Part shown: positions 1 through 64,000 of the stretch, in pieces
Layout of the letters: each line of letters begins with the position of its first letter
Numbering within the stretch: position 1 is the first letter of the stretch
Assembly (NCBI GenBank): GCA_965645245.1
Contig: OZ287070.1
Span: 2,914,001 to 2,978,000 of the forward strand
Reading direction: 5' to 3'
DNA length: 64,000 bases
From: Massalongia carnosa
Taxonomy: Eukaryota
Notes under the pieces: model-generated
What the model saw: only the letters and a program-made list of their open reading frames with translations
Database searches by the model: none
Told to the model about the DNA's origin: nothing
Made by a program: the position numbers and the translations under genes

Positions 1-944
1 TTTCCGCCTTCCAGAATGATTCGATGATCATAGGGGCGGTGAGGTGCCAGCGTGTCGGATGCAGCCTTTGAAAAGACATCCAGGAATTCATGGTAATCTG
101 GGGGAACTACGGTCTTCGGGTCAGTAGGGGGACGGTCTTCTTTATTCAGCTGGTACTCGATGTCTTTCAATGAGATGGAAAATAATTCAACGTCCTTTTG
201 TTTGGACAATAATCGGTACGCAGCGGCCCCTATCATCGCCATCTCTAGCGGCTTTTCCTCGGTAGTCGGTTTAACCTTGATTCCGGAGTCTGATAGTCCT
301 TCTGATAGTCCCTTGTTCGACGTCGTCTTGGTTGAAATTGCCGGTTCTGGCCTGGTTTTTCCAGGTTCGTTTTGATTCATTCTGGTCAGGATTTTCATGG
401 CTTTCTTCGGTTCAGCGGGTTCTTTTGTCGTCTTCGTTATCTTCTTTTCTGATGGTGGCTTCGATATACCCGAATGCGTGCAGTGTCCGGGCCAAAAGAC
501 TATCTGGTCGGTGGCCATGTCTATGATCACCCCGTGCTTCCTCATCAATGGTTTTCCGAGAATCATCTTGTGTTGTCCGAGTTTGGTGATCAACAGGGGG
601 GCGACCGTTTCCATATGGTCTTGCACGGTAAGAGTAGGATAGATGGCATGAGTAATGTCTTTACCTCTTTTACCATCGAACCCTTTCACCGGTTTCGGTC
701 GTGTTAGTCTCTGAGGGGAAATCTGAAGCTTTTCGCAAACTTCACGCGCAGTCGTTTCATCAATGAATGCGTGTCCTGTTGCACCCGTGTCCAACAGTCC
801 CATTACTTTTATTTCTTCGCTGTTACCTAGCCTACATTGTATGACTAGAGGTTCATCCGTAAACAAATCGCCTGGTAAACAGCTAGATGAAATCAACAAA
901 GGTTCACCTCCATCCGCGCCTTCGGTGGAGGTCATTCTTTTCCC
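1..944 (-). CDS. pol: Pol of element E, N-terminal part (aspartic protease and pre-RT region), partial
   Basis: Manual translation from the GGGAAAA site: ...GLLDTGATGHAFID...ILGKPLMRKHG...PPDYHEFLDVFSK...PHRPYDHRIIL; reaches the window edge. Confidence 0.85.
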
Positions 945-2176
945 GAATTGGCTTCCTCAGCGATCTCCTGTATTCTCGCTGGCCGATTCTTCTTCTTTTC
1001 GCAGTCCCTAGATAAATGTCCCGTTTCCTTGCAAAAGAAACAACGACCTTCCCTTGTCAGTCGCTCCTTTTCCTCGTCTGACATGTAGTAAGTGGTCCTT
1101 GGTGTAGATGGGTTGGAGGTCGGGCGGGGCGGCACGTAGGTCTTGGTGGTGGCCGTCGTGGTTGTCCTTGTAGCGGAGGTGCTCGGGGTGCTCTGAGCCA
1201 TGCTAGCACGTTTCTCGGCGAACCGTTCCATGCTGGCCTTACTTCGGTCCGACTCCTTGAGGCTCTGGTAAAGGCGTTGACACTTCTGCGCGAATTCGTA
1301 TAGGTCGGTCGGTTCCAGGTCGCCGGTAGCCTATTGTCTGCTCATTTCCCAAGAGAGCTTATACTTCAATTCACCGATTAGCGTTTCCTCGTTATGGTCC
1401 AACTCAGCTGCTAGACGTTGGAACTCGGCCCAAAAGGTGTTGAAGTCCTTGCTTCCTTGTTTGAGCGATCGGAAATTGTTCATGGCGGTCCGCTTGCGGT
1501 TAGGGGCGCCGTATATGCGTTCTAATTGGTCGAACATTTCCTCGGCCGTCGTAAAGGGTCTGATGGCACCTTTCCGAAGTCGAGGTTCAAGGTGACCCAT
1601 AGCTTCGCCACCGACCCGGTTCTCCACGTATGCCTTCTTTAGGACTTCTGTCGGCATGTGGTCATCATTGGCCGCTAGTTTGCTCCGCATCTTCGTTAGC
1701 CAATGGTCAATGGAAATCTCTTTTCCATCGGTAAAGATGGGTGGGTCAGGGAGTTTCATGGACTTCTTCTTGTCCGTTCCATCGGTCACCTGGGTGCTGG
1801 GTGTGTGAGAAGGAGAGCGAGGGCGTGGTGGTTCTCGGGTTGGTTCCTTGGTGGCCTGACGCAGTGCCTCCCTGAGTTCCTCCTTCTGGTACTCCACAAT
1901 TCCCTCTAGCTGGTTTATCCTATCTCGAAAACATTCCATCTTTCCGACCGCGTTACCATGGCGGATGAGATTGTCGAGGTAGGTGGCCTTCAGATCCTGG
2001 AACATGTCGGATACCGCTTGTGGGTCATGCTCCATCCATGCCTTCAATTGTCGCACGTTCTCCACCATCATAGGTTCAGCTACTTCTAGTTCGTCGTCAG
2101 TTTCTCGGGTTTCTGGAATGATGGACTCCCGTCTAGTTGGGAGGTCATCTTCGATTATCATGGGTCGCGCCATCAC
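932..2176 (-). pseudogene. gag: Gag of element E with one in-frame TAG at 1331..1333
   Basis: ORFs 1331..2176 and 932..1231 are in the same frame; KLPDPPIFTDG capsid-like motif; knuckle CFFCKETGHLSRDC. Confidence 0.85.
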
Positions 2177-2402
2177 TGTAGGGGAGGCTTCCTTCGGTTC
2201 TTCTAGGTTCGTTTTCTGGGTTTGGTTCGGTGCGGTTCGGTTCGGTTCGGTGCCAACGCAGTGGCGGTCTCTGGTTCTTCTGGTTTCGTTTCGGTTCGTC
2301 GTTTTGGTTCAGGTTCGGTTTCTTTTCAGTGTCTTCGTGGTTCAGGTGAGTTCTTTTATATCCCTCACGAAGGATAGCGAAGGTAAATGATCTTGATTGT
2401 AA

Positions 2403-2683
2403 TGTTATGATCTACCTAGAGACTAGTCATAGGGACACTAGAAACGAATACAATCAAGATGAAGAAGAAAAGATCAATTGAAAGACAAATCTCGCTCCTA
2501 TATAGTCCAGCGGCCCCTAGCCCTCGACCGACTCGTGGAAGGATCTAGAAGGTTCGAGCATTGACCAGCTATGGAAACCGTGAATGCCGCGATGAGTCTA
2601 GCGCGCACACGCGATCCCGTGACTTCGGCTTGTGGCTTGTTCCGCTCCGGTCTACCGAAGTAGTGCCGAGTAGAACCGTGACA
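2403..2683 (-). repeat. 5' LTR of element E (~281 bp)
   Basis: Begins TGTCACGG and ends ATAACA on the minus strand, directly upstream of gag; self-priming complement immediately inside it; partner LTR is outside the window. Confidence 0.75.
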
Positions 2684-3219
2684 TCGCCCGTAGCCCTTCT
2701 TCTCACTCGGTTTCTTCTGGTTTTACCCCAGGACCCCAACGTGTCTTATAAGCATTCATTCGTCTTCATTAATAACGAGTCAGTTTAAAACGAGCTCATT
2801 TCATACAATAATACATACTTCTTCTCTGCAGGCTTCTTGTGTTTCGCTTGTTCGAGCTCTATTTTTTTTTCTGTCTTCGATAACCGCAGCATTATGTTTA
2901 GAAGATATGAGTTTGTTATGTGATTATGTAAGGTAGCTGTCGTCGATTCTTTTCAACCGCTATTAAACTAAAATTTATCTACAAAGAAAGAAAAGAATTA
3001 TTGTGCGCGACTCGCTAGAAATATCTGCGTCGAGTGTCGCGCTAGCCTCGCGCGATCCCGTGATCCCTCTTTCTATCTCGGCTGGCGCTAAGCCTAACCG
3101 GTTACCTCGAACACCTCTAAGGTCAACCTTCTATCTCTATGTCAGGCTAGGACCCTGACACTATCCCCCCCTTCTATGGGCGAGGTCTCCGAAGCGCTAA
3201 GTGGCAGGCGCCCTGTCAG

Positions 3220-6200
3220 CTAGCCTGTTTCTGTCAGGTCTTCTGGTGGTTTCGGCTTATGTGGGTGTTCGCGATGATATTGAAGGATTTTATCCTTGGA
3301 GTTCTTGAAGTCGGTCCATGATTGCCAGTAAGGGTTCGCATTCCATTCGTCCCAGTTGCCGACGAAAGTTGCTTTGTACTGCACTCCGAATTTCCTTGTT
3401 TCGCGGCAGTCTACTATTTCAAGGACTTCCCACTCTTCGTGAGCCTCCTCTTCGTCGTTCTCGACAATGGCTATGGGCGGTCCGGGCGGTAAGACTTGAC
3501 CTGGGAATGGATTGGAAGGTGCTAGATGTAGCTTCCATGGATGAAAGATGGAAGTAAGATCAACGTTCTTTAACTGATCCGGGATCTCTAGTTCGTAGGC
3601 TTTATTGTCGATAATTCTTATTATCTTCCACGGGCCTGCGTTCTTGAAACTTAACGATCTGCTGGGTCTTTCGAAAGCGAAATGTTTGGCGTTAACATAA
3701 ACCATGTCCCCGACCTTGTATTCGGGATGAGGTTGGCGGCCTTTGTTTGCATGCCTTGTTTGTTCTTCCTGAGCCCAGGCTAATTGATCTCGAAGCCAGG
3801 TTCGCATGGCTTCCTGTCGTTCTATGATCTTGTCAGCGTGCAGTATCTCCGCTCTTCCTTTTCCTTCATATGTGCCTGGTGGTTCGATGCCACAGCGCGG
3901 ATGAAAGCCATGATCTGCGAAGAATGGGGTCATTCCCGTAGATACATTTACATGATTGTTGGCGGCAAACTCTGCGTCCGAGAGATAATCCACCCAGTTG
4001 TCTTGTGTGTAACTGACGTACGCTCGGAGGTAGTTCTTCATCACCTTGTTGGCGTTCTCGGTTTGACCGTCTGTTTCGGGGTGATGTGCGGAAGAGAATT
4101 TTATTCTCACCCCGTATCTTTCGCAAACTCTTTTCCATAAGTGAGCGGTTAGTTGACTACCGCGATCGTTGACTGTTGATATAGGGAATCCGTAAGAGGA
4201 GAATAATCTTCTGGACATCGCGTCCATCAGTTCGTCAGTAGAGAGAGATGTTAGTGGTTCGTATAATCGTCTTTTCGTTAAACGATCTACTATCACCAAT
4301 ATGTGCTGATAGACTCTGTTCCGTCTTCGGCATTCTGGAAGAAATTCAACGAAGTCCAATGATACGTCCATCCATTTTCTATTCGGGATGGGGAGAGGAT
4401 TCAACAGTCCCTGCTTCTTGTCGTTGTATGCTTTTGATCTACGACATACTGAGCAGTTCACGGCGTATCTCTTGCAGTGCTCCTTCATGTCGAACCAGAA
4501 GTAATTTTCTCTCATTATTTGATACATACTTTTGTATCCCGGATGGCCCTGTAATGGTGGTTCGTGATGCTTTTGCAGTAAATGCAATTGCAATGACTCG
4601 TGATCTGGTACGTATAATCTTCCTTTGACATACAGCTTGTCGTTTTCTAATTTGAGGTCCCCCATGGCTAGCTTTATCCCTCTTTTTATGAGGTTCAGTG
4701 GGAGTTTTCTCAGTTCCTTCTTCTTTGCTGCTATTATGTCTTGAACCGTTTCGTCCTTTTCGTAAGCCTCTTCTATTAGTTCTTCCAAGGTCTTCGTTAT
4801 CGAGCTCTCGGTCACGTCGGTCACTGGTGTATGTTCTGCGTTAGGTTCCTCTGATTCTGTTGCGTCTTCCTCAGTGGCTACGCTTCGATCATCTTGATCG
4901 TTATCGTTATCGTCGTCTATCGTGTTTGCGCAGAACACGACCGCTAACGCTTTTCGTATATCGTCATCTAGTTGATGCTCCTGCAACAACGTTTGAAATT
5001 GATGTTGCTCTCTGATATCTTCGAATCCCTTCGGGAGATCTTGAGAGCGTCGGGTCAGCGTGTCCGGTTTTTCTCCTTGCTTCCCCGGTCGATACATTAT
5101 CTTGAAATTAAACTCGGAAAGAAATTCAGCCCATCTGGCTTGTCTTCTGTTTAGCTGCTTTGTCGTCATAAAATGCTCCAAATTCTTGTGATCGGTGTAT
5201 ACTTTAACGGGTTTGTCAGGAGCAGCACTTGCAACTTCGGGACGCCAGACTTCGAAGCTCTTTACAATTGCGAGGAGCTCCTTATCGTAAATCATATAGT
5301 TACACTCGGCAGGGGTCATCTTTTTGGAGAAATAAGCCACTGGTTTCAGTACTCCGTCGTGCATTTGAGAGAGTACTCCGGCGCTAACGAAATCTGAAGA
5401 GTCAGTCTCGACCCACGTTTCCAGGGCCGGGTCGTAATGTGCTAAAACGGGAGCGGTGGTGAATGCATTCTTTAAATCTTCGAAGGCTTTCTGACAATCT
5501 TCGGACCAAACGAACGAGTTATACTTGGTTCGTTTCTTTCCTGATTTAGTTGTTATTTGTTCACCCTTCGTTAACTCTGTTAATGGTCTCGTTCGTTGCG
5601 AAAACCTCGATATAAATCGTCGATAAAAATTCGCAAAGCCTAAGAATGCTTGCACGTCTTTGACGGATCCTGGGGTCTCCCATTTTAGAATCGCCTCGAT
5701 TTTCTCCGGGTCCATTTTTATCCCCTCGGTGGTGACTATCAGTCCAAGATACTTTACCTTCGTTACGGAGAATTCGCATTTGTCTATATCCACTTGCAGT
5801 CCTTTCTCTTTCAATCGAGTTAGGACTATTAACACTTGTTCGGAATGCTCTTCTTCGTTTTCGCTGTAAATCAAGACATCGTCTAAATACGCCGTGCAGA
5901 AAACGTCTAAATATTCTCTGACTGTGTCGTTGATGAAGCTTTGAAAAGTCCCTGGAGCGTTGCAGAGACCGAATGGCATCACCAGATATTCGAACTGACC
6001 ATATCTGGTATTGAAAGCTGTGAGCCACTCATGGCCTTCTTTCATTCTCATACGATTGAACGCGCTAATCACATCCAGTTTCGTGAACTTCTTGGCTTGC
6101 GACAGTTTTCCCAATGTCTCATTTATCAACGGTATTGGATACCTGTTCTTGATGGTGATGGAGTTCAAGGCTCTATAATCTACGCAGAATCTTAGGCCAC

Positions 6201-7152
6201 CCCCTGGTTTCCTAACTAGAAGAACGGGGGCTGCTGCGCTTGAAGAGCTAGGACGGATGAAACCTTTTTCCAGATGTTCATCGATGTATTTTTTAACTGC
6301 TTCCAGTTCTTGTTCTGACATGGGCTTGTAGTTCCTCACGTACGGAGCCTCTTTTCCTGCTTCGAGGATTATCTGGTGATCCTCCTTTCGATGTTCGGGC
6401 AGTTCGTCTGCCTTGTGCTTCATGAAGACATCTATTACGCTGTGATAAGCTGCTGGGACTCTCTTCAACAACTCCTCTCGGGTGTATTCCGGTTTTCCCT
6501 TCATGAACTTGTCGTAATCTCCCGATGTCACTGCTCCGGTGATAGTTGCGCATAAGGCCTTCTTTGTTTCTCGAGGAACCCATAGGTAACCCTCGTGATC
6601 CTTCTTTCTGACCATTCGAAAGAAGTGTTTTGCGTTGACTGGGAGAACTTCGATATCTTCTTTAGGCTCGGTCCTATTCTTAACCCTGCCTCCCACAGCG
6701 AATTCGGTGCAACTTATCCCTCGTGTAAGACATCCCTTTTCGAGGCAATCAGATGAGTTGAACTTCATCGTTCTCTCTTTCCAATTGATCATTGGGTTGT
6801 GCGTTTGCAGCCATCCATCCCCTAGAATGACTGCGTACGCTTCTAGTTTTGCTAAATAACATAAGACTTGCTCTTCGTGATCTCCAATTTTCACGTCGAT
6901 CAAGGCGGCCTTCGAGAGGAGCTGTACTACCTCTCCATTTCCCAAAGTAAGTTTCACCTTCTTATCCAGTTTGAAGGTGTTCAATTTGTGTTTACGCACA
7001 AAGGATTCGTCAATGAGTTCAGCTTCACTTCCATTATCGATCAGTAAACGGGTTTTAATTCCAGCTATGCTAGTTTTAAAAACTAAATGCTTGCCCTCGA
7101 TTTTCTTTTCAGTATCGCGGACAGCACAAGTAGAGACCCTAATCATCTTCAT
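3220..7152 (-). CDS. pol: Pol polyprotein (PR-RT-RNase H-IN-chromodomain); true start via -1 frameshift from gag
   Basis: LIDNGSE, YLDD, ETDSSD/DKELLAI, HHCC zinc finger, DGQTE, C-terminal EEWEVLEIVDCR chromodomain. Confidence 0.97.
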   Translation of the reverse strand: MKMIRVSTCAVRDTEKKIEGKHLVFKTSIAGIKTRLLIDNGSEAELIDESFVRKHKLNTFKLDKKVKLTLGNGEVVQLLSKAALIDVKIGDHEEQVLCYLAKLEAYAVILGDGWLQTHNPMINWKERTMKFNSSDCLEKGCLTRGISCTEFAVGGRVKNRTEPKEDIEVLPVNAKHFFRMVRKKDHEGYLWVPRETKKALCATITGAVTSGDYDKFMKGKPEYTREELLKRVPAAYHSVIDVFMKHKADELPEHRKEDHQIILEAGKEAPYVRNYKPMSEQELEAVKKYIDEHLEKGFIRPSSSSAAAPVLLVRKPGGGLRFCVDYRALNSITIKNRYPIPLINETLGKLSQAKKFTKLDVISAFNRMRMKEGHEWLTAFNTRYGQFEYLVMPFGLCNAPGTFQSFINDTVREYLDVFCTAYLDDVLIYSENEEEHSEQVLIVLTRLKEKGLQVDIDKCEFSVTKVKYLGLIVTTEGIKMDPEKIEAILKWETPGSVKDVQAFLGFANFYRRFISRFSQRTRPLTELTKGEQITTKSGKKRTKYNSFVWSEDCQKAFEDLKNAFTTAPVLAHYDPALETWVETDSSDFVSAGVLSQMHDGVLKPVAYFSKKMTPAECNYMIYDKELLAIVKSFEVWRPEVASAAPDKPVKVYTDHKNLEHFMTTKQLNRRQARWAEFLSEFNFKIMYRPGKQGEKPDTLTRRSQDLPKGFEDIREQHQFQTLLQEHQLDDDIRKALAVVFCANTIDDDNDNDQDDRSVATEEDATESEEPNAEHTPVTDVTESSITKTLEELIEEAYEKDETVQDIIAAKKKELRKLPLNLIKRGIKLAMGDLKLENDKLYVKGRLYVPDHESLQLHLLQKHHEPPLQGHPGYKSMYQIMRENYFWFDMKEHCKRYAVNCSVCRRSKAYNDKKQGLLNPLPIPNRKWMDVSLDFVEFLPECRRRNRVYQHILVIVDRLTKRRLYEPLTSLSTDELMDAMSRRLFSSYGFPISTVNDRGSQLTAHLWKRVCERYGVRIKFSSAHHPETDGQTENANKVMKNYLRAYVSYTQDNWVDYLSDAEFAANNHVNVSTGMTPFFADHGFHPRCGIEPPGTYEGKGRAEILHADKIIERQEAMRTWLRDQLAWAQEEQTRHANKGRQPHPEYKVGDMVYVNAKHFAFERPSRSLSFKNAGPWKIIRIIDNKAYELEIPDQLKNVDLTSIFHPWKLHLAPSNPFPGQVLPPGPPIAIVENDEEEAHEEWEVLEIVDCRETRKFGVQYKATFVGNWDEWNANPYWQSWTDFKNSKDKILQYHREHPHKPKPPEDLTETG

Positions 7153-7220
7153 TTCAGTGTCACTATTCTCACTAACAACCTCCTTATTTGTACGCCCTTG
7201 ATCGCGATTTTGATCAAGGA

Positions 7221-8867
7221 CTAGACTTTTCCCGCATCAGATTCCGTTCCTGAATCTGTTTCTACAGTTCCCATGGTGCTCAGATTCTTGTCCTTGTATT
7301 GAGGACAGATGGTATCGTGTCCTCGATGTCCCGATCCCCTACATGCCCAGCATCGGCGTTGGCGGGAGAGGGACTCACGATCGTCATCCTTCAGCTTCTT
7401 TGGGTTCGGGTCTGGATCGTACCACGTGCCTACCCAACCGGCCGGCTTGACTATTGTTGGCGTCAGCTTCGCGTTTGGCCGATCGTCCGATTTTCTGGAG
7501 TTGATCTGGTTGGTGGAGGCTGAGACGGACTTTCCACCGGAGGATTGGTTTGAGGACTGTCCACCGGAGAAGTTGCTTCGTTGGCCGGAGTTCTTCGTTG
7601 CAGCTGGTTTATCGGGGCGGGGAAAGTGATGTGCCACATCTTTGCGGCGGTCTTCGATTCTTCGTGCTTCGTCAAGTAGAGGGCGGAAATCGGTAAAGAC
7701 GGAACCCATAAGAGAGCTGGAGATGCTAGGCTTTAACGTCACGAGGAACTTTTCAATTCGCTCGTCAACGGGAGTTTTGGCTTTCTGCCATAGCTTGAAG
7801 ATTCGGTGGTAATACTCGCTGACGCTTTCGCCCCCTTTCATGGTGACGGTGAGGAGTTCTTTCTTGGCGTCGCGGCTCTGGAGGTGGATGCCCATGTAGT
7901 GTTCTATCTCTTCGAACAAAGCATCGGCCGATAGTGAGTCTCCCATATCCGGTACCCAAGAATGCATAGCCCCGAAGATCGGCGCTTCCATTTGAGACAG
8001 CGCGTAACCGACCTTTTCACTCTCGTCGGCGTAGAGGGGTGCGTCTGTCTTCAGTTTGTTGCGGACGGAGTACGCCCAAGGGCTATACTCCTCCGAGTCT
8101 TCACCTTTTAGTGGCTTGCTAGGGTTTATACCACGAGGTCGCCAATTCTGAGGATTGTAGTTAGTGCTTGAGGTAGCAACGGTGTCTTCCCGTTGCTGAC
8201 GTGGTGTTTCCTGTGTTTCCGCAAACTGGCGGATCAAGGAGTCTCTGTCTTTCTGTAATCTCTCTTTTGCTAGAGTCGTTGTCTCCAATTCGATATCTCT
8301 ATGCGAGAGTTCTTCTTGCGCGAGAAGGGCCTCTCGTTCGGCATCATCCTTTTCTGCGATGAGACGTTCATTTACTTGCTTGTAACGTCTGTTGATCTTT
8401 TTTGCTTCGGCAAGCTTCTCCTGATCGTTCTGCATAGAGATGTATTTTTCGAATAGGGTCTTATCGTATTCGAGCGCTCTCGCGAGAAAATCGTACCATC
8501 GGGGTCCTTCTTTCTCATCTCGCAAGATGCTCTGCAATTCTTTCAAGTTGTGTGCCACGACGAGAGACGGATGCTCCGCTGCATCCTGTTCGTAGTATGG
8601 GTGGTTGGAGACGTCTATTGTTTGGAAAATTTCCTTTTCTTTTCCGCGCCCTGCTCTTGAGGTGTTTTCCCACGTCCCCTCCGTGGTTTCTCTCATTTGC
8701 TCGTTCTGCAGTAGCTCGGAGTCTTCGAACGTTCCTGGCATACTGCTATCCGAACGACACGAATGGCGGGAGGCGGAACGAGCGCGGGTGTTAAATGCTG
8801 GACCAGTCTGAGCCTCCGTGGGAGGGGCTCCGACTTTTCTTGCTGTCATGGGCGTTTTTGAGCTCAT
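7221..8867 (-). CDS. gag: Gag of element A copy 1
   Basis: 548 aa ORF upstream of pol with coiled-coil, capsid-like region and knuckle CWACRGSGHRGHDTIC. Confidence 0.93.
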   Translation of the reverse strand: MSSKTPMTARKVGAPPTEAQTGPAFNTRARSASRHSCRSDSSMPGTFEDSELLQNEQMRETTEGTWENTSRAGRGKEKEIFQTIDVSNHPYYEQDAAEHPSLVVAHNLKELQSILRDEKEGPRWYDFLARALEYDKTLFEKYISMQNDQEKLAEAKKINRRYKQVNERLIAEKDDAEREALLAQEELSHRDIELETTTLAKERLQKDRDSLIRQFAETQETPRQQREDTVATSSTNYNPQNWRPRGINPSKPLKGEDSEEYSPWAYSVRNKLKTDAPLYADESEKVGYALSQMEAPIFGAMHSWVPDMGDSLSADALFEEIEHYMGIHLQSRDAKKELLTVTMKGGESVSEYYHRIFKLWQKAKTPVDERIEKFLVTLKPSISSSLMGSVFTDFRPLLDEARRIEDRRKDVAHHFPRPDKPAATKNSGQRSNFSGGQSSNQSSGGKSVSASTNQINSRKSDDRPNAKLTPTIVKPAGWVGTWYDPDPNPKKLKDDDRESLSRQRRCWACRGSGHRGHDTICPQYKDKNLSTMGTVETDSGTESDAGKV

Positions 8868-9316
8868 GACTGGATACTGGAAGTGGGAAAGCTTGATTCC
8901 CTGGCTCTGAAAATTCTGGAAGTTCTGGAATTTGGATCGGTTTGGATTCGCACAAACGATCAGTCTGGAAGGTTACTGGAACGGGTCTTCACCCTAACTG
9001 GAAGGAAGTTGCTGGAACGGGACCTCGTCCCTACTGGAAGTTCTGGAAGAAAGAATACTGATAGGTAGGTAGATAAATTGTGTAAGGTAGCTGTCGTCGA
9101 TTCTTTTCAACCGCTATTAAACTAAAATTTATCTACAAAGAAAGAAAAGAATTATTGTGCGCGACTCGCTAGAAATATCTGCGTCGAGTGTCGCGCTAGC
9201 CTCGCGCGATCCCGTGATCCCTCTTTCTATCTCGGCTGGCGCTAAGCCTAACCGGTTACCTCGAACACCTCTAAGGTCAACCTTCTATCTCTATGTCAGG
9301 CTAGGACCCTGACAAT

Positions 9317-12300
9317 ATGTTCACTGATACCCTTATAGTTAAGGAGACAGGGCAACAAATATGTGAAATAAAGGAGCACTATGGGCTCTCAATCATAGAA
9401 TATAACCCTGAATCCATAGATATAGGGTTTGCTAACTCAGTGCAGCCACGCGATACGTCAAAAGCAACTCCATGGAAATGGCATCTTCGGCTCGGTCATT
9501 GCCGGCCAGAGGTGATTGACCAGCTAAAGAAGATCGATGAAGTGACAGTTTCAAAAGGCGTAGGGGGTGAAAACGCACCTAGGACCATTCAATGCGAAAC
9601 GTGTGCAGTCTCCAAAATGCATAGAGTCATCAATAAAGCTCCGTCAGGGCGTGCCATCAAGCCATATCAGGTGCTTCATTTTGACCTAACCATCAATGAT
9701 AAGGGGTTCGATGGAACGAGCTGTATAGCTCATTTTACGGACGAATTTACCTCATATGTATGGGTTTATCCATTGAATGATCATAAGGAAAAGACCCTAT
9801 TGCCCATCTTCAAAAGCTTGATCAATCAATGCGATAGAGCTGGCATTTCCATTAATTCAATGGTAACCACGATTCGCACGGGGCAAGAAACATCAATAGG
9901 AAAAGCCCTAGAAGCATGGATCAGTCAGCAAGGCATAGAATGGTCATGGTCAGCAAAGAATACCCCTGAGCAAAATGGCGTTTCGGAGCGTTTCGGAGCC
10001 CTATTAACTGAAAAAGCTCGATGCATCAGGGAATATGCAAAAATGCCAGAAGACCTGTATCCGGAGTGCTATTTAGCTGCAGCCCATCTGATGAATCGAA
10101 CCCCTAATAAAGCTCTGGAATGGGACTCCCCATTGGTCAAATTGCAGAAACTGACCAATCCGGGTCAATCAGTCAGATACGAGCTGGCTCATCTAAAAGT
10201 GTTTGGTTGCAAGGCGTATCCATTGCTAAAAGGGGCCGATGCTCCTCCCAAAAGCAATAAGTTGAAACCTAGGGCATTTGTTGGCTATTTGGTTGGCTAT
10301 GATTCAACCAATATCTTCAGGATATGGAATCCAGAAAAGGGAGATGTCAGCGGTTATAGAGACGTCATATTCAACGAAGATGAGCTTTATAGCGCCTATA
10401 CGTCGAATAAGGAGCTATTGCTAAAGGAGACTGAAAAAGCGAGCTTTATAGAGTTTCATTTAGTTGAACCACGCCCCGCATTTCAGGAGATAGATAGTGA
10501 GGAAGAAGAATGGCTAGACTTATCAGTCAATAAGCGTATAGAGCAATTGACCATAGAAGATAACTCACCTAGTCAGGACGAAATACAGGAGAAAATAACT
10601 CCCTCATCAACGCCCATGCAACTGGAAACGCCAATAGAAACACCTGAACCAGATATCAGCCCTAATGTCTCCATAGATAAAAGAAGGGCCAAAAAGGTGA
10701 GGGCATCAACAATTGACCCTCCACAACTCCCGCAAACGGGCCGAACGCCCCTCAATGTGACGGAAATAGAGCAATCATCAGGAAAAAGGAGCGATAGGAT
10801 AAATGAGGCAAACGTTATAGAGGGAAAACGTACTAGGAAACCAAACCCTAGATACGCTGCAAATGGAGCTTGGTCAGCAGAAGAAATGTCGAAATTCCCT
10901 CAATTTCATACAGCGTTTATGGCGGGGACGGCGAGAATGACTAATCAGCTCCGAACTGATGATTTGCCCGACCCCCCATCTCATTGGCGAGCTCTGCTAA
11001 GGCATCCCTATGCAGATGAGTTCATGAAAGCAGCTAACGTTGAATGGGAGGCACTTTTCCACAAAGAAACATGGGAAATAGTTGATCAAGATGAGGCTAT
11101 ACAGCCAATATTGCCCCTCAAATGGGTTTTCACCTATAAGACTGATTCGGATGGCTATTTGGCAAAGTTCAAAGCACGTCTAGTGGTTAGAGGTGACCTA
11201 CAGCAAGATAATGCTCAAGATGTTTATGCAGCTACATTAGCCTTCAAGGTGTTTAGGGCATTAATGGCATTAGTTGCTGCATTCGGGCTGAAAACGAGGC
11301 AGTTGGACGCTATTAACGCCTTTCTAAACGCTCACAATGACGAGCCTATTTACTGCTTTTTGCCTGATGGTTTTAAGCTTAGAAAGAAGGTGCTAAAAGT
11401 GAAAAAAGCGCTATATGGTCAAAGAAAATCACCCCTTCTATGGCTACGAATGCTAATAGGCAAATGCATAGAACTAGGTTTAAAACAAGTGCCAGGCGAA
11501 CCATGCCTATTCTATACGGAGGGAATCATACTATTCTTCTATGTGGACGACATAGTAATGGCGTATCGGCCCGAAAAAGAAGCCGAAGTCGAGGAATATG
11601 TGCAACGTTTCATGAAGATGATCGAAATACGGGATATGGGTCCATTAACCTATTTTCTAGGCGTACGGGTCATTTATAACATAGAAGAAAAGACGATCCA
11701 CTTGATTCAGGACTCCTATATGAACAAATTAGCCAAGGAGTATGACATAGATGAAAAGTCGGAGGCTAAAACACCTCTAACGCCCATATTCAATGAAGAA
11801 CTGGCGCCATATAAGGGGGAGGTGGATCCGGCCAGAATGCATCTATATAGGAAGAAAGTTGGATCAATATGCTACCCAGCTATTATGACTCGGCCAGATA
11901 TAGCAAAATCAGCTTCAAAATTAGCTGAATATCTGACCAACCCGGGACCTAGTCATATGAGGGCTGCAGACCATTGCCTACGTTATCTATATGGGACGAA
12001 ATATCTGGGAATCCAGTACTCGGCCAAAGGGGGCGGTGAAATCACTACTATGGCAAATCATGGACCGGTTCCGGCTAATAAGCAGGTTTTTGAGGCAACG
12101 GCTGATGCATCCTATGCAAATAACCCAGATAGGAAAAGCTCCGAGGGCTATACATTCAAGCTATTTGGTGGGATGATTGACTGGGCCGCTAGGAAGCAAC
12201 TGACCGTGACCACGTCAACCACTGAGGCCGAGTTATTGTCTATGCTTCATGCGGGTAAAGAGCTCATATGGTGGATACATCTATTTGAAAAGCTACAATT

Positions 12301-12622
12301 TAACCCGGATCAAGATATAGTTATCTATAACGATAACCTACAGACAATTCGCATTTTAACCTCCGAAATGGGAAAAACTGATACTAAATTGAGGCATATA
12401 GACGTCGCCCAATGCTGGCTTAGGCAATCTGTGCAAAGGGGGGAATTATGTGTTGACTATGTGCCGACCAATCAGATGGTCGCAGATGGTTTAACCAAGA
12501 TCCTACCTCCTCAAAAGCATCAAAATTTCGTCAAGCTATTAGGGCTAGTCAATGCCATGGACCTGGTCAACAATCAGAAGAAATTGGCCAATCAGAAGAA
12601 GGGAAATACGGCCACAAATTGA
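9317..12622 (+). CDS. pol: Copia B polyprotein, C-terminal part (GAG-pre-integrase, IN, RT, RNase H); N-terminus lies at 26602..33521
   Basis: WHLRLGH, TPEQNGVSER, KARLVVRG, LYGQRKSP, YVDD, ADASYA, MVADGLTK. Confidence 0.93.
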   Translation: MFTDTLIVKETGQQICEIKEHYGLSIIEYNPESIDIGFANSVQPRDTSKATPWKWHLRLGHCRPEVIDQLKKIDEVTVSKGVGGENAPRTIQCETCAVSKMHRVINKAPSGRAIKPYQVLHFDLTINDKGFDGTSCIAHFTDEFTSYVWVYPLNDHKEKTLLPIFKSLINQCDRAGISINSMVTTIRTGQETSIGKALEAWISQQGIEWSWSAKNTPEQNGVSERFGALLTEKARCIREYAKMPEDLYPECYLAAAHLMNRTPNKALEWDSPLVKLQKLTNPGQSVRYELAHLKVFGCKAYPLLKGADAPPKSNKLKPRAFVGYLVGYDSTNIFRIWNPEKGDVSGYRDVIFNEDELYSAYTSNKELLLKETEKASFIEFHLVEPRPAFQEIDSEEEEWLDLSVNKRIEQLTIEDNSPSQDEIQEKITPSSTPMQLETPIETPEPDISPNVSIDKRRAKKVRASTIDPPQLPQTGRTPLNVTEIEQSSGKRSDRINEANVIEGKRTRKPNPRYAANGAWSAEEMSKFPQFHTAFMAGTARMTNQLRTDDLPDPPSHWRALLRHPYADEFMKAANVEWEALFHKETWEIVDQDEAIQPILPLKWVFTYKTDSDGYLAKFKARLVVRGDLQQDNAQDVYAATLAFKVFRALMALVAAFGLKTRQLDAINAFLNAHNDEPIYCFLPDGFKLRKKVLKVKKALYGQRKSPLLWLRMLIGKCIELGLKQVPGEPCLFYTEGIILFFYVDDIVMAYRPEKEAEVEEYVQRFMKMIEIRDMGPLTYFLGVRVIYNIEEKTIHLIQDSYMNKLAKEYDIDEKSEAKTPLTPIFNEELAPYKGEVDPARMHLYRKKVGSICYPAIMTRPDIAKSASKLAEYLTNPGPSHMRAADHCLRYLYGTKYLGIQYSAKGGGEITTMANHGPVPANKQVFEATADASYANNPDRKSSEGYTFKLFGGMIDWAARKQLTVTTSTTEAELLSMLHAGKELIWWIHLFEKLQFNPDQDIVIYNDNLQTIRILTSEMGKTDTKLRHIDVAQCWLRQSVQRGELCVDYVPTNQMVADGLTKILPPQKHQNFVKLLGLVNAMDLVNNQKKLANQKKGNTATN

Positions 12623-13235
12623 ATCGGCCAAAAGCACTAGAAATCCAGGTAAATGTAAGACGTATGCTTCTACTCAGAGGGCGTGTTGGTCACGTGAATG
12701 GGGTGTCTCAATAATGTATGTTATTGATCTATACCCTTAGAATAAGGTGGGCATCGACCTCTTTATGCTACAGACGTGTCTCCCCCTAAGACTCCCTTAT
12801 CGGATAGCCCCCAGCTATCTGATTGGTCCAAATGGCTCCCGGCCCCTTTGGGCGGTTAGTGCCATCCGACATGGGTTTCCAGCCGTCCCCCTCGCCAGCC
12901 GTCCCCCTGAGACGGCATGTGGCCGACAGCGGAATCAGCCCATTAGGGTCGGGCCGGGTTCGGCGGCCGAGTCCATGCTGATGCCCCTTTTCCGTATCCT
13001 TCTCCGTAGTCTCTATGGCAGGTCCTGACATTATCCTCCCCCTAGGGCTCATGTCGCAGGAGGCTTCGACTCACGTGATATCTTCTTTTCGTTGTTGGTG
13101 ATATTCTTTGTTGTCGGATGCCCTCGTAATGCCAGTAATTCGAGCATAAATAGCCACTTGGCCTGTCTATCTCCCCTCAGTAGTCCCCAATCCATGACTT
13201 ACTTTTCATCAGTTCAATCCTCCAATTTCCCAATT

Positions 13236-13795
13236 ATGTCTGATGTACCACCCCCCGCCGCCAGTCGCCGTCGGCCACCCCGAGCGTACGATGTCCATTT
13301 GCCCGACTTTCCTCCCCCTGCTGCAGCGGTGCGGGTGCCTCCCAAATGGGTCGGCCCCACTTCGGAGGCTTCTCTCTGCCATCGGTGTTCCCAACACAAT
13401 CCTGAACTTAATTTCAACTGCACCACCGATAACCAGCCTCGGGGAAGTGCGCTGATTGCATTCGTCGAAAGGAGGTTTGTCGCCCGATCCCAGTTCCTTT
13501 TCGGCGGACGGTCCTTCGGTTGCTGTAAGAGGCAACCGCCATCAACAACCTGCCGACCCCAAATCGGGCCCGGTTCGCTGCTCTCGCTGCCAAGCATGAG
13601 CGATATGTCGCCCGTGTGGCCATTTGGGAGCGCGCCCGTGCCAAGGCCTTGAAAACCGACAGCGTGGAGGGACTAGATGCCCTTGCGCAGATCCGACGGC
13701 AGGCCTTTGAGACCGACGCCCTACTTCGGTGGGAAAAGGGGCTTCCCGTGACCGTCCCGGAGGGTGAGGAACAGGTGTCGGATCATGAGGGGTAG
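13236..13795 (+). pseudogene. Antisense accessory ORF of element D with a Zn2Cys6-like six-cysteine cluster (one frameshift, one stop)
   Basis: CHRC-x10-C, then after a -1 shift near 13444 KCADCIRRKEVC; TAA at 13526; helical-looking C-terminus to TAG at 13793..13795. Confidence 0.55.
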
Positions 13796-13895
13796 CTAGC
13801 TTTCTTTTTAGCAATAATCAAAGCTGTTTACTTAACTGTGTCTTAGGTCGATAAGATAAGATTATATTTTTCGCATGCCCGGTATGGGAAAAGAT

Positions 13896-16800
13896 CTATT
13901 TGCTTATCTTTCTTCTCTTTTCCCCGCTTTTCGACGGGTTCGATGGGTATGTCCGATGATAAATCCTAATTAGGTCTTGTGACCCTTCCATGTCTTCCAA
14001 TGACAGCCATTGATTGTCCGAATCCGGATATCCTTTCCATTTGACCAGATATTGCAGTTTCCCGTATCGGATTCGACTGCTCAGTACCTCCTCCACCTCG
14101 TATTGCTCCTCGCCGTCGACCTCGATGGCCGGGGGGAGCTCAGGACCTCTTGCTGAGTCTTCATTGTATGGTTCTAGAAGGTTGACGTGAAAGACGTCGT
14201 GGACGCCTTTTAGTAGCGGCGGTAGTTTCAGACGATACGTTTGCTTTCCTATAACCTTGGTTATCTCATAAGGACCGTAGTATTTATAGTCCAGTTTCTT
14301 TGAAGGCCTAGTAGATGAGATGTTTTTAGCATTAAGTAGTACCTTGTCCTTGACCCGATAGGTCATCGGGGTGTGCTTCTGATTGTAGTACTTAGCTTGA
14401 TCTGATGATGCTTTTTGCAGCAGAGTTTCGAGACGACGTCTCTTTTCGAGCGTTTCTATCGCCCTGTCTTTCGCTGCTGGCGTTTCCTTTTCGGTTTTCG
14501 TTATTTCCTCCTCCCACCTCGGTGCCTCTCCGAAAAGGGCCTCGAATGGGGACATTTTCAGTACGCTATGCCGACTGTTGTTGTAGGCGTATTCTGCCAT
14601 CGGTAGCCAGTACACCCAGTCGTCTTGTTGATAATTGACGTAGCAACGAAGGTACTGTTCCAACGTCTGGTTTTGACGTTCCGTTTGCCCGTCGGTCTGG
14701 GGGTGAAAGGCCGTACTGTAATTGAGCCGTACCCTCAGATGATAGCAAAAGTTGGACCAGAAATTCGAGGTGAACAGGCTTCCCCTGTCGGTCACCAGCG
14801 AGACCGGCATTCCAAAGCGGGTGAAGACTTCTTCTACCAGGGCGTCGGCAAGGTTCTCCGCCGTCCAGTCTTTCCTGGCCGCGATGTATCGGGCGTACTT
14901 TGTATACCTGTCAACAATTACTAGTATTGCATCAAAAATAAGGCTGCGGCGGATGCTCGGGGGCAAATCCGTAATGAAATCTAGTGTCCAATTCTGTCTT
15001 GGACCCAGAGGTACTGGCAAGGATTCTAATTCGCCGAATGGTCTATGCCTGACTGCCTTGACTTGATGACAGCGAGTACAGGTATCAACGTAGTGCTTGA
15101 CATCAGGGGCCATTCGGGGCCAGTAGTATTTTCGTTGGAGAAGTTCTGTCGTTCTGAGGGTACCGAAATGCCCTGCGTTTGGATCATCATGATTCCTTTT
15201 TAGCAGTTCGTTTCTCAGCAATCCAGGCGGTATATACCACCTGTTATTTCGACAGAGGATGTCATCTTTGAGATGCCAGAGCCCGTCTTCTTTCTCATCG
15301 GCAGGAAGGTCGTCTCCTGCGACCCCCTCCATTCCCTCGGTGGGCTGCCTCTGACCATCCCTTTCCTGATCCAGCTCTCCCTGCAACGACGATGCGGCGA
15401 GGGGCCGTCTTCGCTTCGCAAGGTGATCAGTCTCTTGAAGAATACGAAGGACGGTGCTGAGTTCCAGGGGGGGCGATGCAAAGGCAGCTTCCGACTCAGT
15501 CACGTCTAGGACGCGCTGGCTTAATGTGTCCGAGTCCCTCTCGGCCTCGACGAGTCGGAATCCCACAGGCTTGGAGTCAGCCGCGGTCTCGTCTGACTTC
15601 GGAGGGGCAGGCTTTTTGCCCTTTTTCTTCCCCCCCTTGGTCCTTCTCATTGCCGCCTGGATATCAGGATCCGACGCCCGTGCAGCATTCGGGGTGGTAT
15701 CCATCCCTACGACAGCAATTGAGGATTCCGTGCGCGTCTCCGGTGGAGTATTGTTGAAGACGAAGGATTCCTTCGGCCCTTGACCGACTTCATCTGAAGA
15801 AACTAATGCGTAGGCTCTCGTTTGATATACCTCGCTTTCCCCCCCGACGACCCCCTGACCCAGCAGCGTGGCCTCGTCTTGACGATGCAAGCCTGGCCCT
15901 GCGTAGTCCGGGCGTCGCGAGGGTCCATCTGCCGGATTATTCCGACCAGGTCTGTACTCGAGCTGTAGGTCTAGACTGGATAGTCTTTCCCACCAACGCG
16001 CTTCGCGTCTAGATAGTGTTTTGGTTGTGAAAAAGGTGCGAAGGTTTCCATGATCGGTGAGCACTTTGACGGGGAAGTTTGCCCCTTCAAGATAGTGTCT
16101 CCAATTTTTGCACGCTTCCACGATTGCTAACATTTCCTTCTCCCCGACCCCATAATTGATTTCTGCAGGGGTCATTTTCCGGGACCAGAAGGCGATCGGG
16201 TGCCATTGGCCCGTTTCTTCGACTAGTTGACTGAGGATTCCTGATAGGGCGAAATCTGACGCATCCGTCTCGAGCTTAATACGCCTTGCAGGATCGAAAT
16301 GCAGCAACATTGGGGCGCTAGTGAACGCGATTTTTAACGCCTCAAAAGCCCCCTTTGCCTTGTCCGTCCACACGAACTTCCCCCGGAAACGGCCTTTGTC
16401 CCCACCTTTCAGCAAGGAAGTGATTGGCGCCACTATGCGCGAGAATCCTTTGATGAAGCGTCTATAGAAGTTGGCGAATCCAAGAAAGACTTGAACTTCT
16501 CGATGAGATTTCGGCTCCGGCCATTGCGTCACCGTAAAAATTCGTCCTGGGTCCATGGCGATGCCTTTTCGGGAGAGTATGTAGCCCAGGAAGTCCAGCT
16601 CGTACGCGTGGAAGATGCATTTCGATAACTTTGCGTGTAGTTTCCATTTCCGCAATTGATCCAGAACCCATCGAACGTGGCCCGAATGCTCCTCTTCCGT
16701 CTTGGAGAAGATGAGGATGTCGTCAAGATATACTACTACGAACTGGTCGAGATTCTCTTTCAACACCTCGTGAATGAACGCTTGAAAGGAGGCGGGGGCA

Positions 16801-17975
16801 TTGACCAGTCCGAAGGGCATGACTCTATACTCAAAATGGCCATATCTACATCTGAAGGCCGTCTTCCATTCGTCCCCGGCGGCGATTCGGAGGGTGTTGT
16901 ATGCGTCCCTCAAATCCAACTTGGTGTAGATAGCCGACCCGCTGACGATGTCGAACAGCCCCTGGATCAGGGGTAGAGGGTACTTATTCTTAATCGTAGC
17001 AGCATTTAGGGCCCGATAATCGACACAGAGACGTAGACTACCATCTTTCTTCTTGGTGAATAGGATGGGCGCGCCTAGTCGTGAGGTGCTATGGGTAATA
17101 TACCCTTTTGCCAGGTTTTCGTCGATGTAGTCTTTTAGGGTTTCTAGTTCGGTGAGGGAGAGGTTATACATGGCCCGGGTCGGGGGTGGTTCGCCTTCCA
17201 GATTGATTTTATGGTCGTGGGGCCCTCGTTCTGGTAGCACTGAAGCTTTTTCATTGGAGCAGACGTCACTGTAGGATTGATACAGAGGCAGAAGTTTATT
17301 GCTAGACGTAGAGATGGCACCAACTATTGACTCCGACTCCGGGCTCCCACCGAGCACTTCCCGAATGTCTATTAGGAATGCGTCGACGCCCTCGCATTCG
17401 CAGATGTCAAAGATCTCCTGCTCACTCACCATTGCCACTACTGGGAGATTGATACTTCGATGAGGGGTTTCCTCATCGCCTACAGTGACCCCGGGACGTT
17501 CCCCTGGCAGGTCATCTCGTACTTCACCCTCAATGAGGTGGCTTTCATGGATTATCCTCCTTTCGCGCCAGCCGATGGATGGATTGGCATGACCCAACCA
17601 GGGCAAGCCCAGGATCATGTCCACCCCATACATGTCTGACGCGACGAATGCCTGCTCGGCCACTCGCTCAAGACCATTGTCATCAACAACCCCGACGCGC
17701 AGGGCATGATCAAAATAAGTCTGGAAGGGGGTTCCATCGAGAGTTTTCAACCCAGATGGTGGAGGGGAGCCGGGAGGATCTCGAACACCTACCTCATTTA
17801 GCCAGGTTTGAGCGATAAGGTTCCAAGTTGCTCCGCAGTCGATCATTGCTCGGACACGATGCTGACTGTTGTCGTAATATAGGAAAACCGTTGAGAAGAG
17901 GTGGCGGCATGGGGATTTCCTCATTTGCCGGGCCAATACGACGGAGGCAACGTCTATTGGCCCCGACCTTTTCCC
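13896..17975 (-). CDS. pol: Pol of element D (PR-RT-RNase H-IN-chromodomain), entered by -1 frameshift
   Basis: MIDCGAT, YLDD, ETDASD, DGQTER, EQYEVEEVLSSR...YLVKWKGY chromodomain; open frame. Confidence 0.95.
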   Translation of the reverse strand, partial: GKRSGPIDVASVVLARQMRKSPCRHLFSTVFLYYDNSQHRVRAMIDCGATWNLIAQTWLNEVGVRDPPGSPPPSGLKTLDGTPFQTYFDHALRVGVVDDNGLERVAEQAFVASDMYGVDMILGLPWLGHANPSIGWRERRIIHESHLIEGEVRDDLPGERPGVTVGDEETPHRSINLPVVAMVSEQEIFDICECEGVDAFLIDIREVLGGSPESESIVGAISTSSNKLLPLYQSYSDVCSNEKASVLPERGPHDHKINLEGEPPPTRAMYNLSLTELETLKDYIDENLAKGYITHSTSRLGAPILFTKKKDGSLRLCVDYRALNAATIKNKYPLPLIQGLFDIVSGSAIYTKLDLRDAYNTLRIAAGDEWKTAFRCRYGHFEYRVMPFGLVNAPASFQAFIHEVLKENLDQFVVVYLDDILIFSKTEEEHSGHVRWVLDQLRKWKLHAKLSKCIFHAYELDFLGYILSRKGIAMDPGRIFTVTQWPEPKSHREVQVFLGFANFYRRFIKGFSRIVAPITSLLKGGDKGRFRGKFVWTDKAKGAFEALKIAFTSAPMLLHFDPARRIKLETDASDFALSGILSQLVEETGQWHPIAFWSRKMTPAEINYGVGEKEMLAIVEACKNWRHYLEGANFPVKVLTDHGNLRTFFTTKTLSRREARWWERLSSLDLQLEYRPGRNNPADGPSRRPDYAGPGLHRQDEATLLGQGVVGGESEVYQTRAYALVSSDEVGQGPKESFVFNNTPPETRTESSIAVVGMDTTPNAARASDPDIQAAMRRTKGGKKKGKKPAPPKSDETAADSKPVGFRLVEAERDSDTLSQRVLDVTESEAAFASPPLELSTVLRILQETDHLAKRRRPLAASSLQGELDQERDGQRQPTEGMEGVAGDDLPADEKEDGLWHLKDDILCRNNRWYIPPGLLRNELLKRNHDDPNAGHFGTLRTTELLQRKYYWPRMAPDVKHYVDTCTRCHQVKAVRHRPFGELESLPVPLGPRQNWTLDFITDLPPSIRRSLIFDAILVIVDRYTKYARYIAARKDWTAENLADALVEEVFTRFGMPVSLVTDRGSLFTSNFWSNFCYHLRVRLNYSTAFHPQTDGQTERQNQTLEQYLRCYVNYQQDDWVYWLPMAEYAYNNSRHSVLKMSPFEALFGEAPRWEEEITKTEKETPAAKDRAIETLEKRRRLETLLQKASSDQAKYYNQKHTPMTYRVKDKVLLNAKNISSTRPSKKLDYKYYGPYEITKVIGKQTYRLKLPPLLKGVHDVFHVNLLEPYNEDSARGPELPPAIEVDGEEQYEVEEVLSSRIRYGKLQYLVKWKGYPDSDNQWLSLEDMEGSQDLIRIYHRTYPSNPSKSGEKRRKISK

Positions 17976-19057
17976 GGCCGGCGGGACGATCCCCGCGGCG
18001 ACGGCCGGGACCGACCTTCGAATTGAAGGTGCCCCATTTTCCCGCAGTTCCAGCAATCCTTATCCGACCGATTTCCTTTTGGTCTCGTAGGGGGCGGGGC
18101 TTCTTGATCTTGCTGATCTTCCTGATCATCCAGCTTTCTTTTGTTTGATTAGTGGTTCGGATTAATCACGGGTGCCTGTGGAGCGTCAGCGGGTCCATCT
18201 TCTTCAGGTTTGGGGGTTGAGGAAGATTGATTGTTTCGATTTTGATTCCGGCTTTTATTGAAAGTCTTCTTCCATCCATCGGGTTTTGGCTCAACCCTTT
18301 CCGCAATCCTCACCGCCTCGACCAGTTCCGCCCTGGTCGTCCCCTGACTACCCGCCCGGATCACAGCCGTCTTCAAGTAGTCGTGCACGCTGTGTAGGAG
18401 GTTGGAATGCTTCTGCATTTCCGTGGGGGGTTCGGGGAGTTGAGCTTCTAGGCTTTCCAGATATGTGACAAAATCGGACACGGTCTGCCCCTGGAATTGG
18501 CGCAATTTCTTCAGTTGTCCCCCCAGATCCATCAAGCGTAGATGCTTCGGTTTGAGCTTTTCCTGGAGGAAGTCAGCAAAGATTTTCCAGGTGAGCTCAC
18601 CTTCCGCCGCCTTCGTCGTCGCTTCCTTCTCACGGTGCCAATCGTCGGCAGGGGCTCCGGATAGATAGTTCTCGGCGTAGAGGACCTGTGCCGAGGGCGA
18701 TTCGTATGTGACTGGCTTCTGCAGAAAAGTTCTCTTGCAGTCACGTAGGAATGTGTCAAACGCCCGCTGATTGTCGCCGGCGTAGGTCGTCGGGTCTACG
18801 GAACGAAGAGACCTTTCCAGGGCCAGCGGGTCGACGGGTTTGGTTCGATCCGTGAGAGTGGGGAAGCCGGCGGCCTTTTCCTTCTTCAGGTCCTCCAGCG
18901 TTTTGGCTAGGTGCGCCTGCTTCCGTTCAGCCTCAATGGCCTCAACTTCTCGCTGCATGTCTGCCATGGTGGCGGAAATTAGGGTCTCGTCCGGGTTAGG
19001 TGTCGGGTTCGCCCCGGAAGCGGTGGACGAAGACATTTGCGATCTAGTTAATACCAT
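17954..19057 (-). pseudogene. gag: Gag of element D with premature TAA at 18149..18151
   Basis: Frame continues past the stop into CWNCGKMGHLQFEG (knuckle with last Cys lost), then GGGAAAA and TAG at 17954..17956. Confidence 0.85.
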
Positions 19058-20660
19058 AGGTTGAAATGTCGAGGTAATGAGGAATGACCAACGGGCTCCC
19101 TAGAAGGTTGGATAGATCAAAGTGTAAGACGTATGCTTCTACTCAGAGGGCGTGTTGGTCACGTGAATGGGGTGTCTCAATAATGTATGTTATTGATCTA
19201 TGCCCTTAGAATAAGGTGGGCATCGACCTCTTTATGCTACAGACGTGTCTCCCCCTAAGACTCCCTTATCGGATAGCCCCCAGCTATCTGATTGGTCCAA
19301 ATGGCTCCCGGCCCCTTTGGGCGGTTAGTGCCATCCGACATGGGTTTCCAGCCGTCCCCCTCGCCAGCCGTCCCCCTGAGACGGCATGTGGCCGACAGCG
19401 GAATCAGCCCATTAGGGTCGGGCCGGGTTCGGCGGCCGAGTCCATGCTGATGCCCCTTTTCCGTATCCTTCTCCGTAGTCTCTATGGCAGGTCCTGACAG
19501 TAAAACATGGAAATTTTCACCTAATATAGGTTTTTCGGTCATGGCAGCTTTGGTCAAAGCTGGGGGGTATGTCAGGCGATTAGGGGTCACATGACCCCCC
19601 ATGGGTCACATGACCCACGAACCACTATGAGATATCCCTCAGTTAGCTAGCCTAGACCTCCCATAGATCAATACACACCACTCCTTTTCACTCATATTCC
19701 ACATTAGCCCATACAGCTTGATAAAGAGCTTAGGTTATGGATTGTCCTATCCTATATAGATCAATGATCAAGCACTTCAAAAGTGTAGCATTTAGTCTAC
19801 CCTTTGACCCGACCTTACCTATTTTGTACCTCTATTGTGACTATCACGTTGTGTAGCCCCTGTGGATCCCCTCTTCCAGTAGTGAATGCCTGCTGGGAGA
19901 CGGTCTCCCCGTTTCAGGTCAAGACGAAAATCATCTCAACTGATCATCAGGGCAAAAAGCCTCAGAAACTGTATATCGTTATAATCCTCCGCGTAGGAGG
20001 CAATGGCCCAAAAAAACGGCCTCAAGAGTAGAATCGTACAATTGGTCCCAAAATGCCGGCAATGGCGGATAAACACCACCAAAAGTGTATGGCGTAACGT
20101 CGAAAATTACCGGAGGAAGCGGGCTATCTACGCTGTATACAAACGGGGCCTTAATCAAGCTCGTTTCAAATGACTCTCACTTCGTAAACTTGCAACCAAT
20201 TTTCCTTATAATCTGTCAGGGTCCTAGCCTGACATAGAGATAGAAGGTTGACCTTAGAGGTGTTCGAGGTAACCGGTTAGGCTTAGCGCCAGCCGAGATA
20301 GAAAGAGGGATCACGGGATCGCGCGAGGCTAGCGCGACACTCGACGCAGATATTTCTAGCGAGTCGCGCACAATAATTCTATTCTTTCTTTGTAGATAAA
20401 TTTTAGTTTAATAGCGGTTGAAAAGAATCGACGACAGCTACCTTACACAATTTATCTACCTACCTATCAGTATTCTTTCTTCCAGAACTTCCAGTAGGGA
20501 CGAGGTCCCGTTCCAGCAACTTCCTTCCAGTTAGGGTGAAGACCCGTTCCAGTAACCTTCCAGACTGATCGTTTGTGCGAATCCAAACCGATCCAAATTC
20601 CAGAACTTCCAGAATTTTCAGAGCCAGGGAATCAAGCTTTCCCACTTCCAGTATCCAGTC

Positions 20661-22307
20661 ATGAGCTCAAAAACGCCCATGACAGCAAGAAAAGTCGGAG
20701 CCCCTCCCACGGAGGCTCAGACTGGTCCAGCATTTAACACCCGCGCTCGTTCCGCCTCCCGCCATTCGTGTCGTTCGGATAGCAGTATGCCAGGAACGTT
20801 CGAAGACTCCGAGCTACTGCAGAACGAGCAAATGAGAGAAACCACGGAGGGGACGTGGGAAAACACCTCAAGAGCAGGGCGCGGAAAAGAAAAGGAAATT
20901 TTCCAAACAATAGACGTCTCCAACCACCCATACTACGAACAGGATGCAGCGGAGCATCCGTCTCTCGTCGTGGCACACAACTTGAAAGAATTGCAGAGCA
21001 TCTTGCGAGATGAGAAAGAAGGACCCCGATGGTACGATTTTCTCGCGAGAGCGCTCGAATACGATAAGACCCTATTCGAAAAATACATCTCTATGCAGAA
21101 CGATCAGGAGAAGCTTGCCGAAGCAAAAAAGATCAACAGACGTTACAAGCAAGTAAATGAACGTCTCATCGCAGAAAAGGATGATGCCGAACGAGAGGCC
21201 CTTCTCGCGCAAGAAGAACTCTCGCATAGAGATATCGAATTGGAGACAACGACTCTAGCAAAAGAGAGATTACAGAAAGACAGAGACTCCTTGATCCGCC
21301 AGTTTGCGGAAACACAGGAAACACCACGTCAGCAACGGGAAGACACCGTTGCTACCTCAAGCACTAACTACAATCCTCAGAATTGGCGACCTCGTGGTAT
21401 AAACCCTAGCAAGCCACTAAAAGGTGAAGACTCGGAGGAGTATAGCCCTTGGGCGTACTCCGTCCGCAACAAACTGAAGACAGACGCACCCCTCTACGCC
21501 GACGAGAGTGAAAAGGTCGGTTACGCGCTGTCTCAAATGGAAGCGCCGATCTTCGGGGCTATGCATTCTTGGGTACCGGATATGGGAGACTCACTATCGG
21601 CCGATGCTTTGTTCGAAGAGATAGAACACTACATGGGCATCCACCTCCAGAGCCGCGACGCCAAGAAAGAACTCCTCACCGTCACCATGAAAGGGGGCGA
21701 AAGCGTCAGCGAGTATTACCACCGAATCTTCAAGCTATGGCAGAAAGCCAAAACTCCCGTTGACGAGCGAATTGAAAAGTTCCTCGTGACGTTAAAGCCT
21801 AGCATCTCCAGCTCTCTTATGGGTTCCGTCTTTACCGATTTCCGCCCTCTACTTGACGAAGCACGAAGAATCGAAGACCGCCGCAAAGATGTGGCACATC
21901 ACTTTCCCCGCCCCGATAAACCAGCTGCAACGAAGAACTCCGGCCAACGAAGCAACTTCTCCGGTGGACAGTCCTCAAACCAATCCTCCGGTGGAAAGTC
22001 CGTCTCAGCCTCCACCAACCAGATCAACTCCAGAAAATCGGACGATCGGCCAAACGCGAAGCTGACGCCAACAATAGTCAAGCCGGCCGGTTGGGTAGGC
22101 ACGTGGTACGATCCAGACCCGAACCCAAAGAAGCTGAAGGATGACGATCGTGAGTCCCTCTCCCGCCAACGCCGATGCTGGGCATGTAGGGGATCGGGAC
22201 ATCGAGGACACGATACCATCTGTCCTCAATACAAGGACAAGAATCTGAGCACCATGGGAACTGTAGAAACAGATTCAGGAACGGAATCTGATGCGGGAAA
22301 AGTCTAG
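20661..22307 (+). CDS. gag: Gag of element A copy 2
   Basis: Same translation as 7221..8867. Confidence 0.93.
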   Translation: MSSKTPMTARKVGAPPTEAQTGPAFNTRARSASRHSCRSDSSMPGTFEDSELLQNEQMRETTEGTWENTSRAGRGKEKEIFQTIDVSNHPYYEQDAAEHPSLVVAHNLKELQSILRDEKEGPRWYDFLARALEYDKTLFEKYISMQNDQEKLAEAKKINRRYKQVNERLIAEKDDAEREALLAQEELSHRDIELETTTLAKERLQKDRDSLIRQFAETQETPRQQREDTVATSSTNYNPQNWRPRGINPSKPLKGEDSEEYSPWAYSVRNKLKTDAPLYADESEKVGYALSQMEAPIFGAMHSWVPDMGDSLSADALFEEIEHYMGIHLQSRDAKKELLTVTMKGGESVSEYYHRIFKLWQKAKTPVDERIEKFLVTLKPSISSSLMGSVFTDFRPLLDEARRIEDRRKDVAHHFPRPDKPAATKNSGQRSNFSGGQSSNQSSGGKSVSASTNQINSRKSDDRPNAKLTPTIVKPAGWVGTWYDPDPNPKKLKDDDRESLSRQRRCWACRGSGHRGHDTICPQYKDKNLSTMGTVETDSGTESDAGKV

Positions 22308-22332
22308 TCCTTGATCAAAATCGCGATCAAGG
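22295..22332 (+). promoter_or_regulatory. -1 ribosomal frameshift signal (G GGA AAA plus stem CCTTGATC/GATCAAGG)
   Basis: X XXY YYZ heptamer just before the gag stop; -1 frame is open and continuous with pol. Confidence 0.8.
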
Positions 22333-22375
22333 GCGTACAAATAAGGAGGTTGTTAGTGAGAATAGTGACACTGAA

Positions 22376-25300
22376 ATGAAGATGATTAGGGTCTCTACTT
22401 GTGCTGTCCGCGATACTGAAAAGAAAATCGAGGGCAAGCATTTAGTTTTTAAAACTAGCATAGCTGGAATTAAAACCCGTTTACTGATCGATAATGGAAG
22501 TGAAGCTGAACTCATTGACGAATCCTTTGTGCGTAAACACAAATTGAACACCTTCAAACTGGATAAGAAGGTGAAACTTACTTTGGGAAATGGAGAGGTA
22601 GTACAGCTCCTCTCGAAGGCCGCCTTGATCGACGTGAAAATTGGAGATCACGAAGAGCAAGTCTTATGTTATTTAGCAAAACTAGAAGCGTACGCAGTCA
22701 TTCTAGGGGATGGATGGCTGCAAACGCACAACCCAATGATCAATTGGAAAGAGAGAACGATGAAGTTCAACTCATCTGATTGCCTCGAAAAGGGATGTCT
22801 TACACGAGGGATAAGTTGCACCGAATTCGCTGTGGGAGGCAGGGTTAAGAATAGGACCGAGCCTAAAGAAGATATCGAAGTTCTCCCAGTCAACGCAAAA
22901 CACTTCTTTCGAATGGTCAGAAAGAAGGATCACGAGGGTTACCTATGGGTTCCTCGAGAAACAAAGAAGGCCTTATGCGCAACTATCACCGGAGCAGTGA
23001 CATCGGGAGATTACGACAAGTTCATGAAGGGAAAACCGGAATACACCCGAGAGGAGTTGTTGAAGAGAGTCCCAGCAGCTTATCACAGCGTAATAGATGT
23101 CTTCATGAAGCACAAGGCAGACGAACTGCCCGAACATCGAAAGGAGGATCACCAGATAATCCTCGAAGCAGGAAAAGAGGCTCCGTACGTGAGGAACTAC
23201 AAGCCCATGTCAGAACAAGAACTGGAAGCAGTTAAAAAATACATCGATGAACATCTGGAAAAAGGTTTCATCCGTCCTAGCTCTTCAAGCGCAGCAGCCC
23301 CCGTTCTTCTAGTTAGGAAACCAGGGGGTGGCCTAAGATTCTGCGTAGATTATAGAGCCTTGAACTCCATCACCATCAAGAACAGGTATCCAATACCGTT
23401 GATAAATGAGACATTGGGAAAACTGTCGCAAGCCAAGAAGTTCACGAAACTGGATGTGATTAGCGCGTTCAATCGTATGAGAATGAAAGAAGGCCATGAG
23501 TGGCTCACAGCTTTCAATACCAGATATGGTCAGTTCGAATATCTGGTGATGCCATTCGGTCTCTGCAACGCTCCAGGGACTTTTCAAAGCTTCATCAACG
23601 ACACAGTCAGAGAATATTTAGACGTTTTCTGCACGGCGTATTTAGACGATGTCTTGATTTACAGCGAAAACGAAGAAGAGCATTCCGAACAAGTGTTAAT
23701 AGTCCTAACTCGATTGAAAGAGAAAGGACTGCAAGTGGATATAGACAAATGCGAATTCTCCGTAACGAAGGTAAAGTATCTTGGACTGATAGTCACCACC
23801 GAGGGGATAAAAATGGACCCGGAGAAAATCGAGGCGATTCTAAAATGGGAGACCCCAGGATCCGTCAAAGACGTGCAAGCATTCTTAGGCTTTGCGAATT
23901 TTTATCGACGATTTATATCGAGGTTTTCGCAACGAACGAGACCATTAACAGAGTTAACGAAGGGTGAACAAATAACAACTAAATCAGGAAAGAAACGAAC
24001 CAAGTATAACTCGTTCGTTTGGTCCGAAGATTGTCAGAAAGCCTTCGAAGATTTAAAGAATGCATTCACCACCGCTCCCGTTTTAGCACATTACGACCCG
24101 GCCCTGGAAACGTGGGTCGAGACTGACTCTTCAGATTTCGTTAGCGCCGGAGTACTCTCTCAAATGCACGACGGAGTACTGAAACCAGTGGCTTATTTCT
24201 CCAAAAAGATGACCCCTGCCGAGTGTAACTATATGATTTACGATAAGGAGCTCCTCGCAATTGTAAAGAGCTTCGAAGTCTGGCGTCCCGAAGTTGCAAG
24301 TGCTGCTCCTGACAAACCCGTTAAAGTATACACCGATCACAAGAATTTGGAGCATTTTATGACGACAAAGCAGCTAAACAGAAGACAAGCCAGATGGGCT
24401 GAATTTCTTTCCGAGTTTAATTTCAAGATAATGTATCGACCGGGGAAGCAAGGAGAAAAACCGGACACGCTGACCCGACGCTCTCAAGATCTCCCGAAGG
24501 GATTCGAAGATATCAGAGAGCAACATCAATTTCAAACGTTGTTGCAGGAGCATCAACTAGATGACGATATACGAAAAGCGTTAGCGGTCGTGTTCTGCGC
24601 AAACACGATAGACGACGATAACGATAACGATCAAGATGATCGAAGCGTAGCCACTGAGGAAGACGCAACAGAATCAGAGGAACCTAACGCAGAACATACA
24701 CCAGTGACCGACGTGACCGAGAGCTCGATAACGAAGACCTTGGAAGAACTAATAGAAGAGGCTTACGAAAAGGACGAAACGGTTCAAGACATAATAGCAG
24801 CAAAGAAGAAGGAACTGAGAAAACTCCCACTGAACCTCATAAAAAGAGGGATAAAGCTAGCCATGGGGGACCTCAAATTAGAAAACGACAAGCTGTATGT
24901 CAAAAGAAGATTATACGTACCAGATCACGAGTCATTGCAATTGCATTTACTGCAAAAGCATCACGAACCACCATTACAGGGCCATCCGGGATACAAAAGT
25001 ATGTATCAAATAATGAGAGAAAATTACTTCTGGTTCGACATGAAGGAGCACTGCAAGAGATACGCCGTGAACTGCTCAGTATGTCGTAGATCAAAAGCAT
25101 ACAACGACAAGAAGCAGGGACTGTTGAATCCTCTCCCCATCCCGAATAGAAAATGGATGGACGTATCATTGGACTTCGTTGAATTTCTTCCAGAATGCCG
25201 AAGACGGAACAGAGTCTATCAGCACATATTGGTGATAGTAGATCGTTTAACGAAAAGACGATTATACGAACCACTAACATCTCTCTCTACTGACGAACTG

Positions 25301-26308
25301 ATGGACGCGATGTCCAGAAGATTATTCTCCTCTTACGGATTCCCTATATCAACAGTCAACGATCGCGGTAGTCAACTAACCGCTCACTTATGGAAAAGAG
25401 TTTGCGAAAGATACGGGGTGAGAATAAAATTCTCTTCCGCACATCACCCCGAAACAGACGGTCAAACCGAGAACGCCAACAAGGTGATGAAGAACTACCT
25501 CCGAGCGTACGTCAGTTACACACAAGACAACTGGGTGGATTATCTCTCGGACGCAGAGTTTGCCGCCAACAATCATGTAAATGTATCTACGGGAATGACC
25601 CCATTCTTCGCAGATCATGGCTTTCATCCGCGCTGTGGCATCGAACCACCAGGCACATATGAAGGAAAAGGAAGAGCGGAGATACTGCACGCTGACAAGA
25701 TCATAGAACGACAGGAAGCCATGCGAACCTGGCTTCGAGATCAATTAGCCTGGGCTCAGGAAGAACAAACAAGGCATGCAAACAAAGGCCGCCAACCTCA
25801 TCCCGAATACAAGGTCGGGGACATGGTTTATGTTAACGCCAAACATTTCGCTTTCGAAAGACCCAGCAGATCGTTAAGTTTCAAGAACGCAGGCCCGTGG
25901 AAGATAATAAGAATTATCGACAATAAAGCCTACGAACTAGAGATCCCGGATCAGTTAAAGAACGTTGATCTTACTTCCATCTTTCATCCATGGAAGCTAC
26001 ATCTAGCACCTTCCAATCCATTCCCAGGTCAAGTCTTACCGCCCGGACCGCCCATAGCCATTGTCGAGAACGACGAAGAGGAGGCTCACGAAGAGTGGGA
26101 AGTCCTTGAAATAGTAGACTGCCGCGAAACAAGGAAATTCGGAGTGCAGTACAAAGCAACTTTCGTCGGCAACTGGGACGAATGGAATGCGAACCCTTAC
26201 TGGCAATCATGGACCGACTTCAAGAACTCCAAGGATAAAATCCTTCAATATCATCGCGAACACCCACATAAGCCGAAACCACCAGAAGACCTGACAGAAA
26301 CAGGCTAG
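22376..26308 (+). CDS. pol: Pol of element A copy 2 (PR-RT-RNase H-IN-chromodomain)
   Basis: Same motifs as copy 1; intact 1310 aa frame. Confidence 0.97.
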   Translation: MKMIRVSTCAVRDTEKKIEGKHLVFKTSIAGIKTRLLIDNGSEAELIDESFVRKHKLNTFKLDKKVKLTLGNGEVVQLLSKAALIDVKIGDHEEQVLCYLAKLEAYAVILGDGWLQTHNPMINWKERTMKFNSSDCLEKGCLTRGISCTEFAVGGRVKNRTEPKEDIEVLPVNAKHFFRMVRKKDHEGYLWVPRETKKALCATITGAVTSGDYDKFMKGKPEYTREELLKRVPAAYHSVIDVFMKHKADELPEHRKEDHQIILEAGKEAPYVRNYKPMSEQELEAVKKYIDEHLEKGFIRPSSSSAAAPVLLVRKPGGGLRFCVDYRALNSITIKNRYPIPLINETLGKLSQAKKFTKLDVISAFNRMRMKEGHEWLTAFNTRYGQFEYLVMPFGLCNAPGTFQSFINDTVREYLDVFCTAYLDDVLIYSENEEEHSEQVLIVLTRLKEKGLQVDIDKCEFSVTKVKYLGLIVTTEGIKMDPEKIEAILKWETPGSVKDVQAFLGFANFYRRFISRFSQRTRPLTELTKGEQITTKSGKKRTKYNSFVWSEDCQKAFEDLKNAFTTAPVLAHYDPALETWVETDSSDFVSAGVLSQMHDGVLKPVAYFSKKMTPAECNYMIYDKELLAIVKSFEVWRPEVASAAPDKPVKVYTDHKNLEHFMTTKQLNRRQARWAEFLSEFNFKIMYRPGKQGEKPDTLTRRSQDLPKGFEDIREQHQFQTLLQEHQLDDDIRKALAVVFCANTIDDDNDNDQDDRSVATEEDATESEEPNAEHTPVTDVTESSITKTLEELIEEAYEKDETVQDIIAAKKKELRKLPLNLIKRGIKLAMGDLKLENDKLYVKRRLYVPDHESLQLHLLQKHHEPPLQGHPGYKSMYQIMRENYFWFDMKEHCKRYAVNCSVCRRSKAYNDKKQGLLNPLPIPNRKWMDVSLDFVEFLPECRRRNRVYQHILVIVDRLTKRRLYEPLTSLSTDELMDAMSRRLFSSYGFPISTVNDRGSQLTAHLWKRVCERYGVRIKFSSAHHPETDGQTENANKVMKNYLRAYVSYTQDNWVDYLSDAEFAANNHVNVSTGMTPFFADHGFHPRCGIEPPGTYEGKGRAEILHADKIIERQEAMRTWLRDQLAWAQEEQTRHANKGRQPHPEYKVGDMVYVNAKHFAFERPSRSLSFKNAGPWKIIRIIDNKAYELEIPDQLKNVDLTSIFHPWKLHLAPSNPFPGQVLPPGPPIAIVENDEEEAHEEWEVLEIVDCRETRKFGVQYKATFVGNWDEWNANPYWQSWTDFKNSKDKILQYHREHPHKPKPPEDLTETG

Positions 26309-27139
26309 CTGACAGGGCGCCTGCCACTTAGCGCTTCGGAGACCTCGCCCATAGAAGGGGGGGATAGTGTCAGGGTCCTAGCCTGACATAGAGATAGAAG
26401 GTTGACCTTAGAGGTGTTCGAGGTAACCGGTTAGGCTTAGCGCCAGCCGAGATAGAAAGAGGGATCACGGGATCGCGCGAGGCTAGCGCGACACTCGACG
26501 CAGATATTTCTAGCGAGTCGCGCACAATAATTCTTTTCTTTCTTTGTAGATAAATTTTAGTTTAATAGCGGTTGAAAAGAATCGACGACAGCTACCTTAC
26601 ACATATCCCAGAAAAAGCCTCGTTTTTTCAACTTATTGGCCGAAACCAACGTCACTGATGAATCAGGAATATAAGCTGTTCCTTCGAATAATAGCTCCCT
26701 TTTCTGGCCATTCAATAAACCATTTACCCTCATTGTGCCATGACCATGGATTTTCATCTCCCCGTCGGGGGTGTCCACCCACATGTCTGACGAAGTTGGG
26801 GTTATTTCTCCTATAAACCGTGATCTATCATAGGTCAGAGGGTTATCGCATCCGGAGTCAAATATGACGCTTTTATGCAAGGGGTTATTTGCCCTAGATG
26901 TAACGTTCGCAAACGAGAAGGATTGATCAAGTTAAAAGGAGACTCTGGTTGCAGGTAATCGCATTGACTATATAGCTATCTGAAAGGAAAAGAGCAGACT
27001 TTTCACCAAAGGGCAAAGCACGCTAAACCTAAAACCTTCCTAGAGAAGATTAGACTACCCGCTATCCACGCAGTGAGCCCAACAAGCCATTATAACTATA
27101 ATCGCAACCGCCATTCAACAGTCCCCCTGCGGTGCGATA

Positions 27140-30100
27140 CTACCTTACTCTTTCCATTTTTTGCAGTCCCAATTGACTAATGAACCGATTGAAGATGGGC
27201 TTATTTAGAGGCTTGGTTAGGCCGTCGGCAATCATCTCTCCGCTGGGTATGTACTCGACCTGAATTCGATTTCGCTTGTGCAGGTCCCGAATGTGATGAT
27301 AGGCAACGTCGATATGCTTAGATCTATCATGAATGTGAGCATCTTTTGCCAGTTGGATAGCGGCTTGATTATCTCCTTTTAACCGCATCGGGGAGTCAGC
27401 TTGATGCGTCAAGTTCTCACGAATATTGACGTTATGACTGAAATATTTCTCGAAGCCTATGTCTTTCATCAGCTGAACGAGCCATAAACCCTCCTTAGCA
27501 CAAGTTGATAAGGCCATGTATTCTGCCTCCGTTGTAGACGTAGCAACCGACTTTTGCTTTCTGCTCATCCACGATATAGGCCCTCCCCCTAGCATGTACA
27601 CGTATCCCAAGATCGATTTTCTTTCGAGCCTATCAGCTGCGTAGTCTGAGTCGGAATACCCAATGAGGCCTTGGCCATGATTCCCCCCAGCCCCATACAG
27701 TATACCGATGTCAATGGTGGACCGAACGTATCTAAACAGCGTCTTTAGTGCATGACCGTGATGAGCAGCTGGATCACTGAGATATTGGCTTAGCCTTCCA
27801 AGAGCAAAAGCTATATCTGGCCGCGTATGAATTGCCGCGTACATCAGGCTTCCAACAATTTGCTGATATTCTCTTTGATCTATGCGCTTATCATCTTTTC
27901 CAGCCGGTCGCAATGAATCATAGCCGTTCATTGGAATTTCGGTAGGCCTATGTTTGTCAGCGCTCATATGTGTTCTCTCCATCACATCTTTGAGATAATG
28001 CGTCTGGTCCATTCGAAGAGTTCGATTTTTCCGATCTCTGGTTACTCGTATGCCCAGAACCTTCGACACTTCTCCTAGGTCCTTGATGCTAACGGCAGCA
28101 TTGAACTCTTTCTTGAACCAATCGATCTCTTTCATCATTTTGGAGGCGATCACCAGGTCATCTACGTGCATGAATATGATGATTCCCTTTTTAGGATGAG
28201 TGAATAGGCATGGGTCAGATGAGCATTGAATGAAGCCTAGTTTGGTCAGCTCATTTGTACAGCGGCTATTCCATTCTCTGGCGGACTGCTTTAAACCGTA
28301 TAGACTTTGCAGAATCTGAAGAACTCTACCAGGGGCAACGTTTACTCCTTCCGGTGCGGTCATGTAAATGACATCTTTCAAGGTTGATTGGGTAAATGCG
28401 TTATTCACGTCCACTTGATGACATTCCAGGTTTTCCATCGCTACTATGGCAAGCACTGCACGTAGGGTATCTGATCTTACCGTGGGGGCGAAAGTGTCCT
28501 CATAGTCGATGCCGTATTTTTGAGTAAACCCACGGGCGACTAATCTTGCTTTAAACTTCTCCAATGAGCCATCGAGGTTGGTTTTTACTTTAAACACCCA
28601 TTTGCAGGTGACGATGTTCGTTTTGGGAGGTGGAACAACTTCTTTCCAAGTCTTATTACCGATGAGCGCCTTGATCTCGGTGTTCACTGCTTCTTTCCAT
28701 AGTTCCCCCCACACCGGATCATTTACTGCTTCCTTGTAAGACTTAGGCTCGGGTATGTTTCTTTCAAATGAAGAAGCATCAGCCGATAGGGCAGATTCGA
28801 ATTTGAGATAGCCATCTTCATCCTCGTTATTATCGTCGGCGAACAGCGCTAGAAAAGCGCGCGGTATTTTGAAAGCCGGTTCTTCGGGAACTGAGTCTTC
28901 ATCAGATCGCTTTCGCTTCGGGATTGCAACATGAGAGAATATGCTAGTGCTAGCCTTAGGCACAGCTGCGGCTGGGATTGAATCATTCGCTATGGGCGAC
29001 TCTTCGGAAGTTGGGATTGGTGGTACGTTTTGAGTGACATCATCTTTCGGGTTTGGTTGGTCATGAGTTTGATTCTGTTGACTAGAAACCTCCACATGCG
29101 AAAATCTTTCTACTAATTTGGCGGGTTCGCTGATTTTCGTTTCTTTTGTCTTTTGTGGTCTTCCTACTGGCCGTCTTTCTGGTAGCACGTTGGGTGTCTG
29201 CTTCCGCAAGTTTAAATCAACGCTGCCACCTTTTAAATTTTCATCAAATTTTACGACATGGCTTCTGATGATTTTTCCCATGTCGGGTGCCCAGAGACGA
29301 TACTGTTTAGTGGTCTCTTCTACATATCCCATAAAGACTCCGATTCTGCCTCTGTCCATGAACTTGTCCCTTCTGTCCCCCGCGGGTAGCGATTTGGGAT
29401 CGACGTACGAATAGCATTTGCATCCCCATACCCTAATGTGATCAATGGATGGCTTGACGCCCGTGAAGGCTTCTTCCGGTGTGCTAGCATAGCCGTCGAT
29501 GATCGGTCCGCATCCCGTGCGATTCCGAAGATATGCATCAGTTTCCATGGCTTCCTTCCAGAATTCGATTGTGAGTTCTGCATCCTTTATCATGGCTCGC
29601 ACCGAGTTCTCGGTGGTACGAATTGCTCGCTCGGCGACTCCGTTCTGAATAGACATATGAGGAACGGTGTATTGCGGAATAATACCGATTGAGGAGCACC
29701 ATTCATCAAGAGTAGCCTTCAGCTCGGTGGCATTGTCACTCCGTACAGCCAATAGTCTTTGTGCACTTTGTAATTCGACTTTTATTCTCCATTTTCGCAA
29801 TTCACCTGGTGCTTCGTCTCGCCTTTTGAGTGGAATGGACCATATCTTTCTAGAATAGTTGTCCACAATTTCCAAAAAGTATGTGTATCCTTCTCGAGAG
29901 GCAGGCAAAGGACCGCAAATATCGATGGAGACCAGAGCCAGAAGTGAGGTTTTTCGCTCGGTCGGTTTGCCTCTTTTATTGGTGAGCTTAGTGAGCGCGC
30001 ATACCTCGCAAATGTGATCCTCTTCTTTGCTGACCGGAATAGGCTTTTCTAGGGTGGTGACCTTATGCAGGTTACGAAGCTTTTCTCGGCCTAGGTGAGC

Positions 30101-31813
30101 GAATCTTCGATGCTATAGCCTGTACGTTTCAGAGTTTTTGTCCGTCTTGGTTGGGTTAAGTGCGGGTGTTGACTCAATCTCGATTTCCATATTGTTATGT
30201 GTTGTTGGACATGTTAAACCCGCGCCGCGCGGCTTTAACGCCTCTGATGAAGACGAGAGTGATGCAATATCAACTTTGCTTGGAAAGGCAATGTCATGAT
30301 GCATGGACGCGGTTAATGCGAATTCATCGAGATCCTTTGCTATTTTCTCGACGATATATACTCCCCCTCGCTGCCGTGCCTCCATGATCTCCTTGCCTTG
30401 CTTGTCATGCATCTTCAGCCCGTGCTGATCGAAACTTCCGATGAGGCCCTTCTCGCACATCCGCCTTCCAGACAAGAGATTAACCCCTAGCTTGGGGACA
30501 TAAAGGACAGAAGAAAGAAATCCCAGATTTCCGTGCCCATCCTTGATCACGCACGTACCGCGATGACATGCTCTCAATTCTCCCCCGCCGACCTTTATTC
30601 TTCTTTCTCTAATCTTTGTCAGAGGTCCGCTAAAGAGCTGAAGCTTGTCAGTCATGTGGGATGATGCGCCAGAGTCAGCTACCCATTTTGATCTGGGAAT
30701 CTTACAGACTGCTTCTCTGGAGAGGGCCGCAGTTTCCTCGAGATCATCTAGATCATCGTCATTGTCGCCTGATGAGAAGCTATCGTTCTCGTCCTCTTCT
30801 TCTGACTCGCCAGCGAGATAGCTCCGATGGCGCTTGACGGATGATTTGCCTTTATTGACCTCTTTCTTCTTCTTCGCGAGGCTCCTGACGTGGCTGCGAG
30901 TGCTTTCCAAGAATTCGCACTCTTTGGTCCAGTGGCCGACTTCTCCACAGATTAAGCATCCCTTTTGCGAGTTGTCCTTGATTTTCGTTTCTCTCTTTGC
31001 ACTTGAGGACCTTTCGTGCCGTCTGGATCGCTCCTGCCTGGAGTTGTTGAATGTGCTTTGACTTCTGGATGGGTTGAGAGGCCGTCGCTGCTCTCTTCGC
31101 TGTTCTTTCTGCTTTGCGAGCAAGGCTAAATCTGCTTTCGCCTGTGTTAGCTGAATTTCTTTGTCTTCCAACCTTTTTATGCCAATTTCGGCATCTACTC
31201 CCCCAATTGCATCAATTCCGTCCCTAATGACCGCGTACTCGGCTGGGAGAGATTGTAAGAGTAATTGGAATAGTTGCCGAGTGGGAAATGCGTCTCGAAG
31301 TGTGGGTGTGGCCATGACGACCTTGTCTCTCAACAACAAAAGTTCCCCCCATGCTTCCTGAACGGTGGTGTTCTCTTTCATTTTATATGACACCAGCTCT
31401 TGAAGGTAATGTCTTCCTGAAGTGGGAAGGATGCTGTTGTACTTGCTTAACAGCGAGGTCCACTTTTCCGCCGCTGTCTTCATCACTCTTACGCGTTCTT
31501 GATCGAATTGGCTTAAGCAGATGGTTATAAGATAGCATGCTTTAGCGTTGTCCTTTCTCCATCTTTCCGAATCGATAATTGGGGTTTCCCGGGTGAGGGG
31601 TGTGTCTGATTTATCTATTCCTTTTCCATCAAGGCTTAATTTGTCCATTCGCTGCTGAAGGTACGAGGAATTGGGCTGTGGCTCGCTTATTGTATGAAAG
31701 ATGCCTTCCGCTTCGAAATGCATTTCGGCCAGCTCGAACCATCTTTGATAGTTCTCCCTTGTCAGAACGGGCAAGGGTCTTCTTTTCGCTAGATCGTCTG
31801 CGATTGTTGTCAT
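27140..31813 (-). pseudogene. Copia C gag-pol polyprotein with a single nonsense codon (W to TAG, 30113..30115)
   Basis: ORFs 30113..31813 and 27140..29908 are in frame; YRL*HRRFAHLG matches the WHxRxxH motif; CLICGEVGHWTKEC, WVADSGAS, QNGVAER, HVDD, IADGLTK. Confidence 0.92.
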
Positions 31814-31852
31814 TTTTGATATTTGATTGTGCTTGTTGGATCCGTCGTATCA

Positions 31853-32036
31853 AGCTGCCGGGAGTGCTGGTTTATCCTGCCACAGGAATCGTAAGGAGCT
31901 GCCGAGGTGCTGGTTTATCCTACCATAGGAATCGTAAGGAGCTGCCGAGGTGCTGGTTTATCCTACCATAGGAATCGTAAGGAGCTGCCGAGGTGCTGAT
32001 TCTTCCTACCTAAAGGAATCGTAGTCGAGCTGCCGA
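31853..32036. repeat. 43-bp tandem repeat, about 4 copies, in the copia C leader
   Basis: Unit AGCTGCCGAGGTGCTGGTTTATCCTACCATAGGAATCGTAAGG. Confidence 0.9.
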
Positions 32037-35000
32037 GATAGCGATTTGCGAAGAGCTATATCCTTTTCTGATGTTCGGAAGCTTGTTGCTGACCGTGCTC
32101 ATAACCAGTTAAAAGGAGACTCTGGTTGCAGGTAATCGCATTGACTATATAGCTATCTGAAAGGAAAAGAGCAGACTTTTCACCAAAGGGTAAAGCACGC
32201 TAAACCTAAAACCTTCCTAGAGAAGATTAGACTACCCGCTATCCACGCAGTGAGCCCAACAAGCCATTATAACCATAATCGCAACCGCCATTCAACAGAT
32301 CAGGCGATTCAATGTGATTGCCCTGATTATGTTGATTATTCTCTGCTTTTTGGGAGCTCTTTTTGACTGACTCCTCAGTTATTCCGTCTAGTATGTTGGT
32401 ATCGGTGACCTTCTTAATGGCCATGAAAAACCGAATGTTTGACTGAATTTTCTGACGCATTTCATTGTGTACGGTTTTATCTTCCTTCCATACAGGGGGG
32501 CGAGCTGATTTGACGATATATGGGCATAGCCTAAACAGGTGTATTTTCCCACATACGCACTTTCTATCCTTGAATCTGGCCTCTTTTGATTGACCATTCC
32601 ATTGACTTGATTGGCTAGGCCCCGGACCTTTATTTTCGTCTTGCATTTGCCCCTGCAGCGAGGCTGCATTAGCTTGATTTCTAGACGTTGATTGTGCCTC
32701 ATTCAGGAATGATTCCACGGCTAAACGATATTCCCTGGTTGTCTCGTAAAATTCAACCGTCGTCTTAGCAGCCCTATGCTGCATTACCCAGTTTTCACAG
32801 AAATTGGGCGCCCATTTCTTCCCTGATTGGAGAAATTCATTGATGAATATGGTCTCGGAGCCAAATAGGCCCGTTACATTGAGCTCTACAATTTGTCCCT
32901 TAATATTCTCCCAATCAGCTACCCATGCCTCTATTTTACCTTTAATGGGCGGGGTTTTTAGGGCTAGAAATTGCTCATGCAATTGCTCTATGACCTGGTC
33001 ATCTGACCGCTTATATCTTGCAGCCAGAATTTTCACTATTTCCCTAACCGATGAAGCCATCTTATTGGGGGGGATGTATGCTCGTGCGGAGCTCTTTAGT
33101 GCATTGTCCACTATTCTGAGTCCTTGGGCGACCTTCTCCACCTGTTTTTCCTTCATCTTATAGGCTGATATCTCCATTTAATAGTCCTCCTTTTGCTCAG
33201 CCGATAAATCGCCCTATTTCTCAGCCGATTTGGTGGCTATTACAACACCACTTCTATAATGGGGTAAGCAATTCCACCTGCTGGCTGTGCTTGAATAGGG
33301 ACTTGATATTGTGAAACTTCCGGATATTCTCCCTCTTCGGGCTCCGGTTTTGAACCATTGGGGTCCACATATTGCCATACCTTCGCTTTCTCGGATATTC
33401 CTTGTAATTCCCTAATCCATAGATGATAATTCTTGGGAGTTAGGGCGATCATCGTTGCTTTGTTGGTCTCCTCCATTTTGATCGTTTTGTTGGATCGTTT
33501 TGGGAAGAGGGTTTTATTCAACTAGATCAATGAGTAGGAATTGAAGCTTCTATGCTCTCCGGGCTCATAACTATCAAGCTGTATGGGCTAATGTGGAATA
33601 TGAGTGAAAAGGAGTGGTGTGTATTGATCTATGGGAGGTCTAGGCTAGCTAACTGAGGGATATCTCATAGGGGTTCGTGGGTCATGTGACCCATGGCGGG
33701 TCATGTGACCCCTAATCGCCTGACAATAAGGCTGAGATGGAAAGGGGGATCACGGGAGCTCTTGAGGCTAGCGCGACACTCGGTGCAGATATTTCTACCG
33801 AGTCGCGCACAATGATTCTTTTCTTCTTTGTAGATAAATTTTTAATAGCGGTTGATTAGAATCGACGACAGCTTCCTTACACAATTTATCTACCTATCTA
33901 TTAGTATGCTTTCTTCCAGAACTTCCAGTAGGGACGATGTCCCGTTCCAGCTACTTTCCCCAGATAGAGTAAAAGTAACTTTCCAGACTGATCGTTTGTG
34001 CGAATCCAAACCGATCCAAATTCCAGAACTTCCAGAACTTTTAAAATCAGGGAATCAAGCTTTCCCACTTTCAGAATCCAGTCATGAGCTCAAAAACGCC
34101 CATGATGGCGAGAAAGGCCGTAGCCCCTTCCGCAGAGACCCAGACTGGCCTAGCATTTAACACCCGCGCTCGTTCTGTCTCCCGTCATTCGTCTCGCTCG
34201 GATAGCAGCATGCCGGGAACGTTTGAAGACTCCGAATAACCTCAGAACAAACAGATTAAAGAAACCATGGAGGGGACGTGGGAAAAAACCCCCAAGAGCA
34301 GGACGTGAAAAAGAAAAAGAGTTTTTCCAGAAGATCGATGTCTCCGATCACCCATATTAGGAGAAGGATGCCGCAGAGCATCCGTCCCACATTGCAGCAC
34401 TCCATTTGAAGGAATTGCAGAGCATCTTGCGAGACGAGAAAGAAGGACCCCGATGGTATGACTTCCTCACGAGAGCGCTCGAATACGACAAGACTCTATT
34501 TAACAAATACATCTCCATGCAGGGCGACCTGAATATGCTTGCCGAGGCCAAAAGGATCAACAGACGTTACAAACAAGTACATGAACGTCTCATCGCGGAA
34601 AAATACGATGCCTAACGAGATACCCTTCTCGCGCAAGAAGAACTATCGCATAGAGATATCGAATTGAAGGCAATGACTATAGCGAAAGAGAGATTACAGA
34701 AAGACAGAGACTCCCTAATTCGCCAGTTAGCGGAAACACGGGAAACACCACGTCATCAACGAGAAGATACCGTTACTACTCAAAGGACCAACGCCAATCC
34801 CCAGAATTGGCGACCCCGGGGTATAAATCCTAGCAAGCCACTGAAAGGTGAGGACTCGGAGGAGTATAGCCCTTGGGCGTACTCCGTCCGCAAAAAACTG
34901 AAGACAGACGCACCTCTCTACGCCGATGAGAACGAAAAGGTCGGTTGCGCGCTGTCTCAAATGGAAGCGCCGATCTTCGGGGCTATGCACTCTTGGGTAG

Positions 35001-36172
35001 CGGATATGGGAGACTCACTATCGGCGGACGCTTTGTTCGAAGAGATAGAGCATTACATGGGCATTCATCTTCAGAGCCGCGACGCCAAGAAAGAGCTCCT
35101 CACCGTCATCATGAAAGGGGCGAAAGCGTCAGCGAGTATTATCACCGAATCTTCAAGCTATGGCAGAAAGCCAAAACTCCCGTTGACGAGCGAATTGAGA
35201 AGTTCCTCGTAATGTTAAAGCCTAGCATCTCCAACTCTCTTATAAGTTCAATCTTTACTCTTTACTTGACGAAGCACGAAGAATCGAAGACCGCCGCAAA
35301 GATGTGGCGCACCACTTTCCTCGTCCCGATAAACCAGCCGCAACGAAGAACCCCAGACAACGAAGCAACTTCTCCGGCGGACAATCCTCAAACGAGTCCT
35401 CCGGCAGAAAGTCCGCCTCATCCTCCATCAATCAAACCAGCTCCAAGAAATCTGATGATCGGCCGAATGCGAAGCTGATGCCAACGATAGTCAAACCGGC
35501 CAGTTGAGTAGGCACCTGGCATGATCCAGACCCAAACCCAAGGAAGCTGAAGGATGACGAGCGCGAGTCCCTCTCCTGTCAACGCCGATGCTGGGCATGC
35601 AGGGGATTAGGACATCGAGGAAACGATACCATTTGTCCTCAATACAGGAACAAGAACTTGAGCACTATGAGGACACTAGAAACAGATTCGGGAGCGGAAT
35701 CTATGGCGGGAAAAGCCTAGTCCTTGATCGAAATCGCGATCAAGGGCGTACAAACAAGGAGGTTGTTAATGGAAACGGTGACACTGAAACGAAAATGGTT
35801 AGGGTCTCTACTTGTGCTGTCCGCGATACTGAAAAGAAAATCGAGGGCAAGCATTTAGTTTTTAAGACTAGTATAGCTGGAATTAAAACCCGTTTACTTA
35901 TCGATAATGGAAGTGAAGCTGAACTCATTGACGAATCCTTTGTGCGTAAACACAAATTGTCACCTTCAAACTGGATAAGAAGGTGAAACTTACTTTGAGA
36001 AATGGAGAGATGGTACAGCTCCTCTCGAAGGCCGCTTGATCGACGTGAAAATGGGAGATCACGAAGAGCAAGTCTTATGTTATTTGGCAAAACTAGAAGC
36101 GTATGCAGTCATTTTAGGGGATGGATGGCTGCAAACGCACAACCCAATGATCAATTGGAAAGAGAGAACGAT

Positions 36173-36357
36173 TGTTGAACCTAGTGAGTTCGTGAATAGA
36201 GGTGAATTATTGATAATATGAATGTCTAGAAGGAAAGCTCTATCTCAGTAGCTAATATTACATTATGTGCGGCGAGCTAGCCCACACTAGGCCTAATAAG
36301 GCCATTCTATCCCCTTGGGCCCTGAGCCACCACCTAAGATCATCACTTAGGTTCACA
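36173..36357. mobile_element. Solo LTR (185 bp) inserted in A' pol
   Basis: TGTTGAACCTA...TAGGTTCACA ends, TSD ACGAT; absent from the intact A copies. Confidence 0.85.
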
Positions 36358-37847
36358 ACGATGAAGTTCAACTCATCAGATTGTCTTGAAAAAGGATGTC
36401 TTATACGAGGGATAACTTGTATCGAATTCGCTGTGGGAAGCATGGTTAAGAATAGGATCGAGCCTAAGGAAGACATCGAAATTCTTCCAGTCAACGCAAA
36501 ACACTTCTTTCGAATGGCCGGAAAGAAGGATCACGACGGCTATCTATGGATTCCTCGAGAAACAAAGAAGGCCTTCTGCGCAACTACCACCGGAGCAGTG
36601 ATATCAGGAGATTACGACAAGTTCATGAAGGGAAAACCGGAATACACCCGAGAGGAGTTGTTGAAGAGAGTCCCAGCAGCTTATCACAACGTAATAGATG
36701 TTTTCATGAAGCACAAGGCAGATGAACTGCCTGAACATCGGAAGGGAGATCATCAGATAAACCTCGAGGCAGGAAAAGAAGCTCCGTACGTAAGGAACTT
36801 TAAACCCATGTCAGAACAAGAATTGGAAGCGGTTAAGAAATACATTGACGAGCATCTGGGAAAGGGCTTCATCTGTCCTAGTTCTTCAAGCGCAGCAGCC
36901 CCGTTCTTCTAGTTAGAAAACCAGGGGGTGGTCTAAGATTCTGCGGGAATTATAGAGCCTTGAACTCCATCACGATCAAGAACAGATATCCAATACCGTT
37001 GATAAATGAAATATTGGGAAAACTATCACAGGCCAAGAAGTTCACGAAACTCGATGTGATTACAGCGTTCAATCGTATGAGAATGAAAGAAGGTCACGAG
37101 TGGCTCACGGCTTTCAATACTAGATATGGTCAGTCGAATATCTGGTGATGCCATTCGGCCTTTGCAACGCTCCAGGAACTTTTCAAACTTTCATCAACGA
37201 CACAGTCAGAGAATACTTAGACGTTTTCTGCACGGCGTATTTGGACGACGTCCTAATTTACAGTGAAAACGAAGAAGAGCATTCCGAACAGGTGCTAAAA
37301 GTCCTAACTCGATTGAAAGACAAAGGACTGCAAGTGGACATAGACAAATGCGAATTCTCTGTGACGGAGGTAAAGTATCTTGGATTGATAGTCACCACCG
37401 ATGGAATAAAAATGGACTCGTAGAAAGTCGAGGCTATTCTGAAATGGGAGATCCCAGGCTCCGTAAAAGACGTGCAAGCATTTTTAGGCTTTGCGAATTT
37501 TAATCGACGATTTATATCGAGATTTTCGCAACGGACGAGATCGTTAACAGAGTTAACAAAGGGCGAACAAATAATGACGAAATCAGGAAAGAAACGAACC
37601 AAGTATAATTCGTTCGTCTAGTCTGAACATTGTCAAAAGGTCTTCGAAGATTTAAAAAGGGAATCAATACCGGGACACCCCTTTTCACTACCTTGACACC
37701 CCATTTCACTACATTAACACCCCCCAAGTAAGCTAACCAAATCGGGCTGTTTATCCGTTCCGGAGCTGCAACTTCGAAAATTTCTGCACTCATATCTGTA
37801 TGCATTCCATTCGTCATTGCATGCACATTAACCAATCAGCTATCAAT

Positions 37848-39954
37848 ATGAATCTTGCCCCTCCCACCCACATGCTGAACGAAACATATGGATCGCTCAA
37901 TCTTCTTCTTGTCGCCATGCAAAAACACGCAGGCCCTGAGGGGTATGCGGTCTGCCAGCTTCGCACCAAAAAGTGTGCGACCACTGGATTGATAGACACA
38001 TGTTATATTTGTTGCGACCGAGGACGAATGGACCGTCAGCCTCGAGGACAGAAACGCTTACATGGAACCTCCAGGACCATTGACTGTCCTTTCTCTGTAG
38101 TGGTCAAGTCTAAAGACGATGAATGGATAGTTCGCGATATTCGAAATCCAGGCCACAATCACTCTGCTACAGTGGAAGGCTCTCATCCATCGCTCAGAAA
38201 ACTTGCTATCACCCCAGCTATAGCTGATGAAATTGTGCGCGCAACGAAGGTGCAAATGAAACCGAGTCAAATCCTTTCGTCTCATCGGCTCGGTCAGACT
38301 GACGATATAAATGACAATAATCCTCTTTTCAAACGACAAGATATTTACAATGCGAAGGCGGAAATTCGACACAAGGCACTAGGACGACTGACTCCCATTC
38401 AGGCGTTGATGCAGGAGTTAATTCGGCCTCATTGGTATGTACGGAGAAGATGCAATTTTTTACATACTAAATCGCAGTAGGAATTCGTTTTATCTCAAAG
38501 ACAATCTCGATCGCATAACACATCTTTATTTCAGCAAAGATTCCTGTCAAAGCACCCTGATGACCAACCCCGACGTGTTAATCATGGACTGCACCTATAA
38601 AACCAACAGATACAAATTACCATTGATATCAACAATGGGAACAACGGCCCTAAACACCTCATTTTATGTGGGGTTTGCCTTTCTTCGTCAGGAACCTAAA
38701 GAGGACTATGTTTGGTTTCTTCAACAATTAAAAACCCTTTATCGAATGCTGAATATTTCCTATCCAAAGGTAGTAGTCACCGATCGAGACATTGGCCTCA
38801 TGGCCGCTATTTACAGTGTGTTTCCTGACACACGTCATTTGTTATGCTTGTGGCATATTCACAGGAATGTTCAGGAGCATTGGAAACCTGTTTTTAGACA
38901 TAGTGCTCATTCCGACGATGACTGGATGGCCTTCGAAAGCATGTGGCATGCGGTGGTTTATTCAAAGACTGAAGAGGAATATGAGGTCAATTGGGACGCT
39001 CTGAATGATGCTTATTCACATGATCATTCAGCGGAAGTGCAGTATCTGGTAGACACATGGCTAGCCCCATATAAACGAAAATTCGTCAAGGCATTCGTCG
39101 ACAAAGTTCTTCATTTCGACAATATTGCTACCCCTAGGATGGAGGGGGGCCATGCTGTCTTGAAACATCAGTTGGGATTTTCTACCGGTGATCTCAAAAC
39201 GGTGGTTGACAACATTGATTTGTTACTAAAGAATCAGCAACAAGAGTACGTGATAAAACTGGATGAGGCTAAAATGCGCTTTCCTACCTGACTACGAAGA
39301 CCTCTTTACAGCGATGTAAGGGCTTATATCACGCCTTTTGCATTGTTGAAGGTGCATAGTCAGTACGAACGTCTTTTGGATCAAACGACCCCTCTCTCAT
39401 TATGCACCGGGGCATTTCGAGCAACAATGGGCTACCATATGCTCATGAAATCCAGGAAAGTTGATAAACTGAAGGAAATAGCCCTGAAAACGTACTAATT
39501 CTATTGCAATTAGGTTCGACTTTCTGGCCCGGCCCCCAATGTGCTTCAGCGCGACGACATTCACATTAAATGGTGGTTTCAGCGCCCCCTTGATCGGGCT
39601 TATTATCGCCACGAATCACCACCTCCAAGTGTCATCGATCCTTTGCTATTGGTGCGCGACCCCGAGGTAGTAGCCCGACCCCGAGGGCGTCCGTCAATCG
39701 CGATGCGTTTACAATCGGTAAGAGCTCAACGGGAGGCTGATAACTCTACCCAACGGGAGTTATCAGGGTTCGAACATGTCGAGGAGGTGTTGAATGGGCC
39801 TCCGAGGCGAGGGTGGGGGCGAGGGCGGGGTCGAGGACGAGGGCGAGGGCGAGGGCGAGGGCGAGGACGGGGCAGAGGGCAGTCACAAGGTGAAGGGGTG
39901 GCCTCCGGTGAAGCTATTCAATCGATTGAAGTAGATGGAGTGGGTTTGCTCTAG
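37848..39954 (+). pseudogene. MULE-1 transposase (intron-containing, premature stop at 39289..39291)
   Basis: FAR1-like N-terminus (CDRG...CPF...HNH), MDCTYKTNRY, VTDRD, LLCLWH, RMEGGH; RG-repeat tail. Confidence 0.85.
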
Positions 39955-39999
39955 GCCTTTCAAATGTAAACACGAAATGAAGCCCAATTCAATGAAATA

Positions 40000-42614
40000 G
40001 GGAACGGATAACAGGACACCACTTTGGTTAGATAAACACCACCTCCGGTTAGATAAACACCACCTCCGGTTAGGTAAACACCGCTAGCCCAGGTAGGGTA
40101 GATTCCTCGGTCCCGCCCGCCTTCTTCCCATTTTAGGTCTAGCAGTCCACATCCCAACATTGACACCTCAAGAAAAAATTCAATTCAGCTTTCAACCATC
40201 GATTGCTAGACATTGGATTTGTCGATTGGCACTGTCTTCATGAATCTCACCCTTTATTTGAAGCTTAGTAATGCAAAGCAGTTGATTGGAGCCGCATTCG
40301 CTGCATCCCCGCCAATTCCATCTGCTGCATCCCCGCCAATCCCGTCTCCCCTTCCTCGACTAGCTCTGCCTCGACTAGCCCTAGCCCTAGCTCGGCCAGT
40401 CCTTATGTTTGTCTCAGCTCTTTCACCAATCCCCCCTCCCCCTCCTCTCCCTCCCCCTCGTCCTCGCCCTCGCCCTCGCCCCCGACGTCCTACCCTGCCT
40501 GGTGTAGTATTGGCTCGATGAATAGCTCGTTCCACCTCCGGAGCTATTGCATCAGCTGTTTCCATTTCAACCTGTTCGAATTGAGATGGTAATCGATGAG
40601 TGGAATTGTCAAATGCCTCCGCTCGTCTGTTTTCCGCTCCCTGAGGGCGACCACGAGGTCGGGCTATCTCCGGTTCCCTCACTAGAAGAAGAGGATTAAT
40701 CAAAGCAATCGGAGGGGCGCGCTTTTCCAACCTTGAACTGTTGTTAGTAGCTGATCGCTGACCATCGATCAGATGACAATAACCTACTTCCAATGCGGGT
40801 GCACATCTTCCAATTTCAGACTTCCTTCATTCTCGAATAATCGTTGCTGAATCAGATGACTACAAGGCAAGCCGGTGATGGTAGTGAAGACGTTGGTACA
40901 AGCTGGAATAACAGTCGGTCTTCCTGTTAATAACTCGTATTGGTGTAGAATCTTTTTCAGGGCATAGGGACTGATAAATGCTCTCAGTTGCTGAAAGATA
41001 ACTTTGCGAAGATGAAGTGGAAAACGTGTTCTGGCTTCTTCAAAAGCAATCAGATGATCATGATACTGATTTGTTAGTAGCAGATTAATGCCGTCAACTA
41101 CCAGCTTCAAATCTCCGGTCGATGATCCTAATTGCCGTTTTAATACTGCATGTGCGCCTTCCCCTCGCGACGTTACCGTTGTCTCAAAATGCAGCACCTT
41201 GTTGGTGTAGCATGCCACGAAGCGATCGCGATGATTATCAATGTAGGTGGACTTCAAATATCGAATACAATCTTCATGAGAAGTCATATAGGTAGCAGAA
41301 AACTGCTCCCATAGCTTCCAAAATTGAGGCTCGGTTGCTGCATAGATCACTGATTTCCAATCTGACAAAAAGATCTTCCATTCCTCATTGTCGAAAGATT
41401 TTTTGCACTTTGTCAACACATTCTGATTGATGTGCCAGATGCATAGCAAATGATTGATATTTGGAAAGACTATGGAAGATGCCAACATTAATCCTTTCTC
41501 CATGTCGGACACGAGAATAATCGAATCAGGAAGTTCCAATCGAGAATACACCTCCTTCAATTGCTGTAAAGCCCAGATGTAGTCCTCTGCTGTCTCCGTG
41601 ATCAGAAAGCAAAAGGCGACATAAAAGGTAGTATGTAGCGCGGTTTGTCCGCTGATGACGAGAAGAGGCATTTTGTATCGATTGGTCTTGTACGTGCAAT
41701 CCATAATGAGAACTTCATGATTATCTATCAGAAGAGTTTGGGAACTGCCCTTGATGAAGAAGAGATGCGTAATCTGCTGATGAATGTCTTGTTGAAAGTT
41801 GTACACCCAATCCTTTTCGTCAAACTCACGAATCAATGCCTGAATAGGAGTCAATGGTCCCAAGACATCACGGCTCATCTGCGCCTTTAAGTTGTAGATG
41901 TCCCGAGGTTTAAACATCGGATTCACAATGATCTCGGCATTGGGATCATGAGGACTGAGATCTTTCACATCGGGAACACGCAGACTAGACAAAACCTTTG
42001 ACGCCGACGTTTGTAGTGTTAACTGTCTGGTAACGTCATCCTTTACACCGGTCAGAGCGATTTTTCTCAAGGCAGGATGAGAGCCAGCAAGACTGGACGG
42101 ATGTTTGTGTGTCCCATTTACCACCTCCAAAAACCACACCTCGTCGTCCATTTTGGCTGTCAGGGCAAATGGACAAGCAATTAGTCGACTGCTGGTGTGC
42201 CGACGATCCTGACCCTGCGGTTCTCTGACTTTTCCACCTCGGTCGCATTTTAACCAAGCTTTATTTCTCACTCCCAGCTTGGTTTTCTTGGTTCGAAGAA
42301 GCACCACGGCGTAGCCTTCGGGGGCGGCATGCTCATTGACTCTAAGCAACAGGTCTTCTAGTGATGCAAAGGATTGACTATCTTCGGGAGGTCGAAGCGG
42401 CATGACGACGTGGCGGCGGCAAGGTGCCTGCAGATCAAATGTGAAATATGAGTGCAAGGATGAGGTGCAGGTAGAATGTGGGAGTTTCAACCGCTAGACC
42501 TAAAAGGGGAAGAGGCGGGCGGGGCCGAGGAATCTACCCTACCTGGGCTAGCGGTGTTTACCTAACCGGAGGTGGTGTTTATCTAACCAAAGTGGTGTCC
42601 TGTTATCCGTTCCC
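40000..42614 (-). mobile_element. Mutator-like DNA transposon MULE-2, nested in MULE-1
   Basis: TIRs ~40000..40143 and ~42493..42614 starting GGGAACGGATAACAGGACACC; 8-bp TSD ATGAAATA. Confidence 0.95.
40254..42403 (-). CDS. MULE-2 transposase, apparently intact; predicted intron ~40738..40787
   Basis: MDCTYKTNRY, VSDME, LLCIWH, RGEGAH, CT..TGLPCSH SWIM-like motif; intron GTAGGT...TACTAAC...CAG joins exon 2 in frame. Confidence 0.88.
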
Positions 42615-45336
42615 ATGAAATAATCATCGAGAAAGCATCAAACGACTGTCTAAAACACATCTGAATTCATCAAATCGAGCATGTTTTCTCCAGTTATTTC
42701 TGCGCTTGAGGGAAATTTATACCCGATTTGGTTAGCTTACTTGGGGGTGTTAATGTAGTGAAATGGGGTGTCAAGGTAGTGAAAAGGGGTGTCCCGGTAT
42801 TGATTCCCTTTAAAAATTGCGTTCACCACCGCTCCCGTCTTAGCAGATTACGATCCGGCCCTGGAAACATGGGTCGAGACTGACTCTTCAGATTTCATCA
42901 GCGCCGGAGTACTCTCTCAAATGCACGATGGAGTACTGAAACTGGTAGCCTATTTTTATCCAAGAAGATGACCCCTGCCGTGCGTAATTATATGATTTAT
43001 GATAAGGAACTCCTCGCTATTGTAAAGAGCTTCGAAGTCTGGCGCCCCGAGGTTGCAAGTGCTGCTCCTGATAAACCTGTCAAAGTATACACCGATCGCA
43101 AGAACTTAGAGCATTTCATGACCACGAAGCAGCTGAACAGAAGACAAGCCAGATGGGCCGAATTTCTCTCCGAATTTAATTTCAAGATAATGTATCGACC
43201 GGGGAAGCAAGGAGAGAAACTGGACACGCTGACCCGACGCTCTCAAGATCTCCCGAAGGGATTCGAAGATATCAGAGAACAGCATCAATTTCAAAAGTTG
43301 TTGTAGGAGCATCAATTAGATGACGATATACGTAAAGCGTTCATAGTTGTGTTCTACGCGAACACAGCAGGCGACGACGATCACGATAACGATCAAGACG
43401 ATCGAAGCGAAATCACTGAGGAAGACGCAACGGAATCAGAAGAACCTAATGCAGAACATATATCAGAGACCGATGAGACCGAGAACCCGATAACGAAGAC
43501 TTTGAAGGAACTAATCGAAGAAGCTTACGAAAGAGATGAAACGGTACAAGACATAATAGTGGCAAAGAAAAAGGAACTGAGAAAACTCCCATTGAACCTC
43601 ATCAAAAGAAGACTGAAGTTAGCAATGGGGGACCACAGAATAGAAAACGACAAGTTGTATGTCAAAGGAAGACTATACGTACCAAATCACGAGACACTGC
43701 GGCTACATTTACTGCAAAAGCACCACGAACCACCATTACAGGGCCATCCAGGATACAAGAGTATGTATCAAACAATAAGAGAAAATTACTTCTGGTTCGA
43801 AATGAAAGAGCATTGCAAGAGATACGCAGTGAACTGTTCCGTCGAAGATCAAATGCATACAACGACAAAAAGCAAGGTCTCTTGAACCCTCTTCCGATCC
43901 CGAACAGAAAATGGATGGACGTATCGTTGGACTTCGTTGAATTTCTACCAGAATGCCGAAGACGAAACAGAGTCTATCAACACATATTAGTGATAGTAGA
44001 TCGTTTAACGAAAAGACGATTATACGAACCACTAACCTCTCTCTCCACTGACGAACTGATGGACGCAATGTCTAGAAGATTATTCTCCTCCTACGGATTT
44101 CCTATATCAACAGTCAACGCTCGCGGTAGTCAACTAACCGCTCACCTTTTGGAAAAGAGTTTGCGAAAGATACGGTGTTAAAATAAAGTTCTCTTCCGCA
44201 CATCACCCCGAAACAGACGGACAAACCGAAAACGCCAACAAGGTAATGAAGAACTACCTTCGAGCATACGTAAGTTATACACAAGACAATTGGGTGGATT
44301 ATCCCTCGGACGCCGAGTTTGCCGCCAACAATCATGTAAACGTATCAACGGGAATGACTCCATTCATCGCAGACCATGGCTTTCACCCACGCTGTGGCAT
44401 TGAACCACCAGGCACATACGAAGGAAAAGGAAAAGCTGAGATACTGCATGCTGACAAAATGATAGAACGGCAAGAAGCCATGCGAACCTGGCTCCGAGAT
44501 CAATTAGCCTGGGCTCAGGAAGAACAAACACGACACGCAAACAAAGGCCGTCAACCTCACCCCGAATACAAAATCGGGGACATGGTTTATGTGAACGCCA
44601 AGCACTTTGCTTCAGAAAGACCCAGTAGATCATTAAGCTTCAAGAACGTAGGACCATGGAAGATAATAAGAATTATCAAAAATAAAGCATACGAATTAGA
44701 GATCCGGGATCAGTTAAAGAACGTCGGGCTTACTCCCATTTTTCTTCTGTGGAAGCTACATCTCGCACCTTCCAACCCATTCCCAGGACAAGTCTTACCG
44801 TCTGGACAGCCCATAGCCATAACCGAAAACGATGAAGAGGAGGCCCACAAAGAATGAGAAGTCCTCGAAATAATTGACTGCCGCGAAACAAGAAAGTTCG
44901 GCGTGCAGTACAAAGCAACCTTCATTGAAATTGGGATGAATAGAACGCGAACCCTTACTGGCACCCATAGACGGACTTCAAGAATTCAAAGGATAAAATC
45001 CTCCAATACCATCGAGAACATCCACAGAAACCCAAACCATCGGATGATCTAACAAAAATAGACGATAATCAAGAATCAGGCTAGCTGGCAGGGCGCCTGC
45101 CACTTAGCGCTTCGGAGACCTCGCCAATAGAAGGGGGGGATAGTGTCAGGATCCTAGCCTGACATAAGGCTGAGATGGAAAGGGGGATCACGGGAGCACG
45201 CGAGGCTAGCGCGACACTCGATGCAGATATTCCTAGCGAGTCGCGCACAATGATTCTTTTCTTCATTGTAGATAAATTTTGGTTTAATAGCGGTTGATTA
45301 GAATCGACGACAGCTTCCTTACAATCTTGAACGTGT

Positions 45337-46748
45337 TGTCAGGCCTTGCCATAGAGACTACGGAGAAGGATACGGAAAAGGGGCATCAGCATGGATGTAA
45401 TGGGCTACGAGACCAGTAAGCTTATCACGAGCGACACTGATCTCGAAAGGGGAAATGCTCAGCGTGAGAGGTGGAAGATAGCTACTACGTGCTAGTCTCC
45501 GAGAGTATATGTGATCCAAAGAACTAATGGATGTGGAAGTGCTTAGACCAAGAGATCTCGTCCGAGACCCAAACGTAGGTTGTTCATAGAATAAAGACTA
45601 ATTGCTAACGAATACTACAAGATTCGTTCTGATATTTATCCTACTCACCCCAAGCCTATAGCCTTGGGAGCCTTGGAACCTTAGGAGCCTTGCAAGCCTT
45701 GGGAGTCTTGCGAGCATTACAGCCTTGCAATCCACATCCGACTTTATCGCATTACATCCAACCATCCCTCAGGATCCATCCACGAACTCGGCGTTCGCTG
45801 GATCATCTAGTCAGCCTCGAGCAGCCTTCTAGACCTTCCCTTGCAAGGTAGAACAATTCTACCCCCGGCTAGATCCCTCACTACATGCCTCAGGCTATGT
45901 AGCTTCATTTCGCCGTCACCACTACCTAGTGATGGAAGGTTACCTCCGACTGAATACCTCGCTACACTGCGGACCTGCCTCTAGACACAAGGTCTAGACA
46001 ACGAGGTCATGTAGGTTCATTCAGCCGACATCACTACCAACGTAGTAATAAAGGTTGAAGCTGAAGTTTACACCAGGGAGCCTAGCTCAAGCTGCGTCCA
46101 GCGAGCCGTGCCTCCTGCTACCTCTCTTGAACCATCAAGAGATCCAGTAGCTCCGAGTAGGCCAGTAGATCGCATATAGAGTTCCTTGGCGTCTCCACAG
46201 GAGTCCGCCTTACACTCCATGGCAATCTACCACCACGGCCTCGACAGGTGTTTGATCTGTAAGTAGTCAAGAACGTGATAACAATAACTCCGAAGTTTCG
46301 GGGCAAGATGGCAGTGTGTCAGCCTCGACGGCTTATGCGACTTCGTACTACGGCATGGTCCACGCTAGTTAATCCCGCAACCGCCATAGGCGATCACGTA
46401 TCCCTCTAGCGCCATCCGTATTACAATGGACTCGGCCGCCGAACCCGGCCCGACCCTAATGGGCTGATTCCGCTGTCGGCCACATGCCGTCTCAGGGGGA
46501 CGGCTGGCGAGGGGGACGGCTGGAAACCCATGTCGGATGGCACTAACCGCCCAAAGGGGCCGGGAGCCATTTGGACCAATCAGATAGCTGGGGGCTATCC
46601 GATAAGGGAGTCTTAGGGGGAGACACGTCTGTAGAATAAAGAGGTCGATGCCCACCTTATTCTAAGGGCATAGATCAATAACATACATTATTGAGACCCC
46701 CCCTTCACGTGACCAACACGCCCTCTGAGTAGAAGCATACGTCTTACA
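45337..46748 (+). mobile_element. Solo LTR of family D, interrupted by solo LTR F1
   Basis: Reverse-complement match to 12654..13030; TSD CGTGT. Confidence 0.92.
45396..46425. mobile_element. Solo LTR F1 (1030 bp)
   Basis: TGTAAT...ATTACA ends, TSD ATGGA; second copy inverted at 50836..51855. Confidence 0.9.
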
Positions 46749-47080
46749 CGTGTCAAAATCGTTCGCTATTCCTAATTTACGATATCATAACATTGATACA
46801 GAAATACGCGACTGTTCGATCCAACAATGAAGATTGTGATTTATTATACAGTCGACTGCAAAAGGTTGGTCGCGACCCTGAATTTGGGACCACACATCAA
46901 ATATTTATGCGAAAATGGCAAAATGCCGGCAAAAATCTGAAAACTACCCTCACCGCCTACATGCCAATGAAATCGTACTACTGGTCAGTATTGAAGCAAT
47001 TTGTAGATTAGTATATGTAGATGCCATTCCCCGTCTTTTTTCCCTCCCCCCTCTGCCATTCCCCATTTTTTATCTCAGAT

Positions 47081-49250
47081 ATGAAAATTCGTGAACCGAG
47101 AGCAAAAAGATCAAATTCCGACCCCCCCCCGGCTGGAAAAGAGCCTTTCAAAGGTAAGAGAATCAAACTGACTTTGGTCGGGCCAAGAGCCAGAGCCATT
47201 GTCGCCGCCGGCATCGATGAAGCCTCTCCGGAATCGACGTCGGCCCCTCCCAAGCCAAAGCCTCCCCTCAAGTCAAAGCCCCCCTTCAAGCCAAAGGCCC
47301 CCCTCAAGCCAAAGGCCCCTCCTAAGCCAAAGGTCCCTCCCAAGCCAAAGGCCCCTCCCAAGTCAAAGGTCCAGCCTCAGCAGTCAAAGACTTTCGAATC
47401 GAATTATTATAGTCCCCTTGTCATTACGGAGGATTCCTCCGACGACTGGACGGATGAAGACGAGAAGCAGAGGTGGCAGGGTCAGTGGAGAAAGGGGGAA
47501 CGCGATGAAAACTGTAGATGCCGAAGATGATGCCGAAGATGATGCCGAAGATAATTCCGAAGATGATGCCGAAGATGATGTCGAAGATCTCAATGTGCCT
47601 AGTAACTGGATTGTCAGTAAGAAGTCTAGAAAACCAAGAAGAAAGGAACCCTCCCGTTTATCCCCTTCGCCACTGCCTCCGACGGTAATCAAATATCTAC
47701 TAAATGTGAAGATGTCGTATGAGAAGCACGTCGTTTTCGAGACGGTGATTCCATACGAAGACAATTCAACTACGTCGAAAAGATTCTTTTTGAGAAGCTA
47801 CACCGGGGACATGAGTTTGAAAGCCGAGACGTATGCGAATTCTAAAATGTATGCTTGTCATTTGGTTGATATCAAAGCGACCGTGTTATGGAATGGAATC
47901 AAACCGCATGAAAAATCAGCTCTCATGTTGATCGAATCCTGGCAGCCCATTGAGGAGGTTCTAATTCATTTAGAAGACAGCAGCATTCGAAAGAAAAGCT
48001 TCGCGGTTGATCTTATTTTCAACTTCAGTCGTACCAAAGATGGCGTCATTCCTCCCGATGATCCTATTGCTGCTGCCACAGCTGTCGCCACCAAGAAATT
48101 GGGAACCGCGACCATGAAGCTGCAAAAAGAGATGGAGGAACGAGCCATGTTGCAAGGCATGACGGCCGAAAGAATGTCCGAATTGCAAAGTCTGCATCTC
48201 TGTGAAAAACGCGCATGTAGGAATTTCGGACAGTACTGTTGGAATGATGAGACGAAGAATCAGCATTATCCTCTCAACAGTGCTCATTTCGTGACCTGGA
48301 ATAAAGCACTAGATGATGGAATTTCAGGCGTTGATTCTCGAACACCTCCACCGAAGATCAGAGAGAATTTATTCTCCCTGAATAAAGGTAAGAAAAAGAC
48401 TGAAACCTCGTCTCAGGAAATGCCCTTTGGAGGTGGGCATTCCATTTATCAACATCCCATGTATCAACACCACTCGTACCAAAACCCCCACTCGACATTT
48501 CCCCCCTCGTCATTGGCATTCCCCTCGACATTTCCCTCGGCATTCCCCTCGGCATTTCCTCACTCGGCATTTCCCCCCTCGGCATTTTATCCTTCTCAGT
48601 ATGCTCCTTCTACATTACCTGACTCGAGACGAGCCCGTGAGGAAACGCCGTTGGATTGGAGAGATTCGAGATCATCCAGAAGCAGTCGAAGCGTGAGTCG
48701 ATTTCTCCCTCTCCCCTCCGTCGCCCGCAGCAGTCCAGTGGAAGAAGATCTGGAAGACTATGTCAGTTGGCTCGTTCAAATGAAGCCTCATTTGAAAGGA
48801 GTGCTCACCAACGCCTGCGATCGATTGATGGAAGGTGGGTACGATCTGATGACCGTTCAATCCTTGAAAGGCATCGAGCATCAGACGTTCTGGCAGGAAC
48901 TAGGAATTCCTCCGGGAATCGGGATTCAACTGGCGCGAGACGTCAGTAAATTTGGAAGAGAAATGTCTCGGCAAATGCCTTTGCAAATGCCTTTGCAAAT
49001 GTCTCGACAAATGTCTCGACAGATATCTCAGCAAATGCCCCCGCCTCCCCCTCGGCGTCAACGCCATTTACCGACATCGCAAATGGCCACTCAGGCGGTC
49101 ACTCAGGCAGTCACTCGGGTGGATAAGGGGATGGAGGATGGGGAGGTGGACGGGGGCGGGGAGGTAGGATCTGGAGTGAGAGATACAATTGAGGAAGATG
49201 AGACGCATAGTCTAGAATACGATTATGCCGAAGATGAGGATGAGGATTAG
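47081..49250 (+). CDS. Uncharacterised cargo protein of the Tc1 element (frame change near 47480..47520: short intron or frameshift)
   Basis: Pro/Lys hexapeptide repeats, acidic DDAE repeats, C-x4-C-x-N-x4-CW-x7-H motif, Pro/Ser/Phe-rich region, SAM-like WQELGIPPGIGIQL segment. Confidence 0.7.
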
Positions 49251-49265
49251 ATACTATGTATCTAA

Positions 49266-50310
49266 TCAGATTGAAATGGTGGGATACTGAATGCCAGCCA
49301 ATCTAAATAAATTTCCCGGGTCTCCCATTCTCAGATCTTTGACTGCATCCCGAAGAAATTGTCCGAATCCCCCATACCCCTCCGTGTACGAAAGACTCAT
49401 TTCTCCATTCCGTCGAATCCATGCCTTTAGCAATGCAAACAACGTTTCAATTGGATTGAAATCTGGAGAATAAGGAGGTAGTCGTGCCAAGGTGACGTTG
49501 GCTGTCTCGCACATCTGAATAAGCTCCTGATTCCAATGAATGCTGGCATTATCTAGTACTAAAACAGATCTAGGACCTCCATTGGCAGTCGTCTGAGGAA
49601 GAACCTGATTTCGAACGAAGTCGTTGAAAATTTCGGCAGTTATGGAGCCCTGATGCACCTCCCAAGCTATATATCCATCGACGGTAAATGCAGGAAGAAT
49701 GCTCCATCTCTTTGACCTTTTCAAATCCTGAATCATGATTGGAGGGACGCCTGCCTGAGCCCATCCGTATCGTCGGTCACCTAGTCAGAAAGTCAGAAAA
49801 ATGACGAAGATGGGATGAAAGATGAGATAGGAAATAACCGGTTCTTTCGCAAGCTGCACTTTCGTCCAAAAAGATCAATTGCTCTGCAGTCCATTCTCCG
49901 AGTCTCTGCATCCATCCATCTCGAAGGCCTTGATTTCTTTGAGCTGCTTGTTTGATCACCTTCTTTCGATTCCAACCAAGCCTTTTTAGGGCACGACCAA
50001 CGGTGGTCTCATCTGCAGAGATCTGAAATTCGTCCCAAATGAACCAGCACATTTCGTCCAGATAGGCATGCGGACGTTGCTCCAGATATTTCAGAAGTTC
50101 AATCTCATGAAATTGACTGAGTTTACGAGGGCGATGTCCAATTGACAATTGAGGTAGAACCACATCTCCAAAATGAGTCCAATTACGTCTCATTCGTTGA
50201 ATCTGTCTGATGCCAACACCAGTGACAGATGCAATTGTCTTATTGCTGTCACCTCGTACAAAACGAAGCGTGATTGTCTCACGAAGGGTCTCACTGAGAG
50301 GGGGGGGCAT
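49266..50310 (-). CDS. Tc1/IS630-family transposase; predicted intron 49781..49838
   Basis: N-terminal HTH-like region, IFLDESA, VLDNASIH and YSPDFNPIE with 34 residues between D and E; splicing gives ERTGDRRYGW in frame. Confidence 0.9.
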
Positions 50311-50835
50311 TTTGGGAAAATGGCAGAGGAGAGAGGGAAAAAAGACGGGGAATGGCATCTACATATACTAATCTACAAGTCGCTTCAATACTGACCAGTA
50401 GTACGACTTCATTGGCATGTAGGCGGTGAGGGTAGTTATTCGGATTTTTGCCGGCATTTTGCCATTTTCGCGTAAATATTTGATGTGTGGTCCCAAATTC
50501 AGGGTCGCGACCAACCTTTTGCAGTCGACTGTACATTGAAAGATATAAATATAATGATATTTCTTTTGCAAATATCACAAATAATCGTCATTCATCGTAT
50601 CACACTCAAACTTAGACAGCCTATGTAACTTATTTTTATCAGAAATCAATTTATAAATAAAACTCGACATTATTCACAATGTCTTTTGAAATCTGTTCTT
50701 TTTAACAAACGACTTTCAGCAGTTCAAAAAAAGCTCAACTACCCCTATCATCATTTTACGGCAACTCTCGTCCCCCAAACAACAGACCCGAGGACTTGAC
50801 CGCTTCGAAGATGATAACTGGAAAGACTTCTCAGG

Positions 50836-51855
50836 TGTAATACGGATGGCGCTAGAAGGATACGTGATCGCCTACGGCGGTTGCGGGATTAACTAGCATG
50901 AGCCAGGCCGTAGTACTTAGTCGCACAGCCGTCGAGGTTGACACGACGCCACCTTGCCACACAACTCCGAATCCTACGTTCTAGACTGCTTACAGATCAA
51001 ACACCTGTCGAGGCCGTGGTGGTAGATTGCCATGGAGTAAGGCGAACTCCTGTGGAGAAGCCGTGAACTCTATATGGAATCTGCTGGCCTACTCGGAGCT
51101 ACTCGATCTCTTGATGGATCAAGAGTTGTAGCAGGAGGCACGGCTAGCTGGACGCAGCTTGAGCTCGGCCTCCCCGGTGTAAACTTCAGCTTTCACCTTT
51201 ATTGCTAATTTGGTAGTGATATCGGCTGAGTGAACCTACATGACCTTGTGGTCTAGACCTTGTGTCTAGTGGCAGGTCCGCAGTGTAGATAGAGATTCAG
51301 TCGGAGGTAACCTTCCATCGCTACGTTGGTAGTGGTGACGGCGAAATGAAGCTACATAGCCTCGGCGTCTAGACTTTATGTTTAGAGGCAGGCTAGCAAT
51401 GTAGTGAGGGATCTAGCCGGAGGTAGAAGTGTTCTACCTTGCAAGGGAAGGTCTAGAAGGCTGCTCGAGGCTGACTAGATGATCCAGCGAACACCGAGTT
51501 CGTAGATGGATCCTGAGGGATTGGTTAGATGTAAGGCGATAAGGTCAGAAGTGGGTTGCAAGGCTCTTAAGGTTCCAAGGCTCCCAAGGCTATAGGCTTG
51601 GGGTGAGTAGGATAAATACCAGAACGAATCCTGTAGTATTCGTTAGCAATTAGTCTTTATTCTATGAACAACGTACGTTTGGGTCTCGGACGAGATCTCT
51701 TGGTCTAAGCACTTCCACATCCATTAGTTCTTTGGATCACGTATACTCTCGGAGACCAGCTCGTAGTAGCTATCTTCCTCCTCTCACGCTGAGCATTTCC
51801 CCTTTCGAGATCAGTATCGCTCGTGATAAGCTTACTGGTCTCGTAGCCCATTACA
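50836..51855. mobile_element. Solo LTR F2, diverged inverted copy of F1
   Basis: Reverse-complement similarity to 45396..46425 along its length; flanks TCAGG / ATTGG do not match. Confidence 0.88.
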
Positions 51856-53679
51856 ATTGGGCGCCGAGGCTCTCGATAATATCAGCAATAACTCTCGGAA
51901 GTGTCATTGCCTTATATCAGCATACTCGGATGAAGAAATAGAACTGACGGACGAATCGTGCAATAAACCTTTGCGACCTCTCCCTTCGATGCTCATCAGT
52001 AATGGCTTAGAGCAAAGGAACAAAAATAGTAAGACGTCAGATGACGGCAAAAGGGATGGGAGCGATGATCAAGAAGATAATATAGAAAGTGATAGAAATA
52101 CGATTAAGAAGCCACATATCACGAGGAAACGCAAACTGCATTCCCAGCAGAATCCAGCTCGGAAGCGTCAGCATCGCCGTCATTTCCTATTGCACTTTCA
52201 GCGAAGACACTGATGGTAGTGTAATATCTCGCGCAAGCAACTATAACTCGATCGAATACCACCGCCGAGACTCAATATCAATAACCTCTCCTGATAGTCG
52301 TTCGACCTCGATTACTTCCATTTACTTGCCAGCAGCTAACAAAGATGCGATGTACGAGCGGAGCAGGCAACCACAAACTAAAGTTGTCATAGCCTTAGGT
52401 CAGGGAGAGTGGGAAATTGAGGAAATCTTGGGCGAAAAGAAGACAAAAGGAAAGAAAGGGAAACAACGTGCCAAGTTCCTGGTACAAGTTGGACGAATGC
52501 GATATTGATGCTCCTGAATTATTCCGGAAGTTCAGGGTCGCTCGCAATGCTCATTAATATGAAAAAAAGAAGAAGGATACCATGGAGGGAGACAAGGCGA
52601 ATCTTCCTAATCTATATAGTACTGAAAGAGTTACCCTGCTACTTTGGGCAACACTACCTTATTCGGTTAGATTGAACCCGAAAAAGGGAACGCGGCTTGC
52701 GGAACAGTACTGAATTATCAAATAATGCGGGGAGGACCTCCCTGCGGACAGGACCAAAAATTCCCCTCTTGCCTCGACCGTACCGGACCGTTTCACTTCG
52801 TCAAACTTCGGAGATCAACTGATCCTGTTGATATCAGTCCGTATCGCGAAAACTACGTTCTTTTACGTTCGTTGTGGGCCGCGAGAGGTGGTCGTTGTTC
52901 GCGTTTTTCATGTTTTGATGTTCCCGAAAACTGCGCTAAATCCGTCCGTTCAATGAACCTGCGAAAACCCTCGATTCGGTTTAACGTAGTCTTAATTGGG
53001 TTTAGCATTAACAATTATCTGATCTCTTCGCAACAACAGCAACGACTACCGCTATATCTTTGCAGCCTAGCTCTTCTCCTCGAGCAATCGTTTCTCGACT
53101 TCCCATTCCGTTACGACAATGGTGTTCTCTCCGTAGACCGCATAATAAAGTGAATTCTCCGGAAAATCCTCCCGCAAAACGCGTTCGTCTAATCTTACGA
53201 CCACCGAAAACGTTCTGTTAGTCTTTTCCTGCGTCCGCCTGCTCCAAGAAGTTCGATTGTATCTCCTGTCACTCTTCCATCTTTGCAGAGTTCGCCTAAC
53301 AGTTCAATAACGAATTCCGTTTCTCCCGTATCGTCGGCTTTCCACTCGCCAAGCCCGCCAAATCGAAATGATTTGCAGTTGGAAAATCCGAACATTTGGG
53401 AAGAAATGCTGCTCAACGAAGCAGAAGCGGGTCAGTACAATCACAACCGAGCTCGCGGTTTCGTAAGGTCGAGTTTCGGACATATTTCTCCATCCATTAC
53501 GAGTTCCAGACCTGTTTCTCCACCTGTTAATCATCGTGAGTCACGAGGAAATCGTCGAACACGTCGTCGCGACCGTACTGTTGAAGCCCGTGACCATACG
53601 GCTGCAAATCGTAACTTTCCTGCCGCATTTAAAAGTCAGTACACTTTAGAATCCGCGATACAACGAATTCAACACATGA

Positions 53680-56112
53680 CATATCATTGCAGAAACTGCG
53701 GTGCGTGGCATTGGGAACGGAAGCTGTTCAGAGTGACAGAAGACGAGATCGAGTATACAAATCCTGTTGCAAGCGAGGTGGTGTCGTGTTGCCACCGTTT
53801 CAGCCTCCTCCTGATTATTTACGGCAACTGTTAATTGGTGACGATATTAGAACCCGCACATTTCGCAAAAACCTCCGAAAATATAATTCCACGTTGACGT
53901 TCACCTCCGTAAACTACAAACCCGATCGCCGACTTCCTCGCAACGGTCGTGGACCGGTATGTTTTCAAAATCACGGAGAACTGTATCACCTGCAAGGTCC
54001 TTTGGATCCCGTTGACGATTCTCCTCGCTTTGCTCAACTGTTTTTTACGATCCCGACGAAGCAACCGCGATTCGTACTCGACAACATACAGAATTGGATC
54101 CCGATATTGTACGACGTTTAACAGAGATGTTGCACAATATGAATCCCTTTATCAGGCTTTACAAATCCGCCAGCGAGGCTTTGCGGGAGAATGCGGCCAC
54201 AACCGATGATCGTCGTGTTACGGATCCTACGGCCTTATGGAATCGATACGCAAATGATATATATGACGATTTACCGCATCGATTACGATCAATGACTGAT
54301 GTTCCTGACGATTTAATGAGTCCGCATTTAGATTACGGCCTTTATTTGTTAAACGGAGGTCTTTCGGATTTAGGAAAACGATTAGAGGATTAGAATATGC
54401 CGCTGTTTACATACGATTAGGGTCGGAGTACTGGAAATCCGTTGATCGCAAATGAAATTGTGACGAAGCGAGAAGTAAATAGATTTCTACCATTGCGCCA
54501 CCTGTCCTCCCGACCAAAAGGCACAATACTTAGTCCGCAGACCAAGCTCTATTCTACTATAACTGGGACTCCTGCTTTGTTCGCTGTAGGTCCTGCCGTC
54601 CGCACCACGCATGGTCGAACCGTTACAGAAATGACTTACGATTTCAACGAAGAAACGACGTTACGAAATGAACGATATACTCAATTGAATGCGGATCAGA
54701 AATACTGTTTTGATACCATTGTTGCGGGAGTTAGAGATTATCCTAGAATGGCGCATTTTTTTGTTCACGGACCTGCAGGAACAGGTAAGACTTTCTTATA
54801 TTAGACTCTTTGCAATGATATTCGGGCGGAGAAAAAAATCATTCTTTGCGTTGCGTCTCCCGGCATTGCGGCTTTACTTCTTCCTAGCGGACAGACTTCA
54901 CATTCCCGGTTGAAAATTCCTTTGATTTTAAATGAGGACAGCATGTGTAATATCACCCGCAACACGCATTTACACTGTCTTTTGCAACGCACAGCCTTAA
55001 TCATTGGGGATGAGGTGCCGATGCAACACAAACAATGCTTCATGGCCGTACATCGCACTTTACGGACCTTTTAGGTAATGACGACCTTTCGGAGTTATTC
55101 CGATGGTGTTAGGCGGAGATTTCGCTCAAATCTTGCCCGTTGTTCCCCGTGGAAATCGGGAACCCATCGTTGCGGCGAACATTCAAAACACCTTCTGTGG
55201 CCGCGATTTCAAAACCTGTTTTTGCGTCAAATCATGCGAATTCGTAACGAAGTCGCCAATGAGGCGTTTGCGGACAGGATCGGGAAAATGCCTTATGATC
55301 CTGCTTTTTCCGGTCGTGTTCAGCTACCGGAACAAGTCAATCAACTGAACAACTTAGACAGTTTCGTGGACACCGTTTTTCCTTCCGATCGCATGCGGCA
55401 AGCTCATCTGGATGCGGATTCTTTCGCAAGTCGAGCAATTTTGACTTTGCGGAACGATATCGTCGCGGAGTTAAACGGTGCAGTACTGAATAAATTGCAG
55501 GGCGGTTCGCACACCTTGAACTCCGTTGATCAAATAGAGAACGATACGGCGCAGGAACGAGGAGACTTTCTTCCTACCGAGTTTTTACAACCCTTGCAAA
55601 CATCGTCTATACAAACTTCACAATTGCAACTGAAACTTGGAGCCCGAATCATTTTTTTGCGGAATTTGTATCCCAAACTTGGTCTCTGTAACGGCACCCG
55701 ATTACGTCTTACTCACATTTCGCGGACCTGTCTAGAGGGAAAGATTTTGGGATAAGAATTCAACGGTGAAACGCGATTAATTCCCCGGATTCTTCTTAAT
55801 ACCACGGAAGGCGAGTTGCCCTGGATCATAAGTCGCAAACAATTTCCGATACGATTGTGCTTTGCTATGACTGTCAACAAGTCGCAAGGTTAATCATTGG
55901 ACACGATAGGAGTCGATTTGCGAGCTCCTCCTTTTACTCATGGTCAGTTATATGTGGCATTATCTCGAGTTATGGATGTGTCTCGATTGTGTATGTTGTT
56001 TCCGGAACGAAATGACTGGAAAACGGATAACATTGTATATCCGGAAGTAATTCTGCGATCGCAACATGACATGATAACTCATGTTCCTCCGAATCCTGCT
56101 GTAAGTTTATGA
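53680..56112 (+). pseudogene. Helitron RepHel remnant (N-terminal Cys-rich region plus Pif1-like helicase)
   Basis: CCKRGGVVLP, FRKNLRKYN, GPAGTGKT, GGDFAQILPV, LCNGTRL, QFPIRLCFAMTVNKSQG, FTHGQLYVALSRV; multiple stops and frameshifts. Confidence 0.9.
54459..54627. mobile_element. Solo LTR (169 bp) inserted in the Helitron
   Basis: TGTGACG...CGTTACA ends, TSD GAAAT. Confidence 0.8.
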
Positions 56113-57520
56113 TGATATAGGGTATCATGTCACTTAGAAAATGTATTCAATTGCAAAATAGACAGCAAGTTTATTATGTTATCAAAAATTTATCGTCCGG
56201 GTCATCAAGTGTGACATTCTCCGCTAATTTCGCAAGTCGTAAGTTTTAGAAAATTTAAGAAAAGTTTTCAATTTTTCGATTTCAATCCTGAAATTAAATA
56301 GATAATTTTGTATTGCATACGTGGTTTTAAATTTACAACCTTTTACGAATTGTATCGATCGTAAAAACTTGAAACCGGTTCCAAAATCTCAGTTCTGAGA
56401 TGGCACGGTCTCGTTATATTGATGACCTCGAGAGACTTTTTCTTTGAATTTATCTTTATACACATAAGAGTGGCTAGGTTGGTCTGCCTAGTATTTACGT
56501 ATTGTAGCGTAACAAGCATCCCTTTCACCATCCTAATGTTCACATAGGAGACTATTGCTCTCGTCTCATCGCTAGTCGCTGTGGCTTGTTCCAGCTTCCA
56601 GATTGCTTGAACAGTAACATCTGGAAATATTATAACATACTGTGAGATTCTGAGGATCAAAGACGCATCATTAAGATCCAAAGCCTAGCCTATTCTGTAT
56701 CGTGCGATAGCTCCAGATTCTACATCATAGAGATTCGGATGTCGTGTAGATGCAGATGGGTAGTGCCGGTGTTCATAAATATGTCTGAGTATAAGATTGT
56801 GTTAGGATCTAGATCTACTGTCATCTAGTAATGAATGGAGTTTACGTACTAGATCGGGTTGAATAAGTGTTGATAAATTAATTGATACATGGATGGATTA
56901 TTGTTCTCAGGAAAAGATGAGAAAATTCTATCGAGTCTACCCGCTGAGTCCCTCGGTAAAACCATTTACCCGAAATTACTTGGTTGACAGATTGATTGCT
57001 AGATGGGTTCTCATTATGTTAAGTCACAGTATGACTTTGGTGTTACTATGGGAGAAGGATTGGGAGGTATGTGAGGAGACATTGTGGGTTTTCGATGAAT
57101 ATGTCTGGCAGTAAGGTGTCTCTTGAGGTAATATTCTTGGGATGTGCTTGTTGAAGGAGAGGAGGTTGCGGTTGTCAGAAGTTCGGCTTGAGAAGGTGGG
57201 TCGGATAAGAGTAAGTCTGGATTCGTAAGGCCTGAAGGGGCAGGGACTTATGAGGAGATCGGACCAATAGATGTAACACTATCAAGCATTTCTAGGAACT
57301 CCTCCTGAGTTTGTGCAAGGCGAAGAATGGTCACTGATTCCAAAATCGAGGATGTTACCTGAGTAACGGTAGATGAAAAGACACTTCCGTTTTTTGGTTA
57401 ACTCGCACTGGGTACAAACAAACTACGTTACTCTTCATTACGGTGCTTCTACAATCTATTATGAGAAGAGTTTAGTGATAGAAATTCTATGATTCGGAGT
57501 AGAGGAACATACCTTGATCT

Positions 57521-60500
57521 CTAACTCTTCAAGAAGCATCGCAAGTACATGTCTTCGGCTTCTTTCATCTTGCCTTGATTCTTGTACAGATTTCCCAGAT
57601 TGTTGACTGTATCGATTGTCGATGTGTGCTCAGGACCCCAGGCCTTTTCCTTTCCTGTCAATGCTCGCAAGTACATGTCTTCGGCTTCTTTCATCTTGCC
57701 TTGATCCGAGTACAGAAGTCCCAGATTGTTGACTGTATCGAGTGTCGATGTGTGCTCAGGACCCCAGGCCTTTTCCTTTCCTGTCAATGCTCGCAAGTAC
57801 ATGTCTTCGGCTTCTTTCATCTTGCCTTGATTCTTGTACAGAAGTCCCAGATTGTTGACTGTATCGAGTGTCGATGTGTGCTCAGGACCCCAGGCCTTTT
57901 CGTATCCTGTCAATGCTCGCAAGTACATGTCTTCGGCTTCTTTCATCTTGCCTTGATCCGAGTACAAAACTCCCAGATTGTTGACTGTATCGAGTGTCGA
58001 TGTGTGCTCAGGACCCCAGGCCTTTTCGTATCCTGTCAATGCTCGCAAGTATATGTCTTCGGCTTCTTTCATCTTGCCTTGATTCTTGTACAGAAGTCCC
58101 AGATTGTTGACTGTACCGAGTGTCGATGTGTGCTCAGGACCCCAGGCCTTTTCCTTTCCTGTCAATGCTCGCAAGTACATATCTTCGGCTTCTTTCATCT
58201 TGCCTTGATCCGAGTACAGAAGTCCCAGATTGTTGACTGTACCGAGTGTCGATGTGTGCTCCGGACCCCAGGCATTTTCGTATCCTGTCAATGCTCGCAA
58301 GTACATGTCTTCGGCTTCTTTCATCTTGCCTTGATTCTTGTACAGAAGTCCCAGATTGTTGACTGTATCGAGTGTCGATGTGTGCTCAGGACCCCAGGCC
58401 TTTTCGTATCCTGTCAATGCTCGCAAGTACATGTCTTCGGCTTCTTTCATCTTGCCTTGATTCTTGTACAGAAGTCCCAGATTGTTGACTGTACCGAGTG
58501 TCGATGTGTGCTCAGGACCCCAGGCCTTTTCGTATCCTGTCAATGCTCGCAAGTACATGTCTTCGGCTTCTTTCATCTTGCCTTGATCCGAATACAGATT
58601 TCCCAGATTGTTGACTGTATCGAGTGTCGATGTGTGCTCAGGACCCCAGGCCTTTTCGTATCCTGTCAATGCTCGCAAGTACATGTCTTCGGCTTCTTTC
58701 ATCTTGCCTTGATTCTTGTACAGAAGTCCCAGATTGTTGACTGTACCGAGTGTCGATGTGTGCTCAGGACCCCAGGCCTTTTCGTATCCTGTCAATGCTC
58801 GCAAGTACATGTCTTCGGCTTCTTTCATCTTGCCTTGATTCTTGTACAGAAGTCCCAGATTGTTGACTGTACCGAGTGTCGATGTGTGCTCAGGACCCCA
58901 GGCCTTTTCGTATCCTGTCAATGCTCGCAAGTACATGTCTTCGGCTTCTTTCATCTTGCCTTGATTCTTGTACAGAAGTCCCAGATTGTTGACTGTACCG
59001 AGTGTCGATGTGTGCTCAGGACCCCAGGCCTTTTCGTATCCTGTCAATGCTCGCAAGTACATGTCTTCGGCTTCTTTCATCTTGCCTTGATTCTTGTACA
59101 GAAGTCCCAGATTGTTGACTGTACCGAGTGTCGATGTGTGCTCAGGACCCCAGGCCTTTTCGTATCCTGTCAATGCTCGCAAGTACATGTCTTCGGCTTC
59201 TTTCATCTTGCCTTGATCCGAGTACAAAACTCCCAGATTGTTGACTGTATCGAGTGTCGATGTGTGCTCAGGACCCCAGGCCTTTTCCTTTCCTGTCAAT
59301 GCTCGCAAGTACATGTCTTCGGCTTCTTTCATCTTGCCTTGATCCGAGTACAGAAGTCCCAGATTGTTGACTGTATCGAGTGTCGATGTGTGCTCAGGAC
59401 CCCAGGCCTTTTCCTTTCCTGTCAATGCTCGCAAGTACATATCTTCGGCTTCTTTCATCTTGCCTTGATCCGAGTACAGAAGTCCCAGATTGTTGACTGT
59501 ACCGAGTGTCGATGTGTGCTCCGGACCCCAGGCATTTTCGTATCCTGTCAATGCTCGCAAGTACATGTCTTCGGCTTCTTTCATCTTGCCTTGATTCTTG
59601 TACAGAAGTCCCAGATTGTTGACTGTATCGAGTGTCGATGTATGCTCAGGACCCCAGGCCTTTTCCTTTCCTGTCAATGCTCGCAAGTACATGTCTTCGG
59701 CTTCTTTCATCTTGCCTTGATCCGAGTACAAAACTCCCAGATTGTTGACTGTATCGAGTGTCGATGTGTGCTCAGGACCCCAGGCCTTTTCCTTTCCTGT
59801 CAATGCTCGCAAGTACATGTCTTCGGCTTCTTTCATCTTGCCTTGATCCGAGTACAAAACTCCCAGATTGTTGACTGTATCGAGTGTCGATGTGTGCTCA
59901 GGACCCCAGGCCTTTTCGTATCCTGTCAATGCTCGCAAGTACATGTCTTCGGCTTCTTTCATCTTGCCTTGATCCGAGTACAGATTTCCCAGATTGTTGA
60001 CTGTATCGAGTGTCGATGTGTGCTCAGGACCCCAGGCCTTTTCCTTTCCTGTCAATGCTCGCAAGTACATGTCTTCGGCTTCTTTCATCTTGCCTTGATT
60101 CTTGTACAGAAGTCCCAGATTGTTGACTGTACCGAGTGTCGATGTGTGCTCAGGACCCCAGGCCTTTTCGTATCCTGTCAATGCTCGCAAGTACATGTCT
60201 TCGGCTTCTTTCATCTTGCCTTGATCCGAGTACAGAAGTCCCAGATTGTTGACTGTACCGAGTGTCGATGTGTGCTCAGGACCCCAGGCCTTTTCCTTTC
60301 CTGTCAATGCTCGCAAGTACATGTCTTCGGCTTCTTTCATCTTGCCTTGATCCGAGTACAGAAGTCCCAGATTGTTGACTGTATCGAGTGTCGATGTGTG
60401 CTCAGGACCCCAGGCCTTTTCGTATCCTGTCAATGCTCGCAAGTACATGTCTTCGGCTTCTTTCATCTTGCCTTGATTCTTGTACAGATTTCCCAGATTG

Positions 60501-63207
60501 TTGACTGTATCGAGTGTCGATGTGTGCTCAGGACCCCAGGCCTTTTCCTTTCCTGTCAATGCTCGCAAGTACATGTCTTCGGCTTCTTTCATCTTGCCTT
60601 GATCCGAGTACAGATTTCCCAGATTGTTGACTGTATCGAGTGTCGATGTGTGCTCAGGACCCCAGGCCTTTTCGTATCCTGTCAATGCTCGCAAGTACAT
60701 GTCTTCGGCTTCTTTCATCTTGCCTTGTTCGCTTGAAAAATCACCAATAGCATGATAGGAAAAATATAGTTTCCATCTCTCATTGCTTTCAATGTTTTGA
60801 GTTCTTTTCCCAATGCAGAAGTGAACACGGCTACAATGATCAAGCAGTCGTTTTCGATGCAGCCAGTTTGCTGAACTGTCAGTGGAATGACATGCCGAAC
60901 CGATTACAGAAACTGCTAAAGAAGCTATATCGTCCTTAGAGGTCCGACTCAAGTGAAAACACCAGTCATGTATAATTGGATGTATCGCATACGATGAGAT
61001 CTCATATCGTGTTTCTATCAAAGAGTAATCCAGCAGTATTTGAATCTTCTGTGTAAAGTCAAACTCCGTTTTCATGCTACATGAAAACCAGGTAGGTAAT
61101 GTCTCTTTGGGGACAATGCTTTCGTGAAGTACAGGCGTGAATAAAGAATACCATAAATCTGAGTGATCGAGATATGCAAACAGATCAAGCAACTTTGCAG
61201 CGCTCGCGTCATTGCGTCGCACATATTCGTAAGAAATGGTATACGTAGACAAAATGTTACGGGGATAATCTTTTAATCGCGTTATTTTGTTGTCGTGAAG
61301 CTTCTCCCAAGTCTCTTCATAGTATCGAATATAGTCGTTCACACTTGTAGCCGTTCCGTGAATATAGGAGCCTGCATGAGCAAGTGCAAGTGGGAGACCA
61401 CCCACTTTCTCGACGATCCTGTCAAGGCCTATATAATGCTTGCTTAGTGAATTGGACTAAGACTGTTGCTTGGTTTTCATTACCTTCGATTGATCGTCCT
61501 ATCCTGTATCGTAATACTTCTGCTCCTTGTAGATTGCTCATTCTCCCAAGCTGCCGGTCATGCCCATGTTGTCGCAGCTGTCGTAATCGGCTTGTGATTA
61601 AAATAGAGCCGTGATTGGCTTCTGGGGAAAATTCATCTACATCATATGATTGAGGATCATCTGCCTCACGCGAATTATCACGATCGATGTTATCGAAAAT
61701 GAGAAGCCATCGGTTGTTTTCGGGTTGATCGAACCAATTCAGAATATTTTTGATGATTTTATCTAGCTCTTCAGGGGATGTTTTGAAGGATCTTGTACAT
61801 AAATCGGGAACTTGATCTTTGGGCAATTTTCGACCAATCTGAGCAAGACTTTGACGTACACTTTCCTTACTATCGCCGTTTAGCCAAAAAATTGAACTGA
61901 AAATCTTCTGTGATATTTGAGCGAACTCGATTGCTAGCTGAGTCTTGCCGGAGCCGCCAAGTCCGTGCAAAACGAACACCTTCCGGCGAGTCTCACGAGT
62001 TGGCTTGGGGAAAAGGTTGTCCTTAAGGTCATTCATTTCCTGATCACGAGCTACGAATTTGGGTACACGGGGTAGGCCTTTCAAACTGAATGGCACTTTG
62101 TATGGACCAGAATCTATTCAAAGATTAAGTAAATCAAAGATTATCAAGGAAACATTAACGCACATTTTCGTGTGGAAAGATTATTTCCGCAGAGCTTCAT
62201 TTGTTTCATTATGCTTTCCAAAGCCACATAGCGGGTTGTGGCGGCCATAATCTTGTTCTTCTGTGCTCCATCTTCGAGTCCAATACTCTCAAGCCCATGA
62301 GAAACATTGAAACGAAAATAGCGATTCCCATCGTCGAGATCTGAATGTGCTCGATGGAAAGACTCCGCTGTTTTTTCTGTCTCTGTTGCAATGTCTTGCA
62401 ATGTTTTTGCAATCTCGAAGAGGCTTGAGCCATAAGAATCCAAGGATGGAACACCGGTACCGATAGATATCAGGCATTTAATGTTTCCCTCAAGCGCTTC
62501 ATCTGACCACACACTTTTGGCCTCGTTCCAAAGCTGTGCGACAGGATTGTTAGCCCCCACAGCCCCGTCGACAAATTCTTCTTCAAACTGGCCAATTCTG
62601 ATTGGATCAAAGAGGGATGATGCGGCAGATGTGGCTCGAGCTGCCTCCCAAATTCGTGTCTTATGGTACATATCTGAGGATCCTCGAGAAGGATACGATG
62701 TGAAAAGGACTGTGTCGGCAGTCTCTTTGCTCAGAGCGCATACAAATCTAGCCTTCGTTAATATCACTAGAATAGTACGTGAAAATGCAACTTCCAAAGC
62801 ACTGACACTTTGCACTGCTGATTCTCCGATCCTTTGAGGAGAGCATTTTCGCCTGCCTTGTCCTTCCGCTTTACGATTTCTCGAATCGACCGTTCCAGCT
62901 CTTCTGTGTCGAATCTCCCTTGTACGTGTCCGTTTATTGTGACACGATGCCACTTTTTTTGAAACACTTGATCGAACAATGCGACATAAGCATCGATACA
63001 TTCATCAATGTTCATCTCAAGACGACCCAGCATGATAGCAATCAATCCACCGGTACTTGTCCCTCCGATCATGTCGAAATACTCGCATGGCTTCGGCGGC
63101 GCATCCGGATTAATGATCTCCATCAGTCGCTTGAGGATTGCGAGTGACGATAGCCCTCGCACTCCACCTCCATCGAGAGATAATAGGCATAAGTCATTAT
63201 CTGGCAT
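57521..63207 (-). CDS. Fungal NLR: patatin-like phospholipase + NB-ARC + TPR array; predicted introns 62748..62806, 62114..62163, 61429..61483
   Basis: DGGGVRG, GTSTG nucleophile elbow, FVDGA; P-loop GLGGSGKT, Walker B LLIFDNID, GLPLAL; three GT-AG introns join four ORFs in frame. Confidence 0.93.
57537..60727 (-). repeat. Intragenic tandem array: 25 full 126-bp (42-aa) TPR units plus a partial unit
   Basis: Unit QGKMKEAEDMYLRALTG[Y/K]EKAWGPEHTSTL[D/G]TVNNLG[N/L/V]LY[SD/KN]. Confidence 0.97.
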
Positions 63208-63841
63208 GACAGAAGGTCCTGAACTTCTTATATTATACAGCTAGCCTGTTAAGAATGTGCAGAAGTCGTATCACATAGTGGGCTATGTGAAGAATGGGTG
63301 CAAAAAGGTGAATCTATGTGGCAGGGCGGGGTGACAAGATAAGTGGCAGTTATGTAAGCTAGGTTCCCGCCAAAAATATGGAGTTTTGAGAATGTACAAA
63401 TCAGGCTACTTCATTTCAGCCGCACTCACCTTCTACCGCACGAGTATGGCGCACGCTAATGGCTAGACGTATCGCTAGTCCATACCGTACATTGTCTATA
63501 AATCTAGGTGTCAGAACGTAAACTGACACGGCTGACAAAAAATCAGCTGGGGACATCAGTGATATCCGCACCCAGCCCCACGAAAATCCCCTGTGATATC
63601 TCTGATATCTCACGGTGAACTTATAGCCTGCTACCATATAAATAAGCACCTGCTGCCATCTAATTACTGGTTGAAAAATAGCCATTTGCTTACTAAGCAT
63701 CAAAATTTCACCTACGCCTTCATTAATTATTCAGCTCAATTTCTTCACTTTTCAGCCCTACCACACTTGCGCCCGCGTTCAATCTCAGCCCTATCGGTCG
63801 CACGCGCAGAACACCTCCAATACACAGTCACTCTCCCCCTT

Positions 63842-64000
63842 ATGAAATATTTACCAATAGCTACCGTCGAACAAGTTCAGCGTAATCTGGACAATGACAC
63901 CGCCAATTTTCGTGCACAGCACTCTGCCCTGGCCTTGACGCAAATTAGCAGGCCCAAAAACACCAATCGCGCGTATACTCGGGTGGTCAAGGAATGGAAG
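63842..64000 (+). CDS. Partial ORF at the window edge, possibly a Crypton-type tyrosine recombinase / NDC10-II N-terminus
   Basis: MKYLPIATVEQVQRNL...SRPKNTNRAYTRVVKEWK; RPKNTxxAY...KEW resembles fungal Crypton-derived proteins (recalled, not searched). Confidence 0.4.
   Translation, partial: MKYLPIATVEQVQRNLDNDTANFRAQHSALALTQISRPKNTNRAYTRVVKEWK

Follow-up and report, generated by a model that had tools for sequence, protein, structure and literature searches.

Elements of the transposon nest

The window, the whole 64-kb stretch of DNA analysed, holds a transposon nest in which two copies of a gypsy element, A1 and A2, lie in opposite orientation on either side of a 10.9-kb interval. A copia element, B, is divided between the two strands, and two further elements, C and D, are nested within it. 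The features are as follows.

2922..2926, plus strand: GATTA, half of the duplication assigned to the "GATTA" gypsy insertion
2927..9314, minus strand: gypsy copy A1, 6,388 nt
2927-3160 and 9081-9314: A1 LTRs, 234 nt each, identical
7236-3220, minus strand: A1 pol ORF, 1,338 aa, with PR, RT, RNase H, IN and SH3 and without a chromodomain
8972-7221, minus strand: A1 gag ORF, 583 aa
9315..9319, plus strand: ATATG, half of the duplication assigned to the "ATATG" gypsy insertion, providing the common Met codon of the copia ORF
9315..20213, no strand: the interval read as inverted, 10,899 nt, transposon DNA only
9317..12622, plus strand: C-terminal part of the copia B polyprotein (pre-integrase, integrase, SH3, RVT_2), starting at P0001 residue 496
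12649-12653 and 19500-19504: GTAAA, perfect duplication of C
12654..19499, minus strand: gypsy chromovirus C, nested in B, LTRs of 377 nt with 1 mismatch
19570..19723, plus strand: copia B 3′ LTR, with a purine tract just before it
19724..20208, no strand: unique stretch U, 485 nt, between the B 3′ LTR and the GATTA site
20209..20213, plus strand: TAATC, reverse complement of GATTA
20214..26601, plus strand: gypsy copy A2, 6,388 nt, carrying both private differences
26602..26606, plus strand: CATAT, reverse complement of ATATG
26602..26929, minus strand: copia B protease piece (Pol_BBD), P0001 residues 386-496, with ...KKRGFFWDM at 26602
26925-26929 and 32298-32302: GATCA, perfect duplication of D
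26930..32297, minus strand: copia D, nested in B, LTRs of 191 nt with 2 mismatches
32298..33571, minus strand: copia B leader and gag piece, frame broken
33572..33725, minus strand: copia B 5′ LTR, followed in B orientation by the primer-binding-site-like GTTATGAGCCC
33726..45323, plus strand: A′, older than A and related to it (identity about 87-92%)

The inverted arms (2927-9314 and 20214-26601) are 6,388 nt each and are separated by a spacer of 10,899 nt. Their ends coincide with the LTR tips (TG...CA; LTR 234 nt), and the boundaries are unambiguous because the bases immediately outside the arms differ. A1 and A2 mismatch at 2 of 6,388 positions (4623/24905 and 9147/20381; identity 99.97%), one of the A2 variants lying in its 5′ LTR (20381) and the other producing G872R in pol (24905). 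Being two in number and both private to A2, these differences separate no parental copies and provide no markers for crossover position or chimerism. RIP was ruled out as their source by indices without RIP (TpA/ApT 0.69-0.76). Pfam domain content and order (RVP_2, RVT_1, RT_RNaseH, Integrase_H2C2, rve) confirmed A as a Ty3/gypsy LTR retrotransposon. Three of the four A1 and A2 LTRs are identical and one has a single change; because LTRs differ at 0 to 1 of 234 positions, the ORFs are intact and the 90% protein cluster of the family contains 73 member sequences, family A appears very young, and to judge from its sequence the element is probably still active. tRNA genes were considered as insertion targets and rejected, none being present in the window.

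B was likewise confirmed as a Ty1/copia LTR retrotransposon by Pfam domain content and order, gag_pre-integrs, rve, SH3 and RVT_2 following one another, with Pol_BBD on the minus-strand piece. The B frame runs continuously over the copia D insertion, and comparison of its gag with P0080 revealed one frame change and two in-frame stops. A′ has a 5′ LTR truncated at its meeting point with B, and a MULE at 37650-42817 splits the element. An NLR-like gene lies ~31 kb from the repeat nest. Stretch U lacks both an open frame and any relative elsewhere in the window; the two flanks of the GATTA site (2309-2926 and 19724-20208) have no relatives within the window, and no ORF spans either of them.

The interval contains 27 frames of ≥90 aa, 13 of which were scanned with Pfam: 2 matched, with retroelement domains only, and 11 had no match. 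No recombinase gene was found among the scanned frames, and most of the other 14 (91-109 aa) were read as overlapping large ORFs. With no recombinase among the 13 scanned frames and with whole retrotransposons as its repeats instead of short specific crossover sites, the interval does not have the makeup of a programmed invertible segment with a site-specific recombinase.

Exchanged duplications and a divided copia frame

Nested elements C and D, undisturbed and full-length, each carry a perfect 5-bp duplication and serve as internal controls, from which it follows that 5 bp is the local rule in the nest. Element A conforms to this rule only after its flanks are swapped: in element orientation, copy 1 has GATTA/ATATG and copy 2 has ATATG/GATTA. 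The chance that both 5-mers would match crosswise at random is, by arithmetic, ~4^-10, or ~1e-6.

The copia frame gives a second view of the same breakpoint. On the minus strand, the frame that runs to 26602 finishes in ...KKRGFFWDM; on the plus strand, the frame from 9317 begins with MFTDTLIV.... In a BLASTP comparison with copia D of the window, the minus-strand piece (109 aa) had no match (the plus-strand piece is 27% identical to the D pol), and database homologues were used instead, with the uninterrupted 1,604-aa homologue P0001 as reference. The minus-strand piece corresponds to P0001 residues 386-496 and the plus-strand piece to residues 496-694, so that the two adjoin at a single common methionine, Met496, as expected because ATATG is duplicated. 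All four fetched homologues (P0080, P0037, P0059 and P0072) are continuous through the junction, and P0080, which crosses it unbroken, is a paralogue of B with 96% identity. In the Pfam results the minus-strand piece has the protease barrel and the plus-strand piece the pre-integrase domain, as the copia order predicts. Nothing has been lost or gained at the ATATG breakpoint, the pieces abutting at one residue of both P0001 and P0080. The B LTRs are mutually inverted and differ at 2 of 154 positions (98.7% identical).

These observations bear out a preliminary description of the locus made from the letters alone. Direct reading gave all four flanks (GATTA, ATATG, TAATC and CATAT) at the coordinates it had assigned to them, and a flip of the intervening DNA restores the 5-bp duplications as it had claimed. 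The split that it had reported in the copia ORF is real, with the pieces meeting at a residue where homologues are uninterrupted, the opposed orientation that it had given for the B LTRs (19570-19723, plus; 33572-33725, minus) was recovered, and its labels "gypsy" and "copia" accord with Pfam domain content and order.

The arrangement could in principle be explained with no inversion at all, if neither gypsy insertion had made a proper duplication and two different copia copies had supplied the copia pieces. Irregular junctions do occur in the nest, as B itself lacks a matching duplication. However, this explanation needs two crosswise 5-mer matches by chance (~1e-6), two independent copia fragments meeting at the same codon and overlapping by exactly the 5-bp ATATG, and LTRs from separate copia copies that are 98.7% identical; it is effectively refuted.

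A matching 5-bp duplication for copia B was not found, even after the flip, and the proposal that flipping restores one for B too was rejected, the sequence being CTTAT upstream and AAGAG downstream. The proteins and LTRs of B make it a copia element, but the flanks it has now do not stem from one simple insertion. Because flipping yields no matching duplication for B, the nest must have undergone at least one further rearrangement, and a single inversion does not account for the whole locus: after the flip B is still not whole, with no duplication, a broken gag and two further nested elements. We considered 19724-20208 as the carrier of the first ~20 nt missing from the A′ LTR beside the B 5′ LTR and rejected it, as they are absent there; nor was the missing A′ LTR start found next to any B LTR elsewhere in the 64-kb window.

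Origin of the exchanged arrangement

The arrangement was read from one assembly, as a single sequence. We think it likely that the inversion is real and that one reciprocal exchange between the inverted gypsy copies flipped 10.9 kb. An inversion at 9315-20213 had been claimed in the preliminary description, and the swapped duplications, the residue-level rejoining of copia and the inverted B LTRs all agree with it. Its attribution to ectopic recombination between inverted copies is also supported: as far as two published accounts describe such events, this is the standard explanation for the pattern, and exchanged duplications are its diagnostic (PMC2775673, PMC2603318).

Two copies of gypsy A would have inserted independently, in opposite orientation and ~11 kb apart in the transposon nest, one at a GATTA site ~0.5 kb past the 3′ LTR of copia B and the other at an ATATG site in the protease-coding part of B. 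A single reciprocal homologous exchange between the inverted 6.4-kb copies would later have flipped the 10.9 kb, either by an intrachromatid crossover or by double-strand-break repair templated by the other copy. The outcome would be that each copy is a hybrid with one flank from each original insertion, that B lies on two strands and that the B LTRs face each other. The sequence itself shows that the duplications are swapped, that the pieces of B rejoin exactly, how the B LTRs are oriented and that nothing was lost or gained at the ATATG site. That the exchange took place in the organism, by homologous recombination and at some point within the 6.4 kb, is what we infer.

The same flanks, likewise with no loss or gain, would result from wrong orientation between reverse-complemented repeats if the genome were uninverted and the assembler had threaded the unique 10.9 kb backwards through the near-identical inverted copies. 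The preliminary description had already named this possibility. Such an artefact strikes us as unlikely, although it has precedents: finished bacterial genomes are known to contain false inversions (bioRxiv 10.1101/2022.07.06.499059), and, in a report on Candida albicans, one reference orientation gave no PCR product (PMC6591007). Since the arms differ at 2 of 6,388 positions, only reads longer than ~6.5 kb decide the matter. Arguing against an artefact, without amounting to proof, the contig is free of N and passes through 126-bp tandem repeats arrayed over 3.2 kb as well as through both 6.4-kb copies, and the two copies retain their two private differences, uncollapsed. The absence of N and the crossing of the array and both copies point to a long-read assembly, with reads that probably often spanned 6.4 kb.

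If the inversion is real, as we favor, reversion, also suggested in the preliminary description, is mechanistically possible because the substrate persists at 99.97% identity. Both orientations might then coexist, the segment flipping appreciably in culture or in the population and the assembly showing the majority isomer or an arbitrary one. This would fit the intact substrate (6.4 kb of near-identical repeat around an 11-kb spacer) and the occurrence of both orientations of repeat-flanked segments within and between C. albicans isolates, as described for part of that system (PMC6591007, PMC12047244). We nevertheless judge it very improbable: a single sequence is silent on heterogeneity, and with no recombinase in the 13 scanned interval frames flipping would need rare general recombination. 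A live two-state structure, in which general recombination flips the 10.9 kb often, both isomers are present together in the isolate or segregating in the population, and repeated exchange and conversion keep the copies near-identical, is improbable as well, if slightly less so.

Under the favored single exchange, the event looks neutral because the interval holds transposon DNA only, and no host gene is altered by the inversion. The locus offers an internally controlled case of transposon-mediated inversion, in which the breakpoints are placed to the base and uninterrupted paralogues back the "empty site". The 6.4-kb inverted-repeat pair is a flag for assembly quality control, and it could seed more rearrangements in a nest ~31 kb from the NLR-like gene.

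Comparison with known systems

Two isomers of a unique segment between long identical inverted repeats can occur in plastids and in the 2-micron plasmid of yeast. Flipping is frequent in both systems, and the 2-micron plasmid has its own recombinase for it, FLP. In contrast to the 2-micron plasmid, the present interval yielded no recombinase gene among its scanned frames, and one isomer was seen. If the two-state structure were true, the segment would be a nuclear, transposon-built analogue of the plastid isomers.

The inverted misassemblies described by Greenberg and Shomorony present the same in silico picture, a unique segment misoriented between near-identical repeats, but their reported cases are artefacts in bacterial genomes (bioRxiv 10.1101/2022.07.06.499059).

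The best hits of the transposon proteins are P0001, P0080 and P0121. Relatives with a named source are 35-60% identical and belong to ascomycetes, among them Aspergillus, Talaromyces, Purpureocillium, Pochonia and Berkeleyomyces, and the closest of these suggest that the host is a filamentous ascomycete. Candida albicans is also fungal and has kilobase inverted repeats of >98% identity (Todd et al. 2019, PMC6591007; PMC12047244). Its potential inversions are given as ~4.1 to 102.6 kb, and inverted-repeat pairs ~11 kb apart are reported at copy-number breakpoints; both the spacer and the inversion length found here fall within the C. albicans range (PMC6591007). The mechanism proposed there is intrachromosomal non-allelic recombination, and PCR confirmed inversions between the long inverted repeats (PMC6591007). 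C. albicans is a diploid yeast in which, by the same account, most of the repeats are either duplications that contain ORFs or centromere repeats and both orientations were obtained by PCR (PMC6591007), whereas the repeats here are whole LTR retrotransposons, seen in one sequence rather than in a population sample.

The L1/Alu inversions of human and chimpanzee follow the same logic, in that recombined inverted retroelements are hybrids with mismatched duplications (Lee et al. 2008, PMC2603318), and the matching-duplication state is taken there as ancestral in retrotransposon recombination-mediated inversions (PMC2603318). Those elements are non-LTR, and the inversions are described as fixed species differences confirmed by PCR and an outgroup (PMC2603318), in contrast to the one sequence available here.

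An inversion of this kind is already known, and no new mechanism is involved. The Galileo inversions of Drosophila buzzatii, such as 2z3, likewise have opposite homologous copies at both breakpoints (Delprat et al. 2009, PMC2775673). As that study describes 2z3, the two cases also have in common exchanged target-site duplications, junctions without deletion or duplication (checked here at the ATATG breakpoint) and nearby secondary transposon insertions that retain intact duplications (PMC2775673). The Galileo study demonstrated both copy chimerism and the uninverted chromosome (PMC2775673), whereas the present case is known from a single sequence. It differs further from Galileo in that an LTR retrotransposon with 5-bp duplications bounds an inversion of 10.9 kb.

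Exchanged duplications at two inverted gypsy copies

Element A has two overlapping ORFs: a gag-like one of 583 aa containing a zinc knuckle, and a 1,338-aa pol carrying, in order, protease, RVT_1, RNase H, integrase, and Tf2-type SH3 domains. The pol domains and their order place A in Ty3/gypsy, and it lacks a chromodomain. Its two copies, A1 and A2, form the arms of an inverted repeat, and two further elements, C and D, are nested in the split copia element B.

2922-2926: GATTA
2927-9314, coding strand minus: A1, 6,388 nt
9315-9319: ATATG
12654-19499: C, full-length gypsy chromovirus nested in B, 377-nt LTRs with 1 mismatch
20209-20213: TAATC
20214-26601, coding strand plus: A2, 6,388 nt
26602-26606: CATAT
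26930-32297: D, second copia, full-length, nested in B, 191-nt LTRs with 2 mismatches

The spacer is 10,899 nt long. Compared base by base, the arms differ at 2 of 6,388 positions: 4623/24905, where pol residue 872 is Gly in A1 and Arg in A2, and 9147/20381, which is position 168 in the 5′ LTR of A2. Because the arms end exactly at the LTR tips (TG...CA, LTR of 234 nt) and the bases directly outside differ, their boundaries are independent of alignment choice. All four flanking 5-mers read as the preliminary description gave them. In element orientation, copy 1 lies between GATTA and ATATG and copy 2 between ATATG and GATTA; by our own arithmetic, two such crosswise 5-mer matches have a chance of about 4^-10. 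C and D, with perfect 5-bp duplications (GTAAA and GATCA, respectively), are useful internal controls, showing that an undisturbed insertion in the nest has a matching duplication. Only A1, A2, and B lack one.

The split copia element B

B is split onto two strands and has the following parts:

9305-12622, plus strand: pre-integrase, integrase, SH3, and RVT_2 domains, which place B in Ty1/copia
19570-19723, plus strand: LTR
26928-26602, minus strand: protease barrel Pol_BBD
33572-33725, minus strand: LTR, 2 mismatches in 154 nt between the two

The minus-strand frame ends at 26602 with ...KKRGFFWDM, and the plus-strand frame continues from 9317 with MFTDTLIV.... The two pieces were each compared separately, unjoined, with an uninterrupted homolog, P0001 (1,604 aa), which at 71% identity was the top match in a protein search where 154 of the 7,994 scored proteins reached E ≤ 0.001. 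The minus-strand piece corresponds to P0001 residues 386-496 (79% identity), and the plus-strand piece starts at residue 496 (75% identity over its first 200 residues). Because the alignments meet at residue 496, the pieces abut at one shared Met, exactly as predicted by the ATATG duplication, which contains ATG. No interruption occurs at this point in any of four fetched homologs, and P0080, 96% identical to B, reads through it as ...GFFWDMFTDTLIV...; compared with P0080, the frame of B is also unbroken across the D insertion.

The claim that in silico reversal of 9315-20213 rejoins B in frame is thus correct at the junction but does not extend to an intact element, since B gag, set against P0080, changes frame once and carries two in-frame stops. 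B is a dead copy. The two B LTRs lie on opposite strands and so face each other today, and flipping makes them direct repeats, which bears out the orientation previously proposed.

Even after flipping, B is not a clean insertion, with CTTAT before its 5′ LTR and AAGAG, at 19724-19728, after its 3′ LTR. The 5′ LTR adjoins an LTR belonging to A′ (33726-45323), which is related to A but older, and at this junction (33718-33737) the A′ LTR is without its first ~20 nt. The missing start is not present beyond the other end of B, where 19724-20208 (485 nt) is unique in the window. Because the last 8 nt of the B LTR (GCCTGACA, plus strand) are shared with the A′ LTR where the two meet, a microhomology-mediated deletion may lie behind it. 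A second rearrangement at B is possible; it might be such a deletion, or two B copies may have undergone exchange.

Contents of the interval and the surrounding nest

The interval holds only the B pol piece, C, and the 485-nt unique stretch. Among 27 overlapping frames of at least 90 aa, the 13 scanned against Pfam matched retroelement domains only (2) or nothing (11), so no recombinase was seen in them. Judged by those 13 frames, the interval is no programmed switch and leaves host genes untouched.

The nest of transposons extends over all 64 kb and also includes MULEs. Other features are as follows:

1-2926, minus strand: gypsy-like fragment (1-2308; protease 3-956, gag 1331-2308) running off the left window end; A1 sits in the 5′ region of this element
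30113-30115, minus strand: single in-frame TAG splitting the otherwise apparently intact D polyprotein into 578-aa and 990-aa frames, directly before the H-x-R-x-x-H-L-G stretch that is conserved in the pre-integrase region
37650-42817: MULE inside A′, with MULE and FAR1 domains and 97-nt terminal inverted repeats (97% identical)
40000-40146 and 42490-42614: second inverted-repeat pair (83%), accompanied by another MULE ORF on the opposite strand
45337-46748: solo LTR of C (99% identical to the C LTRs), interrupted at 45396-46425 by an insertion of 1,030 nt
50836-51855: inverted partner of that insertion, 85% identical
46847-47060 and 50319-50533: together with the preceding pair, long inverted arms around the next ORF
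47172-49250: 692-aa ORF, no Pfam match
55075-55755: fragment of a Pif1 helicase 2B domain, perhaps left over from a Helitron
57521-63001, minus strand: NLR-like gene at the right window end, in three adjoining frames (patatin, 62144-63001; NB-ARC, 61422-62117; 1,311-aa TPR frame, 57521-61456)

The additional repeats and opposite-strand ORF suggest that this MULE is nested or composite. The TPR array (126-bp, or 42-aa, tandem; 25.3 units; 57539-60727) is so uniform, at 95% identity, as to suggest ongoing unit shuffling. Among named sequences, those nearest to the transposon proteins come from ascomycetes (35-60% identity). No RIP signature was found in the whole window (TpA/ApT 0.69-0.76; (CpA+TpG)/(ApC+GpT) 1.04-1.20), nor any tRNA gene. 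In several transposon families the ORFs are intact and the LTRs near-identical, and the genome therefore appears to tolerate young repeats.

Origin of the inverted arrangement

The same picture would result if an assembler threaded the unique 10.9 kb in the wrong direction between a pair of near-identical inverted repeats, and false inversions between repeats are described as an error in bioRxiv 10.1101/2022.07.06.499059. Against this, the window has no N, passes through the 3.2-kb array of 126-bp repeats and both 6.4-kb copies, and retains the two private differences between copies, signs that would fit a long-read assembly with many reads spanning 6.4 kb. We consider such misthreading unlikely and a real inversion in the genome probable; a mixed population of orientations seems very improbable. 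Two inverted 6.4-kb copies that are 99.97% identical and 11 kb apart would be a good recombination substrate, which would make a flipped state unsurprising. Chimerism of the copies is a further published diagnostic of such recombination, but both A1/A2 differences are specific to A2 (P0121, which represents the family, agrees with A1 at pol 872), and of the four A LTRs three are identical, so the parental copies and the crossover point are unmarked.

Chromosomal copies of LTR retrotransposons do not excise, which rules out aberrant transposition. All that the preliminary description saw in the sequence is confirmed, and its reading, inversion by recombination between the A copies, is supported to the limit of what sequence by itself can show. 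The two copies are homologous and oppositely oriented, their duplications are exchanged, and nothing is lost or gained at the one breakpoint open to testing; in the literature this combination is diagnostic of ectopic recombination between transposon copies in inverted orientation. Delprat et al. 2009 (PMC2775673) spell out what such recombination predicts, in contrast to aberrant transposition. Lee et al. 2008 (PMC2603318) relied on mismatched duplications to establish which state is ancestral in L1/Alu-mediated inversions. A fungal study, Todd et al. 2019 (PMC6591007), describes potential inversions of ~4.1-102.6 kb between long inverted repeats, some validated by PCR, with one place at which the reference orientation gives no product. 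The kind of event is well known; the present case is a clean instance of it, with no consequence for function.

Follow-up and report, generated by a model that had tools for sequence, protein, structure and literature searches.

A Tc1-like transposon of a lichen-forming ascomycete with a conserved second gene, a candidate helper of transposition

Tc1/mariner elements are the textbook minimal transposons, self-sufficient with one protein and normally carrying a transposase only, and this one-protein simplicity is the reason why they serve as gene-transfer tools. Their transposases function in vitro without element-encoded partner proteins. In the accessible parts of the literature, two-gene Tc1/mariner elements have published precedents (PMC3538342, PMC3627910, PMC7325037). 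In the present study, we analysed a 64,000-nt stretch of Massalongia carnosa DNA (the window), which at 46849-50531 holds a genuine cut-and-paste Tc1-type (DD34E) transposon of a lichen-forming ascomycete. The initial annotation had proposed that this element might define an undescribed two-component family, and in view of these precedents that claim was overstated. Among the precedents, the Tc1/Mariner transduplication element of Pyrenophora tritici-repentis occurs in 46 copies, 31 of them with both coding regions, and is also found on a BAC of Alternaria alternata (Manning et al. 2013, PMC3538342, from the available sections). Like the window element, it belongs to Tc1/Mariner, comes from a fungus and encloses a second ORF within its inverted ends, and the two ORFs have been amplified together in intact form. 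Its second ORF was recognised, in the same sections, by a match to the coiled-coil family PF08946, whereas none of 13 members of the cargo family described here matches PF08946 at E≤10, a possible difference between the two second genes.

Mariner elements with Fanzor1, nuclease or methyltransferase genes are likewise IS630-Tc1-mariner elements with TA duplications and extra genes (Bao and Jurka 2013, PMC3627910). As far as the accessible text of that report goes, their passengers are enzymes that related elements can exchange for one another, and most are present as single copies in viruses or protists, whereas the cargo of the window element appears stably tied to one transposase clade; no TnpB-like RuvC/zinc-ribbon or nuclease Pfam family was found in the cargo or in 26 of its relatives. 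The ciliate TBE and Tec elements also combine a DD34E-type transposase with several ORFs, one of them on the opposite strand, and with long inverted ends. They differ, in a comparison by description only, in having three ORFs, one of them for a zinc-finger protein in TBE and for a site-specific recombinase in Tec, in the inverted ends of about 700 bp of Tec and in their tie to ciliate genome rearrangement (Dupeyron et al. 2020, PMC7325037, in the portions available). Outside this superfamily, the PIF/Harbinger transposons also hold two genes in one pair of inverted ends, with a second protein that is a fast-diverging, likely DNA or protein binder. In the available part of the source, the Harbinger Myb-like proteins bind the ends, import the transposase and diverge much faster than the transposases (PMC9392472). 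PIF/Harbinger elements differ from ours (DDE_3) in transposase superfamily and in target duplication, and the cargo gave no Myb/SANT match at E≤10, so that the likeness is one of layout only. The need for the second protein has been demonstrated for Harbinger, in that part of the literature, and for the window element it is a guess.

The Tc1-type element is 3,683 bp long. Its ends and the parts of its transposase gene are as follows.

46847-46848, no strand: TA target-site duplication, left copy (from the sequence and the empty-site joint)
46849-47060, plus strand: left terminal inverted repeat, starting CAGTCGAC..., with its inner end 20 nt upstream of the cargo ATG
49251-49265, no strand: 15-bp spacer separating the two convergent stop codons
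49266-49780 (coding to 49269), minus strand: transposase exon 2 including the stop, with the DDE_3 catalytic part, DNASIH...NPIE
49781-49838, minus strand: transposase intron of 58 nt, GTTATT...CTGACTAG, with CTGAC branch-like sites and a TAG end
49839-50310, minus strand: transposase exon 1, with the helix-turn-helix (HTH) DNA-binding part and the first catalytic D; 8 nt lie between its ATG and the inner edge of the right repeat
50319-50531, minus strand: right terminal inverted repeat (from the repeat alignment)
50532-50533, no strand: TA target-site duplication, right copy (from the sequence and the empty-site joint)

A TA-flanked element with inverted repeats of about 210 bp had been annotated, and this was borne out: the inverted ends are 212 and 213 bp long and 96.2% identical over 213 aligned columns, and the TA is present on both sides. 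In the window, the 30-nt terminus beginning CAGTCGAC... has exactly two occurrences, where 100 shuffles gave an expectation of 0. The joint of the empty site (46846 to 50532) was present in one contig of run X1 and two contigs of run X2; these contigs omit 3,685 nt, that is the element and one TA, and a single TA is left. We looked for an inner copy of the terminal sequence within the 212/213-bp ends, as in the Sleeping-Beauty-like IR/DR layout, and found none, and in this the window element is distinguished from Tc1-like relatives. The insertion is at a TA inside a transposon-rich region, and nested repeats are abundant around the element. Its parts are tightly packed, with 20, 15 and 8 nt between them and no spare sequence.

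The transposase gene proved to be intact, as the initial annotation had supposed. The spliced product has 328 aa on the minus strand, with one intron and no internal stop. The intron chosen is the only listed GT..AG pair that yields ...DESAACERTGDRRYGW..., in agreement with the consensus of the relatives, DESAxNERTGDRKYGW. Pfam DDE_3 (PF13358) matched with 95.3 bits against a cut-off of 28.6 (E 3.9e-27) and HTH_33 matched the N-terminus with 25.9 bits against a cut-off of 25, while HTH_32 and HTH_23 stayed below their own cut-offs. By a hand count on the translation (DNASIH...SPDFNPIE), 34 residues separate the second D and the E (DD34E), and the catalytic D, D and E fall in near-invariant columns of an alignment of 72 relatives. 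Fungal relatives are 40-63% identical in the catalytic part. A scan of genome contigs with a profile of the transposase alignment returned only bacterial IS630 relatives (77 loci, 25-36% identity), none of which has a cargo relative nearby. In two close relatives, P0154 and P0155, the residue composition is deviant and AT-shifted, which we read as suggestive of RIP.

By its TA duplication, inverted repeats, DDE_3 domain and N-terminal HTH, the element is a member of the Tc1-like DD34E group, with which it also shares CAGT-type termini and the 34-residue D-E spacing. The canonical transposase-only layout is departed from by a second gene of about 722 aa at 47081-49250. This gene does not exclude the element from Tc1/mariner, because the transposase defines the superfamily. 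It is twice the size of the transposase gene, and the element, with 3.7 kb, exceeds the usual Tc1 size. Both genes begin a few bases inside the near-identical inverted ends and converge. The second gene, of about 2.2 kb, fills most of the element as annotated, and its features are listed here.

47081-49250, plus strand: second (cargo) gene, about 722 aa when intact, in two frames here; stop at 49248-49250
47224-47390, plus strand: 18-nt tandem repeats encoding a basic Pro/Lys (PKxPPK) stretch in the N-terminal region (from a repeat search)
47496-47497, plus strand: 1-nt frame-breaking difference in a G-run; contigs of X1, X2 and X3 are one base shorter here
47506-47600, plus strand: 12-nt repeats encoding an acidic tract of DAED repeats (from a repeat search)
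47676-48035, plus strand: β-grasp (PB1/ubiquitin-like) domain, residues 58-177 of P0001, AlphaFold2 pLDDT about 82-97
48102-48389, plus strand: long helix followed by a C-x4-C-x6-C-x8-H module (from conservation; domain model pLDDT 88)
48735-48980, plus strand: C-terminal five-helix domain, SAM/helix-hairpin-helix-like, AlphaFold2 pLDDT 92-98

The PKAPPK repeats, the acidic tract and the motifs LCEKRACRNFGQYCWNDETKNQH and ELGIPPGIGIQL reported at first reading were all found in this gene, the first 138 aa of which include 31 K+R and 27 P. The frame change that had been placed near 47500 also exists, in that the gene lies in two frames, and its cause is a single additional G-run base, which other copies do not have. 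No intron is involved: the contigs of X1, X2 and X3 lack one base there, and the cargo protein P0038, from another copy, reads without interruption across the region (...QGQWRKENAMKAVDAEDD...). A GT..AG stretch of 37 nt (47481-47517) that would restore the frame as an intron was rejected as too short for a fungal intron. The extra base at 47496/47497 may be a real mutation of the window copy or an assembly error.

The cargo gene is conserved, exists in several copies and belongs integrally to the element. Beyond the window copy, contig 1 of run X1 covers 47017-47829, beginning in the inner left end and reaching into the cargo, and contig 2 (2,511 nt) covers 47861-50362, that is the 3' half of the cargo, the spacer, the entire transposase and the inner right end. 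The gene model P0038 starts within the left-end sequence and continues into the cargo, and the end-cargo and cargo-transposase junctions recur in contigs of other samples. Within the 64,000-nt window there is no second copy of either gene. In Mb-scale assemblies the cargo forms two subfamilies; fragments and full copies cluster as 3, 6, 2, 8, 1, 12, 1 and 4 members and are spread over at least 12 Mb-scale contigs of differing size. In all, the cargo has 132 relatives at E≤1e-3, of which 47 at E≤1e-10, and the named members are from lichen fungi (Lecanoromycetes) only.

Several observations bear on constraint. Besides the frame-breaking base, the indels of the cargo relative to the other runs are of 12, 12 and 21 nt, all in-frame. 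In a partial listing of substitutions in the cargo ORF, 9 of 16 are synonymous and 7 nonsynonymous, a synonymous excess with binomial p 0.007 if 25% synonymous is expected and 0.047 if 33% is. Between the subfamilies the folded domains are 80%, 64% and 54% identical, versus 30-48% for the linkers. The C-terminal domain is the most conserved part (80% between subfamilies, 35% to distant members) and is preceded by a near-invariant SSP motif.

Searches by sequence did not assign the cargo to any known family. At E≤10 no Pfam family was assigned to whole proteins or to the three separate domains, and 25 of 26 scanned members were without any; a match to PF21584 (18.5 bits against a cut-off of 27) was taken as chance. 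Among PDB sequences the cargo profile A2 found 1x4r at best (E 0.34), and the best E for the C-terminal domain alone was 0.37. The wider search with profile A2 was swamped by low-complexity words and gave 8 close matches only. In a protein atlas, residues 55-300 retrieved unnamed clusters only. A metagenome scan with the cargo alignment A1 matched 46 stretches, of which one was kept (L001, 44 aligned residues), and this is a chance match because no other protein of the cargo family matches it. In the literature, covered in part and without Repbase/Dfam or supplementary files, neither the cargo family nor a two-gene Tc1 element of lichen fungi was found.

AlphaFold modelling had been suggested for the Cys/His and C-terminal regions, and it gave confident models of both. 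The Cys3His module, with the conserved residues C233, C238, C245, H254 and W265 of P0001, is without a structural match (VIA-align best Z 4.6; Foldseek best E 1.5 in PDB and 0.26 in BFVD). Its fold may be new, although the lack of a match is no proof of this. The predicted β-grasp domain aligned in VIA-align with the PB1 domain 4mjs_A (Z 7.2, rmsd 3.1, 85/88 aligned) and with 2g4s_A (Z 6.6), whereas Foldseek placed superantigen β-grasp chains first (E 4.5e-3); streptokinase, superantigen and ubiquitin-like β-grasps score nearly level with PB1, and Pfam PB1 gave no match at E≤10. These and the following fold matches, at Z 6-7.2, lie in the tool's common range, where Z<8 may mean only a common arrangement.

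The SAM-like character that had been ascribed to the C-terminus holds at the level of the predicted fold (Z about 6), but no sequence family supports it: Pfam SAM_1/SAM_2 did not match at E≤10, either with residues 405-500 alone or with the whole protein. The model resembles the tankyrase SAM 5jti_A (Z 6.0, rmsd 2.6, 61/63 aligned), the RAD51-paralogue complex chain 8faz_C (Z 6.0, rmsd 2.0) and the SAM domains of SARM1, DGK-delta and EphA1 (Z 5.1-5.9), and RAD51-type N-terminal domains and NusA AR2 score equal to SAM. A feature search of the protein atlas returned SAM clusters at 0.80-0.83, which is a lead only. The family consensus LGIxPGIGxxLAxxV fits the helix-hairpin-helix (HhH) pattern, h-x-x-h-x-G-h-G-x-x-x-A-x-x-h. 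No Pfam HhH family matched the cargo at E≤10, and the sole Pfam trace nearby was Cdd1 (E 0.19), a family that contains a helix-hairpin-helix. The PDB titles among the fold matches include PB1 and SAM filaments.

The initial annotation had also suggested testing whether cargo homologues sit beside DD34E transposases, and for two distant pairs such a link appears to exist, as judged from equal contig size and source and not read from DNA. The best transposase match, P0153 (ENA, 4,066-bp contig), shares source and contig size with the cargo relative P0018, and the fourth, P0156 (ENA, 10,484-bp contig), with P0032. In both pairs a distant cargo relative and one of the closest relatives of the transposase thus seem to lie together on a small contig; about 0.45 chance matches of contig size would be expected, by our estimate, in the dense 1-5 kb range. 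In a quick tree of 119 transposases, the window transposase, P0153 and P0156 fall in one 12-row clade (SH-aLRT 97). Pairwise identities are 58, 51 and 50% for the transposase and 26, 24 and 24% for the cargo; the two linked relatives are 51-58% identical in the transposase and 24-26% in the cargo. On these sequence data, cargo and transposase appear to have co-diverged in three lineages. Half of the short-contig cargo clusters (8 of 16) are on contigs of 3.3-4.2 kb, the size of the window element. Further size matches at 2,471 bp (P0016/P0200) and 3,814 bp (P0289, P0293/P0203) were set aside as unproven, with differing sources and transposases outside the clade; a Logan contig series of 3,813-3,817 bp suggests a length set by a repeat, and the 3,814-bp match may be real.

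Overall, our reading is that of an autonomous-type two-gene Tc1-like element whose second protein is a transposition helper, to which we give a probability of about one half. The structural side of this reading, namely that the Tc1 element genuinely has two genes and that the second is an integral component of it, is very probable. Chance juxtaposition in this copy alone, either of nested unrelated elements or of a host gene trapped between solo inverted ends, would agree with a region full of nested repeats, but it is scarcely credible given that P0038 and contigs from three other runs show the same junctions, that the full 3,683 bp is bounded by a single TA duplication with a single clean empty site and that the parts leave no spare sequence between them. 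The functional part, that the second gene encodes a nuclear helper of transposition, is more tentative and falls somewhat short of an even chance. Both genes are probably transcribed inward from the shared inverted-end sequence and so co-expressed with overlapping 3' ends, and the second gene has probably long been a companion of this transposase lineage. Under the helper reading, the Pro/Lys repeats, the Cys3His module and the helix-hairpin-helix-like C-terminus would give the second protein its hold on DNA or chromatin, while self-association would run through the PB1-like and SAM-like domains, and the protein would act with the transposase for instance by bridging the long ends, by importing or recruiting the transposase or by steering insertion, on the model of the Myb-like second protein of PIF/Harbinger. 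Several points weigh against a helper, namely the in vitro sufficiency of Tc1/mariner transposases, the transposase's own helix-turn-helix region, the broken frame of the window cargo copy and the middling fold matches without Pfam SAM, PB1 or HhH. A stronger version, an obligate two-protein Tc1 lineage in which a second protein under the same promoter would polymerise (PB1-/SAM-like), bind DNA (an unseen Cys3His fold, HhH-like) and be needed for end pairing or target choice, is doubtful.

That the second gene is instead a passenger, a captured host or foreign gene copied along by transduplication with no part in transposition, is how the only comparable published fungal Tc1/Mariner case was read in the sections available (PMC3538342), which also counts against a helper, and passengers of an interchangeable kind occur in Mariner elements, as partly accessible text describes (PMC3627910). 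Long contigs, of 356, 489 and 106 kb, carry some of the cargo relatives, which would agree with a passenger. We nevertheless consider a passenger unlikely, because a useless 2.2-kb gene should vanish fast from a cut-and-paste element, yet the domains are conserved between subfamilies, and cargo and transposase seem to have diverged together in three lineages. The start of the cargo, like that of the transposase, sits just inside an inverted end, and we found no related single-copy host gene with a known family, since 25 of the 26 scanned members lack any Pfam family. The cargo might also serve in counter-defence or self-regulation, acting on RNA silencing, RIP or heterochromatin or damping the transposase, and not in cutting and pasting. 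Its divergence, much faster than that of the transposase (24-26% versus 50-58% identity), is arms-race-like, and basic and acidic tracts, a zinc module, a disordered linker and a C-terminal SAM-like domain make up a chromatin-protein-like architecture. Stops 15 bp apart would imply overlapping convergent transcripts, a possible feed for RNA silencing, and the AT-shifted make-up of P0154 and P0155 would fit exposure to RIP. On the other hand, no known silencing-suppressor or methylation-enzyme domain was found and much of the fast divergence is located in disordered parts, and we regard such a role as improbable.

If the helper reading is true, a second large gene kept through deep divergence would mean that the evolution of a dedicated partner is open even to Tc1/mariner. 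A further protein family would also be added, as yet uncharacterised and with some 130 members within reach of detection, whose zinc module is modelled with confidence but finds no match among solved structures. The persistence of transposons in lichen-forming fungi, a group in which mobile elements have received little study, would gain a testable handle. Should the second gene be a passenger only, the element would still stand as a second clear case in fungi of a Tc1 element amplifying a gene. Two P. tritici-repentis transposases (P0170 and P0191) were among the relatives of the window transposase; the transposases of that species lie outside its 12-row clade.

In the present study, a discrete element of 3,683 bp was delimited at 46849-50531 of the window. 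By its transposase, its ends and its target site, it belongs to the Tc1/mariner superfamily; its layout departs from the canonical one-gene form of that superfamily, with a second gene on the plus strand (hereafter the cargo) beside the minus-strand transposase gene. Its parts are as follows:

46849-47060, left inverted end, aligned to the right end over 213 columns at 96.2% identity
47081 (ATG) to 49248-49250 (stop), plus strand, cargo ORF, read in two frames in the window copy
49780-49269, minus strand, transposase exon 2
49838-49781, minus strand, transposase intron of 58 nt (GTTATT...CTGAC...TAG)
50310-49839, minus strand, transposase exon 1
50319-50531, right inverted end, inverted copy of the left end

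The first 30 nt (CAGTCGACTGC...) were found exactly twice in the 64-kb window, against 0 expected from 100 shuffles, and TA stands on both flanks of the element. In contigs of two other public sequencing runs compared with the window, X1 (1 contig) and X2 (2 contigs), position 46846 is joined straight to 50532. These contigs omit 3,685 nt, the element and one TA, and this joint is the empty site expected of a Tc1/mariner insertion. No further copy of the cargo or transposase gene was found elsewhere in the 64-kb window. The spliced transposase is an open 328-aa protein, in which the splice yields ...DESAACERTGDRRYGW..., in agreement with the consensus DESAxNERTGDRKYGW of 72 relatives. Two Pfam domains exceed their cut-offs in it: DDE_3 with 95.3 bits (cut-off 28.6, E 3.9e-27) and HTH_33 with 25.9 bits (cut-off 25). 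The initial annotation had called it a DD34E transposase, rightly so, since 34 residues lie between the D of DNASIH and the E of NPIE by hand count on the translation. These findings show that the Tc1-type element is mobile and that its transposase is intact. Among the closest transposase relatives in NCBI, JGI and ENA, P0154, P0155 and P0187 stand apart from the alignment in residue composition (chi-square p<0.001). P0154 resembles an AT-shifted form of the window transposase in which I, N, K, S and F have replaced many residues, a composition that suggests repeat-induced point mutation of sister copies.

The frame change previously noticed near 47500 is present, and the cargo ORF of the window copy lies in two frames, but its cause is a single base in a G-run and not an intron. 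One base is missing at 47496/47497, within this run, in all contigs of X1, X2 and a third run, X3, and P0038, the gene model of another cargo copy, is continuous through the site (...QGQWRKENAMKAVDAEDD...), which rules out an intron. Therefore, an intact cargo copy encodes about 722 aa, and the extra base of the window copy is either a mutation or an assembly error. Apart from this base, the cargo ORF differs in length from contigs of the other runs at three places (12, 12 and 21 nt), all of which keep the frame. Nine of the 16 cargo ORF substitutions examined are synonymous; 22 further differences over the whole stretch lie outside this set. The cargo ATG lies 20 nt inward of the left inverted end, the transposase ATG 8 nt inward of the right one, and the convergent stop codons are 15 bp apart (49248-49268); the element therefore holds no spare sequence. 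Both genes would be transcribed inward from the same inverted-end sequence, an arrangement that would give co-expression, and the 3' ends of their transcripts probably overlap because the stop codons are so close. Overlapping convergent 3' ends are a possible source of double-stranded RNA.

The association of the two genes is not confined to this copy. An X1 contig of 2,511 nt (47861-50362) takes in the 3' half of the cargo, the spacer, all of the transposase and the inner part of the right end; another of 800 nt (47017-47829) reaches from the inner part of the left end into the cargo. The same junctions are covered by X2 and X3 contigs, and P0038 opens with a peptide encoded by left-end sequence before running into the cargo. 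In protein searches, two cargo subfamilies were found, with 96-99% and 51-56% identity to the window protein, both in Mb-scale assemblies and with full-length and truncated members. The cargo clusters, of 3, 6, 2, 8, 1, 12, 1 and 4 members, occupy at least 12 contigs of differing size. Between the subfamilies, identity is 80% in the SAM-like domain, 64% in the Cys3His module, 54% in the β-grasp and 30-48% in the linkers. These results demonstrate that the second gene is integral to the element, conserved and multi-copy. At 49275 (X2) and at 47827 (X3), single contigs pass from a match to the element into unrelated sequence; such contigs may be derivatives that arose by rearrangement or deletion, or may belong to the second subfamily.

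An exhaustive phmmer search gave 132 cargo relatives at E<=1e-3, a number that falls to 47 at E<=1e-10 and to 5 at E<=1e-30; many of the relatives have 600-800 aa and 22-33% identity. Their common architecture runs from a long basic N-terminal region and a globular domain through the motif W-x-C-x4-C-x-N-x4-C-x8-H...W and a Pro-rich linker to SSPV and a C-terminal domain that contains LGIxPGIGxxLA. No Pfam family was matched at E<=0.01 in 25 of the 26 members scanned, and the remaining one, P0050, matched a DUF7924 fragment. Organism names were present on 2 of the 22 clusters examined, Brigantiaea leucoxantha and Puttea exsequens, both Lecanoromycetes, and the best run containing the element is labelled lichen metagenome.

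AlphaFold2 models from 147 sequences were confident for residues 55-300 and 412-490 of P0001, the family protein used for numbering, with the rest disordered. Residues 58-177 form a β-grasp in the model, against which PB1 domains rank highest (4mjs_A, Z 7.2, rmsd 3.1, 85 residues aligned; 2g4s_A, Z 6.6); β-grasps of the streptokinase, superantigen and ubiquitin-like kinds nearly equal these scores. Residues 411-492 form a five-helix bundle resembling the SAM domain of tankyrase (5jti_A, Z 6.0, rmsd 2.6, 61 of 63 aligned), and SAM domains of SARM1, DGK-delta and EphA1 are also among its matches. RAD51-family N-terminal domains and NusA AR2 match the bundle as well as SAM does, and its LGIPPGIGIQLARDV stretch agrees with the helix-hairpin-helix pattern. 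The Z values of both domains fall in the range rated common by the tool, and the Pfam SAM, PB1 and HhH models gave no match in the cargo even at E<=10; our claim is therefore limited to fold-level likeness. The SAM-like label of the initial annotation is supported as a likeness of fold, and no sequence family supports it. The central module, modelled alone (pLDDT 88), has a long helix, two short hairpins and two helices, and the hairpins bear C, C, C and H, invariant or near-invariant. No structural match to this Cys3His module was found in PDB or BFVD.

Linkage of cargo and transposase elsewhere was judged indirectly, by a fingerprint, the same source and the same contig size in bp. Transposase relatives were searched with exon 2, and the best 120 of 201 were examined. 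The best match, P0153 (63% in exon 2, 58% over the full length; ENA), lies on a single contig of 4,066 bp, and the 771-aa cargo relative P0018 has the same source and contig size. Likewise, the fourth match, P0156 (51% over the full length; ENA), and the 806-aa cargo relative P0032 share a source and a contig size of 10,484 bp. Two more sizes agreed (2,471 and 3,814 bp), but their sources differ. About 0.45 chance size matches were estimated in the dense 1-5 kb range, and a chance match at 10,484 bp is very unlikely. A quick maximum-likelihood tree built from 119 catalytic parts places the window transposase, P0153 and P0156 together in a single clade of 12 rows (SH-aLRT 97); size matches were 2 of 11 in this clade against 2 of 108 outside it (Fisher p 0.04). 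In addition, 8 of 16 short-contig cargo clusters lie on contigs of 3.3-4.2 kb, a size that equals that of the element and is expected of a collapsed repeat. Compared in pairs, the transposases of the three lineages are 58/51/50% identical and their cargo proteins 26/24/24%, a pattern that fits joint descent with a faster-evolving cargo. We infer a long-standing association of the cargo with one transposase clade.

We tentatively prefer to read the cargo as a helper encoded by the element, with a probability of about 0.4. Such a helper would bind DNA or chromatin through its basic repeats, zinc module and HhH-like domain, and its PB1-like and SAM-like modules would let it self-associate; the PDB entries matched by the cargo model include filaments of PB1 and of SAM. 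It may aid the transposase in pairing of the long ends, nuclear import or target choice. The model for this role is the Harbinger Myb-like protein, which binds the ends, brings the transposase into the nucleus and diverges much faster than its transposase (PMC9392472). As a rival, the cargo may be a passenger gene, as the second ORF of a Pyrenophora Tc1/Mariner element with 46 copies was interpreted (PMC3538342), or it may be a factor of counter-defence or self-regulation. Chance nesting of two elements is contradicted by the empty site in X1 and X2 and by the junctions that recur in X1-X3. The earlier proposal of an undescribed two-component family needs qualification, as Tc1/mariner elements with extra genes are already in print. 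Such genes are described in the ciliate TBE/Tec elements of the superfamily (PMC7325037), and Fanzor, nuclease or methyltransferase genes in Mariner elements (PMC3627910). No domain common to the cargo and the extra genes of TBE/Tec, Mariner and Pyrenophora was detected. The literature searched contains no account of the cargo, nor of a Tc1 element with two genes in lichen fungi, and the papers on lichen transposons that were examined give class counts only.

The element is located in a transposon island, and its immediate flanks are nested repeats. The following ORFs and gene accompany it:

3220-8972, minus strand, and 20556-26308, plus strand, Gypsy-type ORFs (protease, RT, RNase H, integrase)
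9305-12622, plus strand, and 27140-31849, minus strand, Copia-type ORFs (RVT_2, rve, gag)
13896-19099, third Gypsy, with chromodomain
37737-39291, plus strand, and 40784-42493, minus strand, MULE-type transposase ORFs (PF10551) in opposite orientation
57521-63001, minus strand, gene combining a patatin-like N-terminal part with over 20 TPR repeats

The Gypsy copies at 3220-8972 and 20556-26308 face opposite ways and agree in their ORF lengths (1,338 and 583 aa). The layout of the patatin-TPR gene resembles fungal NLR proteins, and across its repeats the other strand likewise holds an open frame, of 1,072 aa (57518-60736), which the repetition itself has probably produced. A 1-kb repeat stands in two inverted copies (45396-46425 and 50836-51855, 85% identity) that enclose the element together with some 730 bp of flanking DNA. 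Its depth in the runs compared is 10-100x that of the surroundings, and many contigs end precisely at 46425/46426 and 50835/50836, which marks the repeat as an element of very high copy number. Elsewhere, the gene model P0275 is a cargo copy running into this repeat. Another repeat of about 380 bp (45337-45395 and 46426-46749) is interrupted near the element by the inserted 1-kb repeat, and its copies at 12654-13030 and 19122-19499 (97-99% identity) adjoin retrotransposon ORFs in an LTR-like manner.
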